Counted from the first letter of the stretch, positions 1-64,000 are shown. The stretch: DNA of 64,000 nucleotides from an uncultured Chloroflexia bacterium (GCA_963700285.1 CAVOXA010000010.1:1696001-1760000), one strand, 5' to 3'. Notes: generated by a model from the sequence alone, not told the origin. Numbers and translations are program-made.

Positions 1-2580
1 GCGGTTAACGACGACTACTGGGTTGACAAAGGTGGAACGCTGATGGTGGAAGCGCCTGGGGTGCTGGAGAACGATAGTGATCCGGATGGCGACCCTCTGA
101 CAGCTGCAGAGGCGAGTTGGCCCTCGCACGGGTCACTAGATCTGAACAGCGACGGATCATTCATCTACGAGCATGATGGTAGCGATGTGGTAGGCGATGC
201 CTTCACCTACGAGGTGAGTGATGGACAGGGTGGCAGCGACGTGGGGACTGTGACCATCACGTTGAAAGGTGCAGGGGCCATCCATGTCCCAGTGTCCGAC
301 TCCTGGGACGACGCCGAGGAGAGGATCAGCGACGGGAGCGTTGCCCGTAGCGGCGCCGACCTGGAGCTGGGCGAGGACAGCGCGCCCCAGATCGTTGGCC
401 TCCGCTTCTCCAACGTGCAGATCCCGCGGGGTGCCGCCATCACCTTCGCTTATGTCGAGTTCACCGCCGACGAGACGCACTCCGGCACCACCAACCTGAC
501 CTTCCACGGCGAGGCCAGCAACAACGCCGCCCCTTTCGACGACAACGATTACCACCTCTCCAGCAGGCCCAAGACCTCAGCCTCCTCAGCCTGGAACAAC
601 GTCCCCCCCTGGACCACCATCCATGCCACTTACCAGAGCGCTGACCTGTCGCCCATCGTCCAGGAGATTGTCAACCGCGACGGCTGGTCCCCAGGTAACG
701 CCCTGGCCATCTACGTGGCCGGCTCCGGCCGCCGTACGGCCGAATCCTACGACGGTGAGCCCACCATGGCCCCCATCCTCCACGTTGAATACGCGCCTCC
801 GGGCGGCTGCTACACGCTGAGCAGTGCTGTGGATCCGGTGGGTAGTGGGACTGTAAGCACCGATCCGCCGCCCAACTGCGAGGGGACCAAGTACCTGGAC
901 GGTACTGCCGTCCAGCTCACGGCCAACCCCAGTGCAGTTATACTTTTGCCAACTGGTCCGGTGACCTCACCACCTCCACCAACCCCGACTCGGTCACCAT
1001 GGATGCCGACAAGGCAGTCACTGCCCACTTTGACTCGGTCGCCTGCCATAGCTTGACCATGGCTGTTGACCCTCCAGCAAGTGGCTCCGTCAGTGCCGAC
1101 CCGCTGCCCAATTGTCCCACCGATGCAGATTTGTATGCTGCGGATACGCAGGTAACGCTAACTGCAACCCCTTCTGACCCTTATGACTTTTCCGGCTGGG
1201 CCGGTGATGCCAGCAGTTGCGGCTACAACCCCTCCTGCCTCATCACCATGGATGGCGACAAGTCAGCCACCGCCTACTTTGGCGCTGCCCACAGCCTGTT
1301 AACCGGTTTCAACCTGCTGGCACCCAATGTGGAAACGGACCCGCCAACCACGGCCGAGATGGCACTGGACGATATCGCGGCGCAGGGCGGCGACGTTCGC
1401 ATGCTATGCCGCTGGCTCAGCATGGCCGACAATTGGGAGTGCCACGTCAAGGGCCAGCCCTTTAACAACTATGTCTTGGAGTTGGGCCAAGGTTACGCCT
1501 TCCTGGCTGAGAAGGACAGTACCTGGAGGCGCACGGGCCCGCTGCCCGAGAGCACGGTATCCGTGGACCTCGACCCCATCTGGACCCTGATGGGCTTGCC
1601 CAAGTTGCCCGAGTCGTTCACGGCGGCGGAGCTGCTCCAGGAGGCAACTGCCCAGGGGGGGGATTGCACCGAGATCCAGCGTTGGTCCAATGGCGCTTGG
1701 GAGGGGTACTCCTCGGCCATGCCGGGCCCGGGCTTTGACCTGACCGACGACCAGGGCTACTTTGTCAAGTGTGCGAACAAGATCAGCTACACCCCTGGAG
1801 CGAGTGCGTCGCAGACACAGGCGCCAAGCTGGCCTGAGCCGTCAGAGCCGGAGGTCCTGGTGCCCGTCGCCGATCCGGTCATCTCCGACGTGCTGGTGAC
1901 CAACCGCCGCGACGTTGCCTTTACCGTCACCTGGCGCACCGGTCAACCGAGCACCGGCTGGGTGGAATACGGGGAAGGGACAGCCCTGGGGCAAACAGCC
2001 CATGACGATAGGGGCGAGGGATCTGTCTCGCAAGTGCACCATGTGACCCTCGCCCGGCTGATACCCGAGGCCGACCTACTATTTCCGCGTCCATTCGGGC
2101 GATGGTTCGACCGGTCCTTCGCAGGCTCAGGATGATCTCACCACAGGGACGGTAGACGACAACGATGGGGCGCTCTACAAGGTCACCACCCAAGAGACTA
2201 CCATGCCGCCGATCCCCTACCTGGCCTACGGCCAGGTCGAGACCTCAGATGGCCAGCCGGCCGTGGGCACGCTGGTGCGGGTGTGGTTGTTGGAAGCCCA
2301 ACATGCCCTGAGCGGGGCCGAAGGGGACAAGTCGCCGGAGCCGTTGTCGACGTTGGTTGATGGTCATGGCTACTGGAGCCTGAACCTTAGTTCAGACATG
2401 GACCTGCCGGCTGCAAAGTGTGAGGATCTGCAGCTCAAGCTGGGGGCTTTCGGCCGGCGGGGCAGCGAGGCAGAGCTGATCCAGCCCTCATGTAAAGTCC
2501 AACCCGTGGCGGTATTGGTCCTACAGGAGTAGAGAGCCAGTGAGAGCTATCTACCCCTTGTCTCGCGCCATGTGCCATAG
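1..2580 (+). CDS. Large secreted multidomain surface protein, 5' end outside the window (Ig-like/cadherin-like repeat, carbohydrate-binding-like domain, InlB-B-like repeats, FN3/PAP-N-like domain). Interrupted by two frameshifts and one in-frame TAG
   Basis: Frame 1 is open from base 1 (AVNDDYWVDKGGTLMVEAPGVLENDSDPDGD...LNSDGSFIY). It continues in ORFs 999-2135 and 2203-2532 after indels near 937 and 2072. Colinear with the paralog at 3098-5737. The TAG at 2530 is followed in frame by RASESYLPLVSRHVP*. Confidence 0.75.
1187..1772 (+). repeat. Copy 1 of a ~590 bp near-identical intragenic block (copy 2 at ~4402-4989)
   Basis: cttttccggctgggccggtgatgccagcagttgcggctacaac...gtcaagtgtgc occurs in both paralogs with only scattered substitutions. 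Confidence 0.9.
2104..2148 (+). repeat. Nested REP-like palindromic insertion, 45 nt, in frame
   Basis: Absent from the paralog (SGETVDNN vs SGD-GSTGPSQAQDDLTTG-TVDDN). Outer ggttcgac...ctcacca, inner tccttcg...ctcagga. Confidence 0.65.
2306..2325 (+). repeat. REP-like palindrome ccctgagcggggccgaaggg within an in-frame ~8 aa insertion
   Basis: WLLEAQHALSGAEGDKSPEPLS vs paralog WLVDEAGNEAEPLS. Confidence 0.6.
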
Positions 2581-3097
2581 ACAGTCATAACCGCAGTGAC
2601 GTACTCCGCATCCTGAGGAAAGGAGGGGCAGGTTCTGGCCAGACAGAGCCCATCGGCCGGGCATGATGGCTGTACCTCTGTTGGCGTCGATGGCCACATC
2701 CGTTGCTACGGCTTTAGAGTACCTCCCTCAAGGACTCTTCAGCCCACGCAAGTGCCATGTCGCGGCACCATACCTTTTCCACCGCTGCGTCGGGTCAGTT
2801 GCCTGGATCGCGTGCCGCAGCCCGATCCGGCCCCCTGCAGTGCTTCCTCGTAAGGGATGCCCCCTTCAGTTTTGTTGGGTTGCGCCATTCGCTGCGAAAG
2901 CCCCCAACGAATCTGTCCACAGGCACGAACGAATCGTCGGGCAGAAGCATAGCAAAAGTCATGTGCAGATTCTGTAGGCGCCGTCTGAGTGCCTGAAGGG
3001 CACTTGCACTCCAGGCCGAACAGTGATATAGTTGGGCCGCCTCCGGCACTGGCGCAGCAACGACCCCCAGAGCCATGGGCAGCGAGGAGGGACCAGC

Positions 3098-5737
3098 ATG
3101 GAACGAAGTGTGAGTTTTCACTGGCTACTGGTATTGGCAGTCCTGCTGCTGCTCGTACACGCGCCAGCGGGCGCGTCAGGGGGACGGGAGGCCATACAGG
3201 CCGCTCCGAGCGCACCTGTGATCACCGTGTGGTACGGGAGCCCCCAGGACTTTGGGGCATTGGGCAACCCCCAACGGCAGATCAACATCCTGGGCCACGC
3301 CACCGACACCAGCAATCTGACCTACTCGCTCAACGGCGGCCCGGACATCGAGTTGGCCATCGAACGCAGCAGTTCGGCGGCGGTGCCCAGCGAGGCAACA
3401 GCGATCCCACAGGCAGATCAGGGGCCGGACAGCGTCAGGGTCCGCGGCCCCTTGGGCGATCCAGGGCCAATGGGGCTTGACGCGGCAGCGGCCCTACTGG
3501 TCAGCCCCAGCCCACGCCTGGCGCAGCCGGGCGATTTCAACGCCGAGATCAACACTGCCGACCTCAGGGATGGCCCCAACACTGTGACCCTCAAGGCCAA
3601 CGACGGCCAGGCCACCGAGACGGTGGCGGTGAACTACTATGCTGGAAACACCTGGCCCCAGCCCTACTCCATCGATTGGGACAGCGTGGCTGACATCCGG
3701 GACGTGGTGCAGGTCGTGGATGGCCAATGGGCCAAGGATGGCGACAGCATCCGCACCATGGCCACAGGCTACGACCGGATCGTGGCCCTCGGCGACATCG
3801 GCTGGGATGACTTTCAGGTGACGGTGCCAGTCACCATCCACAGTTTTCCAGACCCAAATGCCGGCGGCGTGGGTGTCGTGGCCCGCTGGCAGGGGCACTT
3901 TCAGATCGACAACGAGCAGCCTGGGCGTGGCTGGTGGCAGATCGGGGCCTATGGGTTCTACCGAAATCGGGACGCCAATAATGGCGGCCCCAAGCTGGCC
4001 ATTTACACAGGCCACTATGACATTCTCAAAGATGAGAGTGGTTACAGGGTGCCGCTGAACACCCCCCATTACTTCAAGCTGCGTGCCCAAACCAAGGTGC
4101 CGGGCGAGAGCGGATTCTATAGCTTCAAAGCGTGGCAGGTGGGCACACCTGAACCGGAAAGCTGGGTCTTTGAAGTCCAGGATGTCCCGCCCGACGAAAT
4201 GTTCAATGGTTCGGTCCTGCTGGTAGCCCACGAAGCAGATGCCAGCTTTGGCGACGTCGAGATCCTCCCAGTATTGGACGTTGATGTTCAAACCGTGGGC
4301 AGTGGCTCAGTCCTCATCAGCCCCGAGTTGACCGGCGCCTCGGATGCCTATCTCTATGGTGACACCATCGAACTCACTGCCACGCCGGCCCCTGGTTGGG
4401 TCTTTTCCGGCTGGGCCGGTGATGCCAGCAGTTGCGGCTACAACCCCTCCTGCCTCATCACCATGGATGCCGACAAGTCAGCCACCGCCTACTTTGGCGC
4501 TGCCCACAGCCTGTTAACCGGTTTCAACCTGCTGGCGCCCAACGTGGAAACGGACCCGCCAACCACGGCCGAGATGGCACTGGACGATATCGCGGCGCAG
4601 GGCGGCGACGTTCGCATGCTATGCCGCTGGCTCAGCATGGCCGACAATTGGGAGTGCCACGTCAAGGACCAGCCCTTTAACAACTATGTCTTGGAATTGG
4701 GCCAAGGTTACGCCTTCCTGGCCAGCAAGGACAGTACCTGGAGGCGCACGGGCCCGAAGCCCGAGAGCACCCTATCCGTGGACCTCGACCCTATCTGGAC
4801 CCTGATGGGCTTGCCCAAGTTGCCCGAGTCGTTCACGGCGGCGGAGCTGCTCCAGGAGGCAACTGCCCAGGGGGGGGATTGCACCGAGATCCAGCGTTGG
4901 TCCAATGGCGCTTGGGAGGGGTACTCCTCGGCCATGCCGGGCCCGGGCTTTGACCTGACCGACGACCAGGGTTACTTTGTCAAGTGTGCCAATGCCATCA
5001 CTCACACCCCTGGAGCGAGTGCATCGCAGGTACAGGCGCCAAGCTGGCCTCCGGCGTCGCAGCCTGAGGTGCTGGCGCCGGTGCCCGATCCGGTCATCTC
5101 TGACGTCCAGGTGACCAACCGCCGGGATGTCGTTCTGAGCATCACCTGGCGGACGGACCAGCCGAGCACTGGCTGGGTGGAGTACGGAGAGAAGACGGCC
5201 CTGGGCCAGACAGCCCATGACGACCAGGGTGAGGGGGCAGTCTCGCAGGTACACCACGTGACCCTCATCGGCCTAACACCCGAGACGACCTACTACTTCC
5301 GCGTCCATTCGGGCGAAACCGTGGACAATAACGATGGAGATCTGTACCAGCTCACGACAAAGGCTACTGAACTGCCGCCGGTACCTTTCCTGGCCTATGG
5401 CCAGATCCTAACCCCGGACAAGAAACCAGCAGTGGGCGCGCTGGTCCGGGCCTGGCTGGTGGATGAGGCCGGCAACGAGGCCGAGCCACTCTCGGCGCTG
5501 GTAGATGGCTATGGCTATTGGTCCCTGAACCTCAGTTCAGGCATGGACCTGCCCGTGCAGGAATGCAAGGGACTGTACCTCAGGCTGGAGGTTGTCGGCC
5601 ATGGAGGCGGTGAGGCGGAGATCATCCAGCCGGCGTGTGAGGTGCAGCCCGTGGCCACGATCGAGCTGCCCGCAAAGAGCCCCACTGGGGAGACGATGGA
5701 GCTATACCTGCCCCTGATCCTGCGGCAGGCTCCATAG
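3098..5737 (+). CDS. Secreted multidomain surface protein (signal peptide, lectin-like beta-sandwich, InlB-B-like repeat, FN3/PAP-N-like domain, C-terminal YLPLILR tail)
   Basis: RBS gaggagg before ATG 3098; signal peptide MERSVSFHWLLVLAVLLLLVHAPAGA; motif TWRTDQPSTGWVEYG...HHVTLIGLTPETTYYFRV; ends ELYLPLILRQAP. Confidence 0.85.
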   Translation: MERSVSFHWLLVLAVLLLLVHAPAGASGGREAIQAAPSAPVITVWYGSPQDFGALGNPQRQINILGHATDTSNLTYSLNGGPDIELAIERSSSAAVPSEATAIPQADQGPDSVRVRGPLGDPGPMGLDAAAALLVSPSPRLAQPGDFNAEINTADLRDGPNTVTLKANDGQATETVAVNYYAGNTWPQPYSIDWDSVADIRDVVQVVDGQWAKDGDSIRTMATGYDRIVALGDIGWDDFQVTVPVTIHSFPDPNAGGVGVVARWQGHFQIDNEQPGRGWWQIGAYGFYRNRDANNGGPKLAIYTGHYDILKDESGYRVPLNTPHYFKLRAQTKVPGESGFYSFKAWQVGTPEPESWVFEVQDVPPDEMFNGSVLLVAHEADASFGDVEILPVLDVDVQTVGSGSVLISPELTGASDAYLYGDTIELTATPAPGWVFSGWAGDASSCGYNPSCLITMDADKSATAYFGAAHSLLTGFNLLAPNVETDPPTTAEMALDDIAAQGGDVRMLCRWLSMADNWECHVKDQPFNNYVLELGQGYAFLASKDSTWRRTGPKPESTLSVDLDPIWTLMGLPKLPESFTAAELLQEATAQGGDCTEIQRWSNGAWEGYSSAMPGPGFDLTDDQGYFVKCANAITHTPGASASQVQAPSWPPASQPEVLAPVPDPVISDVQVTNRRDVVLSITWRTDQPSTGWVEYGEKTALGQTAHDDQGEGAVSQVHHVTLIGLTPETTYYFRVHSGETVDNNDGDLYQLTTKATELPPVPFLAYGQILTPDKKPAVGALVRAWLVDEAGNEAEPLSALVDGYGYWSLNLSSGMDLPVQECKGLYLRLEVVGHGGGEAEIIQPACEVQPVATIELPAKSPTGETMELYLPLILRQAP
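4402..4989 (+). repeat. Copy 2 of the ~590 bp near-identical block
   Basis: Matches 1187-1772. Confidence 0.9.
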
Positions 5738-5738
5738 G

Positions 5739-5811
5739 GATGCAGTCGCTGAGCACTGCGAAAAGAGAGCCCTGATCGAGTGTGGCCAGGGCTCCTCTCT
5801 GTGCTTGCATC
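5739..5811 (+). terminator. Long stem-loop directly after the surface-protein gene
   Basis: gatgca..agcac..gagagccctg / cagggctc..gtgct tgcatc inverted arms; no clear U tract. Confidence 0.5.
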
Positions 5812-6413
5812 TCAACCATCACCCTAAAGGGAACCGCGACAGGTCCTTCTTGGACACTTTGAGCACGAAGGGTCCTGCAAAGCACCCAACCCCTCTTGTC
5901 TTTGGAGGCTCGGCTTGTTATTCTTCCGAAAACCGCCAACTCATGCTCAGAGTCACGGCTGGGGTGTCACTTGCTAGCGAGATGATTGTCTTGTCTGCAG
6001 ATGCTCCGCCTACGAGGTTTGTTGCTGGGCAGCGTTTCGGGTATAATCCGCGAGGACAATCCTTTCCGCAAGGATCACCCAGCGATTTGTGCCACGTCTC
6101 GTATCAGGTCAGGTCCGGTTTGGCAATACCATGCGGGTGGTCAGTAGAAAACGGTCTTTTGGACTGTGACCACGTACATGAGTGCACCTGATCGCAATTC
6201 ACAATGGCTGGGTCCAGGTAAGCATCAGCGTACTCCCAAGAATGTGCTCTGTAGGGTTGCCCAAATCACTCCCCAGTATCCTCTGATCTCCGGCCTCATG
6301 CAGGATCACGATGCATTTGGTCCTTCTCCGCTGGTGAGTACGTCCGAACAACCTTGTGCTTGTGCATGCCATCGAGTGCAATGCAACACGAGAAGTACAC
6401 AGGTTGTGTTGAC

Positions 6414-6441
6414 TTGCGTCCCGCAGTACCTGTGATAAAAT
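6414..6441 (+). promoter_or_regulatory. Sigma70-type promoter of uvrC, probably leaderless
   Basis: TTGCGT-16-TAAAAT with extended TG; ATG 6 nt after the -10; no SD. Confidence 0.55.
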
Positions 6442-6447
6442 GAACCC

Positions 6448-8313
6448 ATGGCAAGCAAGGCCCCTAATCACCTTCAAGAGAATTTGGATTCTTTGCCCAC
6501 CAAGCCGGGTGTGTATCTCATGAAGGATGCTGATGAGCACATCCTATATGTGGGCAAAGCGATCAACCTGCGCGCCCGTGTGCGCTCCTACTTTCACGCC
6601 TCGGCTGAGGCCAACCCCAAGGTCAAGCGGCTGGTCGCTGCCATTGCCGATTTCGATTTCATCGTCACTGCTTCGGAATTGGAGGCGCTGATCCTGGAAA
6701 GCACGCTCATCAAGCGCCACAAACCAAAGTATAACGTCCGGCTGAAAGACGACAAGCGCTACCCTTATATCAAGATCACCTGGCAGGAGGACTTTCCCCG
6801 AATCCTCATCGTGCGGCGAATGGAGCGGGATGGGGCTCGTTACTTTGGACCCTTTACTGCCTCGTGGGCCGTGCAGCAGACGCTGCAGACCCTGCGCCGT
6901 GTCTTTCCCTATCTGACTTGCAACCGGACCATTACCGGCCAGGACGAGCGAGCTTGCCTTTATCTGGATATTGGGCTCTGCCTGGGGCCGTGCATCGGCG
7001 CGGCGAGCAAAGAAGAATACCGGGCCATGATCGATGGGCTGTGTCATTTTTTGGAAGGCAAGGTGGACGTCGTCGTGGCTGACCTGGAGGCCCGGATGCA
7101 GGCCGCCGCTGACCAATGGGATTTTGAACAGGCGGCTATCCACCGCGACCAATTGGACGCTATCCGGCGGGTCATCGAGCGGCAAAAGATCGTCTCGGCG
7201 GCCATGGCCGACCAAGATGTCGTCGCTTTTGCCCGGGCCGACGGTGACGCTTGCGTGCAGGTCTTTTTTATTCGCCACGGCCGGCTCATCGGCCGCGAGT
7301 ATTTTGTATTGGATGGGGCGGCGGAGGAGACGGACCCCGAGATTGTGGCTTCCTTTGTCAAGCAGTTTTACGATGAGGCGGCTTACGTACCCCCCGAGAT
7401 CCTCTTGCCCCACGAGATCGATGAGGCATTGGTTATCCAGGAGTGGCTGCGCAGCCGGCGGGGCAACAAAGTGGTACTTAAGGTGCCGCGCAGAGGTCAG
7501 AAGCGGGAATTGCTAGACATGGCGACCGAGAATGCATCGGAGACCCTCAGCCACCTCCGCGCGCAGTGGCAGGTTGATGAGGGCCGGCAGAGCAATGCCC
7601 TGGCCGAACTGCAGGAGAGCTTGGGCTTGCAGTCTCCACCCAACCGCATCGAGTGCTATGACGTCTCGACGACGCAGGGTACGGCCACCACAGGGTCCAT
7701 GGTCGTCTTTGTCAAGGGTGTGCCCCGCAAGAGTGATTACCGCAAGTTCAAGATCCGCACTGTCGAGGGCACCGATGATTATGCCAGCATGCGCGAAATG
7801 CTGCGCCGTCGCTTCCGCAGGGTCAAGGATCCGCAGCTACCACAGTCGGAGGATGCACCGGGTGGCAAGAAATCAACCTGGGACCTACTGCCCGACCTGT
7901 TGGTAGTGGATGGCGGCAAGGGCCAGCTCAACATGGCTCTGGAGGTTTTGGCTGAATATGAGTTGCGCGATATCGTGCCGGTGGTCGGCTTGGCCAAGCA
8001 GGAAGAGGAGATCTTTGTGCCTGATCGGCCCGACTCTGTCAGGTTGCCACGTACTTCGGAAGGGCTGTACCTGATGCAGCGTGTCCGAGACGAAGCCCAC
8101 CGCTTTGCCATCACCTATCACCGCAAGGTAAGGGCCAAACAGACCATCATCTCCCAACTGGACGGTGTGCCCGGCATCGGTCCCAAGCGGCGTTCGGCGT
8201 TGTTGAAGCACTTTGGTTCCATTGATGCCATCCGCGCGGCCACCGAGGAGGAACTGGCCGCCGTGCCGGGCATGACGCGCAAGGCAGCAGAGCAGCTCAA
8301 AACGAGTCTATAG
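6448..8313 (+). CDS. uvrC: Excinuclease ABC subunit C
   Basis: GIY-YIG N-terminus (PGVYLMKD...LYVGKA..LR.RVRSYF), RIECYDVS, DGGKGQL, VRDEAHRFA, HhH GIGPKR. Confidence 0.98.
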   Translation: MASKAPNHLQENLDSLPTKPGVYLMKDADEHILYVGKAINLRARVRSYFHASAEANPKVKRLVAAIADFDFIVTASELEALILESTLIKRHKPKYNVRLKDDKRYPYIKITWQEDFPRILIVRRMERDGARYFGPFTASWAVQQTLQTLRRVFPYLTCNRTITGQDERACLYLDIGLCLGPCIGAASKEEYRAMIDGLCHFLEGKVDVVVADLEARMQAAADQWDFEQAAIHRDQLDAIRRVIERQKIVSAAMADQDVVAFARADGDACVQVFFIRHGRLIGREYFVLDGAAEETDPEIVASFVKQFYDEAAYVPPEILLPHEIDEALVIQEWLRSRRGNKVVLKVPRRGQKRELLDMATENASETLSHLRAQWQVDEGRQSNALAELQESLGLQSPPNRIECYDVSTTQGTATTGSMVVFVKGVPRKSDYRKFKIRTVEGTDDYASMREMLRRRFRRVKDPQLPQSEDAPGGKKSTWDLLPDLLVVDGGKGQLNMALEVLAEYELRDIVPVVGLAKQEEEIFVPDRPDSVRLPRTSEGLYLMQRVRDEAHRFAITYHRKVRAKQTIISQLDGVPGIGPKRRSALLKHFGSIDAIRAATEEELAAVPGMTRKAAEQLKTSL

Positions 8314-8354
8314 AAGATGGCATCTTGACCAGGGGCAGGGCAAGATGCCATCTT
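8314..8354. terminator. 14-bp perfect hairpin between convergent genes
   Basis: aagatggcatcttg...caagatgccatctt. Confidence 0.7.
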
Positions 8355-8399
8355 GCGTTGCAAAAGCGTCGCTTGTGACGTCCCAGCAGGGTTTGGCAA

Positions 8400-10718
8400 C
8401 TACTGCACAAATGCGTCCATGAACTCCCCTATGAAACCACGGATTACCTGTATGACAGTCTCACTGGGAGATTGGGGCGCGTCTTCTGTTGTGGCAGCCG
8501 TTGGTGTTGGCTCCCCGGCAGGTTCGTCCACTGGTGGCACGTCCCCCTCGCGGACCTCGTAGGCCGTGCCGTCCAGCACGACGATGACGTGGTCGCCCAG
8601 GGCAAAGTAGCGGCCCCACTCGGGCTGGGCAGCGATGAGGTCGAAATAGTCATCTCCCCCAAAGCTTAGCGGTATGGGCTTCATCCGGCCGGGATCAAAG
8701 GTGGTATCGGTCCAGGCATCGCCCTGCAGGACAAAGGTTTTGGCGCCGACGTACTTGACAGGGCTGATCTCGTAGCCATATTCGTCGGTCTCGCCACCTC
8801 CCAGACCCGAAGGCAATGCCGCCGCTGGAGCCTCGGCTTCTGAAAGTACCTTTTCCTTGGCGCTCCGCTCGACAGCCTGGGCGCCGGAGGCAGGCGCTGG
8901 CATGGCAGTGGCCTGACTCCACATACTGTCGGCAAGGGCTTCCCGGCCTTCCTCGCGCAGCGCCATCTCGGTTTCCTCTACAAGGAACGAGGTGTAGGGA
9001 GTGATGATGCCATAACGGATGGAGAGATCCACGATCTCGTCGATCAACTCCCGCCCCTCGCCGTTGAGCCGGATCTGCTGCAGCAGGTAGCCGATCTTGC
9101 GTGTGGCCCACAGCCTGGCGATGAATTCCTCGCCGCCCTCGCGGTGGAAGGCCACGTCATCATACTGGAACCGCTGGCGCCGGTCGTTGACCTCACCCTC
9201 GAGGGTGATCTCTGCATCGCCGCCTTGGCGGTAGCGGCCAACGACGACCAACTGGTTGCCGGCAAAGAGGTCTGGCAGAGGGTAGGGGTAGATCTCCTCC
9301 GCATCGATCCGGCCAAAGTCGATCTCCAGATTGGCCAGCAACGGTGTGCTAACCTTGGCGTAGAAGTCTGACACTTTTTCATCGATCGCTTCCTCGGGGC
9401 GCACGTAACCGCTGGCCCCCCGTTGGTTCTGGGCGATTGTGTCGAGCAGGACAGTGTTCACATCGTAGCCTACGCCAAAGGGAAAGATGCGAGCATTTTC
9501 AGGCGCGGCGTTGCCCACGTTGTCGATAATCCGGTCCACATCCACCTCACCGGTGGTCGGCAGGCCATCGGTCAGGAAGATGAGGGTAGTAGGGCGCTGC
9601 TCACCGGCCATGGCCAGCGCCTCCAGCAGCGCGCGGTTGATGTCGGTCGAGCCATTGGCTTCCAGTCGCCTCACAAAGTCCTGGGCCTCGCGCCGCTCAT
9701 CAGCCGGCACCAGGCCGCGGGCATAGTGGCGGGTGCCAGTGCCAAAGGCGATGACGTTGAAACGGTCCTCCTCGTGCAGGCTGTCCAGTACAAAGTCCAG
9801 CGCCTCTTTGGCCTGGTCAAGCTTTTCGCCGCGCATCGAGCCCGAAACGTCAAGAACCAGGATCACATCCTTGGCGATGACCTGTTGGGTGTCGATCTCG
9901 ACGTTGGGGGCGGCCAGAAGCAGGAAAAAGCCATCGCCGCGGCCATCGGGCTTGTAGCTGAGGAGGTTCAGGCCTACGTCCTCCGGTGAGACGGTGTAGT
10001 ACAGGACAAAGTCCCGGTCGGGCTTGACGTCGTATTCCTCGTAGCCAACGACGGCGTTGTGGTCGCCCCGGCGTACGACGTCGACGTCGTGGCTCGGGCT
10101 ATAGATGGCCTTCAGTGGCGTGTTGTCACGGATGGTAACGTTGACCGTCACCTCTTCCAGGGGCCGGGGCGAGAACTTTTCGGTATTCAGGGGATAGACG
10201 TACTCCACCAGGCCGTTGTCCATGTCCAGCACCTGGCTATATTCCAGCTCGATACGTCGCTCGCCGCCCGGGGGAATGGGATAGATGCTGGCCTGGAAAG
10301 CGTTGCGACCCACGTACTCCAGCAGGGCCGGATCGCGACGCCGCCGGACGATCTCTTCGTAGATGCGCCGGGCCTCGTCCCGTTCGAGTACCTGGCCCTC
10401 CAGCTTTTCGCCATTTACCCACATGGCGAACTCGCTGATGGCTGCCTCCTCGGGCAAGGGAAAGATATAGATCCCCTCCACCTCGTGACGGCCTTCGTTG
10501 ACAAAGACCTGGTCCACGTGGGTGGTAGCCACCTGGTCCTCAATGGTGACCGTGACGCGGTGGTACCTGATGGTCAGATAGGGCACCTCCACGGTCGGGA
10601 CAGGCGGGACCGGCTCAGGGATGATGATCCCGTCGGCCAGTGCCGGGGCCGCGGATCCGATCAGAAGGGCCAGAACGATCAGAATCCCGAATACTACTTG
10701 CACTTCTTTGCCATTCAT
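8400..10718 (-). CDS. Secreted VIT + vWA domain protein (inter-alpha-trypsin-inhibitor heavy-chain-like)
   Basis: Signal peptide (LIVLALLIGSAAPALA), VIT (EGIYIFPLPEEAAISEF), MIDAS DVSGSM and FLTDGLPT, RLWATRKI...GIITPYTSFLV; start ATG 10718. Confidence 0.9.
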   Translation of the reverse strand: MNGKEVQVVFGILIVLALLIGSAAPALADGIIIPEPVPPVPTVEVPYLTIRYHRVTVTIEDQVATTHVDQVFVNEGRHEVEGIYIFPLPEEAAISEFAMWVNGEKLEGQVLERDEARRIYEEIVRRRRDPALLEYVGRNAFQASIYPIPPGGERRIELEYSQVLDMDNGLVEYVYPLNTEKFSPRPLEEVTVNVTIRDNTPLKAIYSPSHDVDVVRRGDHNAVVGYEEYDVKPDRDFVLYYTVSPEDVGLNLLSYKPDGRGDGFFLLLAAPNVEIDTQQVIAKDVILVLDVSGSMRGEKLDQAKEALDFVLDSLHEEDRFNVIAFGTGTRHYARGLVPADERREAQDFVRRLEANGSTDINRALLEALAMAGEQRPTTLIFLTDGLPTTGEVDVDRIIDNVGNAAPENARIFPFGVGYDVNTVLLDTIAQNQRGASGYVRPEEAIDEKVSDFYAKVSTPLLANLEIDFGRIDAEEIYPYPLPDLFAGNQLVVVGRYRQGGDAEITLEGEVNDRRQRFQYDDVAFHREGGEEFIARLWATRKIGYLLQQIRLNGEGRELIDEIVDLSIRYGIITPYTSFLVEETEMALREEGREALADSMWSQATAMPAPASGAQAVERSAKEKVLSEAEAPAAALPSGLGGGETDEYGYEISPVKYVGAKTFVLQGDAWTDTTFDPGRMKPIPLSFGGDDYFDLIAAQPEWGRYFALGDHVIVVLDGTAYEVREGDVPPVDEPAGEPTPTAATTEDAPQSPSETVIQVIRGFIGEFMDAFVQ

Positions 10719-11016
10719 CTCTTCACTTCTCCTCTCTGGTATACTCGGGGCCGCGTTACATCTAAAGGACGCCTGGGGAAGGCCACAAGTTCCATCTGCA
10801 GAAGTCAAGGCTGATGAACATAAGAGAGAGCCCTGTGAGGCGTAGCTCTCCGTGCAGGGCTCTCGGGTAGACGCTCAATCGGTTGGAAAAACAGGCGGCT
10901 CTGCCTCAAACCTGCTGGACTGTGGCCCAGCAGGAGCAAGCGGCTGTAGCCAGTATTCTTTGCCAGAGCAAGCCATCGCTGGCTTGTATATTAGATGGCT
11001 GAAGGCTGACTGCTCC

Positions 11017-11604
11017 TCACAGCCCAGCCAGCGGTAGCGCCTTCAGATCCACAGGCAGGCCAGCCACCATCAGGATGGCACGGTCTGCGATGCGGGCCAA
11101 GTACTGGTTGGCCCGGCCCAGGCAGTCGCGATAGGTACGGCCCAAACTGTAAGGTGGTACCACCCCCAGTCCAACTTCATTAGAGACGACGACGAGGTGG
11201 GCACCCAACTGGCGATAGGCCCCCAGCAATGCATCCAGCTCGGCCTCAACGGCGGCCCAGGCTGCCTCAATGTCCGGTTCTGGGGCATCTGGCCCGTCGG
11301 ATAGGATGGCATTAGATACCAGCAGGGTCAGGCAGTCCAGCAGGATCACGTCTACCTGCCCGGCATCAACCGAGGTACGCAGCGCTGCCCCAACGCTCAC
11401 GGGGGCTTCGAGCGTCTTCCAGTCCGGGGGGCGGAGAGACTGGTGGGCGGCCACCCGGGCGCGCATCTCATCGTCCAGCGCCTCGGCCGTGGCCACATAG
11501 AGCACGCACTGGCCCAGTTTGGGTGCCAGGGCCTCGGCATAGGTGCTTTTGCCGCTGCGGGCCCCACCCAGGATCAGGGTCAGGGTAGATTCAGCCTTTG
11601 CCAT
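11017..11604 (-). CDS. cobU: Adenosylcobinamide kinase / adenosylcobinamide-phosphate guanylyltransferase
   Basis: GGARSGKS P-loop, [30 protein letters not shown]. Confidence 0.95.
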
Positions 11605-12406
11605 TAACCACCTCGGCTACAAGCGACCGCGAGGAAAAGAAATCCTCTCGGCCAAAGACCTCCAGAGTGAGCACGCCGTCGTAGTGGCGAGCCAACAGCA
11701 GATCCAGCACCGGCGCGACCCGCTCCACACCAAGATGCAGCAGCGATTCGTGATCGTACGGTTGGGATCCTGAGACTTTGATGCCGTGCAGGTGTACAAC
11801 GCGCGTCCAGGGCAGGTAGCAGTCCAGGAAGGACACCGGGTCGCGCCCCGTGAGCCACAGGTGGCCGGCATCAACGCACAGGCCCACAGGCACCCGCTCC
11901 AACAGAGGCAGGAAATGCTCTGGAGCATAGTTCTCCAGGTTCTCGACGCACAGCCGCTGGGCGCCGCTGGCCAGTACGGCGAGCTGTTCCAGGACCTGGC
12001 AGGCATCCTGCTGCCAGTGGGTCACCGTGGCGGGGCTGGGGGCCCCCTCCACCGATTCGGTTCCACCCGCCACGGGTCGCCTGCCATCCAGGTGCAGAAC
12101 GTAGGCCCAGGGCGCCAAGTCGCGGGTACAGGTGATCACCTTTCCCGCCTCTTCCAGCGACTGTGGATGGGTCAGCGTCAGATCCAGCGGCAGATGGACG
12201 GTGTAGGTCAGGTTATGGGTTCTCGCCAGGGCATTCAGCTCAGAGACGGTGGCAGCATCGGGTAGGTTGGAGTAGCCGTCTACCTCGAACAGAACCAGCT
12301 CCACGTCATCCACCAACGGCCCCAGCCGGCGGACGTTGGGCAAGATTTCGGCCGGCCAGACGTAGGAGGTAGCGCCCAGCCGGTAGGGCGTGCCCAGTAC
12401 CGTCAT
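11591..12406 (-). CDS. cbiR: Cobamide-remodelling phosphodiesterase CbiR-like (AP endonuclease 2 / TIM barrel)
   Basis: LGATSYV...DDVELVLFE...YTVHLPLD...CVENL...DAGHL...HLHG...DH..L...LTLEVF; lies between cobS and cobU; ATG overlaps the cobS stop. Confidence 0.8.
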
Positions 12407-13170
12407 GGCATGACCCCCTGGTAGGCCAGTATGGCCAGGGCCAGCAGGCCTACCGCCTCTGTCAGCTCGCAGATCGCTCCGTAAGCATCGCCCGTCAGCC
12501 CGCCGATCCTGGACTGGATCCACTGTGCTACCAGCAGGCCGGCAAGGGCCGCCAGCAGAAGCGGCAGCAAAGCGGTCCAGCCCAGCCCTGCCCACCAGGC
12601 CAATGCACAGGCCAGCAAGGCCGTGCCCGTGGCAATAACCAGTTGCCAGCGCCCCGCGCCGGTTTTCGCCTTCTGGCCCAATCCAGGCCCTGCTCGGGCA
12701 TAGGGGTACAACAACACCGCTCCGGTCATGCACCAGCGGGCCAGGGTGGGCACCAGGAGCAGGGACGGGAGGCGGATCTCTCCGGACAAAGCCGCCAGGG
12801 CGGCGTACTTGACCAGCAGCAGCAGCGCTACGCCAACGATGCCAAAGGCGCCGGCGTGGACGTCGCGCAGGATCTCCAGACGGCGCTCCCGCTGTACGGG
12901 AGCCAACAGGCCATCGCAGCAGTCGATAAAGCCATCCAGGTGAAGGGCGCCGGTTAGGGCTACCCAGGCGACAAGAAGTAAGGCCGCCGCCACTCCTTCG
13001 GGAAAGAGCCAGCGCAACCCCCAGTCCAGCCCGGCCAGGATGGCGCCCAGGACCAGCCCTACGGCCGGGTACCAGGCAGTTGCCTTCCCCCATGTAGCAT
13101 CGTCGAAGCGGTGGGTGCCGGGTACCGGCAGGATGGTGAGAAAGCGTAGGGCAGCCAAAAAGGGAAGCAT
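12403..13170 (-). CDS. cobS: Adenosylcobinamide-GDP ribazoletransferase (cobalamin synthase)
   Basis: FLTILP, TGALHLDGFIDCCDG, GAFG, GGLTGDAYGA; start ATG 13170. Confidence 0.95.
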   Translation of the reverse strand: MLPFLAALRFLTILPVPGTHRFDDATWGKATAWYPAVGLVLGAILAGLDWGLRWLFPEGVAAALLLVAWVALTGALHLDGFIDCCDGLLAPVQRERRLEILRDVHAGAFGIVGVALLLLVKYAALAALSGEIRLPSLLLVPTLARWCMTGAVLLYPYARAGPGLGQKAKTGAGRWQLVIATGTALLACALAWWAGLGWTALLPLLLAALAGLLVAQWIQSRIGGLTGDAYGAICELTEAVGLLALAILAYQGVMP

Positions 13171-13174
13171 GAGT

Positions 13175-14239
13175 TCAGCCCTGCGGACCAGAGATGCCTG
13201 CATCGTCAAAGGTTGCCATTTCGGACAGGATTCGGCAGGCGGCCTCGACCAGGTGCATGGCCAGTACTGCGCCCGTGCCTTCTCCAAGGCGCAGATCCAT
13301 GTCAAGCAGTGGCTTCAGCCCCAAGGTCTGCCACAGGGCGGCATGACCCCGCTCCACTGAAAGATGTGAGGCGATGAGATAGGGCTTGACAGCCGGACAG
13401 AGGGCAGCCGCAAGGAGAGCGCCTGCCGCTGAGATAAAGCCATCCACGAGGACGGGCAGGCGATGGACCGCTGCTCCCAGACAGACGCCGGCGATGGCAC
13501 CGATCTCAAATCCGCCCACGGCGGAAAGAACGCCCAAGGGGTCGGAGGGATCGGGCTGATGGAATGCCAGCGCCCGCTCAATGGTTTCTATTTTTAGCGC
13601 CAGGCCAGCGTCATCCACACCGGTGCCCCGTCCGGTCACCTGTTCCACTGGAAGGCCAGTGTAGACGGCGGTGATGGCGCTGGCCGGGGTGGTGTTGCCG
13701 ATGCCCATCTCACCGGTGGCCACCAGGTCGAGACCCCGGGCTAACTCGTTCGTCACGATCTCAAGGCCGACCTCGAGGGAGCGGGCGGCCTGCTCGCGGG
13801 TCATGGCCGGACCCTGGGAAAAGTTGGCAGTACCTGGGGCGATCTTTCGATTTAGGAGGTCCGGATGTTCCGGAAGATCGCCTGCTACGCCGACGTCGGC
13901 TATCACGACGCGAGCGCCGGCCTGGCGGGCCAGCACATTGACGGCCGCTCCGCCGCGTAAAAAGTTGAGTACCATCTGGGTGGTTACTTTGGAGGGGTAG
14001 GCACTCACTCCCTCAGCCGCGATGCCGTGGTCTCCGGCCAGGACGATGACGGCCTTCCGATCCACGCGAGGCTGGGGCTGGCCGGTGATACCCGCCAGTT
14101 GGATGGAGAGGGCCTCCAGGCACCCCAAGCTGCCCTGGGGTTTGGTCAGGCCATCCTGGCGAGCCCGAGCGGCTGCCATCGCCGCTTCATCCAAGGGGGG
14201 GATCTGAGTACAGAGTTCGGTGATGGAATGTGTTGTCAA
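13175..14239 (-). CDS. cobT: Nicotinate-nucleotide--dimethylbenzimidazole phosphoribosyltransferase
   Basis: LTKPQGSLG.LE, AGDHG, GEMGIGNTT, VDGFIS, RLGEGTGA. Confidence 0.97.
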   Translation of the reverse strand: MTTHSITELCTQIPPLDEAAMAAARARQDGLTKPQGSLGCLEALSIQLAGITGQPQPRVDRKAVIVLAGDHGIAAEGVSAYPSKVTTQMVLNFLRGGAAVNVLARQAGARVVIADVGVAGDLPEHPDLLNRKIAPGTANFSQGPAMTREQAARSLEVGLEIVTNELARGLDLVATGEMGIGNTTPASAITAVYTGLPVEQVTGRGTGVDDAGLALKIETIERALAFHQPDPSDPLGVLSAVGGFEIGAIAGVCLGAAVHRLPVLVDGFISAAGALLAAALCPAVKPYLIASHLSVERGHAALWQTLGLKPLLDMDLRLGEGTGAVLAMHLVEAACRILSEMATFDDAGISGPQG

Positions 14240-15018
14240 ATCGGTCTCACCTCAAAAAAGAATCGTTGTTGAAAGCGCCGCAACAGGCGTACGACTGGGG
14301 CAGCGAACAGGAGCAGTAGCACAAAATTGCCCGCAGCTCGTGCCAGGTCCCACCATAGCGAAGTCACGGCGTAAAAGATGGCATAGCGCCGCAGGATCTC
14401 GACAAGGGGCAGGCCGGGCTGCCAATACATCTCGGACTGGCCGGGCGTGAACACGTAGGGCCAAAAGTAAACGTTCATCAACACCCCAAAGGCAAGGCCC
14501 AGGATCAGGCCCCAGACCGCCAGCATCAGGGCCTCGGCCAGAGGATGACCCTCTAGACGGGGCAGCCAGCCCGAGAGCAGCCCCACCCAGCCGGCGGCGA
14601 ACATCTGGTAGGGCAGCCACGGACCCACGCCAAAACCCAAGAAACCTGACACGGCCAGGGAAAAAACACCCAACAGAAAGCCAAAAGTCGGGCCGTAGAC
14701 GTAGCCACACAGGATGGGCAGGATGAAAACGAGGGTAAACCCGGCCGGCCCCGGCACGCCCCGCAGTACGGCGTTGGCCGCTGTCAGGACGCCCAGAACA
14801 GCGATCAGCTTGGCGTTCATCATGCCGGCCGATAGGCTGCTCAGGACCGCACTCAGGCACAGTACAACCAATACCACAAAGATGAGGGGCGCATCCTGGG
14901 CATGGGCCGCCGAGGTAAAGCCGTCCCCCTGTTGGGGCACGACGAAGGGATATAAGAATGCTCCCAGGCCAATCAGGCTGGCAACGGCGAGAATTGCGGC
15001 ATTCAGTACCTTCTGCAT
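14236..15018 (-). CDS. ECF transporter S-component, predicted corrinoid-specific
   Basis: Multi-TM; FILPIL.G..YGP.FGFLLG, GVGPWLPYQM, WDLARA.GN; first gene under a B12 riboswitch. Confidence 0.85.
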   Translation of the reverse strand: MQKVLNAAILAVASLIGLGAFLYPFVVPQQGDGFTSAAHAQDAPLIFVVLVVLCLSAVLSSLSAGMMNAKLIAVLGVLTAANAVLRGVPGPAGFTLVFILPILCGYVYGPTFGFLLGVFSLAVSGFLGFGVGPWLPYQMFAAGWVGLLSGWLPRLEGHPLAEALMLAVWGLILGLAFGVLMNVYFWPYVFTPGQSEMYWQPGLPLVEILRRYAIFYAVTSLWWDLARAAGNFVLLLLFAAPVVRLLRRFQQRFFFEVRPI

Positions 15019-15082
15019 AGCAGTGCTTTAGCCCACCAAGAGATTTCCCGGTCGAGATACCGGGACCTCAATGCTCATATCT

Positions 15083-15114
15083 AACAAGAAACCTCCTGCC
15101 TTCTGGCAAGAGGT
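15083..15114 (-). terminator. Intrinsic terminator in the expression platform of the leftward riboswitch
   Basis: Minus strand acctcttgcc-agaa-ggcaggaggt followed by ttcttgtt. Confidence 0.75.
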
Positions 15115-15170
15115 GGTCAATGGCCCAAGGGCCATGCACCTACCACCTTTCCACGAAGGTTCACAGTGCG

Positions 15171-15393
15171 TGACCATGGCAGGCGGTCTGGCTTGAGTGG
15201 CAGTCAGTGATGAGGGGTCTGCAGTCAGACTGAACAATCTCTTTGCGACCCACGCTTGCTGTCTACGACTCTTACAGTTGCGGGACAGCGCCGGACTTGG
15301 CATATGCCTTGGCAAACACTGGTGCCAAGACACAGGTTCCACCGGCTTCCCCTCTTGGGCCCCGTGCATCCGGGCGACAGGGCACCATGGTCA
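15171..15393 (-). ncRNA. Cobalamin riboswitch (leftward, controls ECF-S/cob operon)
   Basis: Minus strand ggtgccc...gggaagccggtg...tccggcgctgtcccgcaactgt...aagccagaccgcctgcca (B12 box); P1 tgaccatgg/ccatggtca. Confidence 0.93.
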
Positions 15394-15414
15394 GCGGTTT
15401 TGAATTGGGGCACC

Positions 15415-15443
15415 AATATAACACAGCTACTGTGGACTGTCAA
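15415..15443 (-). promoter_or_regulatory. Sigma70 promoter for the leftward riboswitch
   Basis: TTGACA-17-TATATT with extended TG. Confidence 0.75.
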
Positions 15444-15482
15444 GCTTTGTGAAAGACACGATGAATCGATGACAAGTCCGTT

Positions 15483-15511
15483 TTGACACGCCAGGCGCTT
15501 TGTGCTAGAAT
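15483..15511 (+). promoter_or_regulatory. Sigma70 promoter for the rightward riboswitch
   Basis: TTGACA-17-TAGAAT with extended TG. Confidence 0.75.
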
Positions 15512-15552
15512 GCACACAGTTGTCGGCACTTTCCAACTGAATAGTATAGCTC

Positions 15553-15713
15553 AGCAGTGGTGCCCTAGGTCCGGATGCCAGGGCACAATGGCGAAGACCG
15601 GTGAGAGTCCGGCGCTGTCCCGCAACTGTAAGAGAGGCCGTACATGACACGTCAGCGGTGATGCAAGTTCCATCGTTGACCGCTTCTCAAGCCAGGACGC
15701 CCGCCACTGACTG
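15553..15713 (+). ncRNA. Cobalamin riboswitch (rightward)
   Basis: ggtgccc...ccggtgagagtccggcgctgtcccgcaactgt...aagccaggacgcccgcca; P1 cagtgg/ccactg. Confidence 0.93.
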
Positions 15714-15772
15714 TCCGCTATTGCTACCTTCGAGAGAAAGGGGGGCGCGGAGTATGGCACAACCATAAACCG

Positions 15773-15837
15773 ATCCCCTTGTGAAGTGAAACAAGGGGAT
15801 TTCTCATGCCCGGCGCTTTCGTCGGGCATCTTTCTTT
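15773..15837 (+). terminator. Two tandem terminator-like hairpins after the riboswitch
   Basis: atccccttgt...acaaggggat-ttctc and atgcccggcg-cttt-cgtcgggcat-ctttcttt. Confidence 0.7.
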
Positions 15838-15912
15838 GGTGGGACCAGGCGATGATCTGCACCATTGGCAATATGCAGACACAATTCAATCAGAGAATAG
15901 GAGACAGGCGAG

Positions 15913-17285
15913 ATGAAAACCACCAAGTCAAAGATCGGACTTTTGCTCACTGTAGTGGCTGCTACGGTCATCACGTTTATGGTGGCCTTAAGTGTTCAGG
16001 TGGGACCGACACAGGCGCAGGAAACGTCGCCGCCAGCGGCCGCGGCGGACAGTGCGGCCCATGTCATCATTCAGTTTGCCGATGGGGCCACTGCCGTCAG
16101 GCCCATCTCTTGGACGGGCACAATCTCTCGGGTCGTCGCGTTGGAGCTGGCTGGGTTTGAGGTCGAGAAAAGTGGCGACGCAGTGTGCAATATCGAGGGG
16201 GAAGGTTGTCCGGCCACCGATTGTTTCTGCGCCGACAACCTATGGGCACAAGGAATATGGGCGGGCATGGCCTGGGATGGTGCCGCTTGGCCGCCGCCTG
16301 ATCTGAGGGACGGTGACGTGGTAGCCTTCCGGAATGGGACACAGGCAGACTACAGCGATTGGGGCTTGACCGGTAGACTATCGGGCGCCCCAACCTATGT
16401 TGCTGCCTCGGATGCGCTGGAGTGGATGCGCGCCCAGCAACAACCAGATGGGAGCTACATGGACAGTTTTGGCAAGATAGGCGCCTCGGCTAGAGCCCTC
16501 GTGGCGCTAGGCTCGGCCGGCTACGATCCTGCCGAGTGGGGGGATCCTGATCTCCTCAGTTTCCTGACCGTGGTGTCCAAGACCCAGACTGCCGAGTATG
16601 CCGCTGCGTCGGCCGCGGGGGCTGGCAAGCTGGCCCTGGGCGCAGCCTGGACCCAGCAGCCGGTGACTGACTTTGCTGGAATCAACCTGCCGATCAGCAT
16701 CACGACCTACTATAGCGACACCACCGGCGCCTATGGCGTTGGTAGCGGTGACACGGCCTGGGCGGTGTTGGGCCTTTCCGCTGCTGAAGAAGAAATCCCG
16801 GCCAGGACGGTCAAATTTCTTGAAGGAGTGCAGAACGACGATGGCGGATGGGCCTGGAATGAATGGGGAGCCACGAGCGAGACGCAGCATACGGCCGCTT
16901 GTGTGCAGGCTCTGCTGGCTGCGGGTGAACCGATGACCTCTACCGCAATCAGCAAGGCGCTGGTGTTTCTCGAACGGGACGTGGAATGCCAATGGTGGAT
17001 TCGCCTACACGCCACCGGGCGACAGCGATGTCAGTTCGACCGCGTACGCGCTCCAGGGTTTCCTGTCTGCTCGGAGAAGAGCCAGCGGGCAACTGGTGCA
17101 CCAGCATCCAGAGTAGATACCTGCTTGCCCAACAGAAAGCCGATGGCAGCTACCCGAGCTTTTCGCCCCTGTATGCCACCCAGGAGACGATCCCGGCCTT
17201 GATGTACCAGCCCTACGGACGAAGAGCGGCATGGAGCTTCAATTGCTATGAGAGCTATCTGTCAATGGCCTTTGGACCGCAGTAG
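15913..17285 (+). CDS. Secreted protein: DUF4430/transcobalamin-beta-like domain plus prenyltransferase/squalene-oxidase-repeat alpha-toroid; two +1 frameshifts (~16975, ~17072)
   Basis: Signal peptide; VCNIEGEGCP..DCFC...W...DGDVV; QW-type repeats QQQPDGSY, VQNDDGGW, (shifted) WNANGGFAY, QQKADGSY. Confidence 0.75.
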
Positions 17286-17348
17286 CGGACGTTCTTCCGG
17301 TTCCGGCCCGGGTCAGCCTGGACCGGAACCGGGTAAGTGGAGGGCTAG

Positions 17349-18569
17349 ATGCGAGGAAAAAGAACCCTCTTGAGCGCAATGGCCGTGTTACTCGGCAGCC
17401 TGCTGCTCATCGGGCCGAGTCTGGCAATCGGGCGGGCCCAAGCGCCCAATCAGGCGGGCCTGGTGGTGCAGTTGGGTGATGGCTCTCTAATCACCCGCTG
17501 CATAGACTTTAGCGAATCCGAGATCAACAGCTACGATCTGTTGCTTCGTTCTGGCCTGACCGTTGTCACCTCTGGCGACCCGACAGTGGGAATGGCCGTC
17601 TGCAATATCGAGGCGGAGGGTTGTCCGGCCAGCGATTGCTTCTGCCAGTGCAAGGGCAGTACCTGCACCTACTGGTCCTACTGGCACCTGGTGGACGGGG
17701 CCTGGCAGTATTCTTCGCTCGGCGCCAGCGGCCATACGGCTGCCCCTGGCGACGTCGAGGGCTGGCACTGGGGTGAGGCACAGCCCCCGCCGGTTATACC
17801 CTTGGCCGAGATCTGCGTCCCGCCAGCGACCGACACACCCGAGCCCACACCCACCTGGACATCGTCGCCGACCCCCCTGCCGACCGATACGCCATCGCCC
17901 AGCCCTGAGCCGTCGGCCACCTGGACGCCCTCTCCTAGCGCGCTACCGCCCACGGACACACCGTTGCCCACGGACACACCAGACCCAACAGTGACCGAGG
18001 CAGCCACCGCGACGCCCACCACCAAAGTGCCCATTGCCTTGCAGGCAACGCCGGAACCAGTGCCCGAGTCCGGCGGCTCCGGCCAGGCCGGCCCAACGAT
18101 AACATCGACGCCCGACGCCTCCAGCCAGGTACAGCCAACGGCTGCCCCTGCTCCGACCGACACATCGGAGCCACCACCGCCTACGTCACCTCCGCCTACG
18201 CCGATACCGGTGGTGCAGAGCTCGGCTACCCCGGCCCAGATCCCGCCCGCCACAGTCACGCCGGCGGCAGTGATGCTGCCGACCAATACACCTCTACCCC
18301 TGGCAACCCAGGTAGCTCTGGCGGCAGATCCTGCTTCCGGAGCGCGATCGGACGCCGCCCAAGCAGGTCAGGAGAGCGGGCAGACAAGAAGCAACAAGAA
18401 CCTATTGACCATCCTCAGCGTTGGTGTGGGGATGGCCTACATCTTTTTCGTGCTGTTCGTGGTTGTTTTGGCAGGGCTATTCGTCCTGGTCAGGCTCAGA
18501 GCAGCGCTAGGAGGTGAGAGATGCCCGACCTGCTGGAAAGGAATGACGTTTCGACGCTTTACGCCCTGA
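17349..18569 (+). CDS. Membrane-anchored surface protein: DUF4430-like Cys-rich domain, long Pro/Thr stalk, C-terminal TM helix
   Basis: Signal peptide; AVCNIEAEGCPASDCFCQC...YWSYWH...WQYSSLGA......GDVEGWHWG; PT-rich region; hydrophobic C-terminal helix. The true stop may be the TAG near 18508 if an indel is present. Confidence 0.8.
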   Translation: MRGKRTLLSAMAVLLGSLLLIGPSLAIGRAQAPNQAGLVVQLGDGSLITRCIDFSESEINSYDLLLRSGLTVVTSGDPTVGMAVCNIEAEGCPASDCFCQCKGSTCTYWSYWHLVDGAWQYSSLGASGHTAAPGDVEGWHWGEAQPPPVIPLAEICVPPATDTPEPTPTWTSSPTPLPTDTPSPSPEPSATWTPSPSALPPTDTPLPTDTPDPTVTEAATATPTTKVPIALQATPEPVPESGGSGQAGPTITSTPDASSQVQPTAAPAPTDTSEPPPPTSPPPTPIPVVQSSATPAQIPPATVTPAAVMLPTNTPLPLATQVALAADPASGARSDAAQAGQESGQTRSNKNLLTILSVGVGMAYIFFVLFVVVLAGLFVLVRLRAALGGERCPTCWKGMTFRRFTP

Positions 18570-18781
18570 AGGTGGGATGCCAGTCTCATGACAGTACGGC
18601 CGGACCTGCGCTACACCGCCTGGTGGAGGCCTGGCAGGCCCTGGAGCTACTGGAGGAGAATCTGCCGGATGGTCCCGATCGTTGGCAGGCAGACGGCATC
18701 CACGTGGCCCGGGAGGGGATCCGGCGTGCCTGGCTGGCGGTTTCCAACCTGGATCGAGGCTTGAAGCGTCGGCGTAGATAG
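18521..18781 (+). CDS. Small helical hypothetical protein
   Basis: Strong RBS ggaggtg 5 nt before the ATG; 86 aa. Confidence 0.55.
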   Translation: MPDLLERNDVSTLYALKVGCQSHDSTAGPALHRLVEAWQALELLEENLPDGPDRWQADGIHVAREGIRRAWLAVSNLDRGLKRRRR

Positions 18782-18976
18782 GTGTGTTGTTATCAAGCGC
18801 AACGCACCAGGCTGTCGCACGACAATCTTCTTTTCATTGCCTCACATTCTCTGCACGATCTCAGTTGGTCCGCAGAGCTTCTGCCGAAGGCCATGGCTCA
18901 GGTGGGGCCGGAATGGGAGCGAGAATTACAGAGGCAACCTGCCAGAGCAGGGTGACTGCTTCTTCTGCTCATACGC

Positions 18977-19019
18977 AAAAAAAGGGGAGCGAGGCCCAGT
19001 GGGCTCGCTCCCCCCTTTC
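18977..19019. terminator. Bidirectional intrinsic terminator
   Basis: aaaaaaa-ggggagcgag-gcccagtggg-ctcgctcccc-cttt. Confidence 0.8.
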
Positions 19020-19041
19020 GTTCGAAAAAACCTGCGTACCG

Positions 19042-21278
19042 CTACGGTGTAACCGACGGGCGGGTCATGCCACCTACGTCTGCGCCCAGATCGGCCTGGC
19101 TGTCGTACAGGAATTGGAGGATGTACTTGGGATTATGGGCAAAAGCGCCAGGATCCTTTCTGGTATACTGGTAGTTGTAGGCTGCCCGAAGTAGACGCGG
19201 CGTCCAGGCAGCATAGCGGTTGTCATAGACAGCCTCACCCTCGTCGGCTTCTCCATTGCCGTCCGTGTCGGAGAAAAAGTAGGGATAGGTGTGAGGTTCA
19301 TAGACGATGGGAGTTCCGGTAACGCCGGTCGCATAGTCCTGCATGGCAGCGTACAGGCCCTGAGCTCATGCCGTCGATCTCGCCGGCGATCCCTTCTTCG
19401 GTGTCACCGTCGCCGTCATAGTCCGTGCTGTCCATGCGAATGCTAGCCAGGTCCTCTCGGGTCTGTACGCCCGGGTGACAAGCACCGCACTCCTCTACCT
19501 CGACGTCCTGGCGATGGGTGTCGTGGCACTGGGTGCAAGTCCTGTAGGCTTCCACGTGCGTCAGCCGGCCGTTGTATCCTTCCGATCCATACTCGTAGGC
19601 TCCCTGGACCTCCGTACCGTATAGGGTGGCGCCCAGCCGCAAAGTAGTGGATGTTGATGAACTCCTGCCCATCGATGACCGTGTCCAGGTCCTGGCCCGC
19701 GATGGCGCCGTTGATCGTAGCGATGGAGCTCAGCCCCTGGTGGCAGTTGAGGCACAGGTTGCTGCTTGGGTCGCCGCTGTCGATCAGCGTGCCCCTGGGG
19801 AACCTGACCCAATCTACTGGATAGATCGAGAAGGTGGTCAGGTCGTCGTGGCAGGTGGCGCAGTTCAGCCCATTGGAGGGCTGCTCCGTGATGTTCACCC
19901 CCTCGGTCAGGTACAGGGGCAGACCGTCCTTCGTGTGACACCGGGCGCAGTGGCCGGGTACGCTGCCCTCCTCATCCCAGTTGCGGAATGCTCTCTCCGA
20001 GCCGGCAAAGTGGCCGTGGTCGATGCGGTTCACCTTCGAGAGATCGATGGGATTGGACAGTGCTTCATTCAGGTTCTCGATGGAGTCGTACAGTAGCTGG
20101 ATCATGTACTTGCCACCGTGGGCATAGGAACCAGGATCCTTGAGCGAGGTCTGATAGTTGTAGGCGGCTTTAGCCAGGCGGCCGGTCCAGGCATTGTAGC
20201 CGTTGGAGGGGTCGGCCTCACCTTCATCCACTTCGCCGTTGGCATTGCCGTCAACGAAAAAGTAGGGGTAGATGTGGGATTCATAGACGATGGGCGTACC
20301 CGATACCTCAGCGGTGTAAGCCCGGATCGCCTCGTAGAGCATCTCCTGTAGGCCCTCAACCTCGTAATAGATGCCCTCTTCCAGATCGCCGTCGCCGTCA
20401 TAATCCACCAGCGAGCCCGCCATGCGTCGATCCTTGGGGTCGCTCTCGGTATGGCATTCACTGCAGGTTTCTGTTTTCAGCTCCAACGTATGAGTGTCGT
20501 GACAACCGACACAGGTATCCAGGCCTGCTACGTGGTCATGCTTGGCGTCGTAGGCCTTGCCCTCATACTCGTAGCCTCCCTGCGCCAGGGTACCATACAG
20601 GGAAGCCGCCGCGGCCTTGTAATGGATGTTGGTAAAGCCCAGATCCTCGCTCACCGTATCCATATCCTCCAGGCCGGCCTCGGCAATCGCATCGTCCACG
20701 GAAGCCTTGGACGTCCGTCCCTGGTGGCACTCCATGCAGCGGGCCTCGGGGCCAAGACCGGTAATCTCCATGCCCGAAGGAAAGACTACGGTGTCCCAGG
20801 TTTCGGTGGCCTTGTTGTGGCAGGTGTTGCAGTTGATCACGGTCCCCACGGCGTGGTCATTGTCCACGGCGCGCGCCGCACTGCCATCCATCCCCAAAAA
20901 GTCCAGGTAGCCGGTCTCGCTATGGCACTTGGCGCAGTTGGCAGGGATGACCGGCGGATCATCATCGTCCCAATGGCGGAACGCCTCTGCTTCTGCGTCG
21001 GCGTGGGCGGACGCGGCCCACTCGGCATCATAGGCGGTTTGCGTGTCTGTACCAGGACCTGCCGGACATTCTGCCTCCGGGCACTCGGGACATTCTGCCT
21101 GTGGGCAGACCGGGCAGTCCGGACAGGTCTCTACGGCCGGACAGTCCGGACACTCTACTTGTGGACATTCCGGGCAATCCGGACATTCGGGACAGGGCTC
21201 TGAAGTTGCTCCACAACCAACCAGCACAAGAGCCAGCAACAGGCCGAGCGCCACTACCACCAGCGGCTTCCACTGCAT
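19042..21278 (-). CDS. Multiheme (10 CxxCH) c-type cytochrome lipoprotein with tandem 5-heme modules; two frameshifts (~19635, ~19360)
   Basis: Lipobox LVGC; CAKCH, CNTCH, CMECH, CVGCH, CSECH, CARCH, CATCH, CLNCH, then CTQCH and CGACH in the shifted frame; duplicated AFRxWD / NIHY.AA / YPYFF / AAYNYQ blocks; RBS ggagga. Confidence 0.85.
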
Positions 21279-21500
21279 TGGGTTCATTCCTCCTAGGTCC
21301 GTGCAAGTTGCAGACGCGTTACATGATATCACAGTTCTCCAGAGAAACGAAATCTGCCCTTGTAGCCGGTCTGCACCGGTCTCGACCAGAGAATGGTTGT
21401 TTGTCTTCCCGGGCCAAAAAGGATATAATGACCAGGGACTGTGATGGTTGAACCCACAGTGTGAGTCCAAGCCTGCTGCATGCTGAAGGGAGCGTGGATC

Positions 21501-22475
21501 GTGAGTGAACTGCTTGTTGCTGCTACGAACCAAGGCATTGTCGTCGCTGGGCGTGGGGACGAGGTTTGGCAGGTACAGAGCCAGAGCCTGAAAAGCCACC
21601 GGGTCAATACCTTGAGCGTTCAGAAGGGAACGGTCCTGGCTGGTACAAGGCAGGGCATCTATCGCTCCAGCGACCAGGGGCAAACCTGGCAGGCCGCCAG
21701 CGAGGGGCTGACCGAACTTCACGTGCGCTGGATGGCTCACCATCCCGATGGGTCGGGCACAGTTCTGGCTGGCACCGAGCCGGCAGCCCTCTTCCTTTCA
21801 CGCGATGGTGGGCAGACATGGGCAGAGCGCCCCGAGGTAGCCCAGCTTCGCGACGAGCATGGCTGGTACTTGCCCTACTCGCCCGAGGCCGGCTGCGTGC
21901 GTGGTTTTGCCTTTCACGGCGACCGCGTCTACGCTGCCGTAGAAGTGGGCGGGCTGCTGCGCTCCGATGATGGTGGTGAAACCTGGCATCTGGCCAAGGG
22001 CAGCAGCGGCGACCCTCGCGCCCTGCCAAGGGACCATATCCACCCCGACGTGCATTCCGTGGTCGCGCATCCCTCATCACCAGATCTGCTCTTTGCCCCA
22101 ACTGGTGGCGGCTTTTACTCTTCAGAGGATGGCGGCGAGACGTGGGAGCAGTCTTATCGGTGTTATTGTCGGGCCGCATGGGTCGATCCCCATGACGCCG
22201 GGCACCTGATCCTTGGCCCTGCCGACTCGGTGAACCGCGAGGGTCGTATCGAAGAGACCCAGAATGGTGGGGCGACCTGGGGGCCAGCCTCGGAGGGACT
22301 TGTGGTGCCCTGGCCGCGCCACATGCTCGAGCGCTTGCGGCAAGAGGGCGAGGAGCTGTTCGCCGTGCTATCCAATGGCGAGCTGCTGTCTGCTTCCCTG
22401 GCGAAGCTTGCCTGGCAGCGTATCCTGCCCGCTGTAGAGGGGGTACATGCCTTGGCCATCATGAAGCTGGACTGA
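21501..22475 (+). CDS. WD40/YVTN/BNR-like beta-propeller protein
   Basis: Repeated Asp-box motifs S.D.G.TW; GTEPAALF.S.DGG.TW; HPDVH. Confidence 0.85.
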   Translation: MSELLVAATNQGIVVAGRGDEVWQVQSQSLKSHRVNTLSVQKGTVLAGTRQGIYRSSDQGQTWQAASEGLTELHVRWMAHHPDGSGTVLAGTEPAALFLSRDGGQTWAERPEVAQLRDEHGWYLPYSPEAGCVRGFAFHGDRVYAAVEVGGLLRSDDGGETWHLAKGSSGDPRALPRDHIHPDVHSVVAHPSSPDLLFAPTGGGFYSSEDGGETWEQSYRCYCRAAWVDPHDAGHLILGPADSVNREGRIEETQNGGATWGPASEGLVVPWPRHMLERLRQEGEELFAVLSNGELLSASLAKLAWQRILPAVEGVHALAIMKLD

Positions 22476-22547
22476 GAGCCCGGGTCGTGTACGGCGAACG
22501 TAGGAGGGCTCGTACCAGGTATCGAGCTTCAAGCAGGAGGTAGGTCA

Positions 22548-23696
22548 ATGACTGACACTCAGGCGCAATCACCGGCGGCGATGCTCGAGGCCCAGCTGAA
22601 GCCCTGGCACGATGCCGTGGCGGAACCGGCAGGGGCACAGGAGGTGGTCCTCCACCGTTTGCTGCAGTCCTATGCTCAGACTGACTATGGCTCACAGCAC
22701 GGCGCCACCCAGATCCAGAACATCAATGACTATCGCCGTGCTTTCCCCGTTACGACCTACGAGGACTACAAGCCACTTGTCCAGCGCGTTATGGCCGGCG
22801 AGGTTGGCTTGCTGCTGGACGAGGAGCCGGTTGGTTGGGCCATCACCCGGGGCACCACCGGCGACGAGTCCAAATTCATCCCCATGACACCCACCGATCT
22901 GCGCATGCGGGTCAGCGCCGGGCGGGCGATGATGAACTATGTCGCGACCTCCGGCCGCTACGACCTGTTCCAGGGTGTGAACCTGAATCTCAATTTCCCC
23001 TCGGTGGTAGGCACGGTGCTCGTTGGCGACAGGGACCTAGAATACGGCTACAGCTCGGGCATCTATACAAAGTACGTTTCAGCCCAGACGCCCATCCGCT
23101 CGGTGCCATCCCAGGACGAGATCGATGCTCTGGGCGGGGGCAAGGCTCAGAGCGACTGGGACGCCCGTTTTGAGCTGGCCTATCAGAAGGCCAAGGCGGA
23201 GAATGTAACCCTGGTAGGGGGCGTTGCCACGACGGCCGTGCTCTTTGGCCGCTATTTGCGCCGCGCCCACGGGCTCTATCCCAAGGATCTGTGGCAGACG
23301 CAGATCGTGACCCTGGGCAGCGTACCCGGGATCAATACCACCTACCGGGAGACGCTCAAGGCGCTTTTTGGCAAGGTCGTCATCCGCGAGATCTATGGCG
23401 CTACAGAGGGCATGTTCGGGCAGCAGCGGGATGAGAGGCGGGCCTGGGTCCCAAACTACGATCTATTCTTCCTTGAGGTTGAGACCCGCTCTGGCATCAA
23501 GATGCTGCATGAAATGCGCCCGGGCGAAAGGGGGAGCCTGATCGTATCGACGCCGATCCTGCCCCGCTACCAGATCGGCGACCGCATCCTCGCCCTCAAG
23601 CCTCCCTACTTTCGTTGTATCGGCCGCGAGCACTGGTGGACGTCCCTGCGTTACGCTTGGGATGAGTTCAGGACGATGAATCTCGGCAGGCTGTGA
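22548..23696 (+). CDS. GH3 acyl-acid amido synthetase family protein (short)
   Basis: TRGTTGDESKFIP, EIYGATEG, RYQIGD adenylate-forming motifs. Confidence 0.8.
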   Translation: MTDTQAQSPAAMLEAQLKPWHDAVAEPAGAQEVVLHRLLQSYAQTDYGSQHGATQIQNINDYRRAFPVTTYEDYKPLVQRVMAGEVGLLLDEEPVGWAITRGTTGDESKFIPMTPTDLRMRVSAGRAMMNYVATSGRYDLFQGVNLNLNFPSVVGTVLVGDRDLEYGYSSGIYTKYVSAQTPIRSVPSQDEIDALGGGKAQSDWDARFELAYQKAKAENVTLVGGVATTAVLFGRYLRRAHGLYPKDLWQTQIVTLGSVPGINTTYRETLKALFGKVVIREIYGATEGMFGQQRDERRAWVPNYDLFFLEVETRSGIKMLHEMRPGERGSLIVSTPILPRYQIGDRILALKPPYFRCIGREHWWTSLRYAWDEFRTMNLGRL

Positions 23697-23704
23697 GCAC
23701 GTGG

Positions 23705-23733
23705 TTGACCTTTCCACCCGCTCATAGTATAAT
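23705..23733 (+). promoter_or_regulatory. Sigma70 promoter for the glycosylation operon
   Basis: TTGACC-17-TATAAT. Confidence 0.8.
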
Positions 23734-23828
23734 TTGCCTCGTCCGGTATGGCGTATGCTGCTGGACACATCGCCCCGAGTATAGGCGGGACTGCCGCGCC
23801 GGGGCACAACTTGAGCAAATAGGCAAGT

Positions 23829-24566
23829 ATGAACGAAGCTAAAGTGATGGTGGTTGTCCCCACCTATAACGAGGCCGAAAACCTCTCGGCTATGGTTGGC
23901 GAGTTGCTGGCCCTGGGCCTGCCAGGCCTGGAGATCCTGGTTGTGGATGACGACTCCCCGGATGGTACCGGGGCGATCGCCGATGATCTGGTCCAGCAGC
24001 ACCCGGGCCGGGTGCACGTCCTGCACCGGATGGGTGAGCGGGGTTTGGGTACGGCCTACAGGGCCGGTTTCGGCTATGCTCTGGACCATGGGGCTGACTT
24101 TATCGTTCAGATGGATGCCGACTTTTCCCATTCACCCTCATACATCCCCCGATTCCTTGAGGCAATCGAGGATTACGACGTCGTGATAGGGTCGCGCTAT
24201 GTGTCCGGCGGCAGCTTGGACGAGCAGTGGGGCGTGGGACGATACCTTCTGAGTTGGTGGGCCAATAGTGTCTACACCCATCTGATCCTGGGAGTCAAAG
24301 TCAAGGATGCTACGGCTGGCTTTAAATGCTGGCGTCGGGCGACGTTGGAGGGCATTGGCCTGGATCGCGTGCACTCGAACGGCTACGTCTTTCAGGTGGA
24401 AATGGCCTACCTCACAGAAAAGTTGGGCTATCGCTTCCTGGAGATCCCGATTCACTTCGAAGACCGGCGCATCGGCCAGTCCAAGATGACCATGCCGGTC
24501 AAGATCGAAGCTGCCCTGCGGCCGCTTGAGATCCGTAGGCGACATCGTGGTACAGAGCGGGCCTAG
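23829..24566 (+). CDS. Polyprenol monophosphomannose synthase (GT2, Ppm1/DPM1-like)
   Basis: [46 protein letters not shown]. Confidence 0.92.
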
Positions 24567-24569
24567 CGC

Positions 24570-24632
24570 ATGACCAGTGACCAATGACCGGTAGCCGCCT
24601 TGCGTGGTCATCGCGCATTGGCCATTGGTAGC
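24570..24632. repeat. Inverted heptamer-array element
   Basis: tgaccag tgaccaa tgaccgg ... tggtcat cgcgcat tggccat tggtagc. Confidence 0.65.
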
Positions 24633-24647
24633 GGATATTTGCTCACT

Positions 24648-27600
24648 ATGCAACGATCCAGGAAATGGCTTCTGGACGGGGGAGCCCTGCTCGTCCTGCT
24701 GATCCTGCCCTTGATCCTGTTCTGGCCGGTAGCAGTGGGCCAGAAGACCCTCATCCCGGCCGACAACCTCTATCAGTGGGAGCCATACCGGACCGATGCT
24801 GACCAGCAAGGGGTAGATCTCCCACCGCACAATGAACTCCTCAGTGACCTGGTACTTGAGAACCTGGTCTGGAAGCGGTTCATCGTCCAGTCGATCCAGG
24901 CCCGAGAGGTACCGCTGTGGAACCCCCATCTGTTTGGCGGCGTGCCTTTCCTGGCCGCCGGCCAGCACTCGGCCCTCTATCCCTTAAGCGGGCTGTTCTA
25001 CGTCCTGCCCCTGATCCGGGCCTATGGTTTGTTCACCGTACTCCAGCTGTGGCTGGCCGGAGCTTTTATGTATATCTTTGGCCGGACGCTGCGCATGGGA
25101 CGCTTCCCGGCCCTCGTTGCTGGCATCACCTTCCAACTAAGCGCCTTCTTCCTGGTCAGTGTGGTATTCAGCATGATCATCGCCGCCGCTGCCTGGCTGC
25201 CGCTGCTGCTGGCGATTATCGAGGTCATGGTCCGCAAGCAGGAGGAAAAAGGGACAGGCCCCTTTGTGCCCGTCGTCTATGTCCTGCTGGGCAGCACAGC
25301 GCTGGGCATTCACGTCTTAGCCGGTCACCCCGAGATCCTGGTCTACACCTTGATGGTCATGGCCTACTATGCGCTGATCAGGCTCATCCTACTCTGGCGG
25401 CGCGTGGGGGATTGGAGGCCGTCCCTACGTCTAGGGTGCTGGCTGGCACTGATGGTGGGCTTGGGCATCGGGCTCGGCTCGGTGCAACTGATCCCGCTGT
25501 TTGAACTGGTCACCAGCAGCTTTCGTGAGGGCTCGGTGACCTATGCCGACGTCGTCGGCTGGGCCTATCCCGGCCGGCAGATCTTGACCTTCCTGGTGCC
25601 CGACTTTTTTGGCAACCCAGCGCACCATGGTTACTGGGATCTGGTAAGCCGGCAGTGGGTGGCCGCGGACCGCATCTTCTGGGGCATCAAGAACTATGTC
25701 GAGGCCGGAAGCTACGTTGGCATTCTGCCCCTCCTTCTGGCGACGGTGGCTGTGTTTGGATCTCTCCGCTCTTCAGAGAATCGGCGACACATCTGGATCT
25801 TTGCTGCGTTGGCAGCCCTGTCGCTGCTTTTTGTCTTTGGCACTCCCCTGTACGCCATCCTTTACTATGGTTTGCCCGGCATCAAGCAGCTTCATTCGCC
25901 ATTCCGCTGGATTTTCCCCTATACCCTGAGTGTGGCCGTGCTGGCAGGCTTTGGGGTAAAAAGCCTGAGTACGGCAATTCGGAGATTGGATGTTGGGGAG
26001 CAGGGGATAGTCGGAATCGAAATGCGTGGATCTAGAATCCTAGCCCTGTTTGCCTGGGCTATCCTGCTTGTGGGGGCCGCGATGGTGGCTGTGCTGGCCA
26101 TCGTGTTCATCGCCCCGGAGCTTTTTTTGCCGCTGGCAGACAGGTTTCTGGTTGCCGTGGAGAAGGCACAGGAGGCGTTTGGCAGCGGCCGGATGCTCTT
26201 GTCCTACCAATGGCGGAACTTTTTGATCCTTGGGCTAGTGCTTGTCGCTAGTGGGCTGGTGCTGCTCGCGAGCCGCCGTGCCCTCTATCTATCTATACGC
26301 AAACCCGTAAAAGTTCGGACACCGGTGTGGCAGATCCTGGTGGTGGCAGTGGTAGCAGTGGATCTGCTGCTCTTTGGGGCGGGCTTCAATCCGGCTTCCG
26401 ATCCAGCCTGGCTTGGCTATACACCGCCTTCTGTCGAGTTCTTGAAGGAACGTAGCGAGGGAGTCGAACCCTGGCGACTGACTACCTACCAAGTCGAGGG
26501 CGGGACCAAGACTCTGAACGCCAATATCCCCTGGCTTCACGATCTCCAGGACGTCCGGGGCTACGATTCCATCATTCCCCGCCAATATGTGACCTACATG
26601 CGCGCGATTGAGAACCAGGGGGAGCTGCTCTACAACCGGATCGCACCCATCTATGGCCTGGAGAACCTCAGCTCGCCGTTGCTGGACCTGCTAAACGTGC
26701 GCTACGTTGTAACTGAGGGTGAGGTTCCCAATCCTGACTATGAGCTGGTCTACGACGACAAAGTACGCATCTATGAGAACACCGATGTCCTGCCCCGCGC
26801 CTTTGCCCTATCCCGCGCCGAGGTCGTCAGCGAGGCTGATCTAGCCGGGCGTCTGTCCAGCCTGGATCCCCGAGCACTGGTGCTCCTGGACGAGGATACA
26901 ATACCCGATGCCCAAGTTCCAGGTTCGGATCTGAAATGGCCTCTGCAGCCTGCATCCATTGCAGCCTATGCGCCCAACGTTGTCTTTGTCGACGTCGAGA
27001 TGCCTGGTCCGGGTTGGCTAGTACTGGCCGACAGCTATTCCCCGGGTTGGAAGGCCTATCGATCAGATCCCGATGGCAAGGCCCCGGATCCCAAATCCGA
27101 GCCGGCGAATGAGCGCGAGCTGACCATCGTTCGGGCAGACGGCAACTTTCGGGCGGTCTTTTTGGAAGAGGGGCGACACCGAGTCCGGTTCAAATATACT
27201 CCCATGAGCTTTAAGCTTGGGCTGTATGGCAGTTTCATGGCTGTGGTCGTGATGCTCTTGGTGGGGTTCTATTGGCTGTGGGGGCGCTTTTACCGGGAGA
27301 GCGCCGACGATCCCACAGTCAAGCGGGTGGCCAAAAACAGTCTGTTGCCTATGGGCCTGCAGTTGCTCAACAAGGTCATTGACTTTGCCTTTGCCATGCT
27401 CATGCTCCGCATTCTGGCGCCAGAGATGGCCGGGCGCTACTACTTTGCCGTGGCCTTTATCGGCTATTTTGACATCCTGGTGCGCTTTGGGCTGGGTACG
27501 CTGCTCACCCGTGAGGTGTCCAAGGAACGAGAGCAGGGCAACAGGTATCTGAGTACCGTCACGATCTTGAGAGGGCTGCTGTGGCTGACCTCGGTGCCGT

Positions 27601-28793
27601 TGATGGCCGTCGTCATCTTGGTGTACGCCCTGGCCGGGCAGATGACGCCCGATATCGTGCTTGCCATCGCTCTGTTTGCTGTGGGCATGATCTTTAGCAA
27701 TCTGGCTGACGGGTTCAGCGCTGTGTTCTATGCCTATGAAAAGATGGAGTACCCGGCGGCCATCTCGACAGTGACAGCCGTCATCCGAGTTAGCCTGGGG
27801 GCATTGGTTCTCCTGATGGGCCTGGGCTTTGTGGGGCTGGCGGCGGTTTCGGTGGTGGCCAACCTGGTGAGTGCCAGTATCCTGGGTATATTGGTGGTCC
27901 GCCATTGCTTCAGGCCTCATCCGGAATGGGATCCACAGGATGCCAGGTGCATGCTGAATACCTCATTCCCGCTGATGATCAACCTGCTGCTGGCGACTGT
28001 CTTTTTCCGCATCGACATATTACTGCTCAAGCCGATGCAGGGTGACGCTGTGGTGGGCTACTATGGTGCTGCGTACAAGTATATCGATGGGCTGAACATC
28101 ATCCCCGCCTATTTTACCCAGGCTATCTTTCCCCTTATGAGCCGCTACGCCGATTCGGCCCGCGATTCGCTGCTGAGGGCCTATACGCTCTCCTTGCGAC
28201 TGCTGCTCCTCATCGCACTGCCTATTTCCTTTGGCACTCCCTTTGTCGCGGGCGGGCTCATCATGGTGCTGGGTGGCGCCGAGTATATGCCCGACTCGAT
28301 GATTGCCCTCCAGATCCTCATCTGGTTCCTGCCCTTTAGTTTTGTCAACAGCGTGACACAGTACGTGCTCATTGCCATAGACCAGCAGCGTTTCCTGACA
28401 AAGGCCTTCCTGATTGGCGTGAGCTTTAATATCGTCGCCAACCTGCTTGTCATCCCGGTCTATAGCTACAAAGGGGCGGCGGTAGTGACCATCCTGTCCG
28501 AGTTTGCCCTGCTCATCCCCTTCTATTACGCCATCCGCAAACACCTGGGTCGCCTGCCGTGGTTTTCTCTATGCTGGAGACCGACGGCGGCCTCAGCGGT
28601 CATGGCTGTGGTGATGTGGCTGCTTAGTAGCGGGCTGCCCTGGCCCTTGTTGATCCCGGTAGGCGGGTCCGTATACCTGGCCGTCCTGTTCCTCATTGGC
28701 GGGTTCCGGCAGCCCGATATGGATCTGCTCGGTCGCCTGCTTCCGCTCGATCGCCTACGTGCGCGCCTGCTGGGGGGGCGAACTGTGGATTGA
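24648..28793 (+). CDS. YfhO-family GT-C glycosyltransferase fused to a Wzx/MATE-type oligosaccharide flippase
   Basis: PLWNPHLFGGVPFLA, GHPE, PFRW, GWLVLADSYSPGWKA...ADGNFRAV...FKYTP; then RVAKNS...VVGYYGAAYK...FPLMSR...IP.YSYKGAA flippase. Confidence 0.88.
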   Translation: MQRSRKWLLDGGALLVLLILPLILFWPVAVGQKTLIPADNLYQWEPYRTDADQQGVDLPPHNELLSDLVLENLVWKRFIVQSIQAREVPLWNPHLFGGVPFLAAGQHSALYPLSGLFYVLPLIRAYGLFTVLQLWLAGAFMYIFGRTLRMGRFPALVAGITFQLSAFFLVSVVFSMIIAAAAWLPLLLAIIEVMVRKQEEKGTGPFVPVVYVLLGSTALGIHVLAGHPEILVYTLMVMAYYALIRLILLWRRVGDWRPSLRLGCWLALMVGLGIGLGSVQLIPLFELVTSSFREGSVTYADVVGWAYPGRQILTFLVPDFFGNPAHHGYWDLVSRQWVAADRIFWGIKNYVEAGSYVGILPLLLATVAVFGSLRSSENRRHIWIFAALAALSLLFVFGTPLYAILYYGLPGIKQLHSPFRWIFPYTLSVAVLAGFGVKSLSTAIRRLDVGEQGIVGIEMRGSRILALFAWAILLVGAAMVAVLAIVFIAPELFLPLADRFLVAVEKAQEAFGSGRMLLSYQWRNFLILGLVLVASGLVLLASRRALYLSIRKPVKVRTPVWQILVVAVVAVDLLLFGAGFNPASDPAWLGYTPPSVEFLKERSEGVEPWRLTTYQVEGGTKTLNANIPWLHDLQDVRGYDSIIPRQYVTYMRAIENQGELLYNRIAPIYGLENLSSPLLDLLNVRYVVTEGEVPNPDYELVYDDKVRIYENTDVLPRAFALSRAEVVSEADLAGRLSSLDPRALVLLDEDTIPDAQVPGSDLKWPLQPASIAAYAPNVVFVDVEMPGPGWLVLADSYSPGWKAYRSDPDGKAPDPKSEPANERELTIVRADGNFRAVFLEEGRHRVRFKYTPMSFKLGLYGSFMAVVVMLLVGFYWLWGRFYRESADDPTVKRVAKNSLLPMGLQLLNKVIDFAFAMLMLRILAPEMAGRYYFAVAFIGYFDILVRFGLGTLLTREVSKEREQGNRYLSTVTILRGLLWLTSVPLMAVVILVYALAGQMTPDIVLAIALFAVGMIFSNLADGFSAVFYAYEKMEYPAAISTVTAVIRVSLGALVLLMGLGFVGLAAVSVVANLVSASILGILVVRHCFRPHPEWDPQDARCMLNTSFPLMINLLLATVFFRIDILLLKPMQGDAVVGYYGAAYKYIDGLNIIPAYFTQAIFPLMSRYADSARDSLLRAYTLSLRLLLLIALPISFGTPFVAGGLIMVLGGAEYMPDSMIALQILIWFLPFSFVNSVTQYVLIAIDQQRFLTKAFLIGVSFNIVANLLVIPVYSYKGAAVVTILSEFALLIPFYYAIRKHLGRLPWFSLCWRPTAASAVMAVVMWLLSSGLPWPLLIPVGGSVYLAVLFLIGGFRQPDMDLLGRLLPLDRLRARLLGGRTVD

Positions 28794-28871
28794 GCAGTTG
28801 CTGTATTTGTCGAATCTGGGGGTAATGGGGGCAGACCGCGGGGGTTTTCCGCAACCTCCGAGGTCTTGGTT

Positions 28872-29903
28872 TTATCTGGCGCGCCGCCGTTGGAGTACAG
28901 CCACGATGGTAATCGTCACAAGAACGACAAACAGAGTACCCAGGGCACACTCGGCCATGCGTAGCCAGGTGACGTAGGGCTTCCCCAACAAACCGGCTGT
29001 TCGGATTTCCTGATCATCTGCGGTAGGCTGGAGATCTCGGGCCTCCGCAACAAGAGTGGCCACAATGGTCGGAGGGACGGTAGCTGAAGGTTGCTGGGGA
29101 GGCGGCGAGGTCGGTACCAGAGTTGGCGTGGGTCCAGCCATGACTGCCGCTGATTCTGCTTCTCCCGCCGCCTCTTCAACCTCCGCTGCCAGGGGAACTG
29201 CAGCCCGCTCGGTACTCTTTTCTTGCGTATCTTGTGAGCTACCGTCCATTGCCGTCATGCCGCCAGAGCCTGACGGCAGCGTCGGAGCAATGTCCATCTC
29301 CATCGCCAGCGGGGCTTCGGCAGGCTCGCTGGTAGGGCCCTGGCTTGGTACAGCCATTTGCGGTGCCGGAGCTTGCTCCGCCTCGGCTAGGCCCTCTTTG
29401 ACGGCTGCTTCCGACTCGAGTACGATTTCCTTCTCTACGTTCCCGGCTTCTCGAGTCGGTGCAACATCGGCCACGGTCTGCTCCATCACCGCTTCGGACT
29501 GGGGGGCTAGTGCTGGCGCAGAGCTAGCCGGCACAGTACCGGTGGGCAGAACACTGGTCAGCATGATGTCGCCGGCTACGACAACGACGAGCAGCAGGGC
29601 AATCAAGGCCGTGGCGCCCTGGAGCAGGGGCACCCAACCCCTCCACGGCCTGGCAATAGGCGCCGACCGGGCAGGGGCCGGAATCGTAAAAACACGAGGT
29701 ACGGGGATCGTGGGCAAGTCCCGAGTCCACTGGACCGTCCGCTGGAGGGTGTCGAACTGCCACTGGCAGGCTTGGCAAGCAGCCAGATGCTGGCTTACGG
29801 CCTTTTTCTCCGGCGGCGATAGCTCGCCATCCAGATAGGCCGATAGCCGATCTTTGACGTACTGGTGATCGCTTGTATCGTTTCTCTTTTGCACCCGACT
29901 CAT
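28872..29903 (-). CDS. Zinc-finger (zf-HC2/ZAS) anti-sigma factor with two TM helices
   Basis: LSAYLDGEL...HLAACQAC; overlaps the sigma-factor stop. Confidence 0.88.
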   Translation of the reverse strand: MSRVQKRNDTSDHQYVKDRLSAYLDGELSPPEKKAVSQHLAACQACQWQFDTLQRTVQWTRDLPTIPVPRVFTIPAPARSAPIARPWRGWVPLLQGATALIALLLVVVVAGDIMLTSVLPTGTVPASSAPALAPQSEAVMEQTVADVAPTREAGNVEKEIVLESEAAVKEGLAEAEQAPAPQMAVPSQGPTSEPAEAPLAMEMDIAPTLPSGSGGMTAMDGSSQDTQEKSTERAAVPLAAEVEEAAGEAESAAVMAGPTPTLVPTSPPPQQPSATVPPTIVATLVAEARDLQPTADDQEIRTAGLLGKPYVTWLRMAECALGTLFVVLVTITIVAVLQRRRAR

Positions 29904-30535
29904 CGCATATGGCCCCCCACGGAACGCTCCTGGCTCGCCTCCGTGGCACCTCTTAGACGGTAGCGGGTAGGCAAAAGTTCCCCATGTTCCTGCATATAGT
30001 CCCGGAGTTTCGCTCTGCCTCGACTGAGACGGGATTTGACGGTACCCAGCGACATGCCTGTCGCTTGAGTTATCTCGTTGTAACTCAGCCCCTGAATGTC
30101 AGACAGTACCAGGACAATGCGCTGGTCTGCTGGCAGGGTCGAGATACCGCTCTGGATCACTTTGTTCAGCTCGTGGCGCTCGACCACTTCGTCTGGGAGC
30201 TTGGCTGGGTCGCGTAGCACTGTCGTCTGGTCAGCTTCGATGGGCAGATCATCCAGGGAGCTGGTGGGGCGGCGCTGCTTTCTGCGCAATTGATCGTAGC
30301 AGGCGTTGGTAACGATGCGCAGCAGCCAGGACTTGAACGATCCCCCCCGGAATTTCTGTATCGCTTTGAAGGCAGAGAGAAAAGCATCCTGCGTCGCATC
30401 GGCTGCAGCGTCGGGGTCGCTCAGGATGCGGTATGCGAGGTTGTAGACCATACTCTGGTAGAGCATGACCAGTTGGTTAAAAGCGCGGACGTCGCCCTTG
30501 CGCGCAGAGGCGATCAGCGCTTGCTCATCCATCAA
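29900..30535 (-). CDS. ECF RNA polymerase sigma factor
   Basis: DATQDAF, FKSWLLRIVTNACYD, GLSYNEI...GTVKSRLSRGR. Confidence 0.95.
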   Translation of the reverse strand: MMDEQALIASARKGDVRAFNQLVMLYQSMVYNLAYRILSDPDAAADATQDAFLSAFKAIQKFRGGSFKSWLLRIVTNACYDQLRRKQRRPTSSLDDLPIEADQTTVLRDPAKLPDEVVERHELNKVIQSGISTLPADQRIVLVLSDIQGLSYNEITQATGMSLGTVKSRLSRGRAKLRDYMQEHGELLPTRYRLRGATEASQERSVGGHMR

Positions 30536-30665
30536 CTAGCTCCAAGATACGAACCCCTCGCCAAGTCGGACTGGCCAGAAATAGAGACAGTGTTCGCAAC
30601 GTACTACGCTCGTTGATCTGCCTGGAATCGGAAAAACCCTCGCAAGAGACATCAAGGTCAAAAAC

Positions 30666-30694
30666 TTGACTAAACTGTGATTCTCTTCTATACT
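30666..30694 (+). promoter_or_regulatory. Sigma70 promoter of tRNA-Leu
   Basis: TTGACT-17-TATACT. Confidence 0.8.
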
Positions 30695-30705
30695 ATCATG
30701 CACCA

Positions 30706-30789
30706 GCCGGAGTGGCGGAACAGGCAGACGCGCGCGACTCAAACTCGCGTGAGGGCAACCTCTTGTGGGTTCGATTCCCACCTCCGGCA
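30706..30789 (+). tRNA. tRNA-Leu (CAA); CCA not encoded
   Basis: Acceptor gccggag/ctccggc, D-arm tggcggaacaggcagacgc, anticodon loop ctCAAac, long variable arm, T-arm gtgggttcgattcccac. Confidence 0.96.
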
Positions 30790-30959
30790 CCTGTGCTGCA
30801 ATGGACCGTTTGTATGAGCGGCTAACCATTGCAGTTCTATTATACCAGGTTTCAACCGCACGTGCCAACGGCGAGATCTGGCACGCCAGCAACTCCACCT
30901 GAATTCTGCCAGCCGCATCGTTCCGGGCGGCTGAGTTTGCGTTAGGGAGCAATGCACAG

Positions 30960-32072
30960 TTGCAGCAAGAGAAGCAAAATCCGCTAGATTGGAAAATGGT
31001 GGTACTGGCCATCCTGGGGCTGGTAGCCGGGTTGGTACTGGGTTTGCTGCTTGGGTTGTTCCTGAAACCCGAATGTACCATTGCCGAATTGCCAGCCGAG
31101 GACAAGGAGGCGTACATCGTCCTGGTGGGCGTAGCCTACACCGAGGATGGTGACCTGGAGAAGGCTCAACTGCGCCTGGCGCGGCTGGAGGCGCCAAACC
31201 CCGGGCTGTGGGTCGTTGATCTGGCTGACCGCTATATCGCCGAGGGGCACGATGAGGCTGACATCCAGGCTCTGGCCACATTGGCCCAGGGATTGGGTGT
31301 CGATACGCCCCAGATGCTGGCCTACCTGCCATCGCCGACATCGCCGCCGACAAATACACCCTTGCCGACCCTGACGGCGACGGCTACGAAACCCCCAACG
31401 TTCACGCCTATCCCGCCGACGGCGACACCCATCCCGCCGACCGACACGCCAGAGCCGACGCCAACTCAACCGGCGACAAGTACACCTGTACCGCCGACGC
31501 CTATCCCGCCGACTGCAACAACGGTTCCACCAACGAACACGCCCAGCCCTCCACCTCAACCGACCAACACATCGCCACCCCCACCGCCCACCAAAACTCC
31601 ACAGCCGCCAGCCGCCAAGTGGAGTTATGATGCCCGGCTCGTGGGACCAGGACAAGATGCGCAGGGGTGTGACTATGGCAACCTCCAACTGCGTGTGACC
31701 GTTATCGACGGCCAGGGAGCCCAACTGGGCGGCGTGTGGGTCCACGATCGTTACTCCCAGCAGTACCAGGTGACAGGCAACGTAGACTCGCCAGAGTGGG
31801 GGCCCGGCGAGACCAAGTTCGAGTATGGCATTGGTGGTGGGGGCAGTCTGTGCGTCGCCACGGGAGAGGGCGGTGGTTGCATCAGCGACTATACCCGCGA
31901 CATGCCGGCCTACAACGTACCTCCAGTGGAGGACCTGCACGCGGCAGGGTATTGCAGTCAGTGTTGTGAGCCCGGTGCAACCCTGGAGCGATGCCGGGAA
32001 CTGGTGGATGCCGGCAAGTGCATGGGCAATGGCCACTACTCCTGGCGCATCGTGTTCAAGCGGTCTTTTTAA
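30960..32072 (+). CDS. Membrane-anchored protein with Pro/Thr stalk and Cys-rich C-terminal domain
   Basis: N-terminal TM, helical domain, ~95 aa PT-rich linker, C-terminus with 8 Cys. Confidence 0.8.
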   Translation: MQQEKQNPLDWKMVVLAILGLVAGLVLGLLLGLFLKPECTIAELPAEDKEAYIVLVGVAYTEDGDLEKAQLRLARLEAPNPGLWVVDLADRYIAEGHDEADIQALATLAQGLGVDTPQMLAYLPSPTSPPTNTPLPTLTATATKPPTFTPIPPTATPIPPTDTPEPTPTQPATSTPVPPTPIPPTATTVPPTNTPSPPPQPTNTSPPPPPTKTPQPPAAKWSYDARLVGPGQDAQGCDYGNLQLRVTVIDGQGAQLGGVWVHDRYSQQYQVTGNVDSPEWGPGETKFEYGIGGGGSLCVATGEGGGCISDYTRDMPAYNVPPVEDLHAAGYCSQCCEPGATLERCRELVDAGKCMGNGHYSWRIVFKRSF

Positions 32073-32157
32073 CCGGAGCAGGGGAAGGCTCCACTGCGGC
32101 CTGCGGGTGGGCCTGGTTCCCTGAGAGCTGGTTGATTTTCAAGCGAGTTGTTCTGCT

Positions 32158-34488
32158 ATGACAGGGTCCAATACCCGAAGCGGACATGCCACTGGAATGC
32201 ACGCCCTCGTGGTGGCGGCCGTTTTGATCCTGGTTCTGGCTCCCATTCTCCTACTGACAACTCAACCGCTGTGGCTGCGCTGGTTGGCCATCATGGCGCT
32301 GGCTTGGTGGCTGCCAGGCGCCCTGTTGGTGGCCCATTGGCGCCTGCCGGATCAGGATCTGCCTGCCGCAGCCGTTCTGGCCGCGGGCATGGGTCTGTGT
32401 TGGATGATGCTGGTGGTCCTTCTGATCCACTGGCTGCCGGGCCCGATGGAACTCTGGATGCTGCTGGCGGCCTACGGGCTGGGGGCGCTGGTGCTGCTGC
32501 TTGCTCTCTTCTGGCGGCGTCCCCTTCCCCTACGGCCGGCCGCGGGCACGACTTGGGCCTGGATCGCCGCGCTGATACTGTTTGTTTCCCTTCTGCGCCT
32601 CCCGGGCTTGGGCTACCATGAGCTACACGGGGACGAGACCATGGTCCTGCATAGGGCCAGGTGGGCCATCTGGGGAGAGGATGACGTGCTGGCCCGGCAT
32701 GCCAAAGGCCCGGGTGAGATTGCCGTGGCCATGGTGGTCTACCGTGCGCTGGGCACAGCCAACGAGGCTACGACCCGCTTGCCCTTTGCCCTGATGGGCA
32801 TTGTCAGTGTCCTGGCTATCGCACTGTTGGGACGCAGTATGTTCTCAGGCCAGACATCCCTGGCAGGTGCAGTTGGGTTCTGGGCTGGAGCCTTGTTGGC
32901 GGTCAATGGCTTTGCCCTGGCCCTTTCGCGCATTGTCCAGTACCAGCCTGCGGTGCTCTTGTTGTCTATCCTGTCGGTACTGTGCGCCTGGGAGTTCTCT
33001 CGACGCGGCGAGGGGCGCTGGCTGGCGCTGGTCGCCCTGTTCAGCGGTTTCGGCATCCTGATGCACTATGAGTATGCCCTGATGGCGCCGGTCCTGCTGG
33101 TGTTGGCTTGGACAGGCTGGAAACGGGCGCCGGACAGGCGGCGGGTTGTGATGGCTGGACTGGTCGCGGGCATCTTCGCCGCGCTGGTCGTCGCCACTAC
33201 CTATCTGCCTGGCGTCCTGGACCCCCGGTTCGCCAGAACGCAGCGCTACCTTGGCACTCGACTCGGCGGACTTGGTGCGTTCAACTTTCCCATTTTCGTC
33301 GAACTGGGATCATTCTACACCGGCGCCTACTTTTTCCTGGGGCTGATCCTGCTGATGGTTGCCGGGCTGATTGTTGGCTGGCGCATGGCCCGGCGGAGGA
33401 CCCTTCTACTGGTACTCTGGTTTGCGCCCTTCTTGATCCTGTACCTGTTTGTCATGCAGCATCCGGGAACTCATTTCTATCTGATCATGCCAAGCTGGTC
33501 ACTGCTGGCAGCCCTGCCTCTGGCGGCTGTGACGACCTCCGAATCGATGCGGCCGGTTCTACGCTGGGGCGTGCTGGCACTGGCGGCAGCCTGGCTGGTA
33601 GCCTCTGTTGGCTATCTTTACCTGGCCTTTTTCCGGCAATCGCCCGAGTACGTCGTCAACTATGAGGAGAGCCGGGCGCCGTTTTACTGGGCGCCCTTTG
33701 GCGAGAATGTGCCCCAAAGGCCACGCTATGCTTTTCCGATCCAGGAAGGATGGAAGACCATTGGGACCCTGGCCCAGTGGGGTTGTCTGAATGGTACTTT
33801 TTCCAGCAACGAAGGTTCGCAGAGCCTGCGGTTCTGGTATCTACCCGCGCTGGAGCGGGTGGACTTTGCAGCCGCGCCCGACTATGTGTTTGTGGCTACC
33901 CACCTGCAGGCGCCCTATCCACAATTCAGCGAGAGCCGCCTGGAGGGCTACCAACAGGTAGGTGCGGTACGCCTGCGGGGCGAGCCACGCATAGAGATCT
34001 GGGCGCGCGAGCCATTGCCCTACGTTGTCTACGATCAAGAGGCGTTTGCCGCCGTATTTGATGGCGAGGTCCCCGTGTTAGTGGAGGGCCCCATCCCCTC
34101 CGAAGCCGTGCGCGACGTGAGCCTGGGCGAGACGATGATACTGGAGGCGGGCGCGCTGACGCCCGGGACCTTGACCGGGGGCGACACGCTGCATCTACTC
34201 CTGGTATGGCGCCCCCAGCGGGAACTGGCCGGAGACTATAAGGTCTTTGTCCATGTCACAGACGCGAGCGGCAGCCCGCTGGCACAGTGGGATGGCCGGC
34301 CCTGCCTGAACCTGGGCAGTACGAGGCAGTGGGTAGCGGGGGAAACGGTCAGGGATCACGTACTCTTGGCCCTCCCTGAGGACATGCCGCCCGGGGAATA
34401 TTCGGTAGTCGCCGGGCTTTATGATGAGGCTACGGGCGAGCGTTTGGGTGGTCAGGCCGTAGAGATTGGCACGATCACTGTACGGTAG
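32158..34488 (+). CDS. ArnT/PMT-family (GT39/GT83-like) GT-C glycosyltransferase with C-terminal Ig-like domain
   Basis: ELHGDE, RLPFA, SRIVQY; C-terminal YKVFVH..D..G..LAQWDG.P...W..GE.V.D...L...PGEY....GLYD...GERL. Confidence 0.85.
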   Translation: MTGSNTRSGHATGMHALVVAAVLILVLAPILLLTTQPLWLRWLAIMALAWWLPGALLVAHWRLPDQDLPAAAVLAAGMGLCWMMLVVLLIHWLPGPMELWMLLAAYGLGALVLLLALFWRRPLPLRPAAGTTWAWIAALILFVSLLRLPGLGYHELHGDETMVLHRARWAIWGEDDVLARHAKGPGEIAVAMVVYRALGTANEATTRLPFALMGIVSVLAIALLGRSMFSGQTSLAGAVGFWAGALLAVNGFALALSRIVQYQPAVLLLSILSVLCAWEFSRRGEGRWLALVALFSGFGILMHYEYALMAPVLLVLAWTGWKRAPDRRRVVMAGLVAGIFAALVVATTYLPGVLDPRFARTQRYLGTRLGGLGAFNFPIFVELGSFYTGAYFFLGLILLMVAGLIVGWRMARRRTLLLVLWFAPFLILYLFVMQHPGTHFYLIMPSWSLLAALPLAAVTTSESMRPVLRWGVLALAAAWLVASVGYLYLAFFRQSPEYVVNYEESRAPFYWAPFGENVPQRPRYAFPIQEGWKTIGTLAQWGCLNGTFSSNEGSQSLRFWYLPALERVDFAAAPDYVFVATHLQAPYPQFSESRLEGYQQVGAVRLRGEPRIEIWAREPLPYVVYDQEAFAAVFDGEVPVLVEGPIPSEAVRDVSLGETMILEAGALTPGTLTGGDTLHLLLVWRPQRELAGDYKVFVHVTDASGSPLAQWDGRPCLNLGSTRQWVAGETVRDHVLLALPEDMPPGEYSVVAGLYDEATGERLGGQAVEIGTITVR

Positions 34489-34549
34489 AGCCGCCCGATT
34501 TGCCGTCACATGACTTGGACCTCAGGCATCCAACGCCAGCAGTCCATAA

Positions 34550-34578
34550 TTGACATTTGCCCCATTGTGGGGTATGAT
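34550..34578 (+). promoter_or_regulatory. Sigma70 promoter of ssb
   Basis: TTGACA-17-TATGAT. Confidence 0.8.
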
Positions 34579-34639
34579 GTTGAGTAGTGTTACCTCTTGC
34601 GGCCCATCCGGCTCGTCTCATAACGAAAGGAGTTCAACA

Positions 34640-35104
34640 ATGTTCCAGCGCGTAACACTCATCGGCAACGTCGGCCAGGATCCCCAGATGCGCTATACGC
34701 CAGATGGTACACCTGTCACCAACCTCAGCGTAGCAACCAAGACGACGGTGAGCAAAGACAAGAGCCCAAACTGCCCCACGGGCTGGAAAGAATCTTATAA
34801 TGGGCGTAATTGGGAGCTGACAACATGGTGGCGCGTGACCTGCTGGCGGGGGCTGGCTGAGACAGTCAACCAATACGTGAACAAAGGCATGCAGGTTTTT
34901 GTTGAAGGCGAAGTAAGTGGCGAGGCCGTGGATGGTTCTCAGAACCCGCGAGTGTGGACCGGGAATGATGGAACGCCGCGTGCTAGTTTTGAGATAACAG
35001 CGCGAACGGTCAAGTTCCTAGGTGGTCGCGGAGATGCGGCCTCCGGTGCACCCGTGGGCGAACCACCGCCGGAAGGGTATGAGGAGGACGTACTACCCTT
35101 CTAA
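34640..35104 (+). CDS. ssb: Single-stranded DNA-binding protein
   Basis: LIGNVGQDPQMRYTPDG, KG..VFVEG, acidic tail EEDVLPF; RBS aaggag. Confidence 0.95.
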   Translation: MFQRVTLIGNVGQDPQMRYTPDGTPVTNLSVATKTTVSKDKSPNCPTGWKESYNGRNWELTTWWRVTCWRGLAETVNQYVNKGMQVFVEGEVSGEAVDGSQNPRVWTGNDGTPRASFEITARTVKFLGGRGDAASGAPVGEPPPEGYEEDVLPF

Positions 35105-35132
35105 TCGATCTGTCAGGCAGTAGGCAGCAGAC

Positions 35133-35171
35133 GGGCGTCGTTCGCTCCTGACGGGGAACGACGCCCTTGTT
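35133..35171 (+). terminator. Hairpin after ssb
   Basis: gggcgtcgttc...gaacgacgccc-ttgtt. Confidence 0.7.
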
Positions 35172-35280
35172 TGCATGGAGCGTGGCAGTTGAAACGTGGC
35201 CCGTCAGTCGTGGTTCGTGTTGTAGATTCTGTCTTCGGTGAGCTGCCTCGGAGACAGAATCACCCACCAGGAGGTCCTAG

Positions 35281-35592
35281 ATGAGTGACAGCCCAAAAAA
35301 TCGGCGGCAGATCCAGGTCGAACTACCAGCCAACCTGGAGGCGACCTATGCCAATTTTGTGGTCATTACCCACTCGCCGTCGGAAATGATCATGGATTAT
35401 GCCCGGGCGCTGCCCAATATGCCCAAGGCCAAGGTCTATGCCCGGATCATCATGACGCCCATGAACGCCAGGTTGCTCCACAAGGCGCTGGGCGAGAACC
35501 TGGCCAAGTTCGAGGAAAAGTTCGGAGAGATTCACACGCCGGATGATGGCTTTGGGACGCAGGTCGAGCGGCTGGGATTTGTGCGCGACTAG
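35281..35592 (+). CDS. DUF3467-family protein
   Basis: YANFVVITHSPSEMIMD...ARIIMTP..A..L..AL..N...FE..FG.I. Confidence 0.8.
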   Translation: MSDSPKNRRQIQVELPANLEATYANFVVITHSPSEMIMDYARALPNMPKAKVYARIIMTPMNARLLHKALGENLAKFEEKFGEIHTPDDGFGTQVERLGFVRD

Positions 35593-35601
35593 GATAGGGA
35601 A

Positions 35602-36969
35602 ATGTCTAAATCGTTCGTAGCTCTAGTCGGACGCCCCAACGTGGGCAAGTCCACGCTGTTCAATCGCATCGTCGGCCAGCGGCGGGCCATCGTCGAGGAT
35701 ATCCCCGGGACCACGAGGGACCGGCTTTACGCTGATACCGAATGGAGCGGTGTGTTCTTTACCGTCGTCGACACCGGCGGACTGGAGATCATCGAAAGTC
35801 AAAAGAAGCGGAGGGACCGGGAACAGCCCGACCCCCTGTCGACAGCCTCGGTAGGTTTTGTCCAGGAGATCCGCGAGCAGGCCGAGATGGCCATCATGGA
35901 GGCAGACCTGATCGTCCTGTTGGTGGACGTTCTCGACGGGCTGACCCTGGCTGACGAGGATGTGGCGGATGTGCTGCGCCGGACTGAGAAACCGGTATTG
36001 GTCGCAGCCAACAAGACCGACAATGAAGAGCGTCACCAGGCGGCCTTTGACTTTTATGCACTGGGCCTGGGGGAGGTATTCCCCGTCTCAGCGTTGCACG
36101 GCATAGGCGTCGGCGAGCTTTTGGATGAGATTGTGGTCAATCTGCCCGCTGTTGAGGACGAGGAAGAACCGGATGCCCTCAAGATTGCCCTGGTAGGCCG
36201 GCCCAATGTGGGCAAGTCGTCTCTGCTCAACAAACTGCTTGGCGAAGAACGAGCCATTGTCAGCGCCATACCCGGTACCACCCGCGATGCCACAGATACC
36301 TACCTGACCTGGGAGGGGGAACCGGTGCTGCTCATCGACACGGCTGGTATCCGCCGCAGAGGGCGTGTCGAGCGAGGTATTGAAAAATATAGTGTCTTGC
36401 GGGCCATGAAAGCCATGGCTCGCGCCGACGTGGTGATGCTGTTGCTTGACGCCGAGGACGTGGTCACGGCCCAAGACGCGCACGTGGCAGGCTATGTCCT
36501 GGAGGAGATGCGCAGCATCATCGTCGTGGTGAACAAGTGGGACCTCATCGAAAAAGACACCTACACGATGGATACCTATACCAAACAGATCCGTTCCGAC
36601 TTGAAGTTCCTGGATTACGTACCCGTTCTGTACATCTCGGCGCTTACGGGCCAGCGGATCCATCGCATTCTGCCCCTTGCCTTCCAAGTCTACAGGGAGC
36701 GGATGGTACGAATCTCGACGGGTGAGTTGAATCGCCTGGTGGCAGATGCCACAATCCGGCACTCACCGCCGCACAAGGCCGGCAAACGGCTCAAGTTTCT
36801 GTATGCTACCCAGGCGGCGGTAGATCCACCGACCTTTGTCTTTTTCGTCAATGATACCCGGCTTGTTCACTTTACGTACAAGCGCTACCTGGAGAACCAG
36901 ATCCGCAGGCGGTACGGCTACCTGGGCACTCCCCTCAAGTTGGTGTTCCGGTCTCGGGCCAAGGAGTAG
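35602..36969 (+). CDS. der: Ribosome biogenesis GTPase Der (EngA)
   Basis: Two GRPNVGKS G-domains, PGTTRD twice, PPTFVFF. Confidence 0.98.
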   Translation: MSKSFVALVGRPNVGKSTLFNRIVGQRRAIVEDIPGTTRDRLYADTEWSGVFFTVVDTGGLEIIESQKKRRDREQPDPLSTASVGFVQEIREQAEMAIMEADLIVLLVDVLDGLTLADEDVADVLRRTEKPVLVAANKTDNEERHQAAFDFYALGLGEVFPVSALHGIGVGELLDEIVVNLPAVEDEEEPDALKIALVGRPNVGKSSLLNKLLGEERAIVSAIPGTTRDATDTYLTWEGEPVLLIDTAGIRRRGRVERGIEKYSVLRAMKAMARADVVMLLLDAEDVVTAQDAHVAGYVLEEMRSIIVVVNKWDLIEKDTYTMDTYTKQIRSDLKFLDYVPVLYISALTGQRIHRILPLAFQVYRERMVRISTGELNRLVADATIRHSPPHKAGKRLKFLYATQAAVDPPTFVFFVNDTRLVHFTYKRYLENQIRRRYGYLGTPLKLVFRSRAKE

Positions 36970-37012
36970 CAGGCTTGAGCATCTCTGTTCCAAAGCCCTG
37001 TCGAGGAAGAAT

Positions 37013-39338
37013 CTAGGGCAGTTCAATCCTGGTCAGGCGCAGGGCATCGCTGCCGTCTGGCAGGGTGAGACGTACGCCCATCACCGGGTCGTAGAGGCCC
37101 ACAAGCAGCTCGTAGCTCCCCGGCGGTAGCCCCTCAGGGATGGGGATGGTGTGAACATCGTCCAGGGCTATGCCGGGTAGCCAGAGCGAGGTAGGCCAGC
37201 GGCCACCCATCGGTGCCGCATCGCTCTGGGCCAGTACCACATCTCCAGCCTGGGGATCGATCAGGTGGGCAAAGACGGTATAGTCGGTGTCCACGTAACC
37301 ATCCGTAGCCCAGCGCAGTGTCAAGTGAATCGCCTTCGGGCCAGCTCTGAGAGTCAAAGCCCTGCAAGGTGATCGACTCCCCAAGACGGGCTCCGACCGG
37401 CTCAAAGGACTCTGGCCCAGCAGCATCCCTCCAACTCAGAGGCAACACAGCCACCCGGAAGGTCTGGCCCCCACGGGCGGACAGCCTGGCGCCTGTCGTG
37501 GGATCGTACCAGCCAATCTCGAGCGCGTACAGGCCCGATGGCGTGCCAGCCGGTACCGTGAGCGCAAAGGAGTCACGGACCATCTCGCCGGCACCCCAGG
37601 CGCTGGTAGGATAGACGCCGTCATAGGGCTGGTGGTCGTCGCCGGCCAAACCTTGGCCGTGTTCGTCTACCAGGTGAGCAAAGGCCGTATAGTCGGTGGA
37701 CAAAGGCTGCAGGGCTTGCCAGACAACCGTCAGATTGACGGTATCGCCCGGCTCCAGTTCGGGCGGAGCGTGCAGACTCCAGCCCACCAGTGCCAGCTCT
37801 TCTTCAAAATGAACCTGCCGCTCATGCTGGAGCGGATCGGGCTCGTACAGCTCGTACTTGCCCACCGTGCGGGTATGCCGGTAGTTTCGGTCCAGTTCCG
37901 ACAAGAACGCGCGGGTGAAACGCCGGTAGCGGTCTACATCCAGTCGCGTGCCCCTGTCCAGGATTACCAACGACCGGCTCCGGTCGCGCAACTGACCCAG
38001 TTCCCAGGACTGGTCCCAGCGGCCGGCCTCCGCCAACTGGCTGTACTCGAAAGAGTGATAGTCCAGGACCTTGTCGTAGGTTACCAAAAGACCCATGTCC
38101 TCCGCAAAGATCGGACCGGGCGTATCGGCCAGGATGGGCGCCATCTCCTCGTAAGAACTCTGGGTCAGGTGCAGGTAGCGGTTGGCAACCTTCGGTGTAT
38201 GCCACATCAGCATGACCTGGGCCAGCACCAACAGCGGAGCCGCGAGCTGGAGAAGCGGCTTGGGGGAGCCAAGCAACCGGGCTAGCCCCAGTCCGCCAGC
38301 AAGGGTGAGGGCAGCCAAAGCCTCGAAAAAATAGTTCTCCCAGGCGCCAGCCTTGCCGGCGAGCAGCACGCTGGACAATGCCAGGGGCAGGTAAAGGTCC
38401 AGCAGACTGATCTTTGCTCGCAGCGGTATTGCGCGCTCCAAGATGAACTTGTCTACGACGTACCAGGCTGCCATCAGGGCGAGCATGGCAAAGGTCCCGA
38501 AAAAGTCACCCTGTTGCTGCCAGAACTCGGGCCAAAGGAAGGCGTTCACGTTGGCGACGATCATGCTTTCCCAGAAACTTCCACCTGTGAGCGCGTTGAT
38601 CGCCACGAATAACCCGCCCCCCAGCAGACCGATTGCTGCGGCCATGAGGACTGCTTGCCGTCGATCCACAAAAAAGAACAGATAGACCAGGGCCGCTGCT
38701 GGGGCAAATATGAATGACTGTTTGGCATAGAGGGCGGCCACAAAGAGCACGACGGCCAGCCAAAGGAGGTACCGCTTGTGCCTCTCCATTTTTTCCCCTG
38801 CCTGCCGGGGGATGGCCAGGTAGACAGCGAACAATCCACCCAGAGTAAGGGCCAAGCCGATGAGGTCGACCCGGAAAAGAGGAGCCCAGTGGTAGATATA
38901 GGGTGAGCCCACGAAAAGCAGCACGGCGGCTACGGCTGGCAACCAGCGCCCGGTTTTCTTCCACAGCCAGACGAGTATGACTGCCGCTGTGGCAAGGACG
39001 GCCAGCAGCGTCCAGATGCGGCCTGCCGCGTAGGTCATACCCAGGAACGGGGTCAGGGCCAGGGCCAGAAGGAATGGGAGCGGCGCATAGTTGGACGTAA
39101 TAAAGGGATAGGTTCCAATGGGACGATAGATGGGCCGGCCCAACGATAATTGTCTGACATAATGCAGGTGTGTACCCTCGCCGTAGTCGAGTTGGTAGGG
39201 GAAAAATAGGCCCGTTGCTCCCAGCCAGAGGGTCAGCCCTGTCAGATAGGCCAGCCCTGCCAGGGCCAGTGCCCACAGCGCCCCCAAAACCCAACGCAGC
39301 CTCTTTGATTGCGTCTGCTCGATGCTGCTGGTATCCAT
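37013..39338 (-). CDS. GT-C glycosyltransferase-like membrane protein with two C-terminal Ig-like repeats; frameshift ~37352
   Basis: PYQLDYGEG, RVD, KQS; repeats YTAFAHL.D...D..P....YPTS.W..GE...D (the second lies in ORF 37013-37426). Confidence 0.8.
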
Positions 39339-39384
39339 AGGTGAGCTATTATACCGTGTGACAGGGGAAAGGGAAAGCTACATT

Positions 39385-39463
39385 GGACGTGGTACGTGGT
39401 GCGCGGTCCGTGACAGACCGCACGCACGTGACACAAGTCACGAAACACGAAACACGTTTCACG
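39385..39463. repeat. Inverted heptamer-array element
   Basis: ggacgtg gtacgtg gtgcgcg gtccgtg ... cacgtga cacaagt cacgaaa cacgaaa cacgttt cacgg. Confidence 0.75.
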
Positions 39464-41951
39464 GCTCGATACGAACCGTACCCAGTACGATCCGGTCAAC
39501 AGGCACCCCGTTGCCATTCAATGTCAGGACGCGGGCCAGATCCTCGGCACGGTACATGCCCACCTCCAAGGTATAGTCGCCGGGGGAAGTACTCGCTGGG
39601 ACCATCACTGTCACCGTGTCGTTGATCGTTTCACCTGGCGTCCACAGCAGAGTGGGAGCCTGGCCATCGCCAGGTTGGCCATCCCAACCAGCAATGGCGT
39701 TGCCCTCTGCGCCGAGCAACTTGACGTACAGGCTATAGTAGGCATCGATCTTGCCTAGCGCGCGCCAGGTCAGGTCTACGGAGAGTGGCTGGCCAGAGCG
39801 CGCTTCTTCCGGGAATGCCCAGAGCAGCAGTTGGGCCGGCACGGGAAATGCGTCGTCCTCCGCATCACCCACCACCACTGCGCCAGCCAGCATCCAGTCC
39901 CCGAGGGGGCCGCTCTGCTCCTCAATGCTTAGACGATAGACCCCCGGGGTTGGGGGAGCTGCCAGCAGCAACGGGACCACGGCCGTGCCTCCATCGGGAG
40001 ACGTGACCAATGGCACATCTCCATAGGCGAGATCTTCTTTAAGGTCTACCGCCAGCCCATCCTCTGTTTCCCAGGTGATCTTGGGGCGGATGACGTCGGT
40101 GGGCTTTACGGCGTAGCTCCCGGTGCCCTTGTTCACAGCGATGACGTAAGCTGTGTAGGGCTGTGCGGCCATGGCGCGGGGAGGCAAGTAGCCCTGAACC
40201 TCGAGAGAATCCGGATTGAAGGAACGAGGCTGAACGCCATAGACCCGATCTGCTCCAAATGCCTCCTGCAGTGCCAGATCGTCCACTTGATCCAGTGCGA
40301 GATTCATATCAAACCGCTTTGCGGCCGGATAGCGGCTGGCATGGACAATGACCTGGCTCACGCCCAATGCCTGAAGCAGGCTCACGCTGCGTTCCGAGGG
40401 GAAACGCTCCATCTCAAAAGTGATCTGGCCATGCTTGGGTGGGATAAAGCCGCTGTAGCCATCGGGCGTTGTGCGCCAATGGTAGGTTGAAAGGTACTGG
40501 TATTCGAGCTGCGGGCCACCGGGGGTAAAGGCCATAGGCAGCTCCAAGACCGGATCAGAGGGTTGCTCTGCCAGCCAGCGGTAGACGGGCGGAACCTGGC
40601 CGCCTACTGGCACCGGTTCGGCGTGGGCGGCAGGCCAGACAAGGGATTCCAAGACTGCCAGCCCCACAAGTAGAACAGGGATCCCGACTTGGGCCAGCCG
40701 GGTGGAGATACCCGGCCTGCTCACCTGCCCGAGCGCTGCCACCCCATATCCAGCCAGTACTGCCAGCGACAGACCTACCAGCACGTCAAAACGGGCAGGG
40801 GCGCGCAGGGCTTTGAATCCTGGCACGATGGTATAGAGCCAGGCGTAGGGCAAGTTGACATTCAGTCCGGCTGGCAGCCCGGGGGCCAGATAGAGGCGAG
40901 GACCAAAAGACAGAACGAGCGCGGCAAGGAGCAGGATGAAAAAGAACCAGCGGGTGCGGCCCCGACCCCGGATCAGCCCCCACAACGCCAACCCCAAGCT
41001 GACGAGGCCCGGGAAGAGGGCATCCACCGGGTAACCGCCGGTGATGGGGGCCTTGTCGCTGGGCAGCCACCGCCCGTGGATGACACTGCCTGGCGGCACT
41101 GTCAGGTACTGCCGCAGGCTGGCAGAAAAGGGCTCGCTGTCGGCCAAACCGCGCTCAAAGCCCATCTCACGCTGTACCTGGAAGTAGGGCAGAGCAAAGG
41201 GCAGGATTATGACAAGACAGAAGACAGCGGCAAGCAGCAGATAGGACAGCGACGAGCGACGAAAGATAGAAGGCAAAGGTCGCATGCCGTTGATTCCTTG
41301 ACGCTGGAGATAGTCCCAAGTCCAAGAAACAAACTGAAAAACCGCGAATCCGCTGGCGGTGAGGGTCAGCAGGATGGCATAGTAGAACGACGACAGGGCT
41401 TGCAGGCAGAAAAACAGGACAAAGGTGGTCACGTGGCGGAGGCGGGGCCGCCGGAGCAGTTGGTATAGGGAAAGAAAGGCAAAGGGCAACCACTGGGTAG
41501 TCAGGATCTGGGCTTGGGCCAGGTTGGTCATGCGGTAGGAGGAAAAGGCAAAAATGACGCCTGCCAAGATACCAGCGGCGGCCGAGCGTGTGAGTTGGAG
41601 TACCAAGAGGTATGTGCCAAAGCCCGACAGGATGAAGGACAGGAGCAGTGCCACGTTGTAGCCGAATACAGGGTTGCCGGTGGCGGCGGTGATGGGCAGG
41701 GCCAGCAGTGCATTGCCTAGTAGCAATTCTGAATAGGCCAGCGTACGAGGATAGGAATAAAAGATGTTGGCATCGAACAAGTGCAGGGGATCGCTTAGGA
41801 GCTGATAGCCATCCCAGGCAGTAATCCAGACATTGAGCAGCGCATCCTGCAGGTCCTCCACAGCATCGGCCAAGTACAGGGGCAGAGGATAGGTTAGTAT
41901 CAGGCTAAAGGCGAGAAACAGCAGCAGAACCGCTATGGTAGATTTGCGCAC
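39459..41951 (-). CDS. YfhO-like GT-C glycosyltransferase with C-terminal Ig-like domain
   Basis: DALLNVW, FDANIF.....LAYSE, RAPARF, GYSGF, C-terminal WDGQP...W.PGE...D...PGDY.L.VGMY. Confidence 0.8.
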   Translation of the reverse strand: MRKSTIAVLLLFLAFSLILTYPLPLYLADAVEDLQDALLNVWITAWDGYQLLSDPLHLFDANIFYSYPRTLAYSELLLGNALLALPITAATGNPVFGYNVALLLSFILSGFGTYLLVLQLTRSAAAGILAGVIFAFSSYRMTNLAQAQILTTQWLPFAFLSLYQLLRRPRLRHVTTFVLFFCLQALSSFYYAILLTLTASGFAVFQFVSWTWDYLQRQGINGMRPLPSIFRRSSLSYLLLAAVFCLVIILPFALPYFQVQREMGFERGLADSEPFSASLRQYLTVPPGSVIHGRWLPSDKAPITGGYPVDALFPGLVSLGLALWGLIRGRGRTRWFFFILLLAALVLSFGPRLYLAPGLPAGLNVNLPYAWLYTIVPGFKALRAPARFDVLVGLSLAVLAGYGVAALGQVSRPGISTRLAQVGIPVLLVGLAVLESLVWPAAHAEPVPVGGQVPPVYRWLAEQPSDPVLELPMAFTPGGPQLEYQYLSTYHWRTTPDGYSGFIPPKHGQITFEMERFPSERSVSLLQALGVSQVIVHASRYPAAKRFDMNLALDQVDDLALQEAFGADRVYGVQPRSFNPDSLEVQGYLPPRAMAAQPYTAYVIAVNKGTGSYAVKPTDVIRPKITWETEDGLAVDLKEDLAYGDVPLVTSPDGGTAVVPLLLAAPPTPGVYRLSIEEQSGPLGDWMLAGAVVVGDAEDDAFPVPAQLLLWAFPEEARSGQPLSVDLTWRALGKIDAYYSLYVKLLGAEGNAIAGWDGQPGDGQAPTLLWTPGETINDTVTVMVPASTSPGDYTLEVGMYRAEDLARVLTLNGNGVPVDRIVLGTVRIEP

Positions 41952-42108
41952 ACTTGTCCTGTTCCGAGACCGGCGAATTGAGTATTCCGGGTGTGAGGCA
42001 TGGGAATCGAAACATGGATTCGACGCCGGTCACGTGATTGTAACTGAATTCTACCGCAAGAGGGGCCAATGTGCAAGCCAAGTCGATCAGTTTTGCCCCC
42101 AGACTGCC

Positions 42109-42137
42109 TTGACGCCTGGCAGGTTTTGCCGTATGAT
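42109..42137 (+). promoter_or_regulatory. Sigma70 promoter of prfA-prmC
   Basis: TTGACG-17-TATGAT. Confidence 0.75.
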
Positions 42138-42168
42138 GGTAGACAGGAACTATGAGGAGTCATAACCT

Positions 42169-43240
42169 GTGCTGGACAAAGTCAAGCTGGTTGAGGAACG
42201 ATACGAAGAGCTATCCCGCCTGATGGCCGATCCCGAGGTGGTGATCGACCATGTCAAGGTGACTGAATATGCCCAGGAGCAGCGCGAACTCGAGGATCTG
42301 GTGCAGGCCTATCGCCATCACCAAGCCCTGGAAGCAGAACTCTCTGACACGCGCGAGTTGCTGGAGATGGAAGACGAAGCAGAAATGCGCGAGATGGCTG
42401 AGCAAGAGATCTCGCGCATCGAAGGGGAAATGGAGGCGCAGTACGAGCGGTTGCGCCTCATGCTCCTGCCCAAAGATCCATTAGACGAAAAGAACGTGAT
42501 CATGGAGGTCCGGGCCGGAACCGGCGGCGACGAGGCTGGAATTTTTGCGGCCGACCTGCAACGCATGTATACCCGCTACGCCGAGACCCAGAAATGGAAG
42601 ATCGATTTACTAAGTGCCAATAGGACGGGCGTGGGCGGCGTCAAAGAGGTTGTCTTTGAGATCAAGGGCAGGGGGGCCTACTCCCGGCTAAAGTACGAGA
42701 GTGGCGTCCACCGGGTCCAACGGGTGCCTGCCACCGAGTCCCAGGGGCGCATCCATACCTCCACGGCGACGGTGGCTGTGCTTGCCCGAGATCGATGACG
42801 TCGAGATCGAAATCAACCCTGCCGACTTGGAAACAGACGTCTATACCTCGTCGGGGCCTGGCGGGCAGCACATGCAAAAGAACGCCACGGCGGTGCGCAT
42901 CACCCACATTCCCAGTGGCATGGTGGTCTCATGTGAGAGCGAGCGGAGCCAGACCCAGAATCGGATGAGGGCCATGGCTGTACTCCGTTCCCGTCTATAC
43001 GAGGCCGAACAGCAGCGGCAGCAGGCCGAGCGGGGCGACGAGCGCCGCCTGCAGGTAGGTTCGGGGGAGCGCAGCGAAAAGATCCGTACTTACAACTATC
43101 CCCAGAACCGGGTCACCGATCATCGCATTGGGCTGACGCTCTATCGGTTGGATACGATTATCAACGGTGACCTTGACGAGTTTGTCGACGAGTTAGCGAC
43201 GACGGAACAAGCAGAACGGCTGCAGGCCATCGGTGTTTGA
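42169..43240 (+). CDS. prfA: Peptide chain release factor 1, split by a +1 indel at ~42783
   Basis: [17 protein letters not shown] (PxT motif of RF1), [13 protein letters not shown], then in the +1 frame PEI...GPGGQ...[20 protein letters not shown]; followed by prmC. Confidence 0.95.
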
Positions 43241-43350
43241 ACGGATATCCCCGGCCGGGCAGTGCCGAGCTTGTTCGGGCTTGGTTCCTAAAAGATCGCA
43301 GGAACCCGCAGGCTGGAGATTCTCGGAAAGCCTGATTCTGTGTTGGAGAT

Positions 43351-44199
43351 ATGATCCAGATCCAAGATGCACTGGCGAGAGCCATCCAAACGCTACGGAA
43401 CAACGGCGTCGAGTCGCCCAGGCTCGACGCCGAGCTTTTGTTGGCCCACACCCTCAGTACAAACCGGGCGATAGTCCTGGCTTGGCCTGAGCGTTTGCTG
43501 GCCCCCAAAGAACTCGCCAGCTACCGGGCGCTGATCGCGCGCCGTGTTGCCCGCGAACCACTGGCCTACATTGTTGGTCACCGCGAATTCTACGACCTGG
43601 ACCTGGTCGTGGATTCCCGCGTGCTGATCCCCCGGCCTGAGACCGAACTGCTGATCGAGCGGGCTTTGAAGATAGCGCAGAAAAAGGCAACGCCCTTGCT
43701 GGTCGCAGACGTTGGCTCCGGAAGTGGGGCCCTCGCCGTGACTTTGGCAGTGCACCTGCCTCAGGCGACTGTCTATGCGCTGGACGGCTCGGCCGGTGCG
43801 CTGGCCGTAACGGCGGAGAATGCCCGACGCAACGGTGTGACGGAGCGAGTTCATTGCCTGCAAGGGGACCTGTTGGAGCCGCTGCTTCAGATGGTGGACC
43901 TCGTCGCCGCCAATCTGCCCTACGTCACCACGGCCGAGTGGCAGGATCTGCCCCCTGAAATCCACGACTATGAGCCACGTGGGGCCCTCGATGGCGGTCC
44001 CGATGGTCTATGCCTGATGAGGCGACTGCTGGCGACGGCTGGGGCTTACCTTCGTCCTGGAGGCGCAATTCTACTAGAAGTTGGAGCCAGCCAGGGAGCC
44101 AAAGTGACTGCCTTGGCTCATCAGCATTACCCTGGTGCCATGGTCAGGCTATACCAAGACTATGCGGGACTGGACCGGCTGGTTGCGGTAGAACTCTGA
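43351..44199 (+). CDS. prmC: Release factor glutamine methyltransferase
   Basis: EPLAYIVG.REF, VLIPRPETE, DVGSGSG, ANLPY, ALDGGPDGL. Confidence 0.96.
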   Translation: MIQIQDALARAIQTLRNNGVESPRLDAELLLAHTLSTNRAIVLAWPERLLAPKELASYRALIARRVAREPLAYIVGHREFYDLDLVVDSRVLIPRPETELLIERALKIAQKKATPLLVADVGSGSGALAVTLAVHLPQATVYALDGSAGALAVTAENARRNGVTERVHCLQGDLLEPLLQMVDLVAANLPYVTTAEWQDLPPEIHDYEPRGALDGGPDGLCLMRRLLATAGAYLRPGGAILLEVGASQGAKVTALAHQHYPGAMVRLYQDYAGLDRLVAVEL

Positions 44200-44236
44200 A
44201 CCTGGCGAAAGCTGGGAAGCCCTGGACAGGATTCGA

Positions 44237-45136
44237 CTACTTGTACGCGACCACGCCAAAAGCTTGGGCCCGTCGGACGACCCGCGAAAAACCGGCTTCC
44301 TGTAAGCGGCGTGCCACCCCCTTGACCACATTGCGACCGGATCTGCTTTCCAGGTTACCCACATAGTGGAAGAGTTGTCCCTTGCGTTTCAACACCCGAT
44401 GCAGGTCGCGATAGAACTCGCCGGAATAAAGCTCACCGGCCAGGCCAAACATGGGCGGATCGTGGATGATCCGGGAGAAAGTTTCGTCCCCGAGTGCAAC
44501 TATCTCGTCGAACGAATCACCGATGATCTGATGGATCTTGGGGTGCTCGAATAGCTGCCGAGACCAGGGGTTGAGCCGAGCCACCTCTAGCACGGTGGGA
44601 TCCATCTCTATGGTGACCACCTCGTCCGCGGTTTTGGCCGCCTCGATGGCTGTGTAGCCCAGTCCAGTACAAGTGTCCAGTATCCGGCCAGTGAGGGGGG
44701 CGATGGCGTGGATCTTGCGCAAGGTATCCTGGTGGGGATCGATGCCCTTGATGCGATGCATGGTGATGCCCGAGATGAGAAGAGTGGGTGCTTTGCCGGT
44801 GGGCATCAGGCTGCAAGAGCGGTTAGACAACTCGGAGAAACGGTGGATTTTTTCTGCTTTGCCACCTACCACCACAAAACAGACTGACTCGGACTGAGAG
44901 ATCCATTCAATTGTCTCCCATGACTGCCATTGTCCATCGGGAAAGGACACGCCCTCGGTGCGCAGCAACACATCGCTCGTCGTCAGACCCAGATCGAGCG
45001 ATATGTTCGCCAGGTCATGCCCCTGCATCTGAGCTTGTAGGAGAGAGGTTGCCTGAGCCGATGACAAGATGATGGGCCTGGTCGTGTCCCATCCCTTGAA
45101 GGAGTTTAGGGATTCCTGCATTTCGTGTACCCACAC
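44237..45136 (-). CDS. Class I SAM-dependent methyltransferase (archaeal-type predicted MTase)
   Basis: [36 protein letters not shown]. Confidence 0.85.
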
Positions 45137-45144
45137 TTCAGATA

Positions 45145-45175
45145 GAAGCCCGGTCCCACTGGGAGATCGGGCTTC
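45145..45175 (-). terminator. Hairpin after the PIG-L gene
   Basis: gaagcccg...cgggcttc. Confidence 0.5.
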
Positions 45176-45210
45176 CTGTCAAAACGAACCGGCCTGAGTA
45201 CTTTCCATGC

Positions 45211-46082
45211 CTATCGCAGTCCAGCAAGGAGGTCGTGCTGACCGTCGTCGTCTCCTACGTGGCTTTGGGCTAGCTGGAAGCATTCCCAGGCCTGGAGTTC
45301 GCGCATGATCTCCGGCGGCAGTGCGGCGAAAATGCTATCCGGATTCAGTTGGGTGGCATGACATTGTATCGCCGCTTGTTTGGTTTCCCAAAAGTCCTGG
45401 ACGTACACATCGGTAGTACAGGCTTCATCGGGTAGGCCAAATGGCCCAGCAAAGCGATTCTGGTAGCGTTCGGGGATCTCAATACCCAGCTCAGTCATCT
45501 TTTCGAGTGCAGAACGGAAAAAGCGCCGGGGAATCGCCGTGAAATAGAGCTTCTGAGCTTGATGAGCTTCGAGGTCGTCCGCGATTTGGTCAGTGTACTG
45601 TTCCGGGTCAGCGGCGGCGCTAAAGGCAGCCTTGGCATAGTGGTGAATGGCAATGTGATCCGGGTGACCGTAGCCACCGGTTTCGTCAAAAGTGACTACG
45701 ACGTCGGGACGTTCACGCCGGATATGTCCCACGATCTTGCCCACCACCTCATCGAAATCGGCCATGGTCAAGGCTCCGCGCTCCAAGTTCTCTGGCGTCC
45801 CGGCCATGCCCGAGTCTCGGTAGTCGAGGAAGTGGAGGGCGTCGACGCCCAGAGCTTGGCAGGCGCAGCGTAGCTCACCCTCGCGAACCTCACCAAGCTG
45901 CTCAGGTGTGGCGAGTTGGGAATCGCTTATCTCGCCCGCCTCCCCCGCGTGGCGCAGACCAGTACGACCCGGACGTCGGGGTCTGCGCCATAACGAGCCA
46001 GCGATCCCCCACTGCCGAACGACTCGTCGTCGGGGTGAGCAAAGATCGCCATCAATGTCAGCAAAGGGTCGTTGTCGGACAT
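45211..46082 (-). CDS. PIG-L family deacetylase (MshB/Mca-like); -1 indel in a G run at ~45945
   Basis: AHPDDES (upstream frame), CATRG[E]AGE, LDYRDSGM, GGYGHPDH, CHATQ, DLLAGL. Confidence 0.88.
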
Positions 46083-46089
46083 GATAGGA

Positions 46090-46455
46090 TTAGCTGTGGT
46101 GCTGATAGATCTGCAGCACGTTGCCGTTTAGGTCCTCAAAGACAGCCAGCTTGACGCCGCCATAGTCGATTATGCCGCCAATGAACACCACGCCCTGGCC
46201 TTCCATCTCCGCCTTGGCGGCTGCGATGTCGTCCACCTCAAAGACAAGGGTCGCACCTTCACCAACACCTAGCTCAGGACGGCCTTCGGGGCCAGAACCG
46301 TGGCGGCGCAGGGCGATGGTCGCATTGCCAGCATCTAATTCGACCCAGTTGGCCGCCTCATACTTGACCGGCAGACCCAGCTTGTCGCAGTAGAAGGCCT
46401 TTGCTTTCTCCATGTCATCCACGTTAAAGAACACATAGTCTACTTTTTTGAACAT
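46090..46455 (-). CDS. VOC/glyoxalase family protein
   Basis: VDDMEKAKAFY...LGL, FEVDDI, FEDLNGN.LQI; RBS aggagga. Confidence 0.9.
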   Translation of the reverse strand: MFKKVDYVFFNVDDMEKAKAFYCDKLGLPVKYEAANWVELDAGNATIALRRHGSGPEGRPELGVGEGATLVFEVDDIAAAKAEMEGQGVVFIGGIIDYGGVKLAVFEDLNGNVLQIYQHHS

Positions 46456-46553
46456 GGTAATCCTCCTGTGTGATTTCGGGTTCCCTCATTGTACGCGAAG
46501 CGTAGCATGTGAAACGTAACGAGCATTACGTCACGTATCGCGGCCTGTACACT

Positions 46554-47489
46554 TTACCCTTGGATCTCCTGAAACCGGGGGTCGCGCTCCAAGATGAGAC
46601 GCAGTCCCTCGTCCAGGGCTGTACAGGGAGTCCAGCTAAGCAACTGCTGCGCCAGGCTTACATCGGCCACCAAGCGTGACACGCCAGCCGCTTGGGCCCG
46701 GTTGAGCAACGGATTGGCTCGTTTGCCGGACAACCGGCCTACCTTGGCTGCCAAGTCGTTAATACTGACCTCTCGACCTGAGCCAATGTTAATGACCGCC
46801 CGATTCACATCGGTGGCCGTCGATGCTGCTATAAGAGCAGTCACGACGTCATCCACGTAGACAAAATCGCGAGTCTGAGTGCCATCGCCAAATATGACCA
46901 GAGAGCCACCAGCCTGTGCTTGTCTAAGCAGTTGAGGAATGACCGGTGGGTAGCTGGGCGGCAACTCCTGCCCCGGCCCATATGCGTTAAAGATGCGCAA
47001 GGACACGGTCTCGATGCAGTACAGGGTTCCCAGGGTGGAGACATAGTACTCGGCGCCAATCTTGCTCACGCCATAAGGTGAATTCGGATTGGGCCTTTGA
47101 TCTTCGCCAATCGGTTGCTTAGCTTGTTCGCCATAGAGCGCCGCTGAGGAGGCGAATACGACGCGTCTCACACCCGTGTCGCGTACGGCTTCCATGAGTG
47201 CCACAGTACCACCAACGTTGACGTCGTTATAGTCCCCCGGATAGTGAATTGACTCCGGCACGCGCACTCGCGCCGCCAGATGGTAGACACAATCCACGCC
47301 CTGCAGGAGGGTCCAAAGTCTGGGGACATCTTTGACGTCGCCGCGGTTAAAGAGTACATCCGGGGCCAGCCTTCGGGGATCTCCGGCTGTGAGGTCGTCC
47401 AGGGCCAATACGGTATGACCATCGGCCACTAACCGATTGGACAGGGCTGAGCCCAGGAACCCGGCGCCGCCGGTAACAAGAACGCGCAT
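46554..47489 (-). CDS. NAD-dependent epimerase/dehydratase (NDP-sugar)
   Basis: VTGGAGFLGS, HLAA, SSAALYG, SPYGVSK, FGDG.QTRDFVYV.D. Confidence 0.92.
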   Translation of the reverse strand: MRVLVTGGAGFLGSALSNRLVADGHTVLALDDLTAGDPRRLAPDVLFNRGDVKDVPRLWTLLQGVDCVYHLAARVRVPESIHYPGDYNDVNVGGTVALMEAVRDTGVRRVVFASSAALYGEQAKQPIGEDQRPNPNSPYGVSKIGAEYYVSTLGTLYCIETVSLRIFNAYGPGQELPPSYPPVIPQLLRQAQAGGSLVIFGDGTQTRDFVYVDDVVTALIAASTATDVNRAVINIGSGREVSINDLAAKVGRLSGKRANPLLNRAQAAGVSRLVADVSLAQQLLSWTPCTALDEGLRLILERDPRFQEIQG

Positions 47490-47500
47490 ATTTCTGACCT

Positions 47501-48400
47501 CTATGGTTCCAAGGGTTCGGGCCAAACCGGTACAAACATCTGCCACTGCCATGTCCAGCGGTGGATGACTGTCTCCATCACATCGAGTACACGCCGCATG
47601 TTCAACTGTACTTCCTCCTCGTGGTTTCCGGTACGAAGCAGTTCCAAGGGAGGTTCGATGTGTATGGTGTATTTCCCTGTTTCCGCAGACAAAAAGCAAC
47701 AAGCGACCACCACGAGGGCATTAGTTTTGAGCGCCAATCGGATGTGGCCTGAGGGCACACGGGCCGGACGGCCAAAGAAAGGGATGGCCTCATCAAGATC
47801 GCTGACGGGGCGATCCGCGGCTACGGATACGAGGCCACCCCTTCTCAACCGTTTGATGGCCTGCCGGAGGGCGCTCGCACTGAGCGGTGTGACTTCTACC
47901 CCGGTGCTTTTCCTCAGTCGATTGGCCAGTTGGAAGCCAGGAGACGGATTGGGCAGAGTGAGTACCTGGGGTTCGGGCAGAAACCTCCCAAGTGCCTGGG
48001 CTGCTAGGTCAAAGTTGCCCAGGTGTGGAAATACGAGCACACTCCCACCCTTGCTGTGCCACAGGGATCGGGCAAAGGCCCGCGCCTGTTCCGGAAAGTC
48101 AACCAGGGCCTCAAGTTCCTCCCGCGGCAACTGCAGGGCACGGAAAAGGTCGAAATAGCCGCGGACCGCTGTGTAGAATACCTGGCGTACAGATTGCTCC
48201 AAGTCTTGTCCCTGAGCATCAGGCCCCAATACCTGGCTGAGGTTGGCCTGCACGATCTGATACACGGTTGGTTTGACCCGGCATACAATATCAGCCACCC
48301 ACCAGGAAAAGCGGTGGCCGACCTTCTCTGGGGCATGCTGGCTGAACCACATGCCCAACTGAATGATTCGAGGGCTGCTAGCTATATTCTGTAGGTTCAT
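47501..48400 (-). CDS. Lysophospholipid/lipid A-type acyltransferase (PatA-like)
   Basis: PHLGNFDLA (HX4D), ADR, PFFG.PA..P.G..RLA, QW..F. Confidence 0.85.
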   Translation of the reverse strand: MNLQNIASSPRIIQLGMWFSQHAPEKVGHRFSWWVADIVCRVKPTVYQIVQANLSQVLGPDAQGQDLEQSVRQVFYTAVRGYFDLFRALQLPREELEALVDFPEQARAFARSLWHSKGGSVLVFPHLGNFDLAAQALGRFLPEPQVLTLPNPSPGFQLANRLRKSTGVEVTPLSASALRQAIKRLRRGGLVSVAADRPVSDLDEAIPFFGRPARVPSGHIRLALKTNALVVVACCFLSAETGKYTIHIEPPLELLRTGNHEEEVQLNMRRVLDVMETVIHRWTWQWQMFVPVWPEPLEP

Positions 48401-48410
48401 TCGCCGCCAT

Positions 48411-49034
48411 CTACTCTGTCATCTTGCCATCGACATCTCGGAGCAGGGTCCGTGCCTCGATCAATACTGGCACGCCGCGAATAACGCAGACGACCGTGGC
48501 GATCCAGCTCAGCACTACGGCAACGATCCAGATAGTCTCGGCCAGGCTTTCTTTCGGGGTACCCACCCACAGCCCGCGCAGGCCAAGAGCCAGGGCCAGC
48601 ATAAAGAAGGCCACGGCCTTGGACAAGCCATAAAGAGAGCGCATCAAGCCCGATGCGACCAGGCGGCGTCCCCATTTGGTCTGCATCATGCCAAAGGACG
48701 TTTCGCCCCACATCAAGCTGAAACTGCGCACCATGTCCACAAGTCCGCCGCGAATGATGACGATGATGGGGATGGCCACGGATATCAGCTGCAGATTGGC
48801 ATAGGCTACCCACAGTACCAGTTCCACGATCCGGTCCACGGCGATGTCCAACTTGCTGCCCAACATCCCGGTCTCCTGGCGGTACCGGGCGACAACCCCG
48901 TCCAGGGTATCCATAAAGATCAGAATCAGCACGAGAAAGGCTGTTGCCACTTGGACTTGGGGGCTGCCCAGGTATAACAGGCAGACGATCAAGATCAGCA
49001 AGGGGATGCGCGCCAAAGTAATTGTATTGGCCAT
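48411..49034 (-). CDS. CDP-alcohol phosphatidyltransferase (PgsA-like)
   Basis: AN.IT..R, DTLDG..AR......G..LD...DR signature. Confidence 0.92.
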   Translation of the reverse strand: MANTITLARIPLLILIVCLLYLGSPQVQVATAFLVLILIFMDTLDGVVARYRQETGMLGSKLDIAVDRIVELVLWVAYANLQLISVAIPIIVIIRGGLVDMVRSFSLMWGETSFGMMQTKWGRRLVASGLMRSLYGLSKAVAFFMLALALGLRGLWVGTPKESLAETIWIVAVVLSWIATVVCVIRGVPVLIEARTLLRDVDGKMTE

Positions 49035-49140
49035 GTTCCTTACCCCCCCCCATCTCTAAACCCAAAGATGGAATCGTGTTTTGACGGTCAGAGTATAGCA
49101 TTGCCACCCCATTTTGCCAAACCCAAGTTGGGGCGGAACG

Positions 49141-49878
49141 CTAGCTTGCCGACCGGCTGCTCACCCGTTCGATGAAGCCCAGCACAGCCTCCTGAATTCG
49201 CTCACCCCAACGCCAGAATACCAGCGCCGCGACAACGAGGACAGCAAGTAGGAGCCCCCACCAGATGGGATCGACCCTGGCGATGTTTGCTCCGACCATG
49301 ACGGATACGAACACTCCTGGCAGGCGTCCCAGGGTCATTAAAGGCAGGAACTGACGATAGCGCATGGGCGTCAGGCCGGCCGCAACGCAAGCCAGGTCGT
49401 CCGGGGCAAAGGGCAGAAGCCAGATCAGGAAGAAAAAGGGGGCGCCACCCCGGCGGGCCAAATCGTCGAGGCGGGCCATGGACTGTTTCCCGACGAGCCG
49501 GATCACCAACGGCCGCCCAAAGCGACGGGACAGACCAAAGATGATCGATGAGCCGATGACCATCCCAATCATGGGGAACAGCGTACCCCACCAGGGACCG
49601 TAGAGGTAGCCGCTGGCCGCCTCAATCGCCTGGCCAGGGATGGGGGCCAGGAGGGTCTGAATCATCTCCAGGAGGATGATGGCCATCGGTCCCCAAGCAC
49701 CCAACCCCTCCACCCAGGCGCGCATCTGCTCTTGGTCCGCCAGGAATTCATAGATGGGGCGCCACCAGGCAATCATTGCCGCAACCAGAGCGGCGAGGAG
49801 CAGGGCAACGGCCACCCAGATCAACCAGCGTGGGAATTGCCGCCGGCCAGCAGATACGGGTTCTTGGTTGTCGCTCAA
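49141..49878 (-). CDS. TVP38/TMEM64 (DedA superfamily) membrane protein
   Basis: APIPG, G.LYG...G, LLPFAPDD....AG. Confidence 0.88.
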   Translation of the reverse strand: MSDNQEPVSAGRRQFPRWLIWVAVALLLAALVAAMIAWWRPIYEFLADQEQMRAWVEGLGAWGPMAIILLEMIQTLLAPIPGQAIEAASGYLYGPWWGTLFPMIGMVIGSSIIFGLSRRFGRPLVIRLVGKQSMARLDDLARRGGAPFFFLIWLLPFAPDDLACVAAGLTPMRYRQFLPLMTLGRLPGVFVSVMVGANIARVDPIWWGLLLAVLVVAALVFWRWGERIQEAVLGFIERVSSRSAS

Positions 49879-49950
49879 GTCAGGCTCCGTGAGATTCTTC
49901 GTGTACTGGATGCACTAGACTGGAGTCGGGGTAGGTAGAAACCAAGCGGC

Positions 49951-50949
49951 TCACAAAGTCTCCGAACGGTTGTCTGCCAGGCCGGGGAGGGGCAGGTTTG
50001 CGGTGTATCGCCGAAATTCACCCAAGGACCGAAAGCCTGCGGCCAGGAGAGAGTTCTTCAAAGGCCAAGCACGGGCTTCTACCATGGCGCCGACCTCATC
50101 AATGCCGGCCATCATGCCCCGGGTCACGGCTCCGTGGATCAGCGCTTCGCGTGCCGCTCGATCTTGAGCTTCAACGGCCTCGATCCACACTCCCCGGTAG
50201 AGAAGCGTTTGCACGCCAACCAAAGCTGCATATCCGGCAGGCTGACCATCCTTTTCAGCCTGGAGAACAGTCAGATTGCCGTCGCCCTCAGGCAGAGTTG
50301 CTGCTTCAGATTCCAGGGGGGCGGAGTTTCGACTCTTCGGAAAACCATTGGAATCTGGCTGGGGTCCAGGTTCCAGGTTGGGCGCGGCGCTATCGTCGGG
50401 CAAGGGGTAGCCCGGGAAGGGCTCCGCCGCATCGAAAAGGCTGTGTGTCTCGCGGACGGTCACGCCGGGCGGGGGTTGGGTCTGCCCGCCTTTGCCCATT
50501 GCGGTCCCCGCGGTTCGATAGATCAAGAGTGTGTATGTTTCTGGCCCAGGGCGCAGGCCGGCGCGAGTGAAGGCCTGCGCCGAGGCATTGTTGTCGGTAG
50601 CAACGTAGGCCCTCGCTTGCTGGGGTATGCCCTCCGTCCAAGCTGAGGCTGCCCGGATAAGCCTCGTGCCCAGACGCCGGCCCCGCCATTGAGGGTGGAC
50701 AGCCAGGAGATCGATCTCCCACAACGGGTCTTGCAGACCGGCGGTGGGAAAGGCGATGACAAAACCGATTACAGTGTCTCCACTCAGAGCCAGCCAGGCG
50801 CGCTGCGGACCATCAATGAGCATGATCCGCACCTGTTCGGCGCTGTAGGGGCATTCATCGAAAACGGCCTGTTCTACGCCTAGCAGCCCTTCGGCGCTGG
50901 CCAAAGAGCCATCAAAGGGCCGGATGGTGGTGCTGGTTCTCGCTGCCAT
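49951..50949 (-). CDS. GNAT-family N-acetyltransferase (probably two GNAT domains), likely leaderless
   Basis: LAVHPQWRGRRLG motif A; TTGACC-17-TATAGT ending 7 nt before ATG 50949. Confidence 0.8.
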   Translation of the reverse strand: MAARTSTTIRPFDGSLASAEGLLGVEQAVFDECPYSAEQVRIMLIDGPQRAWLALSGDTVIGFVIAFPTAGLQDPLWEIDLLAVHPQWRGRRLGTRLIRAASAWTEGIPQQARAYVATDNNASAQAFTRAGLRPGPETYTLLIYRTAGTAMGKGGQTQPPPGVTVRETHSLFDAAEPFPGYPLPDDSAAPNLEPGPQPDSNGFPKSRNSAPLESEAATLPEGDGNLTVLQAEKDGQPAGYAALVGVQTLLYRGVWIEAVEAQDRAAREALIHGAVTRGMMAGIDEVGAMVEARAWPLKNSLLAAGFRSLGEFRRYTANLPLPGLADNRSETL

Positions 50950-51099
50950 GCGGCTCACTATACCAGCAAAGAGTCGGATGGTCAAGGTCGCTTGCCAGCC
51001 CGCCTGGAAAATGCTAGAATGACCAATAATCAGTGACTGGCGTCGAACTAGATTGGGACCTGGTCATTGTTCATTTGGCTCTGATTTGCGGAGAAGCCT

Positions 51100-52668
51100 G
51101 TGGGCGCTAAACGTGTGTGGTTGCTGATCATAGTATTTGTAGCGGGCATGACGAGCCTGGGCGTGGAACTCACGGCAGCGCGTTTGCTGGATCCCTTCTT
51201 TGGCAATTCGCTGGTTATCTGGGCCGTGCTCATTGGCACGGTGCTACTCTACCTGACGGCGGGGTACTATGTCGGCGGCAAGTGGTCTGACCGAAGGCCG
51301 TACCGCCGGGTGTTGTACCAGATTGCGGCCTGGGCGGCCTTTTTCATTGGACTGGTACCTTTTGTCGCCCGGCCAGTATTGCTCTGGTCGGTCCAGGGCT
51401 TTGCCGAATACAGTACCGGCATCTTGGCCGGTTCGCTGCTGGGTGTGGTGATCCTCTTTTCCGTGCCGGTCATCCTGCTGGGCTGCATCTCGCCTTTTGC
51501 CATCCGCTTGTCGATGGCGGAGGAGCGTGTTGAGTCGTCAGGAAGCGTCGCCGGTGGAATCTATGCCTTATCCACTGTCGGCAGCCTTGTGGGTACCTTC
51601 CTGCCGGTGTTGGTTCTCATTCCCAACATTGGTACGAGAAATACCTTTCTTTTTTTTGCCTTGAGCCTGCTGGCTGCCTCCCTGGTGGGCCTGTTCTGGG
51701 AACTGAGACACAAAGCCCTACCTTACCTGCTCATGCCCCTGTTGCTGGCGGTATTGATCGTTGTTTTTCCCGGGAGTGTCGTCAAGCAAGCCCAGTATGG
51801 TGAACTGCTCTACGAGACCGAGTCTTCGTACAACTATATCCAGGTTGTGCAGTGGGGAGATGAAGTGTGGCTGCAGCTCAACGAAGGGCAAGGTGTACAC
51901 TCTATCTACAACCCCAATTCGGTACTGGTAGAAGGCATTTGGGATCTGTTCCTGATCGTTCCCTTTTTCAACAACCCACCTTTCACGGCGAGTCAGGTGG
52001 GTAGATTGGCCCTCATCGGCTCGGCGGCCGGCACGGTGGCCAAGCAGTACACGGCGGTCTATGGTCCGATCCCTATTGACGGCGCTGAGATCGACCCCGA
52101 GATTATCCGCGTGGGCCGTGAGTATTTTGATATGAACGAACAAAACCTGAACGCGGTGCCCCAGGACGGCCGCTATTTCCTGGCCAATTCCCCCAACAAG
52201 TTCGACGTTATTGCCATCGATGCCTACCGCCCGCCCTACATTCCCTTTCACCTGACCACCCGCGAGTTCTTTGCCGAAGTCAAGCAGCATCTGACTGAGC
52301 AAGGTGTCGTAGCCATCAACGCAGGCCGTACTCAGAGCGATTGGCGCTTGGTGGAGGCACTGGCCAGCACACTAAAGGCCGAGTTCCCCAATGTCTACCT
52401 GGTGGATACGGGGGACGTAGGCTATGACATCATCAATGTCTTGGTTGTGGCCACCAATCAGCCAACGCGATTGGAGAACCTGGCAGCAAACGCAGATCTG
52501 ATGGCATCCAGCCCATCCGGGGCGAGCCGCCTCCTGCAGACAGTGATGGGCAAGGCCATGGGCCAGGTGGTCGAGTTCACCGAGCCCACCGTCGTGTTTA
52601 CCGATGACAAGGCACCGGTTGAGCAGGTAGTACACGGATTGATCTTGAGCTATTTGATGGGACAGTGA
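51100..52668 (+). CDS. Fused MFS-like membrane domain / spermidine-synthase-like methyltransferase
   Basis: E....RLL.PFFG.S...W, G.IYALST.GSL.G, EIDP, DGR.FL, IDAY...IPFHLTTREF, TDDKAPVE. Confidence 0.9.
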   Translation: MGAKRVWLLIIVFVAGMTSLGVELTAARLLDPFFGNSLVIWAVLIGTVLLYLTAGYYVGGKWSDRRPYRRVLYQIAAWAAFFIGLVPFVARPVLLWSVQGFAEYSTGILAGSLLGVVILFSVPVILLGCISPFAIRLSMAEERVESSGSVAGGIYALSTVGSLVGTFLPVLVLIPNIGTRNTFLFFALSLLAASLVGLFWELRHKALPYLLMPLLLAVLIVVFPGSVVKQAQYGELLYETESSYNYIQVVQWGDEVWLQLNEGQGVHSIYNPNSVLVEGIWDLFLIVPFFNNPPFTASQVGRLALIGSAAGTVAKQYTAVYGPIPIDGAEIDPEIIRVGREYFDMNEQNLNAVPQDGRYFLANSPNKFDVIAIDAYRPPYIPFHLTTREFFAEVKQHLTEQGVVAINAGRTQSDWRLVEALASTLKAEFPNVYLVDTGDVGYDIINVLVVATNQPTRLENLAANADLMASSPSGASRLLQTVMGKAMGQVVEFTEPTVVFTDDKAPVEQVVHGLILSYLMGQ

Positions 52669-52762
52669 AACCACAAGTACGGGACAAAAGCCCCATTCCT
52701 ATCATGGCTGACGAATCGAGGTTTGACCACTACGATGCATTCCACCTGGCGACTCCTGAATC

Positions 52763-53572
52763 TCAGCCTAATACCCGCGTTGCATAGTAGAACATCACTG
52801 GCGCCACAAAGAGTAAACTGTCGATCCGGTCGAACACCCCCCCGTGGCCCGGGATGAGACTGCTGAAATCCTTCACCTTCATCTGGCGCTTGACCATGGA
52901 CTTGGCCAGGTCTCCAAAGGGCGCCACCGTCGCGACCAGCGCTCCGAGTATCAGCCCATGCAACCAGGGTAGATCGACCAGCCAATAGCCCAGCAGCATC
53001 GTAGCTGCCACCCCGCCGATCCAGCCCCCGATGGTCCCTTCCCAGGTCTTCTTGGGGCTCAGATAAGGGCAGCAGGGATGCTTGCCAATGGCCTTGCCGA
53101 CAAAGTAGGCGGCCGAGTCGTTGATCCAGGTCACCAGGAAGACCATCACCAGCCAGCGTGTGCCCAGACCCAGACCGAATGCTGGGGATAGATCCCGGAC
53201 CTGGAGAAAGTAGCTGCCCAGCCAACCTAGCCACAGGGCCACGCCCAGGGACAGTGCCCAACTCTGGGTGGGAAGCCCTTCCGCCGGCCGCAATAGTTGC
53301 CAGATAAGGGTGCCTATCACCGAGAAAGCCAGTACCAGCCCCAATAGCTCCAGATCGGGAAAGCGCGCGACCATCAGTAGAGCGACCATCACAAGGATAC
53401 AGGCTGCCAGAGAGGGGCAATAACCCGCATCCATCATCAAGGACAGAAACTCGCGAGCCGCCAGTACCGCCACCGCCAGGACCAGTACGGCCAATACCCA
53501 GCCGCCGGCATAGGTCGCGCCTGCGACCAGGGGGATCAAAATCACCGCGCTCAGCGCTCGTGTTCGAAGCAT
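52763..53572 (-). CDS. cdsA: Phosphatidate cytidylyltransferase
   Basis: DSAAYFVG, SPKKTWEG, GDL..S.VKR...VKD...LIPGHGG..DRIDS. Confidence 0.96.
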   Translation of the reverse strand: MLRTRALSAVILIPLVAGATYAGGWVLAVLVLAVAVLAAREFLSLMMDAGYCPSLAACILVMVALLMVARFPDLELLGLVLAFSVIGTLIWQLLRPAEGLPTQSWALSLGVALWLGWLGSYFLQVRDLSPAFGLGLGTRWLVMVFLVTWINDSAAYFVGKAIGKHPCCPYLSPKKTWEGTIGGWIGGVAATMLLGYWLVDLPWLHGLILGALVATVAPFGDLAKSMVKRQMKVKDFSSLIPGHGGVFDRIDSLLFVAPVMFYYATRVLG

Positions 53573-53589
53573 GGGACAGACACCTTTCG

Positions 53590-53652
53590 AGTCAAGGTTC
53601 AGGCCGGGGCGTCAGCCTACCCCGCACCCTATGCCTGAACCCTAACCTCAAT
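53590..53652. repeat. Degenerate inverted hexamer-array element between uppS and cdsA
   Basis: gagtc aaggtt caggcc ggggcg ... atgcct gaaccc taacct caa. Confidence 0.5.
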
Positions 53653-54379
53653 TCTCAGCCTCACCCTTGACCTTGATCCTGCCATACCGGCGGTCCCGCT
53701 CGCCATAGGCAACCAGAGCCTCATACAGCTCCTCCCGGCCAAAGTCGGGCCAGTAGGTGGGTGTGAGATAGTATTCCGAGTAGGCTGCTTGCCACATCAT
53801 GAAACCACTGGTACGCAGCTCGCCGCTGGTGCGGATGATCAGGTCAGGATCTGGCTGTCCAGTGGTATACATGTAGCTGGAAACCAACGCCTCGTCTATG
53901 TCCTCGGCAGGGATACCGTCTTCGATGATCCGCTGTATGGCCTGGACGATCTCTGGCCGTCCGCCATAGTCAAAAGCCACGTTCAGCACAATGCGCTCGT
54001 TATTCTTTGTCATTTCGATGGCGTCTTGTACCTGCTGTTGGAGGCGACCGGGCAGGCGGTCCAGCCGGCCTATGTGGCAAAGCCTTACTCCCTCCTTGTG
54101 CAACTGCTGCAATTCCCGCTGGATCATCCGTTCCAAGATGCGCATCAGCCCTTTGACCTCAGTTTCCGGACGCTGCCAATTCTCCGTCGAGAAAGCCCAG
54201 ATGGTCAGGAACTCGATGTCAAATTCAACGCATGCCTCGAGAATCGGGCGTAGGTTTTCCGTACCAGCCCGGTGACCGGCCAGTCGGGGCAAGCCCCGCG
54301 CCCTGGCCCATCGACCGTTCCCATCCATGATGATGGCCACATGACGCGGCACTCGCTCTAGTTTGCGTTCTTTTGCCAT
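53648..54379 (-). CDS. uppS: Undecaprenyl diphosphate synthase
   Basis: [35 protein letters not shown]. Confidence 0.97.
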
Positions 54380-54447
54380 CCTCTCCTTACGCTCCCTCCG
54401 ACTGGCGTGACCCTGGGATTGGCCCCAGGCCCCCGCATCCGCAGATA

Positions 54448-54490
54448 ACAAAGGGGGTTGAGGTGGCCCTGAAATGCCGCCTCAACCCCC
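54448..54490 (-). terminator. Terminator after frr
   Basis: gggggttgagg...cctcaaccccc followed by tttgt on the minus strand. Confidence 0.75.
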
Positions 54491-54520
54491 AACGGTGCCC
54501 TTGACCATATGCACGACTGG

Positions 54521-55078
54521 CTAGATCTCCATGACTTCTTCTTCTTTGCGCTTGCCTATCTCGTCTATCTGCTCAATAAATTCGTCTGTGAGTTCCTGTA
54601 CCTTCTCCTTGCCCTGGAAAAAGTCATCTTCGGAGATCATCTTTTCCTTCTCAAAGTCCTTGAGATCCTGGAGGGCATCCCTCCGCAGGTTTCGTATCGC
54701 CACCCGCGCTTCCTCGACGCGCCTGGCCACGACCTTGACCAGTTCCCGGCGCCGTTCTTCGGTCAGCCTGGGGATGTTCAGCCGGATCAGTTTGCCGTCA
54801 TTCATCGGTGTCAGGCCCAGATCGGATTTGAGGATGGCACGCTCGATGTTCTGCAACGCGGAAGCATCCCACGGCCGGATAACGAGTAACCGGGGCTCTG
54901 GAGCTGCGATGCTCGCCATTTGGTTCAGCGACGTCATGGTCCCATAGTATTCCACTTGCAGCTTTTCGACAAGCGCCGGCGAAGCCCGACCGGTACGAAT
55001 GCCCATCAGGTCCTCCTGCAAAACTTGTACAGACCTGGCCATACGTTGTCCTAGTTCGCCCAAGACCTCATCGATCAT
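54521..55078 (-). CDS. frr: Ribosome recycling factor
   Basis: IRTGRASP, LGLTP.NDG, LTEERRRELVK, RNLRRD. Confidence 0.98.
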   Translation of the reverse strand: MIDEVLGELGQRMARSVQVLQEDLMGIRTGRASPALVEKLQVEYYGTMTSLNQMASIAAPEPRLLVIRPWDASALQNIERAILKSDLGLTPMNDGKLIRLNIPRLTEERRRELVKVVARRVEEARVAIRNLRRDALQDLKDFEKEKMISEDDFFQGKEKVQELTDEFIEQIDEIGKRKEEEVMEI

Positions 55079-55095
55079 GGTCCAACTCCTTCCAC

Positions 55096-55178
55096 AGGCT
55101 CAAAACCAAGGCTTAGGTCAAGATTGAGGGCTGACGTGCATCTGATCATGGTTCAATCTCGGCCTGACCTGAACCTTA
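55096..55178. repeat. Inverted hexamer-array element between pyrH and frr
   Basis: aggctc aaaacc aaggct taggtc aagatt gagg ... ttcaat ctcggc ctgacc tgaacc ttaa. Confidence 0.6.
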
Positions 55179-55889
55179 ATGGCTGATCATAGTCCCTACA
55201 GGCTGGCTCATGATTGCTTTCTGCAGGGCATCCGGCTGCCACAGATCCAGCACTACGATGGGAAGATGGTTATCCATACAGAGCGAAAGAGCCGTCGAGT
55301 CAAGCACCTGAACCCGCAGATTCAGGGCTTTGATATAGGTTATGTGGTCAAATCGTTCTGCGGCGGGATTGATCATCGGGTCTTCGGCGTATACGCCGTC
55401 GACCTTGGTGGCCTTGATCAGCAGATCAGCGTCAATCTCCATGGCCCGCAATGCCGCTGCCGTGTCAGTTGTAAAGTAGGGATTGCCTGTTCCGGCGCCA
55501 AGGATCAACGCCCGTCCCTTTTCCAAGTGACGGATGGCCCGCAGGCGGATGTAGGGTTCAGAAACCGCTCTCATCTCGATGGCGGTTTGTACCCGAGTTG
55601 GCACACCGATCCGTTCCAGCGCGTCGGCCAAGACAAGGGCGTTGATCACCGTGGCCAGCATCCCCATGTGATCGGCTGTTGCCCGCTCCATACCATGTTG
55701 CAAGCCAATCTGTCCACGCCAGATGTTGCCAGCACCGAGTACAATGGCAACCTCCACGTCTAGTTCCTTGATCTCTCTGATCTTGGATGCTACCTGGGTC
55801 GCCATCTCGGGGTCAATGCCAGACCCGTCAGGACCGGCCAAAGCCTCCCCACCCAATTTTAGGAGAATGCGTCTGTAGCTGACCGCCAC
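55176..55889 (-). CDS. pyrH: Uridylate kinase
   Basis: [42 protein letters not shown]; RBS aggagg. Confidence 0.98.
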
Positions 55890-56025
55890 CACCGCCTCCT
55901 TGCCTGGTACCGCCAAGTGCTCTGTCAGAATTCAGAATCTGGCTTTTGGGGTACGCTGTCCAACCATTTTCGGGTGGGGTGGGCATTCTTGCCTTCCCCT
56001 CTTTTCCAAAAATGGCGGTTGCTGG

Positions 56026-56622
56026 CTAGCCACCGACCTCTAATCGAGCAAATCGCCGAACGACGATGTTCTCACCCAGTCGAACATTGCTCAGCTGGAC
56101 CAACTCCCCGACTGTGATCGAGCTGTCTTTGATGAAGGGCTGCTCCAGCAGGCACGTCTCTTCGTAGAACTTTTCCAGTTTGCCCTTTGCGATCTGCTCG
56201 AGAATGTTCTCAGGCTTGCCCGAGTCCTCCATCTGCGCCCGGTAGATGGCCTTTTCTTCCTCGAGCACCTCCGCCGGCACATCTTCCCTGGCCAAATACG
56301 CGGGATTGGCCGCCACTACCTGCATGGCCAGGTCGTGGGCCAGCGCCTGGAACTCGTCCGTCTGAGCCACAAAATCTGTCTCGCAGTTTACCTCTACCAG
56401 GCCTGCTACCTTGCCACCAGCATGGATATAGGAACCGACAAGTCCGTCTCTGGCGTCACGGCTGGCTCGCTTTGCCGCTGCGGCCAGTCCTTTCTCACGC
56501 AGGTAAGCCACTGATTTCTCAAAATTGCCATCGTTGGCCTCCAGGGCTTGTTTGCAGTCCAAGACTCCAGCCCCGGTCGCCTCACGGAGTTCTTTCACCA
56601 TCTGCATCGTAATCGCTGCCAC
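56026..56622 (-). CDS. tsf: Elongation factor Ts (short form)
   Basis: [44 protein letters not shown]. Confidence 0.98.
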
Positions 56623-56624
56623 GT

Positions 56625-57434
56625 CTAGGATCCTTCCTCGCTTATGAATTCTTCTTCAAACTCAAACTCACCTGAGCGCAGTTTGGCCAGCGTGGCCTCA
56701 CCCAGGTACTTTTGATCCTCTTCCACCTCTTCGTCGGCCTGCACCGCCTGGCGGATCTGAAGGCCCTCGTTGACAGCATCAGCCATATGATTCACCACGA
56801 GCTTGATGGCGCGGATGGCGTCGTCATTTGAAGGGATAATGAGATCGATTGGGTCGGGATCGCAATTGGTGTCCACCATGGCCAGGACCGGTATCTTTAC
56901 AAGGTTGCCTTCCTTAACGGCTATCGTCTCCCGGTGTACATCAACGACGAAAAGCAGGTCGGGTAACCTGGTCATTCCCTTGAGACCACCCAGTCTCCGG
57001 TTCAGCTTTTCAATCAGCTGTTCCAGCTTGAGCGCTTCTTTCTTTGGCAACCGTTCAAAGTCTCCGGTCTCTCGACGCTGTTCCAGCTCCAGCAAATAGC
57101 TGATCCGCTTCTTGATCGTCTGCCAATTGGTCAGCGTGCCGCCCAGCCATCGCTCGTTCACGTAAGGCATCCCACAACGTTCGGCAGCTTGGCTCAGATT
57201 CTCTGCGGCCTGTTTCTTTGTGCCCACGAAGGCAATCGTACCCCCATCGGCGACCGTATCCCGTACCAGATTGTACGCTTCTTCCAGTTTGACGATGGTC
57301 TGTTGAAGGTCGATAATGTGAATGCCGTTGCGCTCCGTGAAGATGAACGGCTTCATCTTGGGGTCCCACCGGCGCGTGCGGTGGCCAAAGTGCACGCCTG
57401 ATTCGAGGAGTGCTTTCATCGTGATGTGTGCCAC
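56625..57434 (-). CDS. rpsB: 30S ribosomal protein S2
   Basis: [40 protein letters not shown]; GTG start with ggagg. Confidence 0.98.
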
Positions 57435-57444
57435 AGTACCCTCC

Positions 57445-57650
57445 ATTTGTTTTTTCCTGCAGTGAGAACGTCGCGTCGCACCACAGGTTCGTCCACCCCC
57501 GTCACCCCGAGTGGGAACCGGTATCTCCTGGACACCGGCACTTCCCATCCGGTCTGAGGGTGTGTGAGATAATGCCGTAAGGATCAAGCCATGATAAAGA
57601 CTGAGGCGCAACCCCAGCCCTTGCCAGCACCCTAACCTGATCGGCTATCG
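57445..57650 (-). promoter_or_regulatory. Long structured rpsB leader (putative S2 autoregulatory RNA)
   Basis: TTGCTC-17-TATACT at 57686-57658; ~215 nt leader with cacacac, hairpin ccggtgtc-cagga-gataccgg, and ggggt...gtgg motifs. Confidence 0.55.
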
Positions 57651-57791
57651 AGCGGCAAGTATAGCATAGACCCGCTTCTTGAGCAAATCATCCGGCCGTT
57701 ATGGGCTACTCTACGGCCTTTGTACGGAGTAAAAACTGTTGAGCGTCGGCTAGAGTGGCAATCCGACATCCTGTGCGGCCAGGCGCTATGG

Positions 57792-59225
57792 CTACACGCT
57801 GGCTGCAACCTCTTGCCCATAGTCTAGCAAGGCTTTTACGCCAGCGTTGTTGGGCGCCTCGGCGTAGACACGTAGTACCGGCTCGGTACCGGAGGGACGG
57901 ATAAGCAACCAACCATCGTTGGCCATGTGATACTTGATGCCATCGAGTGTTCCCACGGCCTGAACGGCTTCACCGCCGATGCTCGAAGGTACGTCGTTGG
58001 TCAGCCGAGCTACCATTTCCTGCTTTGCCACGGGATGGCGTAGACGCAGATCAGCACGGGCGTAACAAGCCGGACCTGCTACCTGCTGCAGGTCTGCGAT
58101 CAGTTCGTGAAGTGGGACTCCCGCCTCGGCAATGATTTCCAGCAGTAGCAGCCCCATCAGTATGCCATCCCCCTCAGGGATGTGGCCCTTGATGCCGATC
58201 CCCCCGGATTCCTCCCCGCCTATCAACACATCTTCCTGGAGCATGTGATCAGCGATATGGTTAAAACCAACCGGCGTTTCTGCAAGGGGCAATCCATAGC
58301 TGGCTGACAGGCGATCTACCATCATCGTCGTCGAAACCGTTTTGACCACTTTGCCGGTCCAGCCCCGTTTCTCCACTAAATATCGTAGGGCCAGAGCAAA
58401 AATGTGGTGAGGGTCCACGAAATTGCCGTGGCAGTCCATGGCGCCAATGCGGTCGCCATCGCCGTCGGTGGCCAGTCCCACATCAGCGTGGTTGGCATTG
58501 ATAGCTGCCACGAGCGCGTTCAAATACTTGGCGATTGGCTCCGGGTGGATACCCCCGAAGCCAGGGTTCATTTCACCTCGAATCTCCTGCACCTGGCAGC
58601 GGCTGCGAGACAGCATCTCCCCAATGCAGCCTCTGCCCGAGCCGTACATGGCGTCAGCCACCACGCGCAACTCGCCACTGGAAATCACATCCAGGTCTAC
58701 CAACCCGCCAAGATGCTCATAGTAGGCCCAAGCCGGATCGAAGCGTTGGATCAAGCCTTGATCCAACGCGTGCTGGTAGTCCATGATGTTCGGGCCCCGC
58801 GCTTGAGCCTCCGCTTCTTCCAGATAATGTTCTATGCGCGTAGCTTGCTGCGGCAGGGCAGCCCCGCCATATGCTGCTTTGAGCTTCAGACCATTGTAGC
58901 GAGGAGGATTATGGCTGGCCGTGATCATGATACCCGCGGCGGCCTTTTTATGGACCACGCTGTACGAGATGGCAGGTGTGGGCGCATCAGCACGAGTCAG
59001 CCAGGCGACGATACCATTGCCAGCCATGACCCGCGCCACTTCGGTAGCATACCGATCCGAGAGGAACCGGGTATCATATCCAATGACTACTTCCAGGTCG
59101 CGTCCATTGTTGCCCTCTCTGCGTACATAATCAGCGATCGCCTGGGCTACCAGGCGCAGATTGTTGTAGGTGAATGTATCAGAGATGACGGCTCGCCAAC
59201 CGTCGGTGCCAAACTTGATGCTCAT
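57792..59225 (-). CDS. Phosphoglucomutase/phosphomannomutase family protein
   Basis: FGTDGWR, TASHNP, DGDGDR, GGEESG, RPSGTEP. Confidence 0.95.
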   Translation of the reverse strand: MSIKFGTDGWRAVISDTFTYNNLRLVAQAIADYVRREGNNGRDLEVVIGYDTRFLSDRYATEVARVMAGNGIVAWLTRADAPTPAISYSVVHKKAAAGIMITASHNPPRYNGLKLKAAYGGAALPQQATRIEHYLEEAEAQARGPNIMDYQHALDQGLIQRFDPAWAYYEHLGGLVDLDVISSGELRVVADAMYGSGRGCIGEMLSRSRCQVQEIRGEMNPGFGGIHPEPIAKYLNALVAAINANHADVGLATDGDGDRIGAMDCHGNFVDPHHIFALALRYLVEKRGWTGKVVKTVSTTMMVDRLSASYGLPLAETPVGFNHIADHMLQEDVLIGGEESGGIGIKGHIPEGDGILMGLLLLEIIAEAGVPLHELIADLQQVAGPACYARADLRLRHPVAKQEMVARLTNDVPSSIGGEAVQAVGTLDGIKYHMANDGWLLIRPSGTEPVLRVYAEAPNNAGVKALLDYGQEVAASV

Positions 59226-59324
59226 CGTATTCTATCTCCTCGTGACAAGAGTTCTCGAGTAGCCAGTACCAGATACCGGCCCAAGCTGATCCTGGGATCT
59301 TGGGTGTTGGGCTGACGGTACGGA

Positions 59325-60680
59325 CTATTGGGCGCTCTCAATAGCTTGGGAGGCAGCTTCCTCAGGAGTTGCTGAACCTGCGAGTACGTCTTCCACAGCC
59401 TGCTGCAGCAAGCCAGCAGTCAGGGTATAGTTGGGTATCGCCGGACGGGGTCGGACCGTCAGCAGTTGCTGGTGAGCAAATGGGGTATAGCTGTCGCCCC
59501 GATCCCAACGGACCAGCGCAGCCTGGCGTGTGGGCAGATAGCTGGTGGCTCGATTCAGCGCCGCGTTTGTTTCGGGGGACATCAGCCGTACCATCCAATC
59601 AATAGCAGCGGCCTGGTGTGCGGGCTCGGTCGCGATCAGAACCAGGCCCCACCCCTTGCTGATGGCCGGCGCCCCACCGTTGATTGCAGGAATCGATGCC
59701 GCAGCAGAGCCTGGTGAAAGGTCGCCATCCTCCAGATACTGGTGGGAGCTAACATGCGTCATGGCTGCCTGGCCTTCGAGGTAATCGTGCCAGGACTCAT
59801 CAGTGGTGTGATAGTCCAGGATCTCTGCCGGAAATATGCCCCGAGAGGACCCATCCTGGTAGTATTGAAGTACAGCCGTGAGGCTCTCGGCCTCCAAAAA
59901 TGGAGCGTCGGGATCATCTTGGGAGGGCCAGGACCGGAGGGAAAGGTACTGGATCAAGAATGCATCGTTGACTTGCCCCGCCTGCCCGCCGGCAGGAAAG
60001 GTGTAAGGACCAGGATTGCTGAGCACCCCTGGCCAGGAGCTGGGTGGAACTGCCATCTTGCCCGTGTCGTACGCCAGGTGCTCCAGATCTGCTTGAATCT
60101 GCAAGCCGTACAAGTGACCGTCAAAAGTAGCTGCATCCCTGGCAAAGGGGTATAGGTCAGACACCAGATCAGCCGGCAGTAACTCATCAAGAGACTGGGC
60201 CAAGTCCGCCTGCACAGCCGTGTGCAGTTCGTCCACATCCATGATCACCAGATCAGGCAGAAGCTGGGGCACAACCGCTTGTGTGTTCAGCAGAAAATCG
60301 AGGATCCCCCCTTTGCCATAAGGCTTTTTAACAACGAATTGAAGCCGAGTATCGGGACGGGCTGCCTCAAATGCAGCGGCTTCCTGGGACAGTATCAAAC
60401 CGCTGGTCACGACCTGGGTGGGCGAGAATGCTTCGGTGGTCCAGATCGTCAAGGTGATGACAGATGGGGTCGGCGGAGCCGCATCTGTGGGCGCGGAGGT
60501 CGGCTGGGGAATCGCTGGCGTGCCCGTCGCCAGCTCGGGCTGCTCGGCAGTCTGCGTGGGTAGAAAATTGCAGCTGGCGAGCAAGGCGATAGCTGTGGCC
60601 GACAACAGGAGGATGGCAATCAATATCCCCGACCACTGCCTGGCCTCAGAAGCGTGGGAGGAGTCTCGCATGATTCTCAT
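59325..60680 (-). CDS. ABC transporter sugar-type solute-binding lipoprotein
   Basis: Lipobox LASC, PT linker, PDLVIMD, FDGHLYGL, G..TPEEAA. Confidence 0.85.
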   Translation of the reverse strand: MRIMRDSSHASEARQWSGILIAILLLSATAIALLASCNFLPTQTAEQPELATGTPAIPQPTSAPTDAAPPTPSVITLTIWTTEAFSPTQVVTSGLILSQEAAAFEAARPDTRLQFVVKKPYGKGGILDFLLNTQAVVPQLLPDLVIMDVDELHTAVQADLAQSLDELLPADLVSDLYPFARDAATFDGHLYGLQIQADLEHLAYDTGKMAVPPSSWPGVLSNPGPYTFPAGGQAGQVNDAFLIQYLSLRSWPSQDDPDAPFLEAESLTAVLQYYQDGSSRGIFPAEILDYHTTDESWHDYLEGQAAMTHVSSHQYLEDGDLSPGSAAASIPAINGGAPAISKGWGLVLIATEPAHQAAAIDWMVRLMSPETNAALNRATSYLPTRQAALVRWDRGDSYTPFAHQQLLTVRPRPAIPNYTLTAGLLQQAVEDVLAGSATPEEAASQAIESAQ

Positions 60681-61969
60681 AGGCAGAGAGTCTGATCGCG
60701 GCCAGGTCCGATCCCGATGTAGGATGCCGGGATACCAGTTTGTTCCTCAATACGCTGCACATAGTCCCGAGCTTGTTTCGGCAGATCAGCAAAGGTTCGG
60801 GCACCCGAGATGTCCTGACCCCAGCCTGGCAATGTCTCATAGATCGGCTGGCAGCGGGCTAGAACGGCCAGATCGGTGGGATAGGCATCGACTTGCTTGC
60901 CATCCAGCTCATAGGCCACACAGATCTTGAGCGCCTCAAATCGCGAGAGAATGTCTAGCTTTGTGATTGCGATCTCGGTCAAGCCGTTGATCCGCTGGGC
61001 GTAGCGCAGTGCTACCATGTCCAGCCACCCGCAGCGCCGTGGCCGGCCTGTAGTCGTGCCGAATTCGTCCCACGGCTGCGCCCCTGTACCCCTCAGCTTT
61101 TCGCCCAGTTCCCCGCTGAGTTCGGTGGGCATGGGTCCAGCACCAACTCGGGTTTGGTACGCCTTGACTACACCAAGCACTCGCTGGATGTGTTGCGGAC
61201 CCACACCTAAACCGATCAGCACTCCACCGATTGTGGGATGCGAACTGGTAACGTAAGGGTAGGAGCCATGATCAAGATCCAGCAAGGTACCCTGCGCGCC
61301 CTCGGCCAAAACTCGTTTTCCGGCAAGCAGGGCCCCAGCGATCTCTTCCGGGACATCGGCGATGAATGGTCCAATGCGGCGGGCGTAGGACGAGTATTCA
61401 TCGACCACGGCCTCGGCCTCCAACGGTGGTTGGCCGTAGACCTTCTGCAGGGTGACGTTGTTTTTCTCTACTTGTTCCCGGATGCGCTGCGCGAACATAC
61501 CAGGGTCATGAAGCATTTCCATGGCACGGATGCCACTCCGGGCTGCCTTGTCGGTGTAGGCCGGACCGATCCCCCGTCGCGTAGTGCCGATCGCCCCATC
61601 GCCCCGTGCTGCTTCCGCCGCTCCATCCAAGGCGATGTGATAGGGCATGATCAGGTGCGCTGAGCCGCTCAGCCTGATACGCTGTGGTGATACGTCTATT
61701 GCTCTCTCAGCCAATCCATCCATCTCTGCCAGGAGCTTTTTGGGGTTTACGACCATGGCGCCGCCCAATAGACAGGTGGTGTTGGGATTCAAGATGCCGG
61801 AGGGGATCAGATGCAGCGCAAAGCGTTCAGTGCCCAGGGTGATGGTGTGCCCGGCGTTGTCGCCGCCGGCAAAGCGCGCGACCAAGTCAGCTTTTGCAGC
61901 CAACAGATCGGTGATTTTGCCTTTTCCCTCGTCGCCCCACTGGGCGCCGAGGATTACCGTGATGGGCAT
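60677..61969 (-). CDS. purA: Adenylosuccinate synthetase
   Basis: GAQWGDEGKGK, NAGHT, HLIPSG, EGAQG, EFGTTTGRPRRCGWLD. Confidence 0.98.
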   Translation of the reverse strand: MPITVILGAQWGDEGKGKITDLLAAKADLVARFAGGDNAGHTITLGTERFALHLIPSGILNPNTTCLLGGAMVVNPKKLLAEMDGLAERAIDVSPQRIRLSGSAHLIMPYHIALDGAAEAARGDGAIGTTRRGIGPAYTDKAARSGIRAMEMLHDPGMFAQRIREQVEKNNVTLQKVYGQPPLEAEAVVDEYSSYARRIGPFIADVPEEIAGALLAGKRVLAEGAQGTLLDLDHGSYPYVTSSHPTIGGVLIGLGVGPQHIQRVLGVVKAYQTRVGAGPMPTELSGELGEKLRGTGAQPWDEFGTTTGRPRRCGWLDMVALRYAQRINGLTEIAITKLDILSRFEALKICVAYELDGKQVDAYPTDLAVLARCQPIYETLPGWGQDISGARTFADLPKQARDYVQRIEEQTGIPASYIGIGPGRDQTLCL

Positions 61970-61982
61970 GATTGTCTCTCCT

Positions 61983-63695
61983 CTATGCACCCACAAAAAG
62001 CGGCACAAAGTCAAACTTGTTCACATCCACCAACCCCTTATCGGTGAGCCTGAGGGTAGGAATGACGGCCAGGGGCAAGAAAGCCATCGTCATCAACGGG
62101 TCAGGCAGAGTGCAACCCAGGCCATGGGCCGCCTCATTCAATGCCGCTACCTGGGCACGCACCTCCTCCAATGGGCGGTCGGACATCAGCCCGGCGATGG
62201 GCAGCGGACAGGCTGCATGCGTCTCGCCACCAGCAATGACAACTTGCCCCCCACCCATGTCGACGATTGCCATCACAGCAGCCCGCATATCGTCATCGTT
62301 GGCACCGATGACGACAATATTGTGCGAGTCGTGAGCTACACTGGAAGCGATGGCCCCGTGCCTCAAACCAACACCCTTGACCAATCCCAAGCCAGTATTG
62401 CCTGTAGCATGGTGCCGCTCAATGACGGCCATCTTGAGTACATCGCGCTCTGGATCAGAGACGACGTACCCGTTCTCTGTCGCCGCCTCCATGCGCAGAT
62501 CGTCGGTGCCTATCTGGTTCAGGGGTACGCCGATGACCCGGGCCAGTCCCTCCCCTGCTGGGAGAGCAAAGTCAAGGGCGGACAGATCTACGTGGACGCT
62601 GGGCTGGATCGGCACGTGGGGTAGGGCCGCCGCAGAGGGCAGAAATGATCCATCGTATGCTACCAGCTCGCCCGAAGTGTAGACTTGGCTTACTTGAACC
62701 GTCGCTAGATCATCCAGCACCAACAAGTCAGCACGATAGCCAGGGGCGACTGCCCCCACGTTGCGCCGGCCAAAATACTCAGCCGTGTTGATAGTAGCCA
62801 GTTGGATAGCTGTCACTGGATCCAGGCCCCAGGCAATGGCTTTGCGCACGATATCGTCAATGTGGCCTTCCGTGAGCAGGGTTTCGGGATGGCGATCGTC
62901 TGTGCAAAAGTGGCAAAGCCTGCTGTTGCCCGCATTGACCAGCGGCAACAGGGAAAGTAGATTTCGGGAAGTCGTGCCGTCTCGAATAAAGATGTGCATC
63001 CCCTTCCGCAGCTTTTCGCGAGCCTCGTCCAGCACGGTACACTCGTGATCCGACCCTACGCCTGCGCCAATATAGGCATTCAGATCGAGACCCGTCAAAC
63101 CTGGCGCGTGACCATCAATGGGCCGGTCACCAGCAGCTTTGATTTTGTCCAGTACCGCAGGTACACGATACAGCAGGCCGGGGAAATTCATCATCTCCGC
63201 CAAACCAAGGACCCGCTTATGGGACCACAGGCCTTGGATATCGGCGGCGGTGAGTTCGGCTCCCGCGGTTTCCATGTGGGTGGCAGGCACACAGGATGGA
63301 GCCATCACAAAGACCATGAGTGGCAGCCCTTCGCTGGCATCCAGGATGTAGCGAACGCCGGCCAGGCCAAAAACGTTCGCTATCTCGTGAGGATCGCAAA
63401 AGACAGACGTCGTGCCATGAGGAACCACTGCCTTGGCAAACTCGGAAGGCTGGACCATTGCGCTCTCGAGGTGGACGTGGGCATCCATGAAACCGGGGCA
63501 GACGTACTTGCCGGCCAGATCCACAGTCTTTCGAGCCTGTTTGTAATCACCAAATCCCAGTACCTTGCCGTCATAGATGCCGATATCAGCTTGATGGATC
63601 TCACCTGAGAGCACATTGACCAATTGGGCGTTTTTCAGAAAGAGATCTGCTGGTTCTTCGCACCGGGCGACAGCGATGAAAGCTTCCAGGCTCAT
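61983..63695 (-). CDS. ade: Adenine deaminase
   Basis: DAHVHLES, DPHEIANV, EMMNFPG, DGHAPG, SDHE, CTDD, AHDSHN. Confidence 0.96.
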   Translation of the reverse strand: MSLEAFIAVARCEEPADLFLKNAQLVNVLSGEIHQADIGIYDGKVLGFGDYKQARKTVDLAGKYVCPGFMDAHVHLESAMVQPSEFAKAVVPHGTTSVFCDPHEIANVFGLAGVRYILDASEGLPLMVFVMAPSCVPATHMETAGAELTAADIQGLWSHKRVLGLAEMMNFPGLLYRVPAVLDKIKAAGDRPIDGHAPGLTGLDLNAYIGAGVGSDHECTVLDEAREKLRKGMHIFIRDGTTSRNLLSLLPLVNAGNSRLCHFCTDDRHPETLLTEGHIDDIVRKAIAWGLDPVTAIQLATINTAEYFGRRNVGAVAPGYRADLLVLDDLATVQVSQVYTSGELVAYDGSFLPSAAALPHVPIQPSVHVDLSALDFALPAGEGLARVIGVPLNQIGTDDLRMEAATENGYVVSDPERDVLKMAVIERHHATGNTGLGLVKGVGLRHGAIASSVAHDSHNIVVIGANDDDMRAAVMAIVDMGGGQVVIAGGETHAACPLPIAGLMSDRPLEEVRAQVAALNEAAHGLGCTLPDPLMTMAFLPLAVIPTLRLTDKGLVDVNKFDFVPLFVGA

Positions 63696-63741
63696 GCTTT
63701 GTCCTCCTCACTGTTCTAGAGCGGCATAGTTCGCAGCAACA

Positions 63742-63999
63742 CTACCGGGCCATCGGCCCAGTGCTAATGCGCAGCTCGTGGTCCAGACGCTTCAAGAACT
63801 CGCTGCAATCTTCCAGCGTCAGACCGTAAGTGTCGCTGCCCGGCTGTCCGGCACGTTTCACCATATCGCGCAACAGGGACTCGTCATCTGGAGACAGATC
63901 GCCCTCGGTGAGCATTGCCTCCGACCAGGCAACAAGCTGGGAAAGGGTGACATCGCGGTTCAGGTAACCGTTCAGTTTCTGCAGGATGGCACCGCGAGT
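63742..63999 (-). CDS. Small conserved-looking hypothetical protein, 5' end beyond the window
   Basis: Open frame TRGAILQKLNGYLNRDVTLSQLVAWSEAML...GLTLEDCSEFLKRL...AR*, same strand as ade. Confidence 0.6.
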   Translation of the reverse strand, partial: TRGAILQKLNGYLNRDVTLSQLVAWSEAMLTEGDLSPDDESLLRDMVKRAGQPGSDTYGLTLEDCSEFLKRLDHELRISTGPMAR

Positions 64000-64000
64000 C

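Follow-up and report, generated by a model that had tools for sequence, protein, structure and literature searches.

A divergent cobalamin-riboswitch locus in an uncultured Chloroflexia bacterium with predicted roles in corrinoid capture, import, and remodelling

The locus described here probably serves corrinoid scavenging under the control of B12 riboswitches, comprising the capture, import, and rebuilding of B12-like cofactors. It lies in a stretch of 64,000 nucleotides from an uncultured Chloroflexia bacterium, referred to below as the window, and consists of two divergent, back-to-back cobalamin riboswitches, each heading its own operon. The leftward operon encodes an ECF S-component, CobT, CobS, CbiR, and CobU, and the rightward operon encodes two exported proteins, which are predicted to bind corrinoids outside the cell. 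Rather than a new kind of system, the locus represents a local version of one whose prediction dates back to 2007 (Burroughs et al.).

Layout and control of the locus

The features are given in the order of their coordinates.

11017..11604, minus strand: cobU, adenosylcobinamide kinase / cobinamide-phosphate guanylyltransferase (PF02283, 188.5 bits; NF004469 equivalog, 186.9, cut-off 161)
11591..12352, minus strand: cbiR, predicted cobamide-remodelling phosphodiesterase (NF041277 equivalog, 223.5 bits, cut-off 105, model positions 13-247 of 249)
12403..13305, minus strand: cobS, adenosylcobinamide-GDP ribazoletransferase (PF02654, 179.7 bits; TIGR00317, 144 bits, cut-off 110)
13175..14239, minus strand: cobT, nicotinate-nucleotide:dimethylbenzimidazole phosphoribosyltransferase (TIGR03160, 475.3 bits, cut-off 319.3; PF02277, 476 bits)
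14236..15018, minus strand: membrane protein, ECF-type S-component, CbrT-like by context (homology to a PF12822-positive fusion; context)
15091..15114, minus strand: terminator-like hairpin of the leftward leader, likely the expression platform (10-bp stem, 6 GC pairs, T-rich tail)
15161..15404, minus strand: leftward cobalamin riboswitch aptamer (RF00174, 53 bits, E 2.4e-10, model positions 1-189, full)
15415..15443, minus strand: sigma-70-like promoter of the leftward operon (TTGACA-17-TATATT, 11/12, TG-extended)
15483..15511, plus strand: sigma-70-like promoter of the rightward operon (TTGACA-17-TAGAAT, 11/12, TG-extended)
15541..15722, plus strand: rightward cobalamin riboswitch aptamer (RF00174, 68.0 bits, E 1.2e-14, model positions 1-189, full)
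15806..15829, plus strand: terminator-like hairpin of the rightward leader (10-bp stem, 7 GC pairs, T-rich tail)
15913..17285, plus strand: beta-domain/toroid protein, secreted or N-terminally anchored (three-frame reading; homolog alignment; AF2 model of a homolog)
17349..18569, plus strand: stalked surface protein (AF2 model of residues 1-174; composition; hydropathy)

Both aptamers exceeded the gathering score of the RF00174 covariance model of Rfam (31.5 bits) over its full length, confirming the two cobalamin riboswitches proposed in the first-pass annotation. That each has its own TTGACA promoter and terminator was also borne out. The two near-consensus promoters compare with 0.6 ± 0.7 in shuffled sequence, and each hairpin sits between the aptamer and the first gene, which places the promoter-, aptamer-, and terminator-like motifs in the expected order. 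From this order, putative ligand-dependent riboswitch control of both operons is predicted, and low corrinoid would cause read-through at both leaders.

The genome, which is 89% complete, holds only three RF00174 matches, all at parts of the capture-import system. The third, on another contig (contig 1), heads a paralogous capture pair of toroid and stalked beta-domain proteins, followed by a dedicated EcfT and a fused EcfAA'. There are 42 matches to PF02310 (B12-binding domains), 41 of them above the Pfam cut-off, and a PduO-type adenosyltransferase is present. The organism would depend on a route of corrinoid scavenging and remodelling: against these 41 B12-binding domains, a search of the genome returned neither CbiC nor CbiB, although both may lie in the part missing from the incomplete assembly.

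The leftward operon and its relatives

CobU, CobT, CobS, and CbiR all passed curated model cut-offs, CbiR by way of an equivalog, so the earlier enzyme assignments were upheld. CbiR also matches PF01261, the AP endonuclease 2 / TIM-barrel fold family (55.8 bits, cut-off 31.1). Its start was set at 12352, with the open frame extending further upstream, and cobS, whose Pfam match sets in only at residue 52, probably has its true start near 13170. CbiR cleavage of cobamides to cobinamide-phosphate was demonstrated only for the Akkermansia enzyme (PMC7733943), and the protein encoded here is predicted from its sequence to be a phosphodiesterase that converts cobamides to cobinamide-phosphate and alpha-ribazole. 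Inside the cell, CbiR would remove the lower-ligand nucleotide to leave cobinamide-phosphate, CobU would guanylylate this product, CobT would activate the preferred base, and CobS would join the two.

The window S-component itself matched no Pfam family at E <= 0.01, PF12822 included, and its identity was assigned through relatives. It is 44% identical (E 5e-62) to the C-terminal, PF12822-positive part of the fusion protein P0164, which passes PF12822 at 39.1 bits (cut-off 30.7), and its ortholog in locus L090 reached 49.9 bits with the same family. Atlas features gave 0.98 to clusters named 'ECF transporter S component', and many of the 1848 homologs are labelled as ECF S-components by their sources. 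Of the 68 metagenome loci that extend upstream of the S-component, 41 have EcfAA' as the immediate upstream neighbour; EcfT is the next gene downstream in 19 of 66. As far as sequence can tell, the protein is an ECF S-component by homology to PF12822-passing proteins and by linkage to EcfT/EcfA, as the first-pass annotation had it. The gene is single copy in the genome (G000). When a profile of 41 homologs was run against PDB chains, no solved S-component, L. delbrueckii CbrT included, came up at E <= 10; S-components are so divergent that this does not speak against a relationship. The label 'CbrT' stems only from an automatic Atlas cluster name. From gene context alone, we infer a corrinoid as the substrate.

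T and A units had been described as missing locally, and indeed no CbiQ-type T unit was found within the window, the nearest lying about 80 kb beyond its end, nor any ABC ATPase gene among the 46 window ORFs. The S-component would be powered by an EcfT/EcfAA' module encoded elsewhere, most likely the one behind the third B12 riboswitch on contig 1, beside the paralogous toroid and stalked-beta pair.

The association of the S-component with the beta domain of the exported proteins was surveyed across the class, in 150 genomes besides this one. Each occurred in 87 genomes, and both were present in 84 of the 90 genomes with either, the remainder holding the S-component alone (3) or the beta domain alone (3). 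In 64 of these 84 genomes the two lie within 6 kb of each other. Natural fusions join a stalked beta domain to an S-component (P0164), a beta-toroid protein to a stalked beta domain (P0121), and two beta domains to a toroid in the order beta-beta-toroid (P0142), and a 1320-aa ORF fuses the S-component with ATPases. The beta domain is tied to this S-component family by co-occurrence, adjacency, and natural fusion, in line with the coupling of capture proteins to ECF uptake put forward earlier.

The linkage to B12 riboswitches, on which the earlier reading had been made to depend, recurs in the homologs. A cobalamin-clan riboswitch lies upstream on the same strand in 26 of 36 related beta-toroid loci; five of the ten loci without one have less than 280 nt of upstream DNA, and 5 of the 31 assessable loci have no riboswitch within 2.5 kb. 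Among the metagenome operons, 10 of 14 carry a riboswitch, and the four misses are cut at the operon start. The intact operon of L091 reads riboswitch-toroid-stalked beta-EcfT-EcfAA'-S, L090 has the same order with CbiR in addition, and the operons of L108 and L138 run on as S-CobT-CobS-CbiR-CobU. CobT, CobS, CbiR, and CobU share a transcript with the S-component at this locus as well as in L092, L108, and L138. The proposed coupling of CbiR remodelling to ECF uptake stands as an adjacency at this locus but is a minority arrangement, cbiR adjoining the S-component in 3 of the 26 genomes of the class that hold both.

It is quite improbable that the surface proteins and the S-component handle another tetrapyrrole, such as heme, or another soluble ligand, with the B12 riboswitches reflecting substitute or linked metabolism. 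The idea draws on an ECF system with transcobalamin-like secreted proteins in L. sakei, Lsa1836-1840, which was implicated in heme uptake (bioRxiv 10.1101/864751), on a caution by the reviewers of Burroughs et al. (2007, PMC1796856) that SLBB domains may differ in their ligands, and on the failure of sequence searches to connect the S-component with CbrT, the solved S-component specific for B12. Against it, every cobalamin riboswitch found in the genome heads part of the system, the S-component shares its transcript with the remodelling enzymes in several loci, related loci repeatedly carry upstream riboswitches, and the genome has many B12-binding domains, whereas neither CbiC nor CbiB was found in it.

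The exported proteins

The two rightward proteins share a Cys-rich stretch, as had been noticed before; it covers 70 aa, is 43% identical between them (E 7e-14), and contains VCNIE.EGCPA.DCFC. The stalked protein consists of a signal peptide (residues 5-30), the Cys-rich beta domain (33-158, 8 Cys), a stalk (159-352), and a C-terminal anchor (350-389). The 194-aa stalk contains 24% P, 19% T, 10% S, and 14% A, matching the Pro/Thr stalk of about 200 aa and the C-terminal TM anchor of the first-pass annotation.

The AF2 model of residues 1-174 of the stalked protein (pLDDT 90.6) predicts the order E34-41, E47-54, H61-67, a hairpin of E72-77/E81-87, and then three more strands. Burroughs et al. 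(2007, PMC1796856) recognise transcobalamin-like SLBB domains by a beta-grasp with a beta-hairpin inserted after the helix, and the predicted strand order matches this signature. The best 11 Foldseek matches of the model in the PDB were all transcobalamin, haptocorrin, TC-beta, or 3u7z. VIA superposed it on the beta domains of haptocorrin, intrinsic factor, and transcobalamin and on 3u7z with Z 11.3-12.3 and an rmsd of 2.0-2.4 Å over 94-99 residues, and the next unrelated chain scored Z 5.8. The structure comparison thus supports the suspected similarity to the transcobalamin beta domain, and the shared Cys-rich domain is predicted to have this specific transcobalamin-beta/DUF4430-like fold. 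The Pfam search of both window proteins gave no match to DUF4430 (PF14478) and no sequence-level family, hhalign of the beta domain with the DUF4430-bearing relative P0115 gave a probability of 0.3%, and the PDB profile search with the beta domain returned only low-complexity stalk matches; in sequence, then, the domain showed no connection to DUF4430 or transcobalamin. A newer Pfam accession, PF28005, is precomputed on homologs of the Cys-rich domain.

The protein of 15913-17285 begins with a hydrophobic segment (6-33) that marks it as exported, followed by the Cys-rich transcobalamin-beta-like domain and an alpha/alpha toroid with four QW-like repeats. It aligns to intact homologs of 455-460 aa at 79-84% identity, one of which, P0003, was modelled by AF2 (pLDDT 91.6, pTM 0.86). 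The best VIA matches of the toroid were squalene-hopene cyclases (Z 26.0, rmsd 2.7-2.8 Å over about 265 residues), and its profile search gave E 5.9e-25 to 1gsz. Sugar epimerases and glycosidases with an alpha/alpha toroid followed at Z 20-21; the transcobalamin alpha domains fell outside the best 50 VIA rows and ranked 34-38 in Foldseek. In the model, the toroid shares with transcobalamin only the general alpha/alpha-toroid fold and is nearer to class II terpene cyclases. PF01122, the Pfam family of eukaryotic cobalamin-binding proteins, gave no match in the window toroid-gene fragments or P0003, and only the distant relative P0102 passes it (26.1 bits, cut-off 25). The proposed domain-permuted transcobalamin analogue accordingly holds for the beta-then-alpha order and the beta fold, but not for the toroid.

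These matches, to cyclases first and to sugar-acting enzymes next, could be taken to mean that the toroid, once exported, acts on terpenoids or glycans as an enzyme or as a binding module of the envelope, with the beta domains as adaptors that bind no corrinoid. We consider this highly improbable. The catalytic motif of class II terpene cyclases is DxDD, and no D.D[DE] occurs in any of the three frame pieces of the window protein. The protein is exported, its toroid shares a chain with a transcobalamin-beta-like domain, just as transcobalamin combines the two, and genes of the family are linked to B12 riboswitches and ECF components.

The toroid gene spans three frames, with one extra base near 16975 and another near 17069/17070. 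Both frameshifts are likely consensus errors of the assembly. Contigs of relatives, at about 94% identity, lack exactly these two bases, and the flanking genes and both riboswitches are intact. A release-factor gene in the window is likewise read in two frames, its PCRF and RF-1 domains being separated at 42701-42798, and another broken gene encodes a multihaem cytochrome, a pattern that fits base-calling errors. At locus 2, the paralogous one on contig 1, short-read contigs of run X4 that are near-identical to the assembly (1-2 other letters differing in 151) carry a frame-restoring single-base indel at both sites covered (9953, 10169). It is unlikely, by comparison, that the toroid gene is a real pseudogene of the strain, in which case the S-component operon and the stalked beta protein would be all that still works and the paralogous locus on contig 1 would be decaying too. 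In favour of decay, the two +1 shifts are non-compensating, fall within 95 nt, and lie outside homopolymer runs, and no contig at >= 99% identity spans the two indel sites of the window gene. Furthermore, aligned to an intact relative, the roughly 5 kb of locus 2 change frame at least 7 times, a higher density than in the rest of the window.

In the proposed mechanism, the beta-toroid protein would clamp a corrinoid between its two domains in the fashion of transcobalamin. The second beta domain, held on a Pro/Thr stalk of about 190 residues above the membrane anchor, would catch corrinoid further out in the envelope of a single-membrane bacterium and hand it over to the S-component.

A bolder reading, which is speculative and rather doubtful, makes the Cys-rich stalked domain a new class of bacterial corrinoid receptor, a tethered 'fishing line' that would catch diverse cobamides outside the wall and dock on the S-component; some relatives carry the two as one covalent fusion. 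The conserved Cys cluster would lie beside the hairpin that contacts B12 in transcobalamin and take part in ligand handling like the BtuM cysteine, and the S-component would be wired directly to CbiR and CobUTS. If so, a B12-hungry, non-producing Anaerolineae bacterium could live on any corrinoid released by its neighbours, and all three B12 riboswitches of the genome would serve one distributed machine.

Comparison with known systems

The best non-cyclase NCBIfam matches of the toroid and the beta domain are the families of Streptomyces SCO2321 and SCO2322 (NF053823, NF040672), which are neighbouring-gene families. The scores are far under the cut-offs (NF053823, 54-61.5 against 300; NF040672, 24.6-39.5 against 85), and a search for functional literature on these families found none.

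The ECF-CbrT of L. delbrueckii (PDB 6FNP) resembles the present transporter in having an ECF-type S-component, a B12-related context, and an ECF module encoded elsewhere (Santos et al., 2018, PMC5997447), and it differs in that the S-component profile here has no detectable similarity to any solved chain. As described there, ECF-CbrT moves cobalamin and cobinamide and transports B12 without surface helper proteins, so the surface proteins of this locus may be dispensable for transport.

The CbiR equivalog adjoining cobU, cobT, and cobS recalls the CbiR remodelling of Mok et al. (2020, PMC7733943), whose text places many CbiR homologs in Chloroflexi and near cobamide genes. Here, cbiR additionally sits in one operon with an ECF S-component, under a single riboswitch.

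Like the exported toroid protein, animal transcobalamin, intrinsic factor, and haptocorrin (PDB 2bb5, 2pmv, 4kki) combine a beta domain and an alpha/alpha toroid in one chain. In the bacterial protein, however, the domain order is reversed (beta then alpha), only 8-14% of residues are identical, the toroid has its closer structural kin among terpene cyclases, and there is an extra Cys cluster that the family signature of the animal proteins lacks.

Burroughs et al. (2007) had already predicted this architecture, and it has also been put forward for Lactobacillus sakei. Lsa1836-1840 of L. sakei is an ECF-like system with an S-component, a fused AA', a T unit, and a pair of secreted proteins, one similar to the beta and one to the alpha domain of transcobalamin, for which a hand-off to the S-component was proposed (Verplaetse et al., bioRxiv 10.1101/864751). 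It differs in its separate alpha and beta proteins, its Firmicutes host, and heme as the proposed cargo, and the available text of that report describes no riboswitch or remodelling enzymes.

The closest precedent is the system of Burroughs, Balaji, Iyer, and Aravind (2007, PMC1796856), who found that bacteria fuse SLBB domains to toroids in both possible orders, that a paralogous SLBB gene may accompany the fusion within its operon, and that these genes are linked to CbiO/CbiQ, and who predicted a role in B12 scavenging in hosts without B12 biosynthesis genes. The beta-then-alpha order is thus not a new permutation. The present locus has in common with that system a secreted SLBB and toroid fusion, a second extracellular paralog, ECF-type linkage, and the lack of B12 biosynthesis genes. 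It differs in its Cys-rich subfamily, which is undetected by Pfam DUF4430, in a Pro/Thr stalk and membrane anchor in place of a Gram-positive wall anchor, in its split over three riboswitch-headed units, and in the co-transcription of its S-component with CbiR and CobUTS.

The riboswitch pair and the remodelling operon

The reading of this region as a real and coherent B12 salvage locus is well supported, and the first-pass annotation was right in its main lines, although the system it described is not new. The features of the locus, in window positions, were as follows.

15541-15722 (+): cobalamin riboswitch aptamer, full length (Rfam, 68.0 bits, E 1.2e-14)
15161-15404 (-): cobalamin riboswitch aptamer, full length (Rfam, 53 bits, E 2.4e-10)
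15806-15829 (+): GC-rich hairpin with a T-rich tail, between aptamer and first gene
15114-15091 (-): GC-rich hairpin with a T-rich tail, between aptamer and first gene
14236-15018 (-): S-component, a 260-aa polytopic membrane protein, first gene of the leftward operon
13175-14239 (-): CobT (TIGR03160, 475 bits)
12403-13305 (-): CobS (TIGR00317, 144 bits; cut-off 110)
11591-12352 (-): CbiR (NF041277 equivalog, 223.5 bits; cut-off 105)
11017-11604 (-): CobU (NF004469, 187 bits; cut-off 161)
15913-17285 (+): beta-toroid protein, first rightward gene, in three frames
17349-18569 (+): stalked protein, second rightward gene, intact; signal-like segment (residues 5-30), beta domain with 8 cysteines (33-158, 126 residues), stalk (159-352; 24% P, 19% T, 10% S, 14% A) and hydrophobic anchor (350-389)

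Both aptamers scored above the Rfam gathering score of 31.5, which bore out the back-to-back cobalamin riboswitches proposed at first pass. They diverge, with two divergent promoter-like sites between them, each pairing an exact TTGACA with a TG-extended -10 element across a 17-nt spacer (11/12 matches); shuffled sequences gave 0.6 ± 0.7 such sites. On each side the order of aptamer, hairpin and gene is consistent with transcription attenuation. Simple scans for a terminator 3′ of cobU and 3′ of position 18569 found none.

The four enzymes of the leftward operon, called cobT, cobS, cbiR-like and cobU at first pass, were all named by curated models. Rebuilding of the nucleotide loop by CobU, CobT and CobS comprises established steps. 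The Akkermansia CbiR is described as hydrolysing cobamides to cobinamide-phosphate and alpha-ribazole, and its homologs as common near cobamide genes in Chloroflexi (PMC7733943). CbiR exceeded its cut-off in 52 other genomes of the class, 26 of which also hold the S-component, and the two genes lay within 1 kb of each other in only 3 of these 26, making their adjacency an uncommon arrangement. The next gene after cobU on its strand (8400-10808, -) encodes an 802-aa exported VIT and von Willebrand factor A protein that showed no connection with the B12 locus.

The S-component is single-copy in this genome, and by itself it fell into no Pfam or NCBIfam family. A homologous protein, P0164, whose C-terminal part shares 44% identity with it (E 5e-62), passes PF12822 (ECF_trnsprt), and the ortholog of the S-component at the related locus L090 passes both PF12822 and PF07155. 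By its Atlas features it belongs (0.98) with clusters named 'ECF transporter S component', among them one auto-named CbrT. At least 1848 homologs were found, the best 120 at 77-93% identity, and many carry the source name ECF S component. Since a profile of 41 homologs failed to match any S-component structure in the PDB, even that of the characterised CbrT, its substrate is assigned from context only.

Predicted folds of the rightward proteins

The two rightward proteins share a Cys-rich domain (43% identity over 70 residues, E 7e-14), referred to here as the beta domain. AlphaFold2, given 93 sequences, modelled the first 174 residues of the stalked protein at a mean pLDDT of 90.6; the model has the order strand-strand-helix-hairpin-strands, with the 'hairpin after the helix' that defines the transcobalamin-like SLBB clade (Burroughs et al. 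2007, PMC1796856). The best 11 Foldseek matches in the PDB were transcobalamin, haptocorrin, the isolated transcobalamin beta domain and the DUF4430 protein 3u7z, and the clean VIA-align alignments gave Z values of 11.3-12.3 with an rmsd of 2.0-2.4 Å over 94-99 residues; the next chain was an unrelated beta-grasp protein at Z 5.8. By sequence methods, no Pfam link from the beta domain to DUF4430 or transcobalamin was found, the beta-domain alignment, searched against the PDB, matched nothing but Pro/Thr low-complexity stretches, and hhalign found nothing against a DUF4430-bearing relative.

An intact homolog, P0003, was folded as a stand-in for the broken beta-toroid gene (pLDDT 91.6, pTM 0.86). 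The nearest matches of its toroid, at residues ~155-445, were class II terpene cyclases (Z 26 over ~265 residues, 18-21% identity; profile E 6e-25), with transcobalamin and haptocorrin appearing only at Foldseek ranks 34-38 and absent from the 50 best VIA rows. The protein in the window has four QW-like repeats and no DxDD motif. A secreted terpene cyclase was considered and rejected on the absence of this motif and the genomic context. Judged from these models, the beta domain is specifically transcobalamin-like, while the likeness of the alpha domain goes no further than the general toroid fold; the proposed transcobalamin analogue thus stood for its beta domain and not for its toroid.

The beta domains hold even numbers of cysteines, four in the beta-toroid protein and eight in the stalked protein, and their invariance across homologs suggests that they form disulfides; they may also have a ligand role. 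Past its anchor the stalked protein (window 18500-18569) continues for ~25 residues, among them a CPTC motif (Cys 392 and 395); the close homolog P0116 lacks this tail, ending directly after the anchor.

Frameshifts and the division of the operon

Alignment of the beta-toroid gene to intact homologs of 455-460 aa (79-84% identity) revealed single extra bases near 16975 and 17069/17070, the two indels suspected at first pass. The evidence points to consensus indel errors of the assembly. Public metagenome contigs of relatives (~94% identity, run depth 2-6) are exactly one base shorter at each of 16975 and 17069/17070; none at ≥99% identity covers 16975 or 17069. Real pseudogenisation would be an unlikely source of the frameshifts, considering that the relatives' contigs are free of both extra bases, that two further genes in the window are also broken, and that near-identical contigs at a second, paralogous B12-riboswitch operon of this genome (locus 2) differ from the assembly by single-base indels. 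The two broken genes were located as follows.

42169-43240 (+): release-factor gene, split over two overlapping frames, with a PCRF domain (42169-42798) and an RF-1 domain (42701-43240)
43351-44199: PrmC-like methyltransferase, 3′ of the split release-factor gene
19042-21743 (-): multihaem cytochrome-like gene with many CxxCH motifs and a Cytochrome_C7 match, in three frame pieces (19443-21743, 19298-19672 and 19042-19344)

Because the release-factor break presumably lies far from the programmed RF2 frameshift site, the split seems to come from an assembly indel within an essential gene. The multihaem cytochrome-like gene seemingly consists of two internally repeated halves. At locus 2 at least seven frame changes over ~5 kb were counted against the intact proteins of L091, a locus from the same family as the window organism. 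Two 151-nt contigs from run X4, with only 1-2 other letters different from the assembly, carry single-base indels at both indel sites covered (9953 and 10169), and contigs from runs X1 and X2 have indels at these sites and at eight more. Indels are far denser in locus 2 than in the window, and they are absent from the public contigs of relatives and from the two near-identical ones. A further 1397-aa ORF of the window (24600-28793, +) joins a YfhO-like membrane part to a Polysacc_synt/MurJ-like flippase part, and represents either a true fusion or two separate genes that an assembly indel has merged.

Intact relatives encode the toroid, stalked beta protein, EcfT, fused EcfAA′ and S-component in one long operon behind a riboswitch, as at L091 and, with CbiR inserted, at L090. 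Among 80 metagenome loci around S-component homologs, 68 included upstream and 66 downstream DNA. The gene directly upstream was EcfAA′ in 41 of the 68 and a beta gene in 11, and CobT followed directly in 8 of the 66, all closer relatives (79-93% identity); L108 and L138 have the order S-CobT-CobS-CbiR-CobU. Ten of the 14 metagenome loci taken to Rfam begin with a riboswitch, the other four being cut at the operon start. The double divergent riboswitch was rejected as a conserved architecture, most relatives having a single long operon with one riboswitch. An S-component with its own riboswitch occurs only at L092 (93% identity) and L096, and no second, opposite-strand riboswitch was found at L096.

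In this genome three separate units make up the system.

Window, leftward: S-component and remodelling genes, with their own riboswitch
Window, rightward: fused beta-toroid protein and stalked protein, divergent from the S-component unit
Locus 2: RF00174 riboswitch (contig 1, 622417-622590) heading toroid, stalked beta, EcfT and fused EcfAA′

The locus 2 riboswitch is the only RF00174 match in the genome besides the window pair. A dedicated EcfT/EcfAA′ module is thus encoded away from the window under the same type of riboswitch control, which agrees with the earlier remark that no T/A units are encoded locally. Locus 2 spans 617300-622600 of contig 1 (L009:6300-11600), and its toroid has a C-terminal anchor. 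The genome holds four other CbiQ-type genes.

Association with B12, proposed mechanism and known systems

Three comparative tests established the association of the system with B12 and ECF genes as real. From 79 beta-toroid or toroid loci in species-representative genomes, 40 were taken to Rfam, namely the complete set of 36 with a match beginning no later than residue 51 (beta plus toroid) and four toroid-only loci. A cobalamin-clan riboswitch lay upstream on the same strand in 26 of the 36, supporting the first-pass link between these proteins and B12 riboswitches, and in one of the four; of the ten beta-toroid loci without one, five had <280 nt of upstream DNA and five had 2.5 kb. Toroid-only relatives (query residues ~155-435, 25-34% identity) also occur in Archaeoglobi, Methanomicrobiales and other methanogen MAGs (L044, L047, L048, L059, L063, L071-L074, L082-L084); no cobalamin riboswitch was found within 2.5 kb in the two tested, L044 and L082.

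Across 150 other genomes of the class, the S-component and the beta domain each occurred in 87, together in 84 and alone in 3 each. In the neighbourhood survey of these 84 genomes, 64 had the two within 6 kb of each other; in 18 they lay on different contigs, and in the other 2 they were far apart. Natural fusions join the stalked beta protein to the S-component (P0164) and both rightward proteins to each other (P0121), and P0142 is beta-beta-toroid. At L089 (2919-6881, -; contig 1 of genome G070) a 1320-aa ORF contains an S-component (PF12822, residues 242-406) and two ABC ATPase domains (~850-1300) with a membrane part in between, apparently an ECF importer in one polypeptide; no riboswitch was found in this 14-kb locus. 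In three more genomes of that family (G024, G111 and G146), the S-component lies within very long frames (1157-1751 aa).

No CbiC, CbiB or CobA, and no corrin-ring synthesis gene, was found in the 89%-complete genome of the window organism, which has a PduO-type adenosyltransferase and 42 PF02310 B12-binding domain matches, 41 of them over the Pfam cut-off. Many of these proteins are ~220 aa and many others ~480-500 aa, sizes that we take to be typical of corrinoid methyltransferase partners and B12-dependent radical SAM enzymes, respectively. The corrinoid-dependent repertoire is unusually large for a genome in which CbiC and CbiB were not detected. Weighed at 89% completeness, the pattern fits a heavy corrinoid user that probably lives by salvage.

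In the proposed mechanism, the beta-toroid protein would hold a captured corrinoid between its two domains in the manner of transcobalamin, and the stalked beta domain would capture corrinoid as well; the ligand would then be transferred to the S-component and imported in an ATP-driven step by the separately encoded ECF module, after which CbiR would cleave it and CobU, CobT and CobS would rebuild it. The locus and its relatives offer a compact testable set for B12 capture ahead of ECF import in single-membrane bacteria. It includes an intact domain of 126 residues whose transcobalamin-beta-like model is confident, fusions found in nature that indicate the partner of the beta domain, and an operon that links import directly to CbiR remodelling. 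Sediments and digesters are rich in Anaerolineae, and since 41 B12-binding domains were found and corrin-ring synthesis genes were not, the system would bear on cobamide dependencies in such communities.

In the literature searched, which excluded subscription journals and supplements, no biochemical test of any bacterial transcobalamin-like protein was found, nor anything pertinent on SCO2321-2324 or any work joining cobalamin riboswitch, prenyltransferase and ECF; on capture ahead of ECF import, only a 2007 prediction and a heme preprint were found. The window system is not a new kind, most of its features having been described in 2007. That analysis reports bacterial secreted SLBB domains fused to toroids, paralogous SLBB genes within one operon, linkage to CbiO/CbiQ and hosts without B12 synthesis, and predicts a B12-scavenging role (Burroughs et al. 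2007, PMC1796856). The 'beta-then-alpha' order proposed as a permutation is present here, but is not new, as the same source describes fusions in either order. A 2019 preprint on Lactobacillus sakei proposes this hand-off too, with an ECF S-component receiving its ligand from transcobalamin-alpha-like and beta-like proteins, but the ligand proposed there is heme (bioRxiv 10.1101/864751), and the L. delbrueckii ECF-CbrT is reported to import B12 and cobinamide without helpers (PMC5997447). Particular to the window system are the Cys-rich, stalk-borne form of the beta domain, the extra fused beta-toroid protein, the S-component in one operon with CbiR and CobUTS, and the split over three riboswitch-headed units.
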